Shown here: positions 1 through 64,000 of the stretch, piece by piece
Layout of the letters: each line of letters begins with the position of its first letter
Numbering within the stretch: position 1 is the first letter of the stretch
From: Stegostoma tigrinum
Lineage: Eukaryota
Length of the DNA: 64,000 nt
Assembly: GCF_030684315.1 (NCBI RefSeq)
Contig: NC_081383.1
Span: forward strand, 33,048,180-33,112,179
Reading direction: 5' to 3'
Translations under genes and position numbers: made by a program
Notes under the pieces: model-generated
Databases searched by the model: none
The model's input: the letters and a program-made list of their open reading frames with translations, nothing else
What the model was told of the DNA's origin: nothing

Positions 1-100
1 CCCACACCAATGTGGTTGACTCTTAACTGCCCTCTGGGCAATTAGGGATGGGCAATAAACGCTGCCTAGCCAGTGACACCCTCCTCCCATGAATGAATAA
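1..100 (+). mobile_element. 3' end of tRNA-derived SINE, family of 29362
   Basis: aatgtggttgactcttaactgccctctgggcaa...catgaatgaat. Confidence 0.8.
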
Positions 101-1961
101 AGGAAGTGAGTAGGGAACAAATGTCTCACATCCTATCATTCTCCTTGTTTGAATGTAGATGTTTTAAATTTTAATTTTTACTGGCCAATTCAGTGTGCAC
201 ATGCTGACAACCAAGAACTGACCAGGCAGGTTGTATAAGGTTGATCAAGTGTTGATGATAAATCAGCCACAACTTACCTTTAATCTGACACTTCACATAC
301 ATAAGGAGTTAGTTTAACTAAACGAAAAGCTATGTTTATTGCCAATGCCACCAACAGGCAATGCAGTAATGGCATATGCACATAAACACAGCTTTGTAGT
401 CAAACGTCTTGAGTCTTAAGTCACTCAAATTAATGATGGAATAAAATTGCAGCACTGCACTGAAAAAGCCTTCATTCTAGAGGTGTCCCTGAAATGAATT
501 AGAAAACAGTTGACCAGCAATATGCTCAGAAAGATCCCTTCTTCCCTCACCTGCCGCCTCACTCCCTGTGTTGAGGGATATATGCCAGTTATTTGGGAGT
601 GAGTAGAGAGGGACAGGGAGTTGGAAGAGTGTGGGGGTTGGGGTGGAGCTGTAGTGAAGAGAAACAGGCAGCTGCCAGCAGGGTACCCAGAAGGCTCTGG
701 TGCAAAGGGAGCAGTCACAATAGAATGGCATTATCTCAACCATCCACATTGCAGAGCTGGTCATCTTTGCTTTGGCAACACACACTTAACTCAGTTTAAA
801 TGTTAAACAGCTTCTGCAATTTTCATAGAGAAGCTACGCATACAAAAATACAAATCACTGAATGGAAGTTAGGTCAGGCCAAACTGAAGACCACAAAGAG
901 ATTAAAAAAGACAGTTCACTGCTTTATTGATGACTAACTCATCCATGCTGACTGGATATCCTAAATTAATCTAGTTCCACTTGCCGGCATTTGGTTCATA
1001 TCCCTCTAACACCTTCATTTTCATATACCCATCCAGATACCTTGTTGGAATTAAACCTGGGTCCCCAGCCCTGTGATACAACAGTGCTATCCACTGAATA
1101 CAAGCCATCCCACATCAGGACAAACACAAAGAACTTTATCAGTTCTGAAGAAGGGTCGCTGGATCCGGAATGTTAACTCTGATTTCTCTCCACAGATGCC
1201 ACTAGACCTGCTGATTTTGTCCAAAAATTTATTTTTGTTTGTGAACTTTATCATACGACATGCTGCTCAATGGCCAGAAGTTCAAACTGAAAATGGGATG
1301 CTTATGTGAGAATACCACCAATGGTGCAAACTCCCCATCAATAAATCATCCTATAAACAAAAGGCTATGCACACAGATGGAAATAAAACTGCCATGATTA
1401 TCCTGCAACACTTAATCATACAGACACAAAATTAACTATTCCCCTTGTTTCTGAATGGATAGCTGGTGAAATCTTTTCAGTATTTTAACATTTTAAATTA
1501 TGCACCTACATACTTCAACATAATTTATCATATATCAGTTTATCATAATATGTTCTATTTTATATGCTTAAACTCAATACGCATAATATTGATTGGCATA
1601 TTTTATGCCAAATTTGGTGTTGGAGTCTTTATAAAGCATTCAACAACAGAGGAATGTTGCAATAGTTTATTTGGATAGTTTATATTGTGCCATTAATAGT
1701 ACTGAGATACTGCTTTAGTAATGTTTAGTATAGTTTCATAGTTGAGGGTTAGGATCAGTAACAAGTCAGCAGCAACATTCGGGCCTTGGACAGCTGCTCA
1801 GAATCAGCTCCTTGGTCCCCTGACCAAAAAGTGGTTGTAGATAAACAGTGTGATTTCAGAACTCTCAAAAATTATCAGTAAGACTAAGAAATTGTGTGCC
1901 TCATGACAAATCATGACTGTTGGAATCACACATTAATCTTTTCTGTACTTTCGGTAATACC

Positions 1962-3183
1962 TGGGAAGACCAGGGAAACCCAGTATTTGTTATCTATCTA
2001 GACTTCCAAAAGGCCTTTGATACAGTGCCTCACGGGAGGCTGCTGAGCAAGGTGAGGGCCCATGGTGTTCAAGGTGAGCTACTGGCTTGGATTGAGGATT
2101 GGCTGTCTGACAGAAGGCAGAAAGTTGGGATAAAAGGCTCTTTTTCGGAATGGCAATTGGTGACGAGTGGTGTCCTGCAGGGTTCAGTGTTGGGGCTGCA
2201 GCTGTTCACCTTGTATATTAATGATCTGGATGAAGGGACTGGGGGCATTCTGGCAAAGTTTGCCAATGATGCAAAGTTAGGTGGACAGGCAGGTAGTACT
2301 GAGGAGGTGGGGAAGCTGCAGAAAGATTAGACAGTTTAGGAGAGTGGTCCAGGAAATGGCTGATGAAATTCAACGTGAGTAAATGTGAGGTTTTGCACTT
2401 TGGAAAAAAGAATACAGGAATGGACAATTTTTTAAATGGTGAGAAAATTCGCAAATCAGAAGTGCAAAGGGATCTGGGAGTGCTGGTCCAGGATTCTCTA
2501 AAGGTTAACTTGCGGGTAGAGTCCGCAATTAAGAAAGCGAATGTAATTTTTGTCATTTATCTCAAGAGGGTTGGAATATAAAAGCAGCGATGTGCTTCTG
2601 AGGCTTTATAAGGCTCTAGTTAGGCCCCATTTAGAATACTGTGTCCAATTTTGGGCTTCACACCTCAGGAAGGACATACTAGCCCTGGAGCGTGTCCAGC
2701 GGAGATTCACATGGATGATCCCTGGAATGGTAGGTTTAACGTATGATGAACGGCTAAGGATCCTGGGATTGTACTCATTAGAGTTTAGAAGGTTGAGGGG
2801 AGATCTAATAGAAACTTACAAGATAATGTATGGTTTAGAAGGGGTGAACGCTAGGAAGTTGTTTCTGTTAGGCGGGGAGACTAGGACCCGTGGCACAGCC
2901 TTAAAATTAGAAGGGGTAAACTTAAAGCTGAAATGAGACAACATTTCTTCAGCCAGAGAGTGGTGGGCTTGTGGAATTCATTGCCGCAGAGTGCAGTCGA
3001 GGCCGGGACGTTGGTTGCCTTCAAGGCAGAGATTGATAAATTCTTGATCTCAAAAGGAATCAAGGGCTACGTGGAGAGTGCGGGGAAGTGGTGTTGAAAT
3101 GCCCATCAGCCATGATTTAAATGGCGGCGTGGACTTGATGGGCCGAATGGCCTTACTTCCACTCCTATGTCTTACGGTCTTAC
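1962..3183 (+). mobile_element. 5'-truncated CR1 LINE (RT C-terminus and 3' UTR), frameshifted
   Basis: ORFs 1920..2936 with YLDFQKAFD, SGVxQGSVLG, [29 protein letters not shown]. Confidence 0.92.
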
Positions 3184-3894
3184 CATTCAATTTTTCCTAA
3201 AATAAGTTCTGAATGCTCCAGTTCAGTTGTGGTGATCAACAGGGAATCAGATTTTTTTTTGGACAGTAATAATGTGCAGAGATATGGGGAAAAGGCAGGA
3301 GATTGGCACTAGACAACGGAAATGGACGTGATAATAGAACTGGTGCAGGTGCAATGGGGCTGAATGGCCACCTCCTAGACCACGATATTTGTTATTCTAT
3401 TCAGGCTGAACCAGTGTTTTGTATTGCTCACTGTAATTTCCTTGCCTTTGGGAGATTTTGATGTTAAAAACATGTTAACAAGATATAAAAGCTAGTTCCT
3501 TTGGGAGTTAAAAAACACAAGATGCAGAAATAAAATCAATGGTTGTACACACCCTGGCTACAAAATAGAACAAAACACATCCAATATCGCAGCCTTTCAA
3601 CACTAAAGACCGATTATCTCTGCAGCCGTTGGGTATTAGCTACTTATAATGCTTCAATGAACTGCATACCTGTTCTGAAGAAGGGTCATCGAACCCAAAA
3701 AGTTAACGGATTTTTTTTCTTCACAGATGCTGCCAGACCTGCTGAGCTTTTCCAGCAACTTCTGTTTTTGTTGCACAGGTGACGTGTTGGATTTAATGTA
3801 CAGATACTTCAATTTTGTACGTAGGTTACAAGCCACGATCACAAGAATATGTATAAATCAGTAATTAATTAATATTTGCATTCACAAGACAACT

Positions 3895-3900
3895 TTTATT
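3895..3900 (-). terminator. Candidate YJU2 polyadenylation signal AATAAA
   Basis: tttatt on plus strand about 700 nt past the stop codon in an AT-rich context; no transcript evidence. Confidence 0.5.
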
Positions 3901-4604
3901 ATAGATTTAAAAAAATTTAATAGACAAAATTAAAAATTAATACGATATCTCAACAAAATGCACAGCAGGAGAAACTGCACAGTAGAGGTGAAATTCCACT
4001 TTCTTTGAAATGTAGAATGTCTGTCACCTGAAATTTGACATCGTTGGTGGATATTCCACAATGTCGGGGAAGAATGGAGACCACCCACCAGATTTAAAAT
4101 GAAACTAAAGTGAGGAGGTTTTTCAAGCAGGCATTGTACGTTCACCCTCCCTAACCTGTGGTATTAAGTCACAGAAGCAAAGATTCCAGGCATCATTTAC
4201 TATGACAGTGGGACTCTTGCTGAATTTATGAACAGGAGAGTGGCATTTCAGCAAGTATAATAACCGTACTGTGATCTGATGAACAGCCTTAGTTTGTGCT
4301 GGAATTTTTATAATGTGGGGCAAACAGTCATCTTAAGCGTATCCATGTTACATGCTTGTGGAAACCTGCTACGTGATTAAACAACAGAGAAGTGTAACGT
4401 TCTGTTAAATAAGGAGTATCAAAACTCATTTCATCAGAAATGACGTTGGGAAAAATATGGACATATTCCAAATGTCAAATCAAGGGACAAATCCCTCTTC
4501 CACAAATATTTACAGAAATACAGTAACAAAAAACATCATGGTATTACTTTGAATTATTCCTCTCTTGAAAGAGGTCTACTGCAGTCTGAAAAATTGCACA
4601 ATGG

Positions 4605-4753
4605 TTAATCACTGTTGCTTCCTTCACTGTCAGAGTATGCCCCCAGAAGGCTTAAGGATGAATTACAGGCTGTTGATGCATTCTCTACTTGTGGGCATGA
4701 CCCCGTTAGCACTTCTGAAGCAGGTGACACCACCGAATAACGATTGCTGCTAC
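4605..4753 (-). CDS. YJU2: YJU2 exon 8 coding part (149 nt incl. TAA)
   Basis: ttctag|[49 protein letters not shown]; conserved SSLxxLGAYxDS terminus. Confidence 0.9.
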
Positions 4754-7700
4754 CTAGAATATGAAAATCAAAATGATTTATGGTTATTTAAGAGATAACA
4801 ATTTAATGTATGACATCTCTGACTAGCTATTCCCGAGCAGAAATTGATTTCTGCCTCACTTGATATTCGGAGTCAGACAGAAGGGAAAAAGACCCCTTGG
4901 TCCAACTCATCTGCGCTGACCAGACATCCCAATCTGACCTAGTCCCATTTGCCAGCATTTGGCCCATATCCCTCTAAACCCTTCCTATTCATATACCAAT
5001 CCAGATGCTTTTTACATGTTGTAATTGTACTCACCTCCATCATCTACTCTGGCAGCTCACTCTATATACTGCACCACCCTCTGCATGAAAAGGTTACCCC
5101 CAGGTCCTTTTTAAATCTCTCCCATCTCACCTTGAACAGATGACCCCTAATTCTGGACTCGTCCACTTGAGGAGAAAGACTTTGGCTATTCACCCTAACC
5201 ATGCCTCTCATGATTTTATAAACCTCTAAATAATTGCCCCTCAGTCTGTGATGCTCCAAGAGAAAAGCCCCAGCCTATTCAGGATCCCACTACAGTCAAA
5301 CTCTTCAGTCCCAGCAACATCCACGTAAATCTTTTCTGTACCTTTTCAAGTTTAAGGGGGAACCTTTTGGACCTCTCCCTGACTGGCAGTTCCAGTACAG
5401 TCACAGGTAGATTAAGTGGCAGCATTCTCAGTCATTCATTCACTATGTTACAGGATACAGCCAGCCCAAGAGTACACAACCTAGGCTGGCATTTCAATGT
5501 AATATGGACCGAGTGCTGCATTGCTGGAGGAGCTGCCTTTTGAGATGAGATGGTCATTGTGATGCTGGTAGCCTCTTTGAACAGTCATAAAATTATATGA
5601 ATTATATTATATTCCACCCTGCATTATATGAAAGTCCTAAATCCCTTCCTCAGTCGACATCGTCTTAAAAAAAATTCAATACTTTTATTTGTACAATCCT
5701 CAACGTGCCCATTTCCCGTTAGTTTAACCAATATTACTGACTTCAAAAGTCATTTAATAAATGTGAAGCACCATAGCAAGTTCCCAGGATGTAGCAAGTA
5801 CTACAGAATTGTTAAACCCTATTGCATTTTCCTGGTGATTGTATTTCCACAGATGCTTGATACCATCTTATACCTTGTTTCCTGTGTCATTAGTGGTTTT
5901 TCCATAAGGACATCACATCTGAAATCTGTCATCGTCCCCCATTTGCACTAGTTCCCTTTACAACAGAGGTGCAACATCACAATCAGATCCTTCTCTTTGT
6001 ACACAGGCCCAACAGCACTGTGAGCAAGATCACTGATGGCTCTTGATGCTGTGATCACACAGCATCGCAGAGGCTGAGGATCGCCAGTGGAAGCCATGAG
6101 TGGAACTCCTCTGTTGCCTGCATTTGTTCAGCCTTTACTTCTGAAGCAGAAACAGCTTTACAAGACTTGACAGCGGTTTAAGAAGATATGTATTTTAGAC
6201 AGCATCTTTCCCAATTTTCAGGCATCTCAAAAATCTCTGCAGAATAACTAAATATGTTTGAAGTCCAGTCACTGCTATAACATACAAAGCACAGAGTTTC
6301 AGCTCCCAAAGAGAAGAGCAGACCTCCATGAGAAAGGCAGTGGTGGCAAGAGATAACAACCTGCAGTACAGAGACCCTCCCTAAACAGTTCTACAAGTAG
6401 TTGATTGGTGGGTTCTTGATTAGTCAAGTGGTTTAAATCAGGAGACTTTATTGAAGCTGAAGGGTACAGATAAGAAATTCACTATTTAAAAAAAAAGCAA
6501 ATTAATTAAATAAATAAATAGAGAACACTGGCGGTCAATGTGTCGCAGCTATAGTATGAGCGCTGGTGGAAATCAGTGTGACTCATGTTGACCATATCTA
6601 CAGCAAGGCTGCCTGAGGAACTCTGGCTCAAAGTTGATGAGCTGGGTCTGAGCTGTGGGCACTGCAACACATCAGGGAAGTGGACAGGTACCTGGACTCT
6701 GTGCTTCAGGAGATAGTCATACCCTTTAGATTAATTCTATCAAATATGGTCTGTGGTCTCAGAGCTGCCAAAGGTGGAGGTGAGTACAATTTAAACATGT
6801 AAATGGCATCTGTGTGAGAGGGAGGTGTGCGGATTCGGAATTTAGCTTTGGTGAAGACAGGGCCCTTTTCTAATAGGTATAAGGTTTTTTCTCTTTGTGC
6901 GGCTGAGAACATAGACTGCAGCGGTGATGAGCAAACTGACCACAGCAATGTGCTCCAGAGTGCCATTCATTTGAAGAGAGTCAAGAGAAATGTAGTAGTC
7001 ATAAGTCTGGGGAAGAGGTAATGTTCTCTGCAGTGAAGACAGAGTCCCATGGTTGTGCTGCCTGCCTGGTGATAACATTCAGGACATCTGTCTGGGCTGG
7101 GCGGGGGGAATGTGAAGTGGGAGGGGTAAGATCCACGTAGGTACCAATAGTGTAGGTAAAGTAGGAAAGTGGTTATGCTTAGGGATTATGAGCAGCCTGG
7201 GGCTAAACTGAAAAGCACAAGAAACACAAAGGTGATCATTTTGGGATTACTATCCGAGTCATATGCAAACTGACACAGGGTAATTAAGATTAGGGAGATA
7301 AAATGCGTAGCTCAAAGATTGGTGTGGGAGAAATAGTTCCGATTCTTGAGGCATTGCCTCGAGTACTGGAGAAAGAAAGGGCAGGTCAGCTGGCTTCATC
7401 TGAACCATGCAGGGACCAGTGTCCTGATGAATAATATAACTAGTACCGTAGGTAGAAAATTAATCTATTTTGTGAGGGGAGGTGGAGGGAAAGAGACAGG
7501 ATTCAACTGAAGGGAAGTTTAAAAAATATCGAAAAGAAACATGTGAGCAGACGTGCAGAGTAGCAATGTTGTCAATGGGATAAATATGAGCACGAGCACC
7601 TGAGAAAACTGCTTTTTACTGAGATGTGCCACGGGTCATCCGCATCACACTTGAGGGGCTATGAGGCTTGGTTTAACGTTCCATCCCAAGAACAGCATCT

Positions 7701-10700
7701 CTGATGGTGCACCACTGGGGAGTTGGTTTTAATTTGTGTTCAACGGTGGTTTCTTTGATTTTGAGTGAATGTTACAAATTGAGGTTCCCCAGCTTATCAA
7801 GTATCATAGGTATGAATATAGTCATGACTGTACATCATAAAGGATTAGAGACATTTTGAACATTAAAAGCAAAGGAGGGCTATTGATGGGTACATTCAAT
7901 GGGGGGCACCAGAGTGCCTGGATAAGTAAATTAACCACAGGGTTTGACGCCCACTCAATTCTCATTAAAATGACACCAAACAAAAACTAATTAATTTCCA
8001 AATACAATAAAACCAAAAAAGTTCAATGTTTTGCACCCAGTTCTTACCATTGCTTGTCAGGCAGTCTTTCTGGAAAGTGTCTCCCTTCCTCAGGCTGGAT
8101 AAATCTGCTTGTTTCATCTGTGGCTTCTTCACCACCAACCCAGAAAGATGAAGACTTCCACTGAACTTTCCCACACTCCTCTCCCAACTCTCAGCCTTCA
8201 GTTTTTTACTCTGATGATCAGCATTCTATTATAAAGTAAAACTACATACATAAACGAAAGAACATTGCCAAACAACTTAAGTGATTATACAAAACCTGAA
8301 GTAACAAAGTGTGAAGCTGGATGAACACAGCAGGCCAAGCAACATCTCAGGAGCACAAAAGCTTAAGTTTCGGGCCTAGACCCTTCTGGCCGACATACAA
8401 GCCTGAGTACTGCTGGGAAAAAAAGGACATATTTTGACAAAACCTCTCATCTTGCACTCGTTATGGCACATGCATGTGGGCTGCAACTTACCACAGCCAA
8501 AAATGGACTCTTGCAAACAGTGTATGGACTTTAAGACATTGAATTTAGTGTGGGCAATATAAGCAACTCCTCTATTCTGCTGCAAAGACAGAAATTGTTG
8601 GAGAAGCTCAGCATGCCTGACAGCATCTTTGGAGAGGAAGCAGAATCAACATTTAAGGTCCAATTAATTTTCCTCAGAGCTCCTGTAATCTGCTACTTCT
8701 CTGGGGGATCAATTGCAGTTTTACAGAAGAATCAATCAATTCATATCCTCTCACCCCTTCCCAATTTCTTCCATTCTTACTTAAAAGGCTCTAGTTTGGC
8801 TTCTCAAAAACCCTTGAACACCTATGGGCACAACATACTTAAACTAGCCTGACAATGGGAAACAGATACCATCCAAATGATCGCCATTTGTGAGCAACTT
8901 CATTCCCTACAGATTTTCTCAAAAATCTTGAAGTTTAGTCTACACAGACACAACATGATTTATGTTTACACTGGCAAGGACAGGTTTCTATGCAAAATTA
9001 ACATGCTATGTATGATGAAAATCAGAATAAAAAAATCACCAAAGTGGGAAACAGTCAGCACGTCAAGAAGCATTACAGGAGAGAGAAACAGAATTGACAT
9101 ATCAGGCCGATGTCCATATTTCAGAATGAAAATTGGCCTTGCAAGGATCCACAAACAGCAGCACGGTACTGATCACATCATCACTGTAGTGTTGGGGCAA
9201 ATACTTGGCCAAGACAAAGGCTCAGCAAGAGGAACATAAACACAAGTTGCTGGAAAGGCTCAGCAGGTCTGGCAGCATTTGTGAAGAAATAAAAATATCA
9301 GAGTTAACGCTTCCAGTTCATTTCCGGTGACCATTCCTCAGAACCCTTTTCATTCTTCTTCACAGATGCTGCCAGCCCTGCTGAGCTTTTCCAGCAACTT
9401 CTGTTTTTGTTCCTGATTTACAGCTTCCGCAGTTCTTTCAGTCTTGCTCACCGAGACGATATTTCTCCTGATATATTAACTCTCCTTCTCTCTCCACAGT
9501 ATTGGCTGGCCAACTGTGTATTTTCTGTTTTACTCTACAGCATTGCTTCTCACCATATTCTACAAGTGCACACTAATGTTGAGCACTGGCAAGCTAATTT
9601 AACGCTCTATCTCCTGCTGGCTACTGGGAGACTTACAATGTAACCCCATCATAGTGGTTGCATCTTGCTTATTCCTGAGTTCCACCCACCATGGCTTTGC
9701 TGAATGAGCCCACAATCATGATTAGACCCCTATCTTTGTACACAAGTCCAACAGCATTGTGGGCAAGATCACTAATGCCAGGATGCACTAAGATGGCCTT
9801 TCATAGCGCAGGTGTGACATTCTCTTTCACCAGTAATGAAATTTCCCCACCCCTTTTAGTTCCTGCTCTATCATGTCTAATACATCTAAATAGTGGAACG
9901 TTGAGGGGACAGTCCTTCCATTCTCTCATGGCTACAACATTGCTGTTCTATACATTAATCCAGGCCCTCAGCTCATCTGCCTTATCTGTTATATTCTCTG
10001 CATTAAATACATTTCAGGTCACCAGTCCCACCGTACTCATTAACCTGGCCCTGCCTGTTCTCACTTTTAGCCTTACTTGACTTAATGTTGACCATATCCT
10101 CAAATCACTCTGCATGCCAAGTTACTGGTCTGGTTCCCTTCACCTGCTGCACTAGTTTAAACCCTCCTAAGTGGTACTAGCAAACCTACCTGCGAGGATA
10201 CTGGTGTCCCTCCAGTTTAGATGCAATCTGCCCTTCTTCTACAGGTGCCTCCTGCCCTCAAAGAGATCCCAATGATATAGATACATGAAGCCCTCCCTCA
10301 TACACCAGCTCTTAAGCCACACCTTCACCTGTATTGTCTTCCTATCTTTGTATCTTTCTGCTAATTCGAGACCTGTGTAATGTGTAGTGATAAATCTCTG
10401 AAGCAATGCAAGACCACAATGTCTCAGAGAATTGGGCTGTATTTGAAGAGACTGGAGGGTTGAAGAGTTTATCCTAAAAAAGTAACGAAACGACTGAGAG
10501 AAGGCTTTTTGGATAGGACCTCAGAATTAATTTAGAAATGGTATCAGATGGTAAATACACTTTACATCAAGCTGTAAACAACAACAGAGAAATTAGGAAT
10601 TTAGAATTGATTTCTAAAAGTTACTTGCACACAAAAATGCACGACAAATGAAAGGATTCCGAATAGAGTACAGGGGGAGAAAGTGGGGAAAACTGAAGAT

Positions 10701-13700
10701 TTTCCTGGATGCCACAAACCAAAATGGGTAGAACGGCCTATGACAATGCAAGAAATCTATTTCTTAGTTTTCAAGCACTTGAAACGGAATCAGAATCATA
10801 CCTCATTGAGAATATCTGTCGGCCTCTGGGGGACTTGGGAATTCAGCTTACGAGGTTTAGGGAGTTCCTCATCAGAGTCCGAATCATCCAGAATTCTCTT
10901 CACCTGGGCACTTTCCAGCATTGTCCTTTTAGGATAGAAAGAGGCAAGATAAATCAACACAGAGAGCTGATTCCTGGCGTGTAAACTCTCTATATGGAAA
11001 CATGTTGATGCTTGACTGGGGAAAGAGAAAGAGTGCAGGAAGGGGAAGGGAAAGAGCGAGCGTGCAGGAAACAACATCTTTGAATGGATTCCAAACTTCA
11101 AGAAACCACATTGTGTCAAATCAGTGTATTTATGGAGAGGGCTCCCAAGCTCATTTTAAAAACTGTCCCATTGTTTATTTTGAGCTTCATTCCAATGCTG
11201 GTGAATGGTCTGACGAAAGCAGGGGCATACTGTGTCTGCAGCACTTCAGTTCTACTCGAGCCTACTGGTCACAGTGCATCAACGAAATAGTGGGACTGGA
11301 ACATGCAACATGCACAAACTAGCATGTGGAGCTTAGTGAATTGCACAGATGTGACAAATAAAAATTGCCAGATTTTCTAAATTAATAACCTCTACAAGAA
11401 TTTGTGCGCTTTATTTTGAGGTAACCAGAGAAAAAGCTAATAAATTATCTTTGAGAGAAAACAATGAATGTAACCCATTACTCTCCTCTATCTCACACCA
11501 AGGCATTAGTGCATCACAATACAATCATATCCAGACAGTGGGCAGGCTATTCCACTGTAAAGGGCATCACAGTTGAGCCCAGTCTCACCACTCTTCCTAA
11601 CTAAAGAAACTTCTGCATTGCGATTAGAATGGGCACTTTGATTTATTCAGTCAGAATCTCCAGTTCACCCTTAGGGCACCAACCCTAGATGGGATTGTCC
11701 TGGCACCATTCTAGCTGTGACCAACTAATTTAGCAGAAAGCTTTCCTCAGAATCCATTCTGCTCTTCAGCATCTTAATGCTGATGATCATCATTATAATG
11801 AATGGAACAATTCCGAATTTTGACAGCCAGACCTACTTCATTTCTCGCTCATCCTCCTCCTCCTGCTGTCGTTTCAGGTCTTTCTCATATTTCTGATACT
11901 CCAGTAACATACTCTCAAAGTCCACGTTGGCCTGTCGCTGATTCAACTCCTTCAGCTCCTGCAGGTTTTCCAACACCTCCATTTCCATTTTGGAGTCTTT
12001 AGTCCTGTTCTCTAAAACCTTTAAAAAGGATAAACACATGGCAGACCGCGAGTACTGAAATTACTCAGCCATAAGATCATAAGACATAGGAGTGGAAGTG
12101 AGACCATTCAGCCCATCGAGTCCACTCTACCATTTAAATCATGGCTGACGGGCATTTCAACTCCACTTCCCTGCACCGCCCCCGTAGCCCTTAATTCCTT
12201 GTGAGATCAAGAATTTATCAATCTCCGCCTTGAAGACATTTAACGTCCCGGCCTCCAATGCTCTCCATGGCAATGAATTCCACAGGCCCACCATTCTCTG
12301 GCTGAAGAAATGTCTCCTCATTTCCGTTTTAAATTTACCCCCTCTAATTCTAAGGCTGTGCCCAAGGGTCCTAGTCTCCCCGCCTAACGGAAACAACTTC
12401 CTAGCGTCCACCCTTTCTAAGCCATACATTATCTTGTAAGTTTCTATTAGATCTTCCCTCAGCCTTCTAAACTCTAATGAATACAATCCCAGGATCCTTA
12501 GCCGTTCAAAATACATTAAACCTACCATTCCAGGGATCATCCGTGTGAATCTCCGCTAGACACGCTCCAGTGCCAGTATGTCCTTCCTGAGGTGTGGGGC
12601 CCAAAATTGGACACAGTATTCTAAACGGGGCCTAACTAGGGCTTTATTAAGTCTCAAAAGCACATCACTGCTTTTATATTCCAACCCTCTTGAGATAAAC
12701 GACAAAAATTACATTCGATTTCTTAATCACAGACTCTACCCGCAAGTTAACTTTTAGAGAATCCTGGACCAGCACTCTCAGATCCCTTTGTACTTCTGCT
12801 TTACGAATTTTCTCATCATTTAGAAAATAGCCCATGCCTGTATTCTTTTTTCCAAACTGCAAAACCTCACATTTGCTCACGTTGAATTTCATCAGCCATT
12901 TCCTGGACCACTCTCCTAAACAGTCTAAATCTTTCTGCAGCTTCCCCACCTCCTCAGTACTACCTGCCTGTCCACCTATCTTCGTATCATCGGCAAACTT
13001 CGCCAGAAGCCCCCAGTCCCTTCATCCAGATCATTAATATATAAAGCGAACAGCTGCAGCCCCAACACTGAACCCTGTGGGACACCACTTGTCAACGATT
13101 GCCATTTCGAAAAAGAGCCTTTTATCCCAACTCTCTGCCTTCTGTCTGACAGCCAATCCTCAATCCAAGCCAGTAGCTCACCTCAGACACAATGGGCCCT
13201 CACCTTGCTCAGCAGCCTCCCGTGAGGCACCTTATCGAAGGCCATGTCGGCCATTAGTCTTCACGAGTAAATTTCTGATCAGCACATTGCACCTCCACAC
13301 TGAAATCTCCACCACTGTCATTTTCATTATTCTTTAAATCCTTTTTGCCATTAAAAATAAAACCATCATAGCGTGATTGCATTGTTTCAAGTTATGCTTG
13401 TAAATACTTGTATTTACAATATATTATGCTTGGAAAATTTTGACAAGGAGGTTTTACTAAGTGTCCAAACATCACACCACCTGATCCCCACAAGAGGGAG
13501 AAAGGAGCAGAACAATGTCTGAATGAGGTTAGATGAAGAGTGGCAGGAGGCCAGAGTGCAGCATAGACACTGGAATCGGCCAGTCAGCGCTTCACATAGT
13601 AAGTAATACCTTCATTGGGTTGTTCAGCTCTTCATCCTCCCGTTCTTTCTGCATTTGCTTCTCCTGCTCCTCCAGCAGCTTCTCTGCTTGGAAGTTTCGT

Positions 13701-16700
13701 GTCGCTCCGTGCTCCATCACGTAGTCTGTGTTCTCAGGGTCTGTCTAAAAGTTCAGATACGCAGCAGCAATAAATAAATGACCACATGTCAAACCAAATT
13801 CATTATCTTGGTTCAAACACAAAGCAAGTCCAGCAAAGAGCTTAGGTTTTCAAAAAAGATCTTTATTCTCAGTATTAAGCAGTAATGTGTATGTTTAAAC
13901 ATTTTATTGTAAAATACAATGGAGAGATTGTAGGCTTGAACCCTGGGCTCTGCAGACATATCTAATTGCACTTAAATGTTCTTAAGAATAGTCTCAGTAC
14001 ACCTTGGCATTAGAACTCTCTACAATTAAATAATGACATTTATCATCAAGGTTTACAATAGTATCCTGAAATAGAAATTCTCATCTGGTGGGTACTACTA
14101 GCCGAGGTAGACTTTTATTACTATTGCTAGTTATAGTTAGGCCATTTTAAGTGTCACCACATTGGAGTGGGATGGGAGTGGGATGCGGAACATACTGCGT
14201 AATGATGTCCGTCCATAAAGTAAGTTAGTTAGGCAGCCAAACTTTGAAGAAAAGTATATAGTCACTTTTACATTGTATTCTCAAAGCAAAAACAATTCAA
14301 GTTTTCAAAATGCCATGGTGCGATCTGACTCCCATTCTTTGGAATCATCCAGGCTTCTCAATTGCTAATCCAGTAAAATAACTGTTGTACTACCATCTAC
14401 CATAGGTTCACGAGGTCAATTCCCGGAATGGCAGGACGATCAGATGTTGAAAGATTGAAGCGACTGGGCTTGTATACACTTGAGTTTAGAAGGATGAGAG
14501 GGGATCTGATTGAGACGTATAAGATTATTAAGGGATTGGACACTCTGGAGACAGGAAGCATGTTTCCGCTGATGGGGGAGCCCAGAACCAGAGGACACAG
14601 TTTAAAAATAAGGGGTAGGCCATTCAGAACAGAGTTGAGGAAAAGCTTCTTCACCCAGAGAGTGCTGGATATATGGAATGCTCTGCCCCAGAAGGCAGTG
14701 GAGGCCAACTCTCTGGATACTTTCAAGAAAGAGATGGATAGAGCTCTTAAAGATAGTGGAATCAAGGGTTATGGGGATAAGGCAGAACAAGATACTGATT
14801 GTGGATGATCAGCCATGATCATAATGAATGGTGGTGCTGGCTTGAAGGGCCGAATGGCCTACTCCAGCACCTACTGTCTATTGTCTATTATCTAACCCCC
14901 TTACCTCCATTCTTAATTTAAATAAGCTGATAACTCAATTTTCTTTAGCATCAATTTGCTACCTTATTGATGCTGCTGAATGGAAGTGTTTAGGCAACTC
15001 AAATTAGTGCAGGACAACGAATGAGTTATCATCAAGAGCAGACTTGCAAACCCTCAATGTAGGACCCACCATTCTGGACAGACAGCTGAAATTGGGAGAG
15101 AATTTCTTCAAGCTCTCCTTTTCTGTGGATTTGGGGAGAGAATTTTTGTTATCTTTCAGCTCCTGGGCAAGAGACTGTGGATGAAAGATTTGCACAAGTC
15201 TTGCTCTAAACCCACAATGTTCCCTGCAGTTTGCATTGCCAAAATGCTTGGACAAGCTACATGTAACTCAACTTTAATTTAGATCCATCCTGCTTCACCA
15301 CCATTGCCTCCCCACCCCCACAATCACTGCCGACCCCTAAGAATAATCAACATTTACATGGAGTATTGAAATGCGTAAAATGTGACACCAACATAACCCA
15401 AAGTGAATACATCATTTTGGCAATGCAAGCTTTCCACTGGACTTTTCCTCTATCCCCTACCATACCATATTCCACAGCATTCCAGAAGTAGGGGGAGTAT
15501 TTTTAAAGTGAGAGGAGAAAGATTTAAAAAGGACCCGAGGGGCAACTCTTTCACCCACAGGGTTGTGGAATGAACTGTCAGATGAAGTGGTAGATGCAGG
15601 TACACTTACAACATTTAAAAGAGATTTGAACAGGTACATGAATATGAATGGTTTATAAGGATATGCACCGAATGCAGGCAATTTGACTATTTTAGTTTGG
15701 GCAACATGGTTGGCATGGATGAGTTTGACTGAAGGGTCTATTTTTGTGGTTTACGACTATGTAGCCAAGGGGAGCAGTTTGGATGTTGCAACTGGCCTTG
15801 TCATGCTACGACAGGGAATGCAAAAAAAATTAGCCATGATTTCCTGCTCTTGCTCACCTGCTGATTCATGCCGGAAAATGACTAGCATCGTATCAGAAAT
15901 AAACAGCAAAAATTTCCAACAGATCACAGAGACAGTCAGTCAACAAATCAAGTATGTTTTGATGAGTATAACAGACCTCAAAGGTTCATTCTATTGCTCT
16001 TTTCATAGATTCTATCAGAATTGCTGAGTCTTTTCTGCTTCTTCTTCAAATATCCAGTATCTACAACACTTTGCTTTCATATTCATTTAGGACCAATCTA
16101 TGATGTGATAGGCATCAACAGTTTAATACACCTGACACCCTCTGCTGTCCAGGGTCATGTGAATAAATGACACTTAAGGTATGTACCCATGAATACATTC
16201 CTTAGAGAGAATCAATGTCATTAGGAATAGATGATGATAGACGGGGTGGGACAGATAATAAATTGCAAGATTTATTGTAATTCTGGAGAAAAATTACTTT
16301 CCTGACTGCAGTGCAAATACTGCCTGGAGGAGGAAACTCTATTCAAATGAATTGATGAGATGTAGACGTATTTACTTTAAATGTGATTTCTGCCAGACAC
16401 CTGGTACATTTGATGTAGAAGCGGAAGATGGGAAGACCCAGGTAGACCTCATTCTGTACAGTTTCCTTTCGTGCATTGAACTTCTTGCCTTTGTATATGT
16501 ACTCTCCACATGTCTTGCATCTAGCACAACAGAAGAACACATGAAACTGTCAAACAAGGCTGTCTTATTTATCTATGCTTCACAATACAGTATCAACAGG
16601 GCCAGTTGGGAAAATAGAACCTGGAAAATTTCTCTCCTAACCATTCAGTCATAATTTATGTTAGAGGATACCTAATTCCTGCACAAAATACTCTGATCCC

Positions 16701-19700
16701 TCTTAAAAGAATACAGTGAATCAACAGGGCAGCACGGTGGCTCAGTGGTTAGCACTGCCTCACAACACCAGGGAGCCGGGTTCGATACCACCCTCAGGAA
16801 ACTGTCTGTTTGGAGGATGCGCATTCTCCCCATATCTCTGTGCGTTTCCTTCCAGAGTCTAAAGTGTGCAGGTTAGGTGGGTGGACAATGCTGAATCACC
16901 CGCAGTGTCCAGGGATGTGCAGGCTAGGTGGATTGGCCATGGAGAATGCAGGGTTGCAGGGACTGGGGGTCTGGGTGGGATGCTCTTCAGAGGGGCTCGA
17001 TGGGACAAATGGCCTGCTTCTGCACGGTAGAGATTGTATTACATTCACCGCACCAGCTGGAAAACTCTTTCCCAGCTCCACTATTCTCCAATAAAAGAAT
17101 AACAACCAACCTGGTTCTGCCCTTGCCTAACTTATAAGCTTGCTCCCTAACAAATTCCATTGAAATAACTGGTCAACATCAACACAATTTTGTTATTTCA
17201 CTATTTTGCAAATCTTGTTCAAATTATCCCTGTTTTACCTCTTTATAACACAAAGAATTACATTTCCTCTTGTTAAAAGTTATTTTCATGCATTTAATGG
17301 AAGAAACAATTAGCAAAATATCTTAATGCTTTAGAGTCTGAAGAGAACGCTTCCTATGACACAGCTTACATCTCCAAGTGACCTCATTGAGAGGCTGCAG
17401 TGTGTGATATCAAACTGAGAATATATCTGGAGTCTGGCCTCAACATATCGAAAATGTGATCTGGTCAGAGTATAACACACAGGCCTTATCGGGCTGGAAA
17501 TATCAACTGTTAGTTGTATTTTCTGGCTAATTTGCTGCCAATGTAGGATTTCCATTCTAAACAGGTCAGGCCCACAAGAGGGAAAGATAGGTACCATTAC
17601 AAGCTACATCACAAAATACCATGTAATAGGCTCTCAGGCAGGTCTCAACATACATTAAAATAAAAGCAAAGCACTGGAGATCTGAAATAAAAACAGAAAG
17701 TGCTGGTGAAACTCAGTAGATCTGGCAGAGTCAGTGGAGACAGAAATAAAGTTAATGTTTCAAATCCAGAAGACTCTTCTTCAAGCTCATTATACACTGT
17801 TAGCTGAGAACCCAGACCTATGTAAGAGTTAAGGGGAAAACATAGCTTAATTGATAGCTCTTGCTCTCTATGCAGTTGACAGCAAAGATCAGTGTATCTT
17901 CACACAAGATTAAGAGGCGTTAAGTGCTTGTACTTTCTACTATTGAAGCAGATCTGGATCACTGACATTTTTATTGGCCTGTATTATAAAGGGTTCGTCT
18001 AAAAGTGGAAAATTAACAATGGGTTATTCAGCAACGGAGTCCAAATCTTATTGCTACAATAGGATTCATTGGTACTATGTAGCAAATTGTGCACACGTGC
18101 ATGAAAGTGCCTCAACTTGGCATATGGGTCAAGGACAGTTACAGGCATGGAGAGAGGGGAATATCTTGCAACAGGCATGAAGGATAATAGGGGTTCGGTG
18201 AAGGTGGATGGAGTAGCATGAATGGAGAATGGGAAAAAGTGTGGGTTTGAGAACCAAGGGGTTTGAGGAGTTGCGAGGGGTGAAGGCTAGCTGGCTTTAC
18301 TTTTTTCGCGTAACTGGGACAAAGTGCAACAACAATGAGGTAAATCTTTTAAACAGTCAGCCTTGGCACCCCAACTTCCAATAAAGAATATCCTATCCTT
18401 TTTGGCACTCTCTCCTGAGGCAAACAAATTAAATTAGCAATGTTTCTGATTCCCACCTTGAGGCGAACATCTACACCTGCAGTACAAAGTGGGTGTGAGG
18501 GGGAAAGATTGGCCTGACTTTGTGCATTTGCTAAAACAAGTCCTTCATCAGACCCGGGTTTGTTGATCTGTCAGCTCAGACTTCACAATGTGTCAAGGCT
18601 GCTAGAGGAAGCATTATTGTTCTTATTAAGGTCTGAGCATTAATAGTGAGCTTTGTTTTTCAAATGTTAAGCTGGGCGCACAATTTCAGAATGGTCATCT
18701 CCTGATTACAGCAGAAGCAAATGCTATTGTCATTTGAAATAATACTAGACCAGTCTCTTCTTAGTGGTTTTTTGTATTAACTCTGAAGGAAATGTTGTGT
18801 GCTGTGCAGGTTGGGAGTAAACATGATGTCCACTAATGGAATCACTTTGCATAGGAAAGCACTTACAGCCACCTATCAGGTCATCAAAAAGTGCCAGTCA
18901 AGAGAAAATGGTTAGCTGACAGTAAACTCAGCTTGAAAGCTTTTTCCATTGCAGAAAGAAAGTAAGACTAAGGGACATGAAGAGTTCCAGCCTTGAAATG
19001 TAAGATAAAAGCATTGATATTACCACCTTGTCACAAAATCTCTGAAACCTCTCAAAGCACTGAATCACTTTGAAGCGCTCTAACTACCATGTCACCAAAA
19101 GAATGATAACGACGAGAAAGCACTAGGTCACAGAGTTCAGAAATTGAAAGCAAGGGAATGGAAAGATCAGGTACCTGACTAAACACTCTTCCTAGAGGAA
19201 CAGAGAATTAAAATTGAATGATTGAGTTTGTTTTCCCCCTAGACAGTAGCTGTGGAAGAGTTTGTCAGCTGGTATAACAAATGCAGATTTACCGCATTCT
19301 CGGCTGTTTTTTATGTAGAAGGCCATATCATGACAGATTTAGGAACCTGGTAACATAAATTGTGAGTATACAATGATCCACAAAGGTTGGGGACATATCT
19401 TCCACTGTCTATTTACCCAATGATGCTACGATACTGGGACAGAATGTGGGACACATTATGTGCAAGCTAGTGGAGAAATCATATCAGGTAATTGCTTGTG
19501 AATGCTAACACTTTAATTTCCATTATTAAATTAAACTTATTATTAAACAATGTAAGCAATACACATTCTTTAGGGCATACAAAATTAATTCAAAGAGGTT
19601 AGCAGGTGAGATGTTGATGAGCAGCTTGTGCCTACCTCATGTTGAAAGGAGCCATTAATCGGACCACATACTGACGATCTTTGGGAAGTTTGAGTTTTGG

Positions 19701-22146
19701 GATTTTTGACGGATCAAAGTCCGGTGGGTAGTATTTCTGTTGGAAAGAAAAGAAACACAGTCATCAGCATTCTTTTAGGAATCGTACAGTTTCCTGTTCA
19801 TTTGTATGCTGAAAAAAGTGATGGATGTTAGAATTCAGAGAGGTATTCAAGCATTTGGTTCATTGGTAAACAGAGTTCCTCCACTGTCCAAATTTCAGAA
19901 CAGCACACCAGCAGCACTAAAAATTTATCATTTTAACCCTTTAGCCATTCTGTTGACTCTACCACTTGGTACAAAATAAACTGCAGTTTTATGCATTCAA
20001 TCAACATGTTCGGAATTAGTCTGATACTGCCTGGGCTCATTTCACATACAGCTCTTCCGACCAGTTCATCAGATTCTAGGTTTATTTGTTTCCAAAAAAG
20101 ATAATGAAATTGGCTAAAAATTAATTCAGTAAAATCCAACCAAATTACAGGTCATGTGTTACCATGAGCACAAACAGACCTTTCTGATAATTTGAAATAC
20201 CTTTCATGGATATCTTTGATAGGAATATGTTGGACAATGAGGTTACAGATTGTAGTTAAACATAATTCAGTTGTCGCTGGTGGCTTACAATGCCTCCAGG
20301 TTTGAATTGCTGGATCTGTTTGAAATATGCTCGAATTAGCACAGTGATAAAGTCACATGACACAAGGATATCCTCAATGAGAAGAGGATTCTGTCTTAAC
20401 AAGGATGAATCAGGCTTATCATTTATAGAGTCATAGAGCACAGAAACAGACCCTTCAGTCTGATCAGTCGATGCCGAACATAATAGTTCCACCTACCTGC
20501 TCCTGGCCCATATCCCTCCAGACCCTTCCCATTCATATATCTATCCAAATATCTTTTGGACATTGGAACTGTACTTGCATCTACCACTTCATCAGGAAGT
20601 TCGTTCTACACGTGAACCACCCTCTGTGTAAAACACTTGCCTCATATCTATATAAAATCTCTCTCTTCTCACCTAGAAATGTGTCCCCTAGACTTGAAAT
20701 CACAAAATCTAGGGAGAAGACAAATAACATGAATTCTATGTATACCTCTCATTATTTTATAATTTTTTATCAGGTCATCTCTCAACCTCCTACGCTCCAG
20801 TGGAAAAAAAGTCCCAGCCTACCCAGCCTTCCTTTACAACTCAAACCTACCATTCCTGGCAACATCCTGGTAAATCTCTTCCGAACCTTCTCCAGCTTGA
20901 TAATATCCTTCCTATAACTAAGCAGCCAGAGCTGGACACAGTATTCCAGAAGAGGCCTCACCAATATCCTGTACAATCTCAATGTAAAGTCCCAACTCTT
21001 ACACTCAAACGACTGAGCAATGAAGACAAATGTGCCAAATGCCTTTTTAACCACCTTGTCCACGTGTGACACAAACTTTAAAGAATTATGCACCTGCATC
21101 CATAGGTCCCTTCATTGTACAACACTACCCAAGGCTCCACCATTATTTGTATAAACCCTACCCTTGTTTGTTGCACCAAAACGCAATACCTCACGTTTAT
21201 CCACTGAACTCCATCTGCCATTTTTCAGCCCATTGGCCCATTTGATCAAGATCCCTTTGTAATCTTAGAAAACCTTCTTCACTGTCTACAATGTCAATTT
21301 TAGTGTCATCCGTAAACTTACTAATCAAGCTTTCTATATTTGAGAGCACTAACAGAACAAGCATGTATGAAGAGACTCTAACCTGATGAAAGAGTGCAAG
21401 TACAATATCTGCTATTAGAAAAAAAAACATATTTATACAGATTTTAAAATGCTTAATTAAGCACAATTGAAAATGATATTTTTGTTACCTAAGCAAAAAG
21501 ATTACAACAATGCAAATAAACGCTTATTAATAAGGGAGAGGACGCAAGAAGAATGATGTACAATTCTTCCAAAAAAATACTAACTGGAGGTTTAAAGGGG
21601 CTTCAGCTGTAAAGCAAACCCAGCTTTATTCCATCACAGATGGACTGTCTGATGTGATTATAGTACACAGAACACTGCAGCACAGCACAGGCCCTTTGGC
21701 CCTCGATGTTGCGCCGACCTGTGAAACCAATCCGAAGCCTACCAAACCTACACTATTCCATTATCATCCATATGTTTATCCAACGTCCATTTAAATGGAC
21801 TTAAAGCTGGCGAGTCTAGATGTTCAGTGAGCCTTGGATTTTCGTATGTGAAGGATGGGTGCTGTTCACTGGAGCCAACTGCACCCACTGGGGAACACAC
21901 ACACAGGCAGGGCCCATCTGGGGGGCGCGGGGGTATAATTTGGGACTCACTGGGGTCCCACTGCCAGGCGAGCTGTCCTGGGCTGGTGCTCAGTCTCAGG
22001 TGCTAACACCAACGGCCCCACAGGGTGGGGATAGGAACGGGGGGGGTTGTCAGCGGTCACTTTCTGTGTCCAAACACACCCCCAACATTCACATTCTCAC
22101 TCTCCCCCTCAACCCCACTCACATTCAACACTTTTCTCTCCGACAT
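4605..22146 (-). CDS. YJU2: YJU2 (CCDC94) splicing factor, spliced CDS of 8 exons: 22123-22146, 19636-19736, 16376-16520, 13610-13744, 11837-12018, 10802-10925, 8048-8225, 4605-4753 (1038 nt, 345 aa)
   Basis: Joined translation starts [61 protein letters not shown]...[20 protein letters not shown]... and ends [18 protein letters not shown], matching the conserved YJU2 N-terminus, zinc knuckle (CKTC/CTRC) and C-terminal motif. All introns GT-AG with consistent phases. Confidence 0.96.
4865..5355 (-). mobile_element. CR1 LINE 3' fragment
   Basis: Minus-strand [13 protein letters not shown]...RGH.FKVR (ORF 5062..5259) plus CR1 3' UTR. Confidence 0.8.
6480..7460 (+). mobile_element. Decayed CR1 ORF1 region
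   Basis: Remnants resembling CR1 ORF1 (SNRY, CCLPG, LGAKLKS/VIIxGLL esterase-type motifs) with many stops. Confidence 0.55.
8048..8225 (-). CDS. YJU2: YJU2 exon 7 (178 nt)
   Basis: tag|[35 protein letters not shown]...TSN(G)|gtaaga; WExSVG and LVVKK motifs, phases fit exons 6 and 8. Confidence 0.85.
9236..9442. mobile_element. Palindromic mini element (same family as 42210-42413) in YJU2 intron 6
   Basis: gttgctggaaaggctcagcagg... mirrored by ...cctgctgagcttttccagcaac. Confidence 0.75.
9650..10345 (-). mobile_element. Decayed CR1 ORF1/ORF2-junction fragment
   Basis: Minus-strand similarity to the ORF1 end seen at 7300-7450 and to the start of an APE domain. Confidence 0.5.
10802..10925 (-). 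CDS. YJU2: YJU2 exon 6 (124 nt)
   Basis: aag|[41 protein letters not shown]|gtatga; KRIL-DDSDS motif typical of YJU2. Confidence 0.9.
11837..12018 (-). CDS. YJU2: YJU2 exon 5 (182 nt)
   Basis: aag|[38 protein letters not shown]...EREM(K)|gtaggt; within ORF 11833..12039. Confidence 0.95.
12070..13242 (-). mobile_element. 5'-truncated CR1 LINE in YJU2 intron 4, same subfamily as 1962-3183
   Basis: ORFs 12157..12540 and 12674..12949 nearly identical to those at 2363..2936. Confidence 0.92.
13610..13744 (-). CDS. YJU2: YJU2 exon 4 (135 nt)
   Basis: tag|[45 protein letters not shown]|gtatta. Confidence 0.95.
14400..14893 (+). mobile_element. CR1 LINE 3' end in YJU2 intron 3
   Basis: ORF 14428..14808 ([16 protein letters not shown]...GIKGYG) and short ctattgt terminal repeats. 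Confidence 0.9.
15482..15762 (+). mobile_element. CR1 3' fragment
   Basis: [13 protein letters not shown] and WNEL motifs followed by CR1 3' UTR. Confidence 0.75.
16376..16520 (-). CDS. YJU2: YJU2 exon 3 (145 nt, zinc knuckle)
   Basis: tag|[48 protein letters not shown]|gtaaat; within ORF 16343..16540. Confidence 0.96.
16727..17040 (+). mobile_element. HE1-type tRNA-derived SINE
   Basis: A box ggtggctcagtgg, B box gggttcgatacc, V-like core (gcattctcccc..tgtgcaggttagg), CR1-like tail. Confidence 0.85.
19636..19736 (-). CDS. YJU2: YJU2 exon 2 (101 nt)
   Basis: cag|[33 protein letters not shown](R)|gtaggc. Confidence 0.96.
20424..21330 (-). mobile_element. CR1 LINE 3' fragment in YJU2 intron 1
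   Basis: ORFs 20782..21099 ([13 protein letters not shown]) and 21197..21466 ([14 protein letters not shown]). Confidence 0.88.
21667..21818 (-). mobile_element. Short CR1 3'-UTR fragment
   Basis: acagcacaggccctttggccc...; similar to other CR1 3' termini in the window. Confidence 0.55.
22123..22146 (-). CDS. YJU2: YJU2 coding exon 1 (MSERKVLN)
   Basis: ATG TCG GAG AGA AAA GTG TTG AAT followed by donor gtgagt on the minus strand. Confidence 0.95.
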
Positions 22147-22310
22147 CTTTCACGAGCCGATGATCTAGGCCCCGCCCCTATTCCGCGCCCATTGGTTCGC
22201 ATCGCCACCCTTTCCCGCTCCCAATGGTTAATGCAACTGTCAGTCAGCGGCTGCCGGAAGCCGCTCCGCCTGTGCTCCGGCCGGACACCAGCCGTCGTTC
22301 CGGTCTCGAT
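22147..22310. promoter_or_regulatory. CpG-rich TATA-less YJU2 promoter
   Basis: Local CpG enrichment; GC box GGGGCGGGG (22170-22178, minus), CCAAT on minus (22191-22195) and plus (22221-22225), ETS-type CCGGAA at 22254-22259 and 22298-22303 (minus). Confidence 0.75.
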
Positions 22311-22600
22311 CACCAGTTTAGTTATTTCACATTTTTCTCACGTTATTTTTTAGCCGACAAAAGTTTTTTTTGCCAATTTACCGAAACTATTGACATCTCT
22401 CTGTAAGCTGTTTGTACCCCTCTCGCAATTTGCCGTTCCATTTATTTTTCAACTGTATTTTCCACCGAATATAACCAGTATCCCTCTATTCCTGTTAAAT
22501 ATTGTACCATATGATGCAAGATGTTTGATGGAATTAACTCACAAAATGTTGAAAAGTTTCCATGCTTTGGGAAGAAGGAATGCCACCATTTTAAATACAT

Positions 22601-23400
22601 AGTCAGAAATCGGACAACACCAGGTTACAGTCCAACAGGTTTATTTGAAATCACAAGCTCTTGCAGGGCTACCCCTTTGTCAGGTGAAGCTTACAGACAC
22701 AACATTCTTTGGGTAGATATCCTCCAAGGCAGCCTTTGGGATACACAGCAACACAAAATCGCGGACCAGAACCTGACAGTCAAGTAACGTTTCCATGAAG
22801 ACGGCCTCAACCGTGATCTTGGGTTCATTTCGTGCTACATGTAACCCCACCGCACTGTTCTGTATCTGTAAAATCTTCCTTACTGCCTTGTCTTATCACC
22901 ATAACCTTGTTAAAGTGCTATGATCTCGCTACTTTTATTAGTTTGTGCAGTTTTGGGATTACTTATTACTTTGATTAGGCTTTGGCATGCGACTCATACC
23001 TATCATGTTATTCTAATCATTTGGTTTGTCTCTGCCACCACCTTATTTTTAATTTTTTTGTTATTATCTCTCTGCCTCATTTAATCAGATTATAGGTCAT
23101 CCCTTCACTTGTTATTCTGCTGTTGACACTTTACTCACACCATCTGACTCTTGATCACCTACAGAGACTTATTATTTGGCCTGACCACACTTCATTCACA
23201 CCTTTTAGATGATCTTTTGATCTCTGTACCATCGATTTGTCTGCCTATAAATTCTGTGCCTGTTTGGTCTGCTGTCTCATTTCAGCTGACGAAGGGATTG
23301 TCTTCCAAAAGCTTGTGATTTCAAATAAACATGTTGGACTATAACCTGGTGTCATCCAACTTCTGATCTTGTCCAACCCATTCCAACACCAACCCCTCCA
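22601..23400 (+). mobile_element. Penelope-like 3' fragment (second family) with inverted termini
   Basis: GIY-YIG C-terminal remnant (KIADQ..., HEDGLNRDLGF); 22601-22690 is the reverse complement of 23280-23366; degenerate TSD attttaaatacatag / attttgaatacacag. Confidence 0.75.
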
Positions 23401-23849
23401 TATTTTGAATACACAGAGACTAGCTACCCCTAGTCCTGAACCAGGTATTAATTTGTAGAATCATAAAGATATAAATAAGTTGCTATGTTTCACATTCACT
23501 TTATCCCTCAGTCTCCTGTAACGATTTGACCCTCTTTGACTGCAGTCCTAGTGCCAACAGCCAAAACCTTATTCTTCATGCGTTAATCCAGACATCAAGC
23601 CACAATAGGCTATTTGACTGCAGTGGGCATCAGGTAACCAAGTCAAGTCATCTCCACCTGAGAATGTATCTCACCAGTGTGGGCTGGATAGTGATCATAA
23701 TTTGAATTATCTTCTTCCTTCCCAGCCTGGAGTTGTAACCTTAAAGATTCATTTAAAAAAAGAAAGAAAATTTTTCATTTACATAGTGACATTGACAACT
23801 TCAGGATTTGTCACAAGCTTTCCTGTCAACCTGCCTTTCAATCTATTTT

Positions 23850-25145
23850 TATATCGTTTGCAGATTTGGTTCCAGCACATTCACTTTTTGTCTCCAGGTC
23901 TCTGATATATATTGCAAACAGTTGCACTCCCAGCACCGATTCTTGTGGAACCCCAGTGTTTACAGGTTACCAATGTGAAAAAGAACCCCTGATACCCACT
24001 CGCTATTTCCTGCCCATTAGCCAATTCTGTACCCATGCTAATGATACTGTAATAATACTGTACCAATACTCACTCATCTCAATCTACATGGACGAGGACA
24101 ACCACCAATTCGACTGGGACAACACCAAGACCCTGGGACTGGCTAGGCAGAGACAAGCACGAGAATTCCTGGAAGCATGGCACTCCACGAAGCATGCTAT
24201 TCATCAACACATTGAACTCGACCCCATATACATTCCATTACGAAGGAAACCCGGGGTGATGCAATCCATCTTTACGGACCCCAGCGTTTAAAAACCAGGT
24301 GGGAAAACACACTGACACTTCATCAGACGCTGCACTGAGAATGTTATCAAGCATGGCAATGAAATGTCTGCAAAGCAACAAACCAGCTTGGTGAGCCAAC
24401 CAACCTCAATGCTAATATACTACCTCCAACACTTTGGGCTCTTATGACATAAACTTTTTTGAGATACCTTGTCAAATGCCTTCTAGAAGTCCAAATACAA
24501 CACATCTGGTTCCCCTCTATCCACTCTTGGTGAAACATCGTCAAAAAAGTCTGATAAATTAGACATAATTGTCCTTTCATAAAGCTGATTTTGTTTGAGT
24601 TAATTATGATTTTCCAAATGTTCTGCTTTTACTTCCTTCATAAATGATTCCAGTATTTTTCCAATAAGCGATGTTAGGCTAATCGGCTTATTGTTAACCT
24701 CTTTTGCCTCCCTCGTTTTTTGATTAGGGGTGTCACATTGGCAGTCTTGCAATCCTCAGGTATTTCTCTAGAATCCAGTGACTTTTGGAAAATTATAACC
24801 AATGCAGCCACTATCTGAGTGGATACTTCTTATAGGATCCTCGGATGTAAGCCATCAGTGGGCCAGGGACTTCTCTGCCTTCAGCTCCATTAGTTTATCT
24901 AACACTACTTCTCTAGTGTTGGTATTTAATTTCTCTCTACATCCTTTACTATTAATGGAATTGTTCCACTATAAAGACTGATGAAAAATATTTGATTAAC
25001 TTCTGCCATTTCCTTGATCCCCATAACTATCTTCCCAGAATTATGTTCTAAAGGTCCTATGTTCACTTTGACCTCTCTTCTTTTTGTATTTATTTAAAGA
25101 AGGTCTTATTGCCAGATGTTACATTCCATGCTAATCTGCCCTCAT
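23850..25145 (-). mobile_element. Decayed CR1 RT fragment interrupted by a Penelope-like insert
   Basis: Minus-strand GVPQxSVLG, YLDFxKAFD and NxPISLT remnants. Confidence 0.75.
24058..24408 (+). mobile_element. Penelope-like GIY-YIG 3' fragment (third family) inserted in CR1
   Basis: HQFDWDNTKTL...AREFLEAWHS...IELDPIY in ORF 23866..24291. Confidence 0.8.
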
Positions 25146-25367
25146 GAACTGTGGCTAATAGATTTGTCCAAACCATAGAATCAGAGAAGCCTCATGGTGC
25201 AGAAGGAGATCGTTACGCCACTCTGTACCTTACTGATCTTCCAGCATGGCGTTGTCTTTGACTGAGTGTTACAGACTTGCGCATTCCAAAGTCCGGGATT
25301 ACAGGCTGAGGGATATGCTAAAGCTTCAGATAGCTGCTGCAGAGGTGAAGTGCAGAAAAGTCATTCA

Positions 25368-26110
25368 GGTTGTTGAGTAGATTTGTAGCTTGGGTTGTGA
25401 ATGCTGTGGTTGGTTGGCTCACTGAGCTTGTTCATTATTCCGCAGACATTTCATTACCCTGCTGGGTAACATAATCAGTGCAGCCTCCAATGAAGCACCG
25501 TTGTGTTTTCCCACCTGGTATTAAAACTCTGGTTTCTGTTGGATTTGATTACCTCATTTCCGGTTTTCCTTCGCAGTGCTGTATATATATAGGGTCTAGT
25601 TCTATGTATTTGTTGTTGGTCCTCTTGGTGGAGAACCAAGCCTTTAGAAATTTCTGTGCTTGTCTCTGTTTGGTCTGTCCTAGGATCCTGGAGTTGTCCC
25701 AATCGAACTGGTGGTTCTCCTTATCCATGTAAATGGAGATGAGTGAGTATTGCTTGTGTCTTTTTGTTGCTAGTTGGTGTTCATATAAAAAAAAATGACC
25801 AATACTCACTCATCTCCATTTACATGGATAAGAAGAACCACCAGTTCGATTGGGACAACACCAGGGACTTCTAGAGGCTTGGTTCTCCACCAAGAAGACC
25901 ATCAACAAATACATAGAACTAGACCCTATATATATACAGCGCTGCGAAGGAAAACCAGAAATGAGATAATCAAATCCAATGGACCCCTGAGTTTAAATAC
26001 CAGGCAGGAAAACACAACAGCGCTTCATCGAGGCTGGAGTGATGATGTTACCCTGCAGGGTAATGAAATGTCTGCGAACGACCAAACCAGCTCGGTGAGC
26101 CAACCAGCCA
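25368..26110. mobile_element. Palindromic Penelope-like insert (third family), two inverted GIY-YIG 3' fragments
   Basis: Minus ORF 25549..25809 (EHQLATKRH..HQFDWDN..IELDPIY) mirrored by a plus-strand copy from about 25797. Confidence 0.82.
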
Positions 26111-26773
26111 CAGAAGAGCCACGATCTAACACCTTTAGCTGGAGCACACTGAGTCTGGAGGCTGTAAAAGCATTTGGTTGTGTGCCTGACGAGGAATGTA
26201 CATTGTGACCATCAAGAATATTGAAGATGTATTGAGACACCGAAGAGTGGAATATGACACATGGAGAAAAGATTTATTATTGCATTTTCAGCAATGTTTT
26301 TCTCTCGAGTTTGTATACCTGATGTGGAATGTTTATTGTACATGTTAAGAGTACAATATTACAATTATATCGAGGCACCTAACAGTGAAACACGCTGTGT
26401 GAACACAAGTTGAATTTTCTTGCACTTTCTGTAATTTTTTCATTGGAAATATTTTGTACTGTACTTCTGCAAATTTTATGAATAAAGAAAGTTTTGAGAA
26501 AACAGAAGATTTTCTCTGAATGTGCTGTGAATGGCCTGTTCTCACTGAAATGGCAAGAAAGCTGGGAAGGAAAGCATTGGGGCAATGAAGTAACTGTGTA
26601 ATAACTCAATTTTAATCCGTTGTAAAAATTAAATTAGCACTTCTTGTTGAGAAGCTGACAAGTAGTAAAGTCATAAATCCCTACAGAGTGGAAGCAGACC
26701 ACTTGGCCTATTGAGTCCACACTGGCCCCCTGAAGGCCATCCCGCCCAGATGTGTACAACACTATTTTAGTGC

Positions 26774-26988
26774 TAGAATGAACTGCAGATGCTGGAGAAT
26801 CTGAGATACCAAGGTGGAGAGCTGGATGAACACGGCAGGCCAAGCAGCATCGGAGGAGCAGGAAGGCCGATATTTCAGGCCTAGACCCTTCTTCAGAAAA
26901 AGGGTCTTCTGAAGAAGGGTATAGCCCGAAATGTTGGCCTTCCTGCTCCTCTGATATTGCTTGGCCTGCCGTGTTCATCCAGCTCTAC
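26774..26988. mobile_element. Palindromic mini element (pseudo-LTR of the 33645 family)
   Basis: Inverted arms centred near 26900; degenerate TSD acactattttagtgc / acacgatcttagtgc. Confidence 0.78.
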
Positions 26989-28177
26989 ACACGATCTTAG
27001 TGCCTCGTGTACATACATAAAGATTTTCCTTTTATGAATGAAGTATATTTTTCCAGATAAAAATAGAATGGAAAGAATCTACCATTCTTACCTGGCCAGG
27101 CATAAATATGACTTCAGATCCACATCAATGTGGTTCACTCTTAACTCCCCCTGAAATGGCCTACACAGCCAAGCAGGATGGGCAACACATGCCACTCTTG
27201 TCAGTGACACACATCCCACACAAAAATAGGCTTTTCTATTTCAAACTCTTGTTTCTTCTCTACTCAACAATGTAGCATAGGTAGCTTATTCTGGCACACA
27301 ACATTGCTGTTCATGTGACTTAGTCTGCCGTGCCGATCATGTCAGGTGTATTTTAGTTGTTGCTCTGAACCCGAGCCCGTTACATTTCTCCTTTTCTCTT
27401 GCTATTTTTTCTCCACTTCTCTTAACTGCCTTCCAACATGGGCCCTTTTTCTATCCTAGTCTCAGTCCCCTACCTTTATAAATCCCAATTCTTCGGCACT
27501 AATTAACTTCCCAACTCTTCTGCTTCTGCTGTCAGGCTTGATTAAATATTAAATAGTCCTAAGACTGGATCTTACCATTTTTAGCGAAGTATGAGTTGTA
27601 TTGGGTTTTGTTTGGATGGCGTTCCGCTCTGTTACCTAGCAAATTTTCATGCTTGTATCTTATCAAACTTTGCCTGACGTTTTACCTATCCCGTATCACA
27701 TCTCTCATGCCTGCTGCAAGGTTAGCTGCCCTTTGTTTTGGACAAGGCAGGCAGGGATATCGGTGTCCTGCTTTGTGGGCAGTGCCCTGGAGGCCCTCAT
27801 GAACTAAGTGGAGCACAAGTGAGAATTCCTCATTTCCCCCCCCTCAGCCCTGCCCCCAGGTCCAGCAGTAGAGGCAACATTGCCAGGCCTTGCCAGAAGT
27901 TGGCACCTGGGCTGAAGCAGTTTCAGAATGCCCTTCCCCTCCCCCATTACTGAAAAAGGGTCTACACCTGAAACATCAGCTTTCCTGCTCCTCTGATGCT
28001 GCTTGGCCTGCTGTATTCATCCAGCTCTACACCTTGTTACCTCACTTATCTGTAGAACCAGTTTAATTCCCCAATTGATTTTCTCAACTGATCTGCATAA
28101 TCCTCAGCTATAAAGTCTTCTTTTCAAGAGGATCTTTCTTGATTTGTTGGGGTTCTATTAACATTCTGTACAGCAGC

Positions 28178-28465
28178 AGGGGCCCAGCTTCGATCGGGCG
28201 ACTGTGAGGAGTTTGAACATTCTCCCCGTGTCTGCATGGGTTTCCTCTGAGTGCTCTGGTTTCCTCCCACAGTCCAAAATGTGCTGGTTAGGCGGGATGG
28301 CCATGCTAAATTTCCCATAGTGTCTAGGGATGTGTAGATTAGGTGATTATCCATGGGAAATGCAAGGTTACAGGGATGGTGTGGGTCTGGATGGGATGCA
28401 CTTCAAAGGTTTGTGCAGACACAATGGGCCAAATGTCTTCTTTCCACACTTTGGGAATTCTATGG
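28178..28465 (+). mobile_element. HE1-type SINE, 5'-damaged
   Basis: cattctccccgtgtctgcatgggtttcc...ccacagtccaaa core. Confidence 0.8.
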
Positions 28466-29361
28466 TTTCAATTACTGGATCTGCTTTTTGCAAAATGCCA
28501 AACAGTTTTTCGCAGGATATATGTAGCTGAAAAAATGCCACACTCTGGCTGCATTGTTTAGCTCGGATACACCCTTATTTAACCTCATAATTTCTCATGT
28601 ATATCTTTACCTTCTTTATGAAATTGTTCTCTGCTGCTTGATATCAATGAGGTTATGTTCCCATGAATGTGTCACTGAAAGCGTTGGGAAAATTCTCAAG
28701 CTTACAATTTCAACTAAATGGGGGAAGTTGACACTCATAAGAGCCTAAGAAATGGGAGCAGAAGTGGGAAATCTCGCCCCTTGAACTTGCTCTGCCATTC
28801 AATAAGATCGTGGCTGATCTTTTCGTGGACTCAGCTCCAATTATCCATCAATTCATCAGAACCCTTAATTCCTTTACTTTTCAAAAGTCTACCTATCTTT
28901 GCCTATCTCTCCCTGGTCATCCAGTTTTTCTGTATGGCCCTGAGCTATAGGCCTGGCCTTGGCTTTGTAAATACTTTTGAAAAGCACTTCATCCATCTAA
29001 TACTGGCTTTGTCTTTTTTTATTAATAAAATGTTTCCTTGACCAATTTACCATCTAACATATTGGTACCACTGCAGCTTCTCAATCAATGAGAAGCATCA
29101 TTTGATCATCCTTGTCAGTTCTTTGGCCCTTAAACTATGTCTGGGTTTCCTGTCCATATTTGGATAACTACTAATCAATCTGCCCCTTCTGTGACTCTAT
29201 TTTGTTTCACAAGTTTTCAATCTGTTCCTGCACCAGGAATAACATTAGGCCCACTGCTTCAGCACGGCCGCAGCTTACACTGTGCATTCCGGCTTTCCAT
29301 ATTTTTGCTTCCTTCTTCCAATCCATTTAACCTGATATTCTGGCCTTAGTCATCTACCTAA

Positions 29362-29700
29362 GGGGGAGGCAATGGCCTAGTGATATTATCTCTGGACTGT
29401 TAATCTAGAGACCCAGATCATGTTCTGGGGACCCGGGTCCGAATCCTGTCATGGCAGATGGTGGAATTTGAAATCAAAAAATATCTGGAATTGACAGTCT
29501 GATGATGACCATGAATCCAATGCCAATTGTTGGAAAAACCCATCTGGTTCACTAATGTCCTTTAGGGAAGGAAACTGCCATCCTTACCTGTCTGGCCTAC
29601 ATGTGACTCCAGACTCACAGCAATGTGGTTGACTCTTAACTGCCCTCTGGGCAATAAATGCTGCCTGGCCAGTGACACCCTCATCCCGTGAATGAACAAA
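29362..29700 (+). mobile_element. Second tRNA-derived SINE family (about 340 nt, ends in tgaa repeats)
   Basis: tggcctagtg A box, B box-like gtccgaatcc; near-identical copies at 30910-31265, 43618-43913, 62705-63041, 37797-38131 (minus) and 1-100. Confidence 0.85.
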
Positions 29701-30909
29701 GAAAAAAAAAATCATCCAGGCAGTTTTGTATTACCGTGTGGTCTTTTCCACAGTGGTAGCCTCCCTCCACTCAATTGTCTCTTTCTGGTATAAATGCCAA
29801 TGTTCAAAGGTTGGTCTTTATGATAATGTAGTTATCCAGTTGTGGTGCACCTTCCATTCTTATCACCTGTTCAGGTTCAATCATTGTGTGATCGGTGCCA
29901 GGAAACTGTATGGCATCCAGTCTAATTTTTTGCCCGGCAGATTATCATTTTGCTACCAGTGCCTATAATTTTTCCTCAGCCTCTCTGATTCCTTTTGCTC
30001 TTTGCCTTTACAATACACCGTGCCACCCTGATTAAAATTCTTTTCTGACGACCTGATATGATCCCTGAAAGCTCTCCTGATTGTTTCTGAAACTTACATC
30101 TTAATTATTGCTTTTCTACCTGTACATATGGTATTCAAATGGCTGTGAAAATTGAACTAATTATAGGCCCTTCCAGAACTGGTTGGGGTGAGGGGATGAT
30201 CTGATATTATTGAAGGGATTTTGGATTCCTGCAGTAAGCTAATTGATACGGTCTGTAGCCTCCAACCATTTGAAGAGTGATTTTTGTATTCACTGCTTAT
30301 GTGAAAGCAGTTGTCAATTTACAATTTGGTTGCTTAGCTAAAAACTTTCAGAGGCATTTAATCAGTCATGGCGTGTTTTCTCTCACAAATCCCCTTACTA
30401 AAAGGATTTTCTGCTGCTGAGAACATTACTACAACCTGCAGATTCTCATGCAAACTCCTGAAATCCACATTGGCATATTTTCCTCCACTGTCTTTTAGGA
30501 ATTTAGCTGATGCTCCTAACCCCATTTCCTAGCCATCTTTCCATGATTTTAATAAAAGTTTTATTTTCTTTGCTATAAATTATAAAAGACTAAATCCAGT
30601 TTTTGTCATTTTCCCAAATCTTGAGATATATCATGATAGTTATATTGAAGACTCTTGCCAACGACAGACTTATTATGGATCAAAATGGCATTTTATTACA
30701 TCTTTTACACATATCACTAAATCTAGTGTATTCCTCATGATGTATCCGTGCATCCTGGAGCAGAACATTCATTGAGTCATAGAATCACACAGCACGGAAA
30801 CAGACCCTTCGGTTCCACTCATCCATGACAAACTACTAGTCCCACTTGTCTGCATTTGACCCACATCCCTTCTAAACCTTTCCTATTCATGTAACTTTAG
30901 AGATCTTTA

Positions 30910-31265
30910 GAGGGAGGCAATGGCTTTGTGGTAATATCGCTGGGCAATTAATCCAGAGACCCAGATAGTGTTCTGGGGACCAGGGTTCGAATCCCACCAC
31001 AGCAGATGGTGGAATTCGAATTCAATAAAATATCTGGAATTAAGAATCTAATGATGACCATGAATCCCTTGTGAATTGTTGGAATAACCCATCTGATTCA
31101 GTAATGTCCTTAAGAGGAGGAAAGTGCCATCGTCACCTGGTCTGGCCTACGTGTGACTCCAGACCCACAGCTAAAGTGGTTGACTCTGAACTGCCCTCTG
31201 TGCAGTTAGAGATGGACAAAAAAATGATGCCTAGCCAATGATGCCCACAGCCCATGAATGAATAA
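30910..31265 (+). mobile_element. tRNA-derived SINE, family of 29362, inserted in a CR1 3' fragment
   Basis: gggttcgaatccc B box; colinear with 29362-29700. Confidence 0.85.
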
Positions 31266-32033
31266 ATAGAGAATAAATGTAACTATACCTGCATCCACCA
31301 CATTCTGCACCAGTTCAATCCACATACAAGTCATAACAAGATGAACATGCAAACATCAATGTTGCATTGAAATAAGCTGTTTCTTTCTCTGCAAATTCCA
31401 ATTCCCAAATGCCAACAATAACTCTCGAACATTCTGCCTTGGGAGGATCGGTCTTGCTAAGGGAACACAATGATTTCCTGACTGTGTAAATTGCAAAGTT
31501 ATAGATCCCACAAAGTAGATTGCTTTATCATGCTCCAAAACTATCATAGAAGGCTTACTTAACAGTGAAAGTACTTCAGTAAATTGTACATCAGTATTTA
31601 TTAAGTGCTTTATCCCATCTATTTTACACGAAATCAGTGATTTCAACGCATGTCGGAACTTGAAGTAAGCAGAACAGGCATACTCTTTGACATTCCATTG
31701 GTCTTCCTTCCTTATGAAATTCACTTAATATTTTAAACTATCCACTGAATGTATTGTGGACATATATTTATTATCTTGGACAGTGCAAATAAGCACATCC
31801 ATGACAATAATGCTTACTACTGGACTGCAGCTTCTGGTAACCTATATGACTCTTTCTGGTAAGTCAGTATCATTCTTCCTCTCCTTTCAAAACCCTTTCA
31901 TTCCTTTTTGGTGAAATTCAACATTTTATCCTCCACTTAGGTGTCATTGCTGAAAAATCCATGAAAATAGCAAGAAATGAATGCTCTTCCCATTTTTTCG
32001 AAAGCTTTTGGACATCTTTTGGACAATTTGGAC

Positions 32034-32165
32034 NNNNNNNNNNNNNNNNNNNNNNNNNNNNNNNNNNNNNNNNNNNNNNNNNNNNNNNNNNNNNNNNNNN
32101 NNNNNNNNNNNNNNNNNNNNNNNNNNNNNNNNNNNNNNNNNNNNNNNNNNNNNNNNNNNNNNNNN
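32034..32165. other. Assembly gap (132 N)
   Basis: Run of n characters. Confidence 1.
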
Positions 32166-32990
32166 GAACATCCGACAGACCCTGTCCTGCCTCCCTGAGA
32201 CCTGGAGCTTCGTACCGAACTAGTGCATTCCTGCTTCCTTCCACCTCTCTGCACCTGACCCACCTTCCTGTCCTCCATATCCTACCTTCCCTTTCATCCA
32301 CCATTGGACACATTCCTCCCTTCTGCTGCTTTCCACCCAACCCAACTCACCCTGATCACCTCCTCTACCCTTTGACCTGGCACCCGGCTTCATTCCTCGC
32401 TGGACCCAATTCTCTGCCCTACTCTGACCTAGTATAAACTCTGCATCACTTACTTTGCTCCCTTGTCACCATGCAGCCTGGCTCCCTATGCCCTTCCTGC
32501 TTGGCACTATAACCAGATGACACTCTACTCAACTGGCACCCTACTTACTTGGCAACTTATTTACATGGCAACCTACCCAGCTGGCATTCAAGCTACCTGA
32601 CTCTCTGCTGCCCTATCCCACATAGTACATTAAATACCTGCTCCTCCACCCCTATTTGTTTCACATTCTAGCCCCTGGCATCCTAGCCAGCTGACACCCT
32701 ACTTACATGGCAAATTGACACCTACTTACCAAACACGCTACTGACCTGACACCCTAATATCAAGCCACCTGGCATCCTACCACTGACATACACTCCTTAC
32801 CCACCTGACATCCTACATTCCAGATGCCCTGGCCCACTATCCACCTGGCACCCTTTGTACTTGGCATCCAAAACAGTACCCATCCGATATTCTACCACCC
32901 AGCACCGTATTCAGCTGTTACCCTGCTTAAAAGGCACTCTACCCACTATCTTACTGAATTTGTAAGCCCCAGCTCCTGCTGGTTCCCAAC
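32166..32990. repeat. Degenerate C-rich tandem-like repeat (unit resembling acctggcaccctac)
   Basis: Recurrent ctggcaccc / ctgacaccc / ctggcatcc words next to the gap. Confidence 0.6.
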
Positions 32991-33644
32991 CCAGCTTCAG
33001 AACAGGGGAACATGAATAGGCATTCAGCCCCTTGAACATGTACTGCCATTCGATAAGATCGTGACTGATCCGCCTAACTCCTTATGTTTGCTTTTGATCC
33101 ATATCCATTGATTCCCTTGCTTAATAAAAAATATGTTTATCTCAGATTTAAAAATTGAATGAGCATTGACCACCACTTGAGGAAGAGAGTTCCAAACCTC
33201 TAAATTCTTTTGGTGTAGAAGTGCTTTCTGATGTCTCTTGTAAATAGCCTGGCCTTAATTTTTAGACTCTGCCCCATGGTTCTAGAATCTTTAACCAGTG
33301 GATATTGTTTATCTTCATCTATCCAGTCTTTCCCTGCTAAAATCCTGAAAGTTCTGATTAGATCACCCCGTAACTTTCCAAATTCTAGAGAATAAAGGCC
33401 TAATTTGTGTAATCTCCCCATATAACCTAACCTCTGCAGTGCATGATATCATCCTTGTAAACCTAATTCACATAATCTATTAATATCTTCTTGTAATTTT
33501 ATGCTCTTGTCAACACTGTTCATAGTGCTGCCCAAGTTTGCACTATCAGCAAATTTGGATATTTGACTTCTTTTCCAGGTTGTTTATGAGTATTGTGAAT
33601 ACATGAGGTCCCAACACAGATGGGACACCGCTGTTTATATCCTG

Positions 33645-35786
33645 AGATAATGGGAACTGCAGATGCTGGAGAATCCAAGACAACAAAATGTGAGGCTGGA
33701 TGAACACAGCAGGCCAAGCAGCATCTCAGGAGCACAAAAGCTGATGTTTCAGGCCTAGACCCTTCATCAGAGAGGGGGATGGGGTGAGGGTTCTGGAATA
33801 AATAGGGAGAGAGGGGGAGGCGGACCGAAGATGGAGAGAAAAGAAGATAGGTGGAGACAGTATAGGTGGGGAGGTAGGGAGGGGATAGGTCAGTCCAGGG
33901 AAGACGGACAGGTCAAGGAGGTGGGATGAGGTTAGTAGGTAGGAGATGGGGGTGTGGCTTGGGGTGGGAGGAAGGGATGGGTGAGAGGAAGAACAGGTTA
34001 GGGAGGCAGAGACAGGTTGGATTGGTTTTGGGATGCAGTGGGTGGAGGGGAAGAGCTGGGCTGGTTGTGTGGTGCAGTGGGGGGAGGGGACGAACTGGGC
34101 TGGTTTAGGGATGCGGTGGGGGAAGGGGAGATTTTGAAGCTGCTGAAGTCCACATTGATACCATTAGGCTGCAGGGCTCCCAAGCGGAATATGAGTTGCT
34201 GTTCCTGCAACCTTCAGGTGGCATCATTGTGGCACTGCAGGAGGCCCATGATGGACATGTCACCCCACCTCTTCCTCCGGTACATTGATGACTGTATCGG
34301 CGCCACCTCTTGCTCCCCAGAGGAGCTCGAACAGTTCATCCACTTCACCAACACCTTCCACCCCAACCTTCAGTTCACCTGGGCCATCTCCAGCACATCC
34401 CTCACCTTCCTGGATCTCTCAGTCTCCATCTCAGGCAACCAGCTGGTAACCGATGTCCATTTCAAGCCCACCGACTCCCACAGCTACCTAGAATACACCT
34501 CCTCCCACCCACCCTCCTGCAAAAATTCCACCCCCTATTCCCAATTCCTCCGCCTCCGCCGCATCTGCTCCATGATAAGACATTCTACTCCCTCACATCC
34601 CAGATGTCCAAGTTCTTCAAGGACCGCAACTTTCCCCTCACAGTGATCGAGAACGCCCTTGACTGCGTCTCCCGTATTTCCGGCAGCACATCCCTCACAC
34701 CCTGTCCCCGCCACAACTGCCCTAAGAGGATCCCCCTCGTTCTCACACACCACCCCACCAACCTCCGGATACAACGCATCATCCTCCGACACTTCCGCCA
34801 TTTACAATCCGACCCCACCACCCAAGACATTTTTCCATCCCCACCCCTGTCTGCTTTCCGGAGAGACCACTCTCTCCGTGACTCCCTTGTTTGCTCCACA
34901 CTGCCCTCCAACCCCACCACACCCGGCACCTTCCCCTGCAACCGTAGGAAATGCTACACTTGCCCCCACACCTCTTCCCTCACCCCTATCCCAGGCCCCA
35001 AGATGATATTCCACATTAAGCAGAGGTTCACCTGCACATCTGCCAATGTGGTATACTGCATCCACTGTACCCGGTGTGGCTTCCTCTACATTGGGGAAAC
35101 CAAGTGGAGGCTAAGGGACCACTTTGCAGAACACCTCCGCTCGGTTCGCAACAAACAACTGCACCTCCCAGTCGCAAACCATTTCCACTCCCCCTCCCAT
35201 TCTCTTGATGACATGTCCATCATGGGCCTCCTGCAGTGCCACAATGAAGCCACCCGAAGGTTGCAGGAACAGCAACTCATATTCCGCCTGGGAACCCTGC
35301 AGCCTAATGGTATCAATGTGGACTTCACCAGTTTCAAAATCTCCCCTTCCCCTACTGCATCCCTAAACCAGCCCAGTTCGTCCCCTCCCCCCACTGCACC
35401 ACACAACCAGCCCAGCTCTTCCCCTCCACCCACTGCATCCCAAAACCAGTCCAACCTGTCTCTGCCTCCCTAACCGGTTCTTCCTCTCACCCATCCCTTC
35501 CTCCCACCCCAAGCCACACCCCCATCTCCTACCTACTAACCTCATCCCACCTCCTTGACCTGTCCGTCTTCCCTGGACTGACCTATCCCCTCCCTACCTC
35601 CCCACCTATACTCTCTCCACCTATCTTCTTTTCTCTCCATCTTCGGTCCGCCTCCCCCTCTCTCCCTATTTATTCCAGAACCCTCTCCCCATCCCCCTCT
35701 CTGATGAAGGGTCTAGGCCCGAAACGTCAGCTTTTGTGCTCCTGAGATGCTGCTGGGCCTGCTGTGTTCATCCAGCCCCACATTTT
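33645..35786 (+). mobile_element. Penelope-like retroelement (5'-truncated RT plus GIY-YIG endonuclease) with inverted 5' pseudo-LTR
   Basis: LRYIDDC RT motif, [27 protein letters not shown] motif (ORF 34310..35473); arms 33684-34262 and 35209-35787 inverted; TSD gctgtttatatcctg at 33630-33644 and 35787-35801. Confidence 0.93.
35701..35728 (+). ncRNA. Minimal hammerhead ribozyme motif in Penelope pseudo-LTR
   Basis: CTGATGA-a-GGGTC-ta-GGCCC-GAAAC-GTC; identical motif on the minus strand at about 51029-51057. Confidence 0.65.
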
Positions 35787-37796
35787 GCTGTTTATATCCT
35801 GCCAATTTGAGTAGTTGTGCATTATTCCAATTCTGTTTCTTGCCACTCGGCCAATTTCCTATCCAAATCAACAAGTGGCTTCCACCTCAGCTAACAGTCC
35901 CTCATGTGGCACTCTCATCAAAAGACTTCTGGAAGTCCGTATAAACCTATGTGCATCACCTTCGCCACCTCTTCAAAAAACTCTATGAGGTTTGTCAGGC
36001 ATGACCTACCCTTTATGAATCCATGATAAGTGAAATTTTTTTGAGATGCTCAGTTACTCTATCCCTAATTATAGGCGCCAACATTTTCCCCACCAGTGAG
36101 GTTAGGCTAACTGGCTGGTAACTCCCTGGTTTCCCTCGGTCACCTTTCTTAAGGAGAGGAGTGACATGAGCAATTTTCCAATACAGAGGCACAATTCCCG
36201 AATTCAGGGAACTCTAAAAGATTATGGTTAGGGCATCAGCAATATGCTCTCCTATCTCCTTTAATGCCCGTGAATGAAAGCCATCAGGTCCCAGGGATTT
36301 ATCACTCCTTATTTCCACTAAGTTCCCCATTATTAATGATCTACTTTGTTTAATATTATTTCGACCTTGTCCATGATTCTCTGTTAATTTCATTGGGATG
36401 TCTGGCAAGCTATTGTCTTTTTCTGCTGCGGCTACTGAAAGAAAATAATTGTTCATCATGTCTGCCATTTTCCCCGCAGTCATTGACAATCTCTCCACCC
36501 TCAGCCTTCAATTGTACTCTTAAGCAGCTGCTCTCCCTTGAAATGACCACAAAGTCTCTTATTGTCTTTTCCAAGTTTCCTCCTTTTCAGCTGCTCCTCT
36601 AAGCTGCTTGGTGACCCTTTGTCGGGCTTTATATTTGTCCAATTCTGTGGAATCTGTATGGTTCCTTGCATTTTTATAAGCTCTTTCTTAAGTTTTATGC
36701 TGATCCTTTACCTCCTTAGATGTCCACGGTGGCTTTTTTCTGACGTGGAGCTTTATGTTCATGAAATGTTTCTTTGAATTCCTTTCATTGTTCCTCACTT
36801 GTTTTGTCTATTAGCAGAGCTTCCCCAGGTTTGCTGTGAACATTCTCTGCCTTATCCTATTAAAGCTTGCATTACTTAAATCCCAAATTCTAGAATCCAA
36901 TCGTTGCTTATCTTTTACATACACAACATGGAAATTAATTGTGTTATGATCACTATTTAAAAAATCCTCATGTACAACTGGGCCACCAATTAATTTGGGG
37001 TCATTACTCGTTAGTCCAAAGATGTACAAGTTAGGCAGATTGGCCATGCTGAATTACCCATAGTAAGCAGGGATATGTAGGTGTGTTAACCATGGGAAAT
37101 GTGGGGTTACAGGGATAGGTTAAGGGGGAATGTGTTTGGAAGAGATGCTTCTCAGAGGGTTGCTGTGAACATGTTGGGCTAATGGCCTGTTTCCACAATG
37201 TAAGGATTCGAAGTGTTGAATTCTCTAAGATTCATGATTAGATCCAATATTGCTTTGTCCCTTTGTCACATTCAAGGCATATTGCAGTAGGAAACTATAC
37301 TGGACAGGCTCTAGAAACTTACGTTTCTGATGGTTATTTTTCTGTCTCCCCCAGTTTACGTTAAGATTAAAATCTTCCACTAATACTACTCTGCTTTTGC
37401 TGTTTGGTTGCCTAATTACAGCATTTATACAATCCAGCATTCCTGAGCTATTACTAGGTGGTCTATGTAGAGTCATAGAGATGTACAGCAAGGAAACCTT
37501 CACTCCAGCTGGTTAATGCTGATCAGATATACTAAATAAATCTCGCCTCATTTGCCAGCATTTAGCCCATACCCCTTGCTATTCATGTACCCATCGAGAT
37601 GCCTTTCAAACATATTTGTACCAGCCTCCACTACTTGCTCTGACAGCTCACCCTCTGTGTGAAAAATTGCCCCTTAGGCCCCTTTTATATATTTTCCGTC
37701 TCACCTTAAACTTATGCCCTCTACTTCAGGACTCCCCTACCCTGGGAAAAAGACTTTAGCTATTCACCCTATCCATGACCCTCATGATTTTTTTTC

Positions 37797-38131
37797 TATT
37801 CATTAACGGGATGAGAACATTGTTAGCTAATTAGCCATTCCGAATTGCCAGAGGGCAGTTAAGAGTCAACCACATTTCTGTGGTTCTGGAGTCACATGTA
37901 GTTTGGGTAAAGATGGCAGTTTCTGTCCCTAAAGGGCATTAGTGAAACAGATAGGTTTTCCTGATAATCAACAATGGATTCACGGCCATCATTAGGCTGT
38001 AAATTCCAGATTATTTTATTGAATTCAAATTCCATCATCTGCCATGGCAGGATTCAAACCCCAGTCGCCGGAACATTACTTGGGTCTCCAGATTAACAGA
38101 CCGGCATTAATACCACTAGGCTATTGCTTCC
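37797..38131 (-). mobile_element. tRNA-derived SINE, family of 29362, nested in CR1
   Basis: Reverse complement of 29362-29700; CR1 sequence resumes on both sides. Confidence 0.82.
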
Positions 38132-39767
38132 CTTATTGGTTTATAAACTTCTAAAAGGTCACTCTCAGCAACCAGGGAAAATACCCTCAGCCTATTCAGT
38201 ATCTCTCTAAAGCTCAAACCCTCTAAACCCAGTAACATCCCTGTAAATCTTTCCTGAACCCTTTCAAGTTTAACACATCCTTCCTACAGCAGGGAGAACA
38301 GATTTGAATGCAATACTCCAAAAGTGGCCTAACCAGTGCCCCGTACAGCCATAATATGACATTCCAACTCCTACACTCAATGCACTGACCAATAAAAGCA
38401 AATGTACCAAATGTCTTCTTCATTATCCTGTCTATCTCTGACTCCACCTTCAAGGAACTATAATCCTGCACCCCAAGGTCTCTTTGTTTAGCTACACTCC
38501 CCAGTGCCCTTTATTAACTATATAAGTCCTGCCCTGGTTTGCCTTATCAAATTGCAACTCTTCACATTTATCTAAATTAAACACCATCTGTCACTCCTCG
38601 GCCCATTGGCCCATCTAATCAAGATCCAGTTGTAGTCTGAGGCCACCTTCTTCATTGATGACTATATCTCTAATTTTGATGTAATCTGCAAACTTACTAA
38701 CCATTCCTCCTAGATTCACTTCCAAATCAAAGTGATAAAAAGTAGTGGTCTCATCACCTATCCCTTTGGCACACTGCTGATTATAGGCTTCCAGACCGAA
38801 AAACAACCCTCCACCACCACCCTCTGCCTCCTACCTTCAAGCCAATTTTGTATCCAAATGGCAAGCTCTTCCTAGATTCCATTTGATCTAAACTCGCTAA
38901 CCAGTCAACCGTGTGGAACCTTGTTGAATTCCTTGTTGAAGTCCATATAGACAATGTCTACTGTTCTACCTTCATCAATCTTCTTTGTCACTTCTTCAAA
39001 AAACTGAGTCAATTAGGTGAGACGCAATTTCCTACCGATGGAGATTTTAAAATGCGGCCACTGGGTGCTTTCCCCTCAATACGTTCTCCCTCAGCATAGA
39101 AATGATTCCGTTTCTAACCAGTAATGCCACTCCATTCCCACTGCTGCTTTCTCCATCTCTCCTGCAAACCTTACGACCGTGTAGGCGACAATATGTACTG
39201 TCAGGATCTTTAAATTTCAGAAAATGGCAAATAACTGCTGTGGAAAAAGGGCCATTGATTTTCTTCCCCTTACAGTTGTGCATCATCTAAAGAACTGTCC
39301 GAATGGGAGCACCCATCTACCTTTGCAAGGAAGATCCAGCCAGTGTCTCACCTATGGAGTTCCCCCCTTTCATAAGAATGCAGTCCATGGCTACTAAGGA
39401 GTAAAAACTCCCATAGCATTTCAGCGTTCTGATCCGTATACGTAAGACATGATAACCACTCTGTGCGTAGCCACCTACCATAAACAGTTATATGATAGTG
39501 ACCAGACAATCTGTGTTTCTGGTGATATTAACCCAATCACTCTCCCACTGGTCTGCTTTGAAATAGTATCCATCTGAGACGGGGGGACAGGGTGTTGGTT
39601 TAACCCCACGGCCAAGTGAGCCCACCTCTGTCAGAAGAGCACTGTATTAGTATTGCACTGGTGCATCAACGTTCATCCGTACCCTTCTTCAAATCTGGAG
39701 GGTTGTGTATCCAGGTCTTCAGTGTTCCCAAACAAACCAAACTACTACGAATGCTTCGAAATGAGAA

Positions 39768-40410
39768 CCAAAAATAGAAATTGCTGGAAAACGCAGCCGG
39801 TCTGGCAGCATCTGTGGAGAGAAAGCAGAGTTAATGTTTTGACCCTTCTTCAGAACTGATTGTAGCTCGGCAAGATTGGTATGTGGCTGAAGAAGGCTGG
39901 GGAGGGGGGATGGAGGAAACAATGGGAAGAAATAGAGCGCAGAGAGAGAGAAATACGGTTGGGCAGCCAAAAGAATGGGTAAAAAAGTCAGACAATATTT
40001 TGTTTTCCACTTGGGAACCTTCTGATCTCAATTTTGAGTTCAATAATTGTAGGGCCTGAATATTTTCTCACATCTCCTTATCCCATACCCCACACACCGG
40101 GCCCTGCTACCACAAACAATCCATCGATAGCTACGAACAGTCCCCAGTAGCAGCTACTCATTCTCCCAAGCTGCCCCTTTACCCATTCCTTTGTCAGCCC
40201 AACTATTTTCTTTCTCTCTGGGTTCTATTCCCCCTCCCCATCATTTACCTCTTCTCCCTCCAACCACCCCTTGTTCTGCAAAAAAAGAACTTTTTCTTAA
40301 CTAAAATCAGTTTTGAAGAAGGATCACTGGACTCAAAATGTTAACTCTGCTTTGTCTCCATAGATGCTGCAAATCTGTCGTGATTCTCTGTCAACTTCTG
40401 TTTCTGTTTT
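39768..40410. mobile_element. Decayed Penelope-like insert with inverted pseudo-LTR termini
   Basis: 39768-39860 is the reverse complement of 40305-40410; FHLGT remnant near 40000. Confidence 0.7.
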
Positions 40411-42209
40411 CTGTGTTCCCCTTGGATGGGTTAACTTCACCATGATGAGTGTTTGGCACTAGAGTTATTTTTACAACTCAGAGCTCTATTCTCAATGAAA
40501 ATTTATATTGACAGTTTTCTTAATGTTAGTCCTGTGTTATATTGTATCATTCCTTGCAATGATTAATGGGTCACCAAAGGATTGGATTTGTTGTTCCACC
40601 CTTCTATTTCAATCAGAAACTCACTGAAGCTCTATCAGTTCTGAGAGAAACAAATATTCTATTAACATTAAGGCCAAAGCTACACTTGAACATCTTCATA
40701 CAAGACTGATAGAATGGTGAATCAATCTAATGAAGTACGATGAAACAAAATTGTAAACGTGAAATAATTCACCTGTTCTGGAAACAGGATACAGAAACAA
40801 AAACATGAATTGTAGAAACGATGAACCTCAGCTGTGAATGATTAAAGGATTAACACACAGGGCAGAGACATTTAATTGTGGATGTCTTCCTGAGGATAAG
40901 GACAGGGTAATACAACCATAGGCTTAGCACAAAACAGTTTATACAATTCCCATGCTCAGGATCGAAGAGGCATGCATTAAACTATTATTGTAATTTCCCA
41001 AAGCGCAATGTAAATGCCAAGCTTAATTTATGAAGCTCACGTCGCTCTTGTTGCCAGACCTGGCTGTGATCCCTATTGATGGATAAACAGAAATTAGGTG
41101 TGCAAATCGGGTTAGTTACGGATATTTTAACCTAAGGCACCAAGGTCATCCCATGTCAATTGTTGCACGCTTTCATAAGCACGTAGGTTAAATAGATTAG
41201 CACCAAATGTCTCAACATGAAGAGTTAACCTATTTCTCCTTCCCCAGTCAACCTACTGCCCATTTCCAACCATTTCTGCTTCAGAGATTCGAGCACTGTT
41301 GAAACAAGATCCTGATACTCAAGCACATAGAAAAGATGCAGTAAACTGTGTCACGCCCTTTTAGGCTGAAGTGGGGTTGATGCCTAAAATAGTGATTGGA
41401 TTCTCAGATGTGGAAAATAAAGGCAAGATTGTTGTGTTCTGACGGAGGGACACCGGACTCAAAACATTAAACACAATCGTCTCTTACAGCTGATGCCAGA
41501 TCTTTTGGGTTTCTCCAACACTTGTGTTTTTGTACAAAATGGGGAACATTCCTTAACAGCTAGTAGTCTTCTATGCTGAAGATTTGTAGAGATAATGGGA
41601 GACACTGTGCACACCCAGGAGTATTATGGCACATTTTCAATGAGAGTTGATTGTAACATCCCAAGTGAAAGGAATTTTAAAGAGATTAATTGAATAGAAA
41701 ATGAATGTTGGAGACATTGAATGAATGGGAGAAATGTTGGAGTGGGCAGCAACTGGGAAATTCTGAATGTAAAATCTGACTTGTTCTTTGATTGGATCTG
41801 TACTTTACACCATTCTATGAGAAAAAGTATGAACTGCAAGAACAAAACCCCACCAACAAATTGATTTGCTATAGTAAAAAGTTACGAAAGGAAATTTTCT
41901 ACTTTGGTTACCTAGGAAACATTAGGAGCACAGTTGGATCTGGGTGCTCCGTTGATATAGCACCAAAGCGGGACATTTTCTCTATATTGGATATGTTGGA
42001 GTTAGGACTGATTTCCTTGGAGAAATAATTCACGGAAGTTATATGAAAGAAAGCTTTATCTTTCAGTGAGTGACGAAGGTTTGGAATGCACTGCTGGAGG
42101 AAATGATGGAAACAGATTCAAGTGAAGCATTTGAAATAAAATTGGGCCATTGCCTAAAAAAGGAAGAGCATGTAGGGTTACAGGAAGGAGGTTGCAAAAT
42201 GAATGCAAA

Positions 42210-42413
42210 TTAAAAACCAAAAGAACTGTGGATGCTGCAAATCAAGAACAAAAACAAAAGCTGCTGGAAAAGCTCAGGAGGTCTGGCAGTATCTGTGAAG
42301 AAAAAAAAATCAGAGTTGACGTTTCATGTCCAGTGACCCTTCCACAGACCCAAAACGTTAACTCTGATTTTGATGGTGCCAAACCTGCCGAGCTTTTCCA
42401 GCAACTTCTGTTT
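42210..42413. mobile_element. Palindromic mini element made of Penelope pseudo-LTR sequence
   Basis: Inverted arms; 18-nt direct repeat ttgcaaaatgaatgcaaa at 42192-42209 and 42414-42431. Confidence 0.8.
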
Positions 42414-43617
42414 TTGCAAAATGAATGCAAACTGGTCATTCGGAGAGTTGGAACAAAAATGGTGTGCTGAGTGGCCTCCATCTGCATTATATAAATTTTG
42501 TAGTCCTGTGCTATGTTTGACATTCCATCATTGGATACACTGACATAGCTCTCACACCAATATTCTGTATGTATTTATTGGAACACTCTGATTTCGCTGT
42601 AATTATTGAATGTTGCTAAATGCACCAAATGATACACAAGGTACTAATCATTGTTTTTTTGTTTTCAACAGGTTTATGTATCCTCCAATTTCTCTTTTAG
42701 TATGATAAGGTGATGGATTTTGACTTTACAACATAAAAAGTGAAATGTCAGAACAAATTGCAACTGGATCCAAGAACTCAAACTCATTCATTGAAGGTTA
42801 ACCTGGGGGTGATTACTTCTCATTTTTAAAAGTCTACTTCATGGGATGTGGGTACCACAGGTATTTATAGCCCATCCTTATTGCCTTGAACTGAAAGGCT
42901 TGCTAGACCATCCCTGAGAGCAGGTAAGAATTAATCACATTGCTGCGTGTCTGGAGTCATGTAAAGGCCAGACCAGAAAATGATGGACAATTTCCTTCCT
43001 TACAAGGCATTAATGAGCCAGTTACATTTTTGCAGCAATTGATGATAATGCCATGGTTATCCAACTTTGAGCACCATATTTTTTAAATCAGTTATGTCAT
43101 GGCTCATGGGAGTAATGCACCGGAAATCAAGTGATGCTATTCCAGGAATTGTCACAGCAGTTAAAGATTTTAAAAGATATACAAAATCCCTCAATTTACC
43201 TGACTTTCAGATGGACCAGGTTTCTATACTGAGAATAATTATTATTTATTGCAAGTAATTAGACTGTCACTACAGACAAACAATTAAAAGCTGTTGGCAT
43301 ATTAAATACAAATTAAAGTACAAATCTCCTTATAAAATTCCCCTCACATGCACACAAACCCATAAACAGAATAGAAAAAAAAGATTATTTGCAGAGGGTA
43401 AAAACAGACAGACAGTTCAGTAGACTTCATGTCCAGCTTTTGTTTTAGAGATGATCTTTGTGATTCTTCTGCTGGCCAGCTTGTAGCTTCAGTTATCTTT
43501 CTCCAGATGCGTCCACTGGTTAGTATGAGGCACAAGGTGGTGGCTCCTTAATATGAAGTCTCTGACTTACTTGTTAAACTCATAGCTTCCAACCATAGTT
43601 GCAGGAGAGATATAAAA

Positions 43618-43913
43618 GGGGGAGGTTATGGCTTAGTGGTATTATTGCTACACTGTTAATCCAGAGACTCAGGCCTGAGTTCAATTCCTGCCACAGCAGA
43701 TGGTGGAAGTTGAAATCAATCAAATATCTGGGATTAAGAATCTAATGATGGCCATAAACTTATTGTCGATTGCTGGAAATACACATCAGGTTCACTCATG
43801 TCCTTTAAGGAAGGAAATATGCCATCCTTAACTGGTCAGCCATGTGTCTCCAGACCCTCTGGCAATAAATGCTGGCCCAGCCAACAATGCCCACAACCCC
43901 TGAATGAATGAAG
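43618..43913 (+). mobile_element. tRNA-derived SINE, family of 29362
   Basis: Colinear with 29362-29700. Confidence 0.82.
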
Positions 43914-44599
43914 GAAGTTGATTTTTTTCATGTTCACAGCGAGTTTTGACTGCAGAGAACAGAAGCTGTATTCTTGACCTGGTCAAGGACAGAAAACTTT
44001 TCTCTCTCTCCATAACTTAGCAGCTCCAAACTGTCAGTAATCTATGAATCAATGATATAATTGCTGGCAGGCGAACAATGTCACATTCATTGATAACTGG
44101 TCACTGGTCCATAGATCAATGAACTTCTTGTTGCCAGCAGAGGCTACATCTGTGTACCACTTGGCTTTAAATCATCGGCAACTCAACCTTCAATTATTGC
44201 TGGTTCAAGTGGTTGTCTGCATGACGCTTGGCAGGATGAGTATTTGTTACTTGCTTTCAAACCAGAAAAGCACCTTTTCAAACATCTGTTTAAAATAAAA
44301 CTCATGCTCATTTCAGGCCCCAAACACACAAGTAAGGGGGTTTTTACAGTTATGTATAAAATTCCTTAACAAATATTGTGATTTTTCCCTCATGCTGTAG
44401 TTATCAGCAGAGTCCAATAGATTTCAGACAACATTGTTTTCGGTAGGCACCAGAAAGTGGATATTTGCAATAACTGGTATTTCGAACGGGTAAGGAGGCG
44501 CAATCACTTCTGCCCTTTTCAACTTCCCCTCTGTCAGTTTCATTGATTTTGTTTCAACATGCAGCTATTACATTTCTACCAAAACTTAGCTGGGTATAC

Positions 44600-45015
44600 T
44601 GGAAATTCCTTTCCTGAAATGTAGGAGGTTAAGGGGTGACTTTATAGAGGCTTAAAAAATCCTGAGTGCATAGATAAAGTGAATAGAAAAGGCCTTTCCC
44701 CTAGAGTAGGGGATTTCAAAACTAGAGGACATAATTTTAAGGTGAGAGGGAAAGACTTTAAAGCGATCAGAGGGGTAATTTTTTCACACAGAGGGTAATT
44801 GGTATATGGAAGGAACTTCCAGAGGAAGCCGTAGAGGCAGGTATGGTTACAACATTTAAAAGACATTTGAACAGGTACATAGATAGTAAAGTTTAGAGAG
44901 ATATGATCCAGGTGCAGGCAAATGGGACTGGTTTAGTTTAGTTCAGGAAACTTAGTCAAAATGGATGAGTTGGATTGAAGGGACTGTTTCCATTCTACTT
45001 GACTGTATGAATCTA
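44600..45015 (+). mobile_element. CR1 3' fragment
   Basis: RRLRGDFIE..KI...TRGHNFKVRG and CR1 3' UTR. Confidence 0.8.
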
Positions 45016-45332
45016 TTTAGTTGTGATCTGTTTCTTCAGCTAAAGTGGAATTTTGGAGGTCTTTGCCAATAATTGTTTTTCCAAGTTGCTTTACAGTTGG
45101 CACTGACTACCAGGGTTCAAAGAAACAGGGACTGAGAGCAAGCCTTTTCTTCCTATGAATCCATAAATTTTTCGCTGGTCTGCCGAGCAAACTGTTGAAA
45201 TATGGTCTTTTCTTATATTCCCAAAACTAATTCCACACTCTTTGCAAGCTGAATACGCCATCGGCAACCTTTTATCTCTCATGATGTGAATGCATCGTAC
45301 AGGTGTGAATTAAACAAATGCAAATTTCATGA

Positions 45333-45522
45333 TGCTGACAGCAGGTGCAGTTACAACGTTTAAAATATATTTGAATACATTCATGAGTAGGAAAGATTTG
45401 GAGGGATGTGGACCGACCATAGGCAGATGGGACTAGTTATATTCTGGAATATGGTCGACATGGATTAGGTGGGACGAAGGGTCCGTTTCCATGCTGTATG
45501 ACTCTATGAGTTTATGACTGTA
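45333..45522 (+). mobile_element. CR1 3'-terminal fragment
   Basis: Same 3' UTR as 44600-45015, ending in tgactcta-type repeats. Confidence 0.7.
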
Positions 45523-46548
45523 TATCTGGTTTTATAGTCTTTGACTGAAATGGTAAATTCAATGCAGCCAGTTTAGTGCATTTTACATGAGTTCCCTGGG
45601 CTTGTTCCAAATTGTGGTCAGACGTTGTTCAAAATTGAGCCGTGGAATCTTTTCTATTCACTTTGTAAAGACAAATGGGGCTTCGGTTTGACACTTAATC
45701 AGACAGACAAACCAACACTGCAGGATTTTACTATTTCCTGGTTGCTTGTGTCTACAGATGCAAAAACACAGAAAATTCCAGGGTTAGAGTCCCTGAAATT
45801 TATAGACCTCTGAGCTGAGAATTGCCTCAGTTCTTGTGACATAGGAATCAAGCAAAGAGCTGTGGTCACTGGAGAATAGAAGCAAAAACAGAAACTGCTG
45901 GAGAAACTCAACAGTTCTGGCAACATCTGTGGGAGGAAGGAAAAGTTAATGCTTCAAGTCTGGTGATGCTTCATCAGACATAGGGTTGGCGAGGATTTTA
46001 CCCAGAAAAACAAGAACAATGTTGCGAAAGAAGATGTTTAGCACTAGGAAAACAGTGATCTTGGCAGCCCTGGTGCTGGTCCACAAACAATGAGCTGATG
46101 ATGCAGTCCTGGTGTAAAGATGCTTCTGGCGCCTGTGTCACTATGGGCTGCCAGTGATCACATCTTGCATACACAACTATTAGCTGAAAAATCTAACCTG
46201 CTGAAGGCAATGGAAATTGGATAATTGCCACAGATGCACTCCTGGGGTAAGAAGACACCCTGACAAAAATGCATTGCCAAGGATCCCCAAAAGAAAATCT
46301 TATTTCCTACAAAGAAATCAACAATCTGCCTCATGCAAATAAGATTTGCAACATCTCATTACCTTTCAGACTATGTTATTAAGATCATGTGGAGTATTTG
46401 CTTGGGATTTGTGTAACTGATGGTTGGAACTAACAGATGGACAAATATTTTAGATCAAAAGGAACAAAGATAATACTGGGTCTTCAGGGCCTGTGAACTA
46501 ATTGGTGGAATTTATGAGGCAATTAGTTCACTTTGCATCTTCTAAGGA

Positions 46549-46641
46549 TATATAAACCCCATTTCAAACCCCGCTACAGCACAACTTGGTTCCAAGTAGT
46601 TTCTGTCACTCAAGAAACAGAGGTGGCCTTGTAGGGTGAGT
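46549..46641 (+). promoter_or_regulatory. Candidate cathepsin TATA box and short non-coding exon 1 (about 46578-46635)
   Basis: TATATAAA at 46549-46556, then a strong donor GG|gtgagt at 46636; acceptors before the ATG exon at 47419 or 47466. Cathepsin L/S/K genes typically have a non-coding first exon. Confidence 0.6.
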
Positions 46642-47475
46642 AAAGTATATTTCTTCTGACATGATAAATGGCCTGATGTTAATGTGTAATTAATATATTG
46701 AATCAACATTGTGTGATTTAATAGTGTAGCATGGCAAAAGAGAGTTTGGCAGAATAACTTTATTGTAATTACGTTCTATGTAGGAAAGGAAATTAGATTG
46801 AAAAATCTTAAACATTGGCATCTAATGTATTGCAAATGGGTTAACGCTTCCAGAGACAGAGCAAACAGAGGAAAGTCACAGTATTTTCTAAAATGAGCAT
46901 CTTACCCAAATGCATTCAGCAAGAATCAGAGATTTGCAGGATCAATATATTACAGATTTTAATTAGTCAAATCTGAAGCTAAAGACGGCTCTCTTTTACT
47001 TCATGTCTATCTTCACAGCCCACACAAGACAAGGAAGTTTACGATGTCTGCCAACTGTGTTTCCAGGGTAATTAAAGTGGCTTGGAATGTAGGAATTAAA
47101 CACTATCAGGTGTATAATAGCCCTCCTCATCTCAATGAAAAATAGTTGGCAAATTTTCTCTTTATATTTGCGATTGAAACAATTTAAGACGAAATCAAAC
47201 ACCTTTCTCCTGCTGTGTTATTATCCCTTTGCAGGCACAAGGCAGTTGATCTGCTCTCAGCTCTTCTACCTTTACTTCTGTGACTCCTTTTAGAAAATGT
47301 AGAAGGGGAGGTGATCATTCACCCTATGCTTGTGCCGGTCATCTTAATAATGAGGGTAGTACTGTAGGATTATGGACTTACATTACCTCTCCATGTCTTT
47401 CCTATTGTGTTGGCCACAGCTTCTCACCGAAGACATTAGTCCAGTGACAGGGCTTGACGTATTCAGCACTTCACC

Positions 47476-47598
47476 ATGATAATTTCCCTCTTTGTGATGT
47501 GGATCCTGAGTGTTATGTCCATGGCCTTGTCAAACTCGATCGTTGATGAGCAATGGAAAATTTGGAAGCAGGCATATGGAAAAAGCTACCGTGATGTG
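47476..47598 (+). CDS. Cathepsin first coding exon (signal peptide and start of propeptide)
   Basis: caccATG; [41 protein letters not shown]|gtaaga. Confidence 0.9.
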
Positions 47599-50500
47599 GT
47601 AAGAAATGTAGGCTGACACCCTAGGAGAGGGTTTAGGGGACATGACACTGTTTTGAAGAGGGCAGATTGAACTGTAACCCCACCTGTTTGTTAATGTTGC
47701 TCAGTCGGAACCAAAGAGCAGAGTTTCCACAAAGCGTCCTTCTGTGGTGACGCAGATATTTAATATCAGCCAATAACTTGGCAACTATTGGGCACTTCTT
47801 CCAAATTTATTAAACACAAATAATGATGTGTTTCTCTCGTTTCCCCCAAAGTAATATTGGAAAGATCAAAGCCGTTATCATTAATTCCATATTGAAAGGC
47901 CTGTTGTCTAGTTACCAATTACATTCTAGTTGTGTGGGGCAAGTGGACAGCTTATACCTCTGGAGAAATATTTCATCTCTAGATCCACTTCTGACCAGGT
48001 ATCTTCCCATGATTTCAGTCCTAAAACTGCCTATTTCCACCTCCCTGAAATCACTTGACTCTTCCTCGCCCTCACTGCATCTGCTGCTGAAATCCTCAAT
48101 CATAACTGTGTTACCTCAGGGCTTCACTGTATGCTTTCTTGCCAGCCTCTCGCATTTTATTGCCTATAAACTGTGGTTTATCAAAAATACTGCTGCTCAT
48201 GTCCTAACGTGTACTAGATTCCGGTCACCCACTGCTTCAATGCGTAAGGAACTATTTTGGCAATGCTTCAATTTTAAAGTTTTCACCCTTACTTTCAAAT
48301 CAATTCATGCATGGTCTTTCCCTATCTCTGTAGTCCCCATCAACTCCACACTGCCCTGAGAAATCTGCACTTATTCAGTTCTGGACTGTTGCACATTCCC
48401 AGTTTCAATTGATCCACTGTTAATGGCCATTTCTGAGCTTTAGAATTCCCTCCCTAAACTTTTGTCATTCCACCTCTCTTTTCTCCTTTTAAGATGTCCC
48501 TTACAACTTGGCCCTTTGACCTGGCTTGTGCTCCAATATTACTAAATGTTTCTCACTTTCAAAGATTGCCTTACAACACTCCTGTATTGTACGTTGGAAT
48601 AATATATAATGTTAAAGCAATTATTTGAATAGAAGTCATTGGTTCTTGTATTGGTCGAGAAGCAATAATTCTGGTATAGCAAATTTGACTGCCTTTGCAC
48701 TTCTCAAAAACCTACATTTAAACTTTACCAGGCAGTGTAAGGAAAATGGGGCTGTAATCTACAACAATGCAGCAGAGGAGGGCAGGAATGGGCATTCTGG
48801 GAACATCCTTGCTTTTATTTCTGTGGCTTAAAGTTCAAGGGAGCTCTGTTAGCTTTTGTGCGTGTGGTAAGCTCTCACACCACTACAGTGCATTTACATT
48901 GCCTGTTTATCTAACTCATAGAATCCCTACAGTTTGGAAACAGGCCATTTGAGTCCAACACCCTCTGAAGCGCATCTCACCCTATAACCCTACATTTCCT
49001 CATGGCTAACCCACCTAGCCTGTGTACTCCTGGACACTATGGCAATTTAGCATGGCCAATGCACCTAAACTACACATCTTTGGGCTATGGGAGGAACACC
49101 TTGCAGACACTGGGAGAACATATAAACTAGATGCAGACAGTTGCCTGATGTTGGGATTAAGCCCAGGTTCCTGGTATTATGAGGTAGCTGTGTTAACCAC
49201 TGACCCACCATGCTCCCATTAACTCCTGTAACTTCTTGGCTCATTGTTTGAATCCCATATTAAAATGAGCCAGGGCTGTTGTCTTACTGCCCTGTGGGTT
49301 ATAATCCTTTTTCCCAAAACCATGGCTTAAAACTTATTTGGTTTCCTCTTCTTTGCTCCTGATAGCTTGATGCCAGTTTTCGCTACTGTGGCTGACATCA
49401 AATATTGTCACGTCCCATTTGAACATTTAGCTGCCTTCACTCATTTGAAGAAACATCATGTGGAGATGCCAGTGTTGGACTGGAATGCGCAAAGTCAGAA
49501 ATCACATGACACCAGGTTGTAGTCCAACAAATTTATTTGAAATCGCAAACTTTCAAGTGCTGCTCCTTCATCAGGTGAAGCAGGTCACCTATCAAAGGAG
49601 CAGTGCTCCGAAAGCTTATGATTTCAAATAAATCTATTGGACTATAACCTGGTTTATTGTGAATTCTGACCTCGAAGAAACATGCCATTTACAGCTCCAC
49701 TAACTTCGTTACATGTTGTGCAATTGCTGATCTGTACATTGTATTACAGTAGCTCATTGTTTTTACAGGAAGAAGATCGAGCCAGGAGAGAAATTTGGCT
49801 GGAAAACTTGGAGAAGATTGCAGCTCACAATGCTCAATATCATCAAGGAAATTCCACTTATGAAATGGCCATGAATGAATTTGGAGACTTGGTGAGTGAG
49901 AAAAATTGTACAGTACCACACTTGCTGGTTTGGTACTATGGGTGATGAAGTATCAGTTGAGCCCAACTAAGCAAGCCTGATTTCCTGGGACAAGAATACA
50001 TCAGCTAGAATTATTGTTATCTCTGCTGGACGAGTTCTTATTTCCAACTATATAGCTAACGTACTGGGAGAAAAACATTGCCATGATTCTAACAGCACTA
50101 CATAGATGTTCAATGAGAGAGCCCATCAGAAAAACATAGACTAGGTAATGAACATGGCATCATCAACAATGCTCATATCTGAGAATAAATTTAACTTTTA
50201 ACTTAATTCCATTATTTTCCAGTTTAAATTAAGAAAGGCTTTAATGTTAACTATAACCTTATTTCTTTATTTTTCTATTTATTCTACAAAGGTAATGTGT
50301 AACTTTTTAACTCTGTTTCTCTTACTACTTTGTACCTAATTTTTGTAGCTCGGTACCTTTGTACTTAAGATGGTGCCTTGTGTGGAGACGTAATACACTT
50401 TTCACTGTCCTCCTGTACTTCTGCACTTAAGCACATGTGACACTAAAATCTTATTGTAAATGTAAATACAAATCTAAAATAAATTTCAGAAAAGGAAGAT

Positions 50501-53500
50501 GGGAATCTGGGAGAATCAGAAAAGACTTTGGTGGGTTTGAAAAACTAATATATCCCAAATAGCCCTCCTTTCAATCATCTATCTCATTGTCTCTTACACT
50601 CTTCTGCGTTACATTCCCCACTGACTCAGTGGGTAATCTACACCACACATTAATACCCTCTGTGTGAAATAATTAAAGCTAAAAGGACTCTGATTTCCAG
50701 TTTAAGCCCAGGTCTCTCGGCTTTGCAATCTGTGACAATCTCATGTATTATTGGGCTCAATTTATCTTCCTTTAGGATATAAAATATTTAAATAACATCC
50801 TCAGTGACACTTCTTTCCTTCAGATAATTTACCCACTTCTTAGAGCTTTAATGTTTGAATGTACTGAGCAGTTTGTTTTTCCTTTTCTGCAGTTTCCAAT
50901 GCCTTGTTACTCTTTCTGCAATATCGCAACCAGAATTGTATACCTCAACACATCTTCATTTACAAGATATTAAAATGTGAAGCTGGATGAAAACAACAGG
51001 CCAAGCAGCATCTCAGGAGCACAAAAGCTGACGTTTCGGGCCTAGACCCTTCATCAGAGAGGGGGATAGGGTGAGGGTTCTGGAATAAATAGGGAGAGAG
51101 GGGGAGGCGGACCGAAGATGGAGAGAAAAGAAGATAGGTGGAGAGGAGAGTATAAGTGGGGAGGTAGGGAGGGGATAGGTCAGTCCAGGGAAGACGGACA
51201 GGTCAAGGAGGTGGGATGAGGTTAGTAGGTAGGAAATGGAGGTGCGGCTTGGGGTGGGAGGAAGGGATGGGTGAGAGGAAGAACAGGTTAGGGAGGCAGA
51301 GGCAGGCTGGGCTAGTTTTGGGATGCAGCCGGGGGAGGGGAAGAGCTGGGCTGGTTTTGGGATGCGGTGGGGGAAGGGGAGATGTTGAAGCTGGTAAAGC
51401 CCGCATTGATACCATTGGGCTGCAGGGTTCCCAAGCGGAATATGAGTTGCTGTTCCTGCAACCTTCGGATGGCATCATTGCGGCACTGCAGGAGGCCCAT
51501 GATGGACATGTCATCTAAAAAGTGGGAGGGGGAGTTGAAATCGTTCGCGACTGGGAGGTGCAGTTGTTTATTGCGAACCGAGCGGAGGTGTTCTGAAAAG
51601 CGGTCCCTAAGCCTCCGCTTGGTTTCCCCAATGTAGAGGAAGCCACACCGGGTACAATGGATACAGTATACCACGTTGGAGATGTGCAGGTGAACCTCTG
51701 CTTAATATGGAAAGTCATCTTGGGGCCTGGGATAGGGGTGAGGGAGGAGGTGTGGGGGCAAGTGTAGCATTTCCTGCGGTTGCAGGGGAAGGTGCCGGGT
51801 GTGGTGGGGTTGGAAGGCAATGTGGAGCGAACAAGGGAGTCACTTAGAGAGTGGTCTCTCCGGAAAGCAGACAAGGGTGGGAATGGAAAAATGTCTTGGG
51901 TGGTGGGGTCGGATTGTAGATGGCGGAAGTGTTGGAGGATGATGCGTTGTATCCGGAGGTTGGTGGGGTGGTGTGTGAGAACGAGGGGGATCCTCTTTGG
52001 GTGGTTGTGGCGGGGGCGGGGTGTGAGGGATGTGTTGCGGGAAATGTGGGAGACGCGGTCAAGGGCGTTGTCGACCACTGTGGGGGGAAAGTTGCGGTCC
52101 TTGAAGAACTTGGACATCTGGGATGTGTGGGAGTGGAATGCCTCATCGTGGGAGCAGATGCGGCGGAGGCGGAGGAATTGGGAATAGGAGATGGAATTTT
52201 TGCAGGAGGGTGGGTGGGAGGAGGTGTATTCTAGGTAGCTGTGAGAGTTGGTGGGCTTGAAATGGACGTCAGTTACAACCTGGATGCCAGAGATGGAGAC
52301 TGAGAGGTCCAGGAAGGTGAGGTATCTGCTGGAGATGGCCCAGATGAACTGAAGGATGGGGTGGAAGGTGTTGGTGAAGTGGATGAACTGTTCGAGCTCC
52401 TCTGGGGAGCAAGAGGCGGCGCCGAAACAGTCATCAATGTATTGGAGGAAGAGGTGGGGTTTCTGGCCTGTGTAGGTGCGGCAGAGGGACTGTTCCACAT
52501 AACCTACAAAGACGCAGGTACAGCTGGGGCCCATGTGGGTGCCCATGGCCACCCCCTTTGTCTGTAGGAAGTGGGAACCCTCACCCCATCCCCCTCTCTG
52601 ATGTAGGGCCTAGGCCCGAAATGTCAGCTTTTGTGCTCCTGAGATGCTGCTTGGCCTGTTGTGTTCATCCAGCTTCACACTTTATTACCTTGGATTCTCC
52701 AGCATCTGCAGTTCCCATTATCACATCTTCATTTACAACCACTTTTCAATTTAGCTAATTACCAATTCACCTCAGAAGCTTGATTTTATTTGCTGCCTCC
52801 TTATTATGTATGTATTATAATACTGTATTGTGTGGCCTGTTATGAAAAATCTTGCTTAACATCAAAAAGAATTCACTTTCACTGAATGTATATTCACTTC
52901 CAGTGAAATCTCCAGGAATTTTAATAATTAAGAACATTGAACCCTAAATTGTCCAATAGCTCCCTCCTCATAATGATGCAGTTCTTTAATGATTTCTTTG
53001 GCTGGAATGTCTTTTAATGCTTTATCCAAAACCGATATAAGGTTCACAAGCTCATAGTTTCTGGGTCATCCCTATACACTTATGGAAAAATAATTGCTAT
53101 ATTAACAATACTCCAAATCCTCAGGAACCACTCCCATTTCTTTTTTGAAATTAAACAGATTTCACTCTCGACATTCATCCATCAAGCACACCATATTTTT
53201 CACTAACACTTTCAGTTTTTTGATCGCTGCCTTAACAAATACTTATTTTTCTGCTTAGAGCAAAAAAGAAACATTTTGATATATTTTGAATTTCTTGATT
53301 ACTTGATGTTGTGCCATGATGAGACTTTGATGGCACATTTCAGTGGCTTAACCGTTCCTTTCCTCGTCTCCCTGATTCAAATAGTTGATTTTTGTTGCAA
53401 TAGTTCCTGCGTCCAAACTCTATTTCCTATTTCAGCCCTTCTGAACAGTTTCCGATTTGCCATTATTTTGTTTTTAATTATGACTGATGTTGTCCAACAG

Positions 53501-54241
53501 CGCTTTACTTTCATGGGATGTGAATGTCACTGACAAGACAAGAATGAGCATATGATGTTCATTCTTAATTGCCCTGCATAAAATCTCATGTTTTACCCAT
53601 GTTCTATGGTTTGATACCATGAGTCTTGTGGCTCTGTATAATAGATGCTGCCTTGTCTCTTCTGGTAACTTGGGACCGGTAATGGTCTTCCCCTACATAT
53701 GACTGGCTACTGTTTGAGTATAAGTTTCTGCAAATTTTTGTCGACACCGTTGTGGATAACACTGTTCTCTGTAAGTTAACACAGACTATTCCGTTCCCTC
53801 TTCACAGTCTGTTACATTTGACTACTCTTATTACTGTTGGATGTTGATATACATCATTATCTTACATCAATTCCCATTATACCATAATCTCCACACTTTC
53901 TACATTTTCTCATTCATCCTCTTTTCCTTTTGATAGGTATCTTCCCTGTGTGTGCTATTTGAATCATGTTCTGCTTCCAGTGAATTTTACAGGCCACTCC
54001 AGACCACTTCTCATTTCTTCAAAATATGTTCTTCTTAGTCTAAGCGTTTCAATTGTATTCAGATGACATTCAGTCCTAAGCATAACCTTAAACTATATCA
54101 GAATGCTGCCACTTTTGCCACAGCATTCTTCAGCTGTTACAGGTCGAGGCTCACGATTCAGTACAACTCAGTATTCTTTTCATAGATTTTTTTGGACACT
54201 GCCACTGCACAACACCCCCCCACCCTCACACCCCCCCCCCC

Positions 54242-54329
<88 letters not shown>

Positions 54330-57300
54330 TCTGTGCGAAGCTCTGATGAAGATTCATTTCGACTTGAAATGTTAGCTTGCTCTCTCTCCGTGGATGCTGC
54401 TTGACCCACTATGATCTCTAGCATTTGTTATTTTCAGTACAGATTCAAGCATCTGCAGTAATTTGCTGCTACATGGAATTCTGTTAGCTTGGATGGCTGG
54501 TTTGCAATGAAGAGTGATGCCAACCATGCAGATTCAATTCCCATACTGTCTGAAGTCACCACTGAAGGCCTGCCTCCCTCATCTCGCCCCCTTACTTGAG
54601 ACAGTGTGACCCTCAGGTTAAACTCACTATTAGTAATCTCTTTCTAATGAAAGAACATGTTCATGGTACTCTGCAACTATGGCAACTACTGCATTCGAGC
54701 ATCTGCATGCTGCTCCCATTTATTCCGCTTGGTATTCCTACTAATTTGTTTAATTTCAAGGGATATTCCCGAAACGTCAGCTTTTGTGCTCCTGAGATGC
54801 TGCTTGGCCTGCTGTGTTCATCCAGCCTCACATTTTATTAACTCAAGGAAGTCTGTCCTATTTGTTTGGGTGGTCACTTTCTCTTGCAACTATTCTTGTA
54901 AGTTGCTCCTTCTGCCCCCTGTTGCAAGCATCATACAGTTCAATGTGCACTCTCAGGACAATGACACTGTTGACTGCAACATCTTAAATATTGGGTCAAA
55001 TCCATATCCTGCATTCCTGACTTACAAAGGCAATTTGATGTGCAGAATTCTGGACTCATCTTCAGCACCAGGTCAGTGAATGAGTTTTTCTTCCTGTAAC
55101 TATTTTTGTATTATCATTTTCAATGGGTGTGTGGGTTGATCCAGATGTGATGGAAGTGCAGTTGTTATTTTTAAGGGCTGTTAACTCAGCTCACTCGCAA
55201 AGACTGCCACTTAAAACTGGATGAACAAATATCTTTGTGTGGATTAATTGCACCAACTGTTTCTTGGTTAACACATTTGTGCCATCAGTCTGTGTTTGAT
55301 TAAGTTTGTTTCAGCTAACAACTGATTTTAGGTTCCGGTTAACAATTCCTGAAATATAACATTTGGCCAAATTTAATAACTGCCAATTTACAAGCTTTGT
55401 TCACAGCACAGTTACTTGGCTTTTTAATATTGTTTCACTTTCAGTTAAATGCATTTACAATGAAGAATTGGCGATACTGTGACCTTCATCTTGGTTATGT
55501 TAGAAAATCCAATCCAATAGTGCCTCTGATTGTGGGGATTTATTAGTTAACTGTCATAGAGTCATCGAGTAACATAGCACAGATACAGACCTTTTGGGCT
55601 AACCAGTCCATGCTAAATATAATTCCAAGCTAAACTAGTCCTACCTGCCTGTTCCTGGCCTATATCCCTCCAAACATTTCCTATTAATGTACTTATCCAA
55701 ATGTCTTTTAAGTGTAGTAATTGTATCCGCATCCACCACTTCCTCAGGAAGTTCACTCCTCACACGAACCACTTCTGTGTAATAAAATTTGCCACTCATG
55801 TCTTTTTTTAAATTTCTCTCCTCACACCTTAGAAATGCGCCTCCTGGTCTTGAAATGCCCCATCCTAGGGAAAAGGCAGCCACCATTAACTCTATCTGTA
55901 TCCCTCATTATCTTATAACATTCTACAAGGTCACCGCTTAACCTCCAACACTCCAGTGAAAAAAGCCCCAGCCTTTCTTTATTACTCGAACCTTCTGTGC
56001 CTGGCAACATCTTGGTAAATCTATTCTGCGCCCTCTCCACTTTGCTTAGAATCATGGTCTTATTTCAAAAGTATTTGTAAAGATTCATAATAAATTGAAA
56101 TAAAGTATCCATGATAGTTGTACCAATTCCTGTAATTGCTTCTTTGACTTCAAATTTCTTGATCTGATCTCCCTCTTTGACCTGTTGATCTACAACGGGC
56201 AATAGGAGTTAGTTTCCTTCTGCTCATGTCTGTTGTCTCCATCTACAAGGTTTCTGTATTTTTGGCATCTAGACGAACTCAAGATCTCCATCACTGTTAT
56301 CACCAATCAGAAAACATGGATGCAAATTGCAAGCATAATCCAAACACATGAAATTGAAACTTATTGTAAACCGATCGATTTTGATTTTGCATATTTTGCT
56401 GTTGTAGTGTCTTTGGAAGTAACATGCAACTCTCTCTTCCAGACGTCAACGGAGTTTGTAGAATTGTTCACTGATTCAGCAATGTATGAAATGGCAAATT
56501 ACACAGATGATGCACTATCAGATATTGAGCTGGAAGAACTGGAAGAAATAGAGGAAGTCAGCCGTATTCCCAAAGAAGTGGACTGGCGTCAAATGGGCTA
56601 TGTTAGGGATGTAAAGAACCAGGTACATGTTACCTTTTCATACTGACTGTTCACTCTGTGCTGGAAGGTTGTTTCTTGATTTTGATTTTATTGGGATTAC
56701 AAAATGATGCTTCTTTAATATTTTAACTCTAAGGAATGCTCATGAATGACTTATGGATACTTGAACATTTTTAACATTTGCAATCACCTCATGTTTGAGA
56801 AAAGTTAAAGCTAGACCAAATGGGCATCAGGAGGAATAATTCATGGTTGCTGTTTTTCCCCTAAATGCCAATAGGAGGAGGTGCTGAGAACAGAAGCAAA
56901 CAGGGTTAGCAGGGACTACTGATGCTGGAGTCTGAGCTAACAAGGTGTGGAGCTGGATAAACACAGCAGGCTAGGTAGCATCAGAGGAGCAGAAAAGCTG
57001 ATGTGTCGGGTCTGGACCCTCCTTCATAGAGGGAGGGGATGGGGAAGGGTGCTCTGAAATAAAGAGAGGGGAGGGGTGGTAATAGAAGGTGGATAATGGA
57101 GAGGATAGGTGGGAGAGAAGATAGACAGGTCAAGGAGGTGGGGCTGAAGTTAGTAAGTGAGTGAAGGTAGGAAGTGGGGGTGAGTGTTGGTCCGTGAGGT
57201 GGGAGGAGAAAGGTGGGAGAGAAGACGGATAAGTCAAGGAGGTGGGGATGAGATGGGGGGGCTGGTCTTGGGATGAGGTTGGTGGTTGTGGAGATTTTGA

Positions 57301-60300
57301 AGCTAGTAAAGTCCACATTGAGACCATTGGGTTGAGGGCTTTCAAGTGGAATATGAGGTGCTGTTTCTCCAGTTTCCAGTTGGCATCATTGTGACGCTGA
57401 AGGAGGCCTAGGATAGACGTGTTGTCCAGGGAGTGGGAGGGGGAGTTGAAGTGGTGTGGAACTGGGAGGTGTTGTTTGTTTGTCGCGAACCAAGCGTAGG
57501 TGCTCCACAAAGTAGTCTCTGAGCACCCGTTTGGTCTCCCTGATATAGAGGAGGGCTAATGTGTCCAATTCAGACAGACATCATGGGTGTACAGTCTAGT
57601 GCTAAAGTGGACTTGTGATAGAGTGGTAATGTCCAAAATTCTAGCCTAAAAAGTCCAGGATAAAGCCTCACCCGCCTTGGAAGTTTGCTATAACATGCCT
57701 GAACAGGTAGTTTACAAATAATTTGAGGGTCCTGTGGAGGAATGGTAGTGCCCCCAACTGTGGGCCAGTAAGTGCACATTCAAGTCCCATCTACTTCAGC
57801 GCTGGCATGACATATCTGGACAAGTTGATTAAAAATAATTACATGCACAGAACAGTGCTAAAGAGACCTGTTAGTGCAGCGACAATGTCCTTAACTCTGG
57901 GCTAAAAGGTTTGGATTCAAGTCAGGATAGTCTTGCAGGTTTGTCTCCTCACTTCAGAACAGTTGTTTAAAAAGATTTCCTTTCTGAAGAAATGCATCTT
58001 CATGTTCGATTTTTCATCTTTAACAAAACCACATATATACTCATGGTCCTGAATTAACGCTTTGAGTGCTTGGCAGATCAGCTATAGAGTCATAGAGTCA
58101 TACAGCGCAGAAACTGACATTTCATTCCAACCAGTCTATAATGACCATAATCCTAAAGTAAACTGGTCCCACCTGCCTGCGCTTGGCCCATATCCCTCTA
58201 AACATTTCTTATTCATGTACTTATCTAAATGTCTTTTAAATGTTTTAACTGTACATGCATCCACCGCTTCCTCAGGAATTTCATTCCTCACATGAATGCT
58301 TCTGTGTAATAAAGTTGCCCCTCATGTCTTATTCAAATCTTTCTCCTCTCACCTTAAAAATATGCCCTATGGTCAGGAAAGGAAATTAAAATGCACCAAA
58401 CTATTTTGCAAGTAAACTTCTAATGCTAAAAATAATGAAATCACTTTCTACAAAACAAATGATAGAGAGCTACCATGTTCTTTAACAAAGATGCAACCTC
58501 ATTTTTTTTACAGAGGATCAAAAGGACATTTTTATAATAAAAGGATTGGTTAGAATCCATTTGATTTTAAATAATTTAACCTATTTTTCCTAATCAACCT
58601 GTTCAGAGATGCTATTACACACCTTGTGGAAGAGATGGGACTTGGACCTGGGCATCCAGGTCCAGGGATATGGACAATGACATGAGGTTGATGTTAGCCT
58701 GCATCATCAATGTGCTAGTTAAGGCAGCCCTCACTTGGAGGGAGCCCTGACCTTGGGAACTGCCAGCCAATCAGATTGGATAGTGCTGGAACTGAAAGGA
58801 TGCCCACAAAGAAGTGTCATTCTTGCTGGACAGGCTGAGTCTGGCTTCTTGGGTGGGGAAGGACTGGGCACCAAGGGAGGAGGGCTAGGAGCTTGGGCTG
58901 TGGGGAAAGGGTTCATGGTGGGCCGGGAAGGCAGTAGGCATACTTCATGTAAACTTCTTCCGCACTTCCTCCAATGCATTTACAATCATAGAATCTCTGC
59001 AGTGAAGATACACGCCATTCAGTCTATTGAGCCTATGCTGACCTGTCGAAGAACACCCCCCTACACTATACCCACATTTAGCATGGCTAACCCACCCAGC
59101 CTGCACAATCCTGGACATTATAATAATTTCCCATGTCCAATCTTCCTAAACCTGCACATCTTTGGACTGTGGGAGGAAACCGGAGCACTCGGCGGAAACA
59201 CATGCAGACACAGAAAGGGTACACACATTCCACACAGGCAGTCCCCCAGGGCTGGATTCAAACCCAGGTCCTTGTTGGTGTGAGGCAGCAGTGCTAACTA
59301 TTGTGCCACTGTGCTGCCCTTCCTAAAGTGTGGTGCCCAAAAACTATACTCCAGTTGAACTTATATAAGTTCAGTAAAACTTGCCTGCTCGTGTACTTTA
59401 TGCCACTATAAATAATTCCAAAGGTTGTGTATGTTTTATCGCCAACTCTCACCAGATGCCCTTGGCCAACCTGCTTTCTGTTTCTCACTACAAACTCTAA
59501 TTCACTAGGTTTTTGATTCTTAAGCTATGCTGCCAGCCTGAAATAATGTTGCAAGGGACTGAAGTATTACCTTGTACCAAAAACAAAGTTGCTGATTCGC
59601 AGCATCTGCAGTTCTTTTGGTTTTTGTCATGTTGTACCATTCAGGCATCCGAAAGTGGAAGTGGTAAGGGCTGTAGTTAATCTGGAACTGAATATTTTGC
59701 GTAAATCCATTTCAGGCCCATTCGTGTCCATTGGCGATCATAGTCAAGGCAAAGGTGTAGCTAACTATTTGGACTCTCTATTAGCTTTCAATCAAAGTTC
59801 TGAAGCTCATGAAGAAAAGCTCTTAAATTTTTTCAAATTTGGCAATTTATCTTCTTCCCCTGCAGGGTTCATGTTTATCGTGCTATGCATTTGCTGCCGC
59901 TGGAGCTCTGGAAGGTCAGCTGGCCAAGAAAAGGAACCAGTATGTGGATCTGAGTGTGCAAAACATCATTGACTGTTCCAATGAGTTTAAGAATTATGGG
60001 TGCAATGGAGGTTTACCGTATCGTGCCTTTAAATACATTAAGAAATACGGCATTGAAACTGATCAGTCATACCCCTACCAAGCAAAGGTATAGTCTTCTG
60101 CTTGATCATTTCATACAGTAAAACTTGACTGTTCATTGTGAGGTCTGAAAGATAGTCTGGTTCAAGGAACTGCTTCATTTAACTTCTACAAATACTGACA
60201 TCACCTGGATCTGAGTACCTTCATGCAATGTGGCAAGTAAATGTCATTTTGATTATCAGTAGAAAAGATGTCCTTCATTCTGAAAGTGTGTCGTTGGATT

Positions 60301-63300
60301 AAGTCTGACCCTGTCCTTCCTGCTAGTCCATCCCCATTTTTGAATTATAGCACATTTGAAAGATGCTTGCATCAAATAGCTTGAAATGATCAATTAGGAA
60401 AAGTTAACCCCTTGAAGACATTGACCAATCGTGATAAACCTTAATGAATTGCGGCCTCCATGCAAACATATTTGAGTTTGATACTTCTCTTACACAATCC
60501 AGTAGAGATTGTCAATAGTGATCGGGGTGGAAGCACTTGACTAAATTTCCACTTTCTACAGATTGGGCATCTTCAGCACCTTCAGGCACTACCCTAGCTG
60601 AGATTAATTAACTCAACAAAGAGTAGAAATTAGCCTGTTAGTGAAAAAAAACAGTCACGGCAATTTTGGTGGTGGGAAGGTCGCTCGGTTATGTGTGACA
60701 ACACTCCGGGATAGAAGTAAGGAGAAATAAAGAAATAGAAGTTAGCCTGTGGCTTTCTGTCTGCTACCACAAAGATACTCAATGAATAAGCATTTCGAGT
60801 CGTTCAGCCGGTCAGAGTCACATCTTAACCAGAGTGTGACTTGACGTTTGGATGAGATAAGCTGTTGAAAAGGTGGTCTTAGTGTAGCTTTTGAAGTTGG
60901 AGGAACGGAGCAAAGTAAAGAGGTTTAGAAAGTGAAAGCAGAGGGGTTGAGTCCAAATGAGTACATCAGGGAAAGCTGTTTGGAAAGGGGTCAGGGATAC
61001 ACGAACACCGAGTGATGTGGGACGTGCTCAGAGGCAATGTAGGGCAGTAGGGCAGGGGTCTGATAGATGCATGGGATTTTGTGTGTGATACGATGTTGAC
61101 ATTTATGAAAATTATTGTCCGCCGATTTGCTAAACAGGCTCTCTTTCTCATTGCAGCGAAATGATCGGTGCTTTTTTAATAGCTTTAAGAGTGTCACCAC
61201 AATTAAAGAATTCAAAAGGATAAAGAACATTGGAGAGAAAAAATTAGCTGCATTAGTGGCACGTGTCGGACCAGTTTCTGTACTTGTTTATTCCTCACTT
61301 AATTCCTGGAGATTTTACAAGTCAGGTAAAGAAAATTCTGAAGTAGAACAAAGAACTGTGGAACTGAAAATCTGAAACAAAAACAAAACTTGCTGGAGAA
61401 CCTCAACAGGTCTGATAGCATCTGTGGAGAGAACGCAGAGTTAAAGTTTCGAGTTCGGTGACTCTTCTTCAGAACTGAATGGTTCAGAATCTACCTCTCA
61501 ATCTCACCGTGCATGATATCAACAGATTGGGAACAATGGGATTCACCTTCAGGGACAATTGGTAGACTAAATAGCTTTGTAATTGAATTCCTGAATACTT
61601 TCCCTTTACTACTTCTGTCTTTGGAAGTTTTGTTTTCAACTGAATTTTCTCTTTTGACTAGGCTAGCTACCTTCCCTAACTGCTTGGCGAAAGATGCTGT
61701 AAGCATGCAAAATCTTGTAGGTCTGCCTTTCCAATTTTGTTTAATATTGTACAGAATTGGAAAGGCAGACCTACATTTCAGAGTTGTTTTCATCTACAAT
61801 ACTTCTGTAGTAAATGAAACCAGGTGGACCTCACTGACTATGAGGTGCTTGATTGGGGTTGTTAACCTGGGCCAATCAGGAGTCCCTGACTGACCAATAT
61901 AACCAGGAGACGTACAAGCCTCTAAGGTCAGAGGGCTGACTCCAAGCTGGCTGCAGCTAATATGCTTTATAATAAAGTAAGCAAAGTGTGATTTGGTGAT
62001 ACAGACCTGTATGTAGTTATTTCAGCTACCCTCCATTTTGCAGGTATCTTTGATGATGTTGACTGCAATAAGAGAGTTGACCATGCAGTGGTCTTGGTTG
62101 GCTATGTGGGTGTATCTTCAAGAGGCTACTGGATCATTAAAAACAGGTAATAGCTACAAATTAAGAATATCAGGCAGAATGGAAACCTTTGTTATCCTAT
62201 GAATTATACAAAGTGGTGCTGGCACAGAAATAACTTAACAAATGGAAAAGCAAAGCATTAAAGAGCAGACACTTAAATGGGACCCCCTAAAGCATTTATG
62301 AGCATTTAAGTAAAGCTAATTTTATCAAAGAAATAAATGAACACAATGCAATCTTTCTGTTGATTTACTTATTTCCAATTGCCACCTTGTGGATAAACAT
62401 GGGATAGCTAAACTTGCCCCACTGGGTGTGAATTGTCATCATACAGCAGTCTCTCAACTGCCTGGCACTTGAGAGTAATTGTAAAAGTTCATTCTTTTAT
62501 CTGCAGTCACTTGGCCTCGTTTTTACTGAGTAGCAAGTGAAACATTTGTTTCCCTGCCTCAAATCAATTTCTCCCAGAAAAGATGAGATGAAAGCTGATT
62601 TTTTTTTGATGCTTTCCTTTACATGTATCCTGAGATTTGCTCTGCCCAGCTGTCAATTGCTTCCACCTTTTCTGAATGTATCATCTCACTTTTCAGATCC
62701 TGAAAGGCCGATGATGGCATTGTGGTATTGTTGCTAGACTATTAATCCAGAGACCCAGATAGCATTCTAGGAACCCAGGTTTAATCCCATCATTGGCAGA
62801 TGTTGGGATTTGAATTCAATCATATCTGGAAATAAAAGTCTAATGATTGTGAAACTGAGTGAAAATACCATCTGGTTCACTAATGTCCCTTTAAAGAAGG
62901 ATACTGTTGTCCTTACCCGGTCTGGCCTACATTATGAATCCAGATGCCCAACGGTGTGGTTGACTCTCAACTGCCTTCTGGGCAATTGGGAGTTAGCAAT
63001 AAATGCTGGTCTAGTCAGTGTCATCCACATCCTTTGAATGCATTAATTTTAAAAAACTGCATTTTAGATCTTCTACTGTATACTTTTTGACATGGATTCT
63101 TGCATGAAAATTATAAACTGCCATGTTTTACACTTAATTCCTCATTCAGTCAAAACTGACCTTTTGTGAAACAAGGGACACCATGGCACAGTGGGAATGT
63201 TTCTGCTCTAGTAAACCAGACCTCCAGGCTAATCTTTAGGCATACATTCAAATCCCACTATAAGAGCTGGTGGGCTTTTCAATCAATAATACATCTGAAA

Positions 63301-63993
63301 GTGAAGCTATTCTTGGTGATGGTGACCATGTCACCAGTTTTTAAGGGGCAGCCCCATTGTCAGTGGTTAACACTGCTGCCTCATAGTGCCAGGGGCCTGG
63401 GTTTGATTCCATCCTCAGGTGACTGTCTGTGTGAAGTTTGCATGTTCTCCCTGCATGTGCATGGGTTCACTAAGGTGCTCCAGTTTCCTCCCACAGTCCA
63501 AAGATGTGCAGGTTAGGTGAGTTAGCTTTGGGAAATCTCCAGTTAAAGGGAGAGTGCTAAGGGTTGAGTCGGGTTGAGTCTGGGTGAGATGCTCTTCAGG
63601 GGGTCAGTGTGAACTCAACAAGCCAAATGGCTTGTTTCCATACACAGCGATTCTAAGTATTGGCTCTTCTAACTATCCCAATTATTGGTCCAGATGAAAT
63701 TATAAATCACCAGAAGTAAATTCTTTACAGAATGAACCTGAGGCCCTGCTAATAACACTGGTTGAATTAAAACCAAAAACCCAAATGAAGAAATTTAAAA
63801 TATTATGGAACCAAACATACAAAAATCCTAATTGTATTAATTTTGGATATGATTAGTTTGGGTTTTGCATATTAACAAATGTTCTTGCTTTTCTAGCTGG
63901 GGAAAATCCTGGGGCGAGGAAGGATACATGCGCATGATTAAAGGCAAAAATATGTGTGGAATTAAATATTGTGTTTCCTATCCCACAATCTGA
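47476..63993 (+). CDS. Papain-family (C1A) preprocathepsin, cathepsin L/S/K-like, divergent; coding exons 47476-47598, 49769-49891, 56443-56622, 59866-60087, 61157-61325, 62044-62146, 63897-63993 (1017 nt, 338 aa)
   Basis: Signal peptide, I29 propeptide with ERWNIN and AxNxFxD motifs, mature start IPKEVDWR, catalytic Cys (59881-59883), His (62082-62084), Asn (62142-62144), oxyanion Gln (KNQ), GCNGG, KNSWG..WGEEGY. Open frame across GT-AG introns at the cathepsin L/S/K positions. Exact orthology not assignable by eye. Confidence 0.93.
47850..48620 (+). mobile_element. Decayed L2-like LINE 3' fragment
   Basis: ORF 47823..48359 remnants ([12 protein letters not shown]...L.W...FK) resembling the L2 ORF2 C-terminus. 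Confidence 0.5.
48917..49216 (-). mobile_element. HE1-type SINE
   Basis: Reverse complement of the 16727 family. Confidence 0.78.
49457..49673. mobile_element. Palindromic mini element (pseudo-LTR of the 22601 family)
   Basis: Inverted arms centred near 49583; TSD gaagaaacat at 49447-49456 and 49674-49683. Confidence 0.78.
49769..49891 (+). CDS. Cathepsin propeptide exon (ERWNIN)
   Basis: ttttacag|[41 protein letters not shown]|gtgagt. Confidence 0.94.
50966..52721 (-). mobile_element. Penelope-like retroelement in a cathepsin intron, same family as 33645-35786
   Basis: ORF 51515..52552 ([12 protein letters not shown]) and 51312..51674 (VYC..YIGET); inverted terminal piece about 52576-52721; TSD cacatcttcatttacaa at 50949-50965 and 52722-52738. 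Confidence 0.93.
54246..54324. repeat. (CA)n microsatellite, about 39 units
   Basis: Uninterrupted CA run preceded by poly-C. Confidence 0.98.
55553..56045 (-). mobile_element. CR1 3' fragment
   Basis: ORFs 55641..55886 and 55822..56055 ([17 protein letters not shown]). Confidence 0.85.
56443..56622 (+). CDS. Cathepsin exon: acidic propeptide linker and mature N-terminus
   Basis: ttccag|[60 protein letters not shown]|gtacat. Confidence 0.92.
56910..57556 (-). mobile_element. Penelope-like 3' fragment (GIY-YIG end and pseudo-LTR)
   Basis: [35 protein letters not shown] remnants; terminus related to 33645 family. Confidence 0.85.
58083..58370 (-). mobile_element. CR1 3' fragment
   Basis: catagagt terminal repeats and 3' UTR shared with 20424 and 55553 copies. 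Confidence 0.8.
58987..59319 (-). mobile_element. HE1-type SINE
   Basis: Reverse complement with tRNA head ending gtgctgccc at 59319. Confidence 0.82.
59866..60087 (+). CDS. Cathepsin exon with catalytic Cys
   Basis: ctgcag|[18 protein letters not shown]...[23 protein letters not shown]...YPYQAK|gtatag. Confidence 0.95.
61157..61325 (+). CDS. Cathepsin exon (GPVSV region)
   Basis: ttgcag|RNDRCFFN...[23 protein letters not shown](G)|gtaaag. Confidence 0.93.
62044..62146 (+). CDS. Cathepsin exon with catalytic His and Asn
   Basis: ttgcag|[34 protein letters not shown](S)|gtaata. Confidence 0.95.
62705..63041 (+). mobile_element. tRNA-derived SINE, family of 29362
   Basis: Colinear with 29362-29700. 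Confidence 0.82.
63345..63657 (+). mobile_element. HE1-type SINE
   Basis: cagtggttaacactgctgcctca head, gggtttgattcc B box, V-like core. Confidence 0.82.
63897..63993 (+). CDS. Cathepsin last coding exon
   Basis: ttctag|(S)[31 protein letters not shown] with TGA at 63991-63993. Confidence 0.95.
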
Positions 63994-64000
63994 AGACTTT

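Follow-up and report, generated by a model that had tools for sequence, protein, structure and literature searches.

Acidic pro-pieces accompany cationic granule proteins such as pro-major basic protein and the alpha-defensins. Among cathepsins of solved structure, those compared here are human procathepsin K (PDB 1by8, 7pck) and human procathepsin L (PDB 1cs8, 7w33). Gly23 lines the S1 subsite, and in papaya glycyl endopeptidase (proteinase IV) bulky residues at positions 23 and 65 narrow S1 (PMC9712828, PMC13737867); such changes at 23/65 sharply lower activity in papain and cathepsin B (PMC13737867). Zebrafish hatching gland makes a cathepsin L (PMC3098263), and shark hatching-gland enzymes digest jelly and open slits (PMC6219803).

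Here we describe a cathepsin gene of the zebra shark, Stegostoma tigrinum, in a stretch of 64,000 nucleotides (the window). A first-pass annotation had read the gene as possibly encoding a secreted, granule-stored cationic cathepsin masked by an acidic propeptide linker, an interpretation that is partly supported by the results below.

An intact cathepsin gene with an acidic linker

The gene (Table 1) is intact and single-copy in the zebra shark. Its splice-model protein is identical to zebra shark XP_048415983 (P0002), and read contigs matched exons 3-7 with zero differences and at single-copy depth, in four sequencing runs that behave as DNA and represent at most two samples of one study. 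Because the splice model and the read contigs agree, the idea that this copy is an assembly error or a pseudogene was rejected. By sequence and modelled structure the protein is a member of papain family C1A, in the cathepsin L-like group, with proteolysis as a prediction: the Peptidase_C1 domain is found at E 2.5e-71 (PF00112), and the predicted structure, at pLDDT 90.5, has procathepsins L and K as its top structural matches. The N terminus appears signal-peptide-like, as judged by hydrophobicity and by a modelled helix at residues 2-18. Exon 2 carries E43-R47-W51-N54-I58-N62 and N77-F79-D81, which we take to be the ERFNIN-type and GNFD-type motifs of an I29 propeptide.

Table 1. Positions of the cathepsin gene and its features in the window
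Feature	Position	Strand	Description
cathepsin gene	47476..63993	+	seven coding exons, 338 aa
coding exon 1	47476..47598	+	start codon; signal-peptide-like, hydrophobic N terminus; I29 propeptide begins; model identical to P0002
coding exon 2	49769..49891	+	I29 inhibitor core; PF08246 E 3e-19 (3.2e-19)
coding exon 3	56443..56622	+	180 nt, 60 codons; AG/GT flanks; phase 0/0
acidic propeptide linker	56443..56565	+	41 aa, 14 D/E, 1 R, net -13
N-glycosylation sequon in linker	56497..56505	+	sequence
mature-domain start	56566..56622	+	last codon is oxyanion-hole Gln19 (56620-56622)
coding exon 4	59866..60087	+	catalytic Cys25 (59881-59883); Gly23 to Leu (59875-59877); Trp26 to Tyr; Gly65/Gly66 kept; Leu67/Pro68
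coding exon 5	61157..61325	+	net +9; basic patch, mature 93-121; Leu133 of S2 pocket (61283-61285)
cryptic intronic stretch	61907..61976	+	70 nt, AG/GT flanks; excluded from gene model
coding exon 6	62044..62146	+	catalytic His159 (62082-62084), Asn175 (62142-62144); Gly167 to Val
coding exon 7	63897..63993	+	Trp177, Cys of third disulfide, Cys205 of S2 pocket, stop codon

Recounting the charged residues gave the values first reported for both parts of the protein. The linker, in its exon of 60 residues, has 4 D and 10 E against the single R, and the 215-residue mature domain has 22 K and 12 R against 10 D and 8 E (net +16, pI 9.49). Most of the mature-domain positive charge sits in exon 5, whose basic patch is conserved. 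The propeptide as a whole carries -17 and the precursor -1, so the pro-piece charge offsets that of the mature enzyme, in keeping with the analogy to pro-major basic protein and alpha-defensins. Residues 101-120 of the linker are modelled with low confidence (pLDDT about 55). In-frame downstream acceptors that could remove the acidic stretch carry weaker pyrimidine tracts than the acceptor used, and skate protein P0032 retains the whole linker; the P0032 contig is just 1342 bases long, so its source may be a spliced transcript.

The first-pass annotation had put the equivalent cathepsin L exon at about 10 residues shorter and without acidity. The length claim holds, because the exon has 49 residues in human procathepsin L (a hand count from the alignment) and 51-53 in eight paralogues of the zebra shark genome, but it fails for other paralogues, which have 63-64. 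The human procathepsin L linker is indeed not acidic, at about +2 by hand count. In translation the cryptic stretch matches the beginning of the 24 aa inserted in the whale shark model; its inclusion would shift the zebra shark frame, and it falls within or next to repeat bins of high depth.

Placement among the cathepsins

Human procathepsin K shares its fold and order of domains with the zebra shark protein (TM 0.84-0.85 of the query, about 41% identity), as well as a basic mature domain and a linker sequon. By hand count, however, human cathepsin K has a mature charge of about +7 and a linker charge of about -1, against +16 and -13 in the zebra shark, and the two differ in clade, in chondroitin-sulfate site 1 and in S1 and S2 residues. 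Human procathepsin L, and likewise ctsla, shares the ERFNIN/GNFD-type I29 region, the catalytic residues and the three disulfides, but the zebra shark linker is 11 aa longer and acidic, and Gly23, Trp26, Ala133 and Gly167 are replaced.

In sequence trees the gene belongs to an unnamed shark/ray-wide clade that is distinct from canonical cathepsin L and from K and S, with support of 99/96 in the careful tree and 98 in the quick tree, and orthologue identity is 60-90% across sharks and skates. Both the cathepsin K clade (100/99) and the K+S grouping (96/95) exclude it. Nor is the gene the orthologue of ctsla, a place filled by L043, the separate canonical cathepsin L gene of the zebra shark, which groups at 100/98 with a ctsla-like protein, that label being our reading of an unnamed sequence. 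L043 has an exon layout like that of the acidic-linker gene and lies on another contig. Chimaera protein P0039 (-12/+23) was considered as an orthologue and rejected, having joined at 91 in the quick tree but being unplaced in the careful tree. A sister gene, which lies tail-to-tail with the zebra shark gene, is without Trp177 and one disulfide pair, and its exons 1-2 were not found within 60 kb beyond the window. Literature searches, largely outside subscription journals, returned no papers on this elasmobranch cathepsin clade.

A hyper-cationic cluster (XP_059494450 and copies), 3.6-6.8 Mb off on the same contig, resembles the gene in its long acidic exon-3 linker and basic mature domain but is far more extreme, with linker -24 and mature +36 to +40. 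The cluster is tandemly amplified and some copies are catalytically dead; the intact copies, unlike this gene, keep the canonical Gly23/Trp26/Ala133. It forms a separate branch in both trees, but a joint clade is unrejected (AU p 0.32), which leaves an independent origin of the acidic cap in gene and cluster unsupported. The catshark carries both a clade orthologue (P0035) and a cluster-type gene (P0186) with a long acidic linker and a basic mature domain.

Linker and mature charges across relatives

Over 231 relatives the charges of linker and mature domain are anticorrelated (rho -0.69; contrasts r -0.43), and the zebra shark protein sits on the regression line, with a mature charge of +16.7 predicted and +16 seen (residual SD 7.4). 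For this reason its acidic cap is not special within the family. An independent-pairs test on starred branches was not significant (8 pairs, median p 0.25), so the rule is carried by the rank correlation and the contrasts. The rule may be unreported so far, a literature search having shown no published statement of it. Given the D/E frequency of 0.168 in 215 non-orthologous linkers, the chance of at least 14 D/E in 41 residues is 0.005. Linkers this acidic occur in 5 of the 215 non-orthologues, all from the paralogue cluster of the zebra shark genome, and mature domains this basic in 18.

Among 15 clean orthologous proteins linker charge runs from -8 to -13 and mature charge from +4 to +25. 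The pairing of acidic cap and cationic enzyme put forward in the first reading is thus kept in all 15 but follows the family-wide rule, and the proposed shark clade combining the two features exists without their charges being correlated inside it (rho 0.005, 11 species). Strict one-to-one charge masking among orthologues was rejected on the same value. The orthologue of the horn shark, an egg-layer, pairs a linker of -11 with a mature charge of only +4/+5, the level of ordinary cathepsin K.

Residues of the active-site cleft

Catalytic Gln19, Cys25, His159 and Asn175 are kept in all 16 orthologues, and the clean ones also retain Gly66 and all three disulfide pairs. Position 23 is L, S or N in 16/16 orthologues and Gly in 191/215 other relatives; position 133 is Leu or Ile in 16/16 and Leu in only 6/215 others. 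With Gly23 replaced and Leu/Ile at 133, the active-site cleft is predicted to be narrowed. The zebra shark S2 residues are Leu67/Pro68/Leu133/Cys205, and Tyr26 is found in 24/215 other family members.

A bulky residue for Gly23, with predicted narrowing of S1, is a likeness to papaya glycyl endopeptidase (PMC13737867). The plant enzyme, of a distant lineage, has Glu23 and Arg65, whereas the zebra shark has Leu23 (Ser/Asn in some relatives) and Gly65. Bulk at both positions, the mark of a glycyl endopeptidase, is therefore not found in the clade, in which 65 is Gly in 16/16. These residues suggest that the clade represents a natural case of a cathepsin whose S1/S2 cleft has been remodelled.

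Completeness in egg-laying and live-bearing species

Protein models give a complete mature domain in 9/9 egg-laying species, whereas it is broken or degenerate in 5/8 live-bearers, as known from gene models. The difference has a Fisher p of 0.009 by species (9/9 vs 3/8) and 0.19 by lineage (4/4 vs 3/7); the link to egg-laying was noticed post hoc and rests on automatic gene models. A normal last exon occurs in 0/4 white shark models and 0/3 basking shark models. The devil ray model is without exons 1-2 and Gln19 and carries G66C; the smooth-hound model, a fragment, has G65S. Divergence in the sawfish model sets in past exon 4, but exon 4 is well conserved, so the break may be an assembly gap. 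The live-bearers that retain the gene are the sevengill shark, the sawshark and probably the whale shark.

Substitutions were counted at otherwise invariant sites in exons 4-6, with the intact lineages left out in turn. Intact lineages had 1-4 substitutions at 75-79 sites, and lamniform models covering exons 4-6 had 5-8 at 74 sites; the counts were 9/74 for the devil ray and 8/69 for the smooth-hound. Radical substitutions in the latter two models fall inside true exons. The whale shark copy is unlikely to be broken, as its insert matches the cryptic intronic stretch and 1/74 invariant sites differs. The broken live-bearer models may reflect just missing RNA support. For the epaulette shark, an egg-layer whose genome is presumably annotated, an orthologue so named was absent from the protein searches. 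Neither the apparent decay pattern in live-bearers nor the altered cleft figured in the first-pass annotation.

Discussion

The best explanation, held at a probability of roughly 0.4, is that the gene encodes a secreted, polyanion-binding protease of narrow specificity acting at the egg stage. The egg-stage role is suggested by the gene being complete in egg-layers and damaged-looking in several live-bearers. That the protease is specialised rather than housekeeping, as first proposed, is highly probable, and the gene does look dispensable in some lineages. The precursor would pass the secretory route near-neutral, and its linker sequon could receive a mannose-6-phosphate tag directing the precursor to a granule or secretory lysosome. 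As with other cathepsins, the propeptide would be loosened by acid or by a polyanion, and the freed enzyme would bind polyanionic matrix via the exon 5 basic patch and cleave bonds with small P1/P2 residues. Its likeliest job would be to loosen egg jelly or capsule plugs as an enzyme of the embryo hatching gland, or a role in the oviducal gland; yolk processing is a second option.

The zebrafish enzyme (PMC3098263) is a precedent for a secreted fish hatching-gland cathepsin L, likened by description and not by orthology, and the egg coats differ, being a chorion in teleosts and jelly and capsule in sharks. Shark astacin-type hatching candidates carry no expression data (PMC8812170), and catshark embryo single-cell data include a hatching-gland cluster (PMC13200729). 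Hatching-enzyme loss has occurred in live-bearing bony fishes (PMC8812170), and embryos of Lamniformes and Myliobatiformes are fed by histotrophy or oophagy (PMC10015161). A fuller proposal is doubtful: that the clade is the shark and skate hatching-gland protease, a cationic cathepsin with a narrow cleft that dissolves the jelly and opens the egg case, retained throughout elasmobranch history but lost separately in smooth-hounds, devil rays and mackerel sharks once embryos were fed inside the mother.

The main rival, itself rather unlikely, is a granule protease of granulocytes or blood-forming cells, the leading idea of the first-pass annotation: stored under its acidic cap, the cationic enzyme would be discharged to attack microbes or parasites. 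Its charge layout resembles that of pro-major basic protein and defensins. Catshark ctsl2, at 3469-4497 TPM in the yolk-sac membrane, in haematopoietic cells, and outside L1, K and S (PMC8923501), could be this gene, but it may be of the cluster type, since the catshark has both. The amplified and more extreme cluster would be a better granule candidate than a single-copy conserved gene, and a leukocyte effector would not be expected to show the apparent decay seen in several live-bearers, unless the gene is replaced there by the cluster.

It is improbable that the protein is an ordinary lysosomal endopeptidase, with its charges due to drift and cap/enzyme compensation and the broken models due to annotation errors. 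Its place on the charge regression would fit, and the linker sequon, present in 14 of the 15 printed orthologue proteins, is compatible with lysosomal sorting. However, canonical cathepsin L is already a separate gene, the cleft changes are fixed clade-wide, and the devil ray and smooth-hound models have radical substitutions within true exons.

Similarly poor odds attach to a cathepsin K-like remodeller of cartilage, skin or tooth matrix using GAG cofactors. Procathepsin K is the closest solved-structure sequence (E 9e-75), and, in line with the polyanion binding proposed in the first reading, 5/7 residues of a predicted second heparin site (K10, K40, K41, R108, R111, R127, K214; PMC4283429) are basic, with R127 variable among orthologues, but the crystallographic chondroitin-sulfate site (Arg8-Lys9-Lys10, Asn190, Lys191; PMC4283429) reads R, Q, M, E, E here and so is changed (K9Q, K10M, N190E, K191E). 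The gene also falls outside the K and S clades, its S2 pocket is unlike that of cathepsin K, and cartilage is present in all sharks, yet several gene models look decayed. Least probable is a weak or near-inactive protease serving as a cationic binding protein or as zymogen activator of one partner, for although bulky 23 and 133 would crowd S1 and S2 and both Trp177 and one disulfide pair are missing from the sister gene, clean orthologues keep the catalytic residues, Gly65, Gly66 and three disulfides, and Tyr26 recurs in other relatives.

For the family, the charge anticorrelation offers a simple rule predicting when an acidic cap is unremarkable. If the egg-stage reading is true, the gene would be a concrete candidate for the shark egg-case-opening enzyme, and its repeated losses would go along with matrotrophic live birth; if the hatching-gland reading is true, it would mark at the molecular level the transition from egg cases to bearing live young.

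The gene, its product and its surroundings

Splicing the seven coding exons, whose introns are all GT-AG, gave a product of 338 aa identical to P0002 (XP_048415983, "procathepsin L-like", Stegostoma tigrinum). Exons 3-7 showed no coding differences in DNA contigs from four runs, with depth indicating a single copy; the zebra shark gene is real and intact. The structure was predicted to be that of a standard procathepsin (mean pLDDT 90.5; TM 0.83-0.85 against procathepsins L and K), with the linker, i.e., the last 41 propeptide residues, modelled as poorly defined at residues 101-120. The first-pass annotation had counted 14 D/E and a single basic residue in the linker, and 34 K/R versus 18 D/E in the mature domain (net +16). 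Both counts were reproduced, the basic residue being R, and the pI computation it had suggested gave 9.49 for the mature domain. The whole propeptide has a net charge of -17 and the full precursor -1. A linker N-glycosylation sequon was found in 14 of the 15 orthologue proteins printed; the mature part of the zebra shark protein has none.

The upstream neighbour within the window is a YJU2-family gene, more exons of which likely lie near 10799-11155. The GIY-YIG-containing remains in the introns and upstream are probably a Penelope-like retroelement, and text similar to the tabulated stretch also occurs at 33700-35500 and 56900-57550. A 132-base N run (32034-32165) lies outside the cathepsin gene.

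Features of the cathepsin locus and its neighbours (window positions unless a contig is named; C38 is the zebra shark contig, genome G000, that holds the window)
Feature	Position	Strand	Basis
Coding exon 1	47476-47598	+	spliced translation
Coding exon 2	49769-49891	+	spliced translation
Coding exon 3	56443-56622	+	spliced translation
Coding exon 4	59866-60087	+	spliced translation
Coding exon 5	61157-61325	+	spliced translation
Coding exon 6	62044-62146	+	spliced translation
Coding exon 7	63897-63993	+	spliced translation
GIY-YIG-containing remains	51315-51701	minus	PF01541 E 5e-5
YJU2 (Saf4/Yju2) splicing-factor exon	11836-12060	minus	PF04502 E 5e-14
Tail-to-tail sister cathepsin (loci L010, L023)	G000:C38:33116500-33121600	minus	genome matches

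An elasmobranch clade

The searches recovered orthologues, about 54-92% identical, from sharks, skates and rays alone; these formed a clade with support of 98 in a quick tree of mature domains (97 rows) and 99/96 in a careful one (38 rows). In these trees the clade was separate from cathepsins K, S and 12 and from canonical L. The gene is a cathepsin L-like member of family C1A distinct from cathepsins K and S and from canonical L, and its clade is an unnamed elasmobranch variant of these proteases. An epaulette shark orthologue was expected, and none was among the orthologues found in the protein matches. A chimaera protein with linker/mature charges of -12/+23 had no firm tree placement.

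Just past the window, a very divergent tail-to-tail neighbour gene groups as sister to the clade (95/85) on a long branch; its linker is neutral (-1), and its mature part carries a slight negative charge (-5). It has Ala23, Ala65, Phe177 and the catalytic Cys/His/Asn, and lacks the third disulfide pair; its exons 1-2 were not detected within 60 kb.

A large cathepsin L-like cluster lies on the same contig at 36.7-39.9 Mb; exon 4 has 35 matches across the genome. It extends to the small contigs C39 and C40 (loci L002-L007, L009, L011-L015, L017-L020, L031-L041, L044-L047). Varied single genes at 36.7-38.0 Mb are followed by tandem copies that are almost identical, among them hyper-cationic ones (-24/+36 to +40); some copies have Cys25 changed to Ser or Gly, and others contain stops. 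Locus L042 (G000:C28:40641000-40651000, on another contig) is cathepsin L.1-like, with an additional intron within the catalytic-cysteine exon.

Charge compensation across the family

From 251 proteins of 290-410 aa, 20 were removed because the linker or mature part was missing or odd. Among the 231 that passed, which are best matches to the zebra shark protein rather than a curated family sample, linker and mature charge were anticorrelated (Spearman -0.69; -0.61 among 94 representatives at 50% identity, -0.64 among 215 non-orthologues). Independent contrasts on a FastTree tree gave r of -0.43 to -0.59, with opposite sign in 129 of 208 contrasts; a stricter independent-pairs test, with 8 pairs, gave no significance. 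A regression fitted without the orthologues predicts a mature charge of +16.7 for a linker of -13, and the zebra shark protein has +16. The joint state of linker ≤ -7 and mature ≥ +10 occurs in 28/231 proteins and requires no fewer than 12 changes across the tree, characin fishes and one insect included. Within the orthologue clade the linker is steady at -8 to -13 while mature charge runs from +4 to +25, the two being uncorrelated. Given the family-wide anticorrelation, the query's place on the line, the repeated joint state, the more extreme cluster and the lack of correlation within the clade, the most plausible view of the acidic cap is a conserved, fairly strong case of ordinary charge compensation rather than a new device. 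The charge feature is confirmed but only partly special: it follows a family rule, and cluster paralogues in the same genome reach -24/+40.

Amplified cluster-type copies in the bamboo shark (P0149, P0153-P0159), in which Ser replaces Cys25 and residues around His159 are changed to Asp or otherwise, are an exception to the charge rule, having a still acidic linker and a slightly acidic mature part. A separate tandem cathepsin L.1-like family in characin fishes (P0074, P0080, P0111, P0067, P0047) has linkers of -6 to -8 and mature charges of +16 to +28. Cathepsin 12 types (P0051, P0054, P0075, P0131 and kin) have mirrored charges, with the linker at about +6 to +9 and the mature domain at about -3 to -11.

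Altered cleft and basic patch

All catalytic residues are present in 16/16 orthologues. Every orthologue has Leu, Ser or Asn in place of Gly23, which 191 of the 215 other proteins have; position 133, Ala or Gly in 177/215 others, is Leu or Ile in all 16; and position 26 is Tyr in 15. The clade also has Pro at 68, Val or Met at 167 and mostly Cys at 205. Among human cathepsins only W departs from Gly23, which lines S1; residues 133 and 205 shape S2 (PMC9712828). Papaya glycyl endopeptidase has an S1 narrowed by bulky residues at both 23 and 65 (PMC13737867). With Gly23 replaced, narrowed specificity is therefore predicted for the clade, although only 23 is changed in it.

Exon 5 holds +9 of the mature net +16, at alignment columns conserved among orthologues. 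This charge overlaps the predicted second heparin site of cathepsin K, 5/7 of whose residues are basic in the zebra shark protein, whereas the crystallographic chondroitin-sulfate site of cathepsin K (PMC4283429) is lost.

Reproductive mode and a possible egg-stage role

The reproductive modes of most compared species other than Lamniformes and Myliobatiformes are background assignments. The mature domain is complete in gene models of all nine egg-layers (zebra shark, two bamboo sharks, horn shark, two catsharks, three skates), one bamboo shark model lacking the initial residues. The bamboo shark isoform X2 model (P0003) skips the whole acidic exon 3, losing Gln19 and the mature N terminus, and is predicted to be inactive. 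Among eight live-bearers, the sevengill shark and sawshark models are clean; the whale shark copy, with a 24-aa insert matching a cryptic intronic stretch (zebra shark window 61907-61976), is probably intact. All four models from white shark and all three from basking shark are without a normal last exon, the devil ray and smooth-hound models are missing large stretches and show radical substitutions of conserved glycines, and the sawfish model diverges after a well-conserved exon 4. In a leave-lineage-out count, intact lineages had 1-4 changes per 75-79 invariant sites, versus 5-9 per 69-74 in devil ray, smooth-hound and those lamniform models that span exons 4-6. Both Lamniformes and Myliobatiformes are matrotrophic (PMC10015161). 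For an egg idea formed post hoc and drawn from automatic gene models, Fisher's test of intactness against egg-laying gave p 0.009 when species were counted and 0.19 when lineages were.

Because the apparent decay pattern among live-bearer models points there, we give a probability of roughly 40% that the enzyme's target lies at the egg stage. In sharks, enzymes from the hatching gland break down the egg jelly and open the slits (PMC6219803), the gland is first present at stage 27 (bioRxiv 10.64898/2026.04.27.721166), and zebrafish hatching-gland products include a cathepsin L (PMC3098263). Shark astacin candidates come without expression data (PMC8812170). No marker was found in the catshark text and supplement tables of PMC13200729, the accessible text of PMC10854053 does not mention cathepsin, and catshark mucus cathepsin L is recorded under a different accession (PMC10707392). 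The first-pass reading of a granule protease is rated less likely: ctsl2 is very abundant in haematopoietic cells of the catshark yolk sac (PMC8923501), but the catshark carries both an orthologue of this gene and a cluster-type gene, and ctsl2 may be the latter.

Cathepsin propeptides block the cleft and are removed at acid pH, aided by glycosaminoglycans (PMC4283429). The near-neutral precursor, with its linker sequon, would be sorted along the secretory route; the basic enzyme would then bind polyanionic matrix and cut at small residues. The remodelled cleft is among the features setting the clade apart, and this cleft, with the possible loss of the gene in matrotrophic live birth, is what is worth testing.
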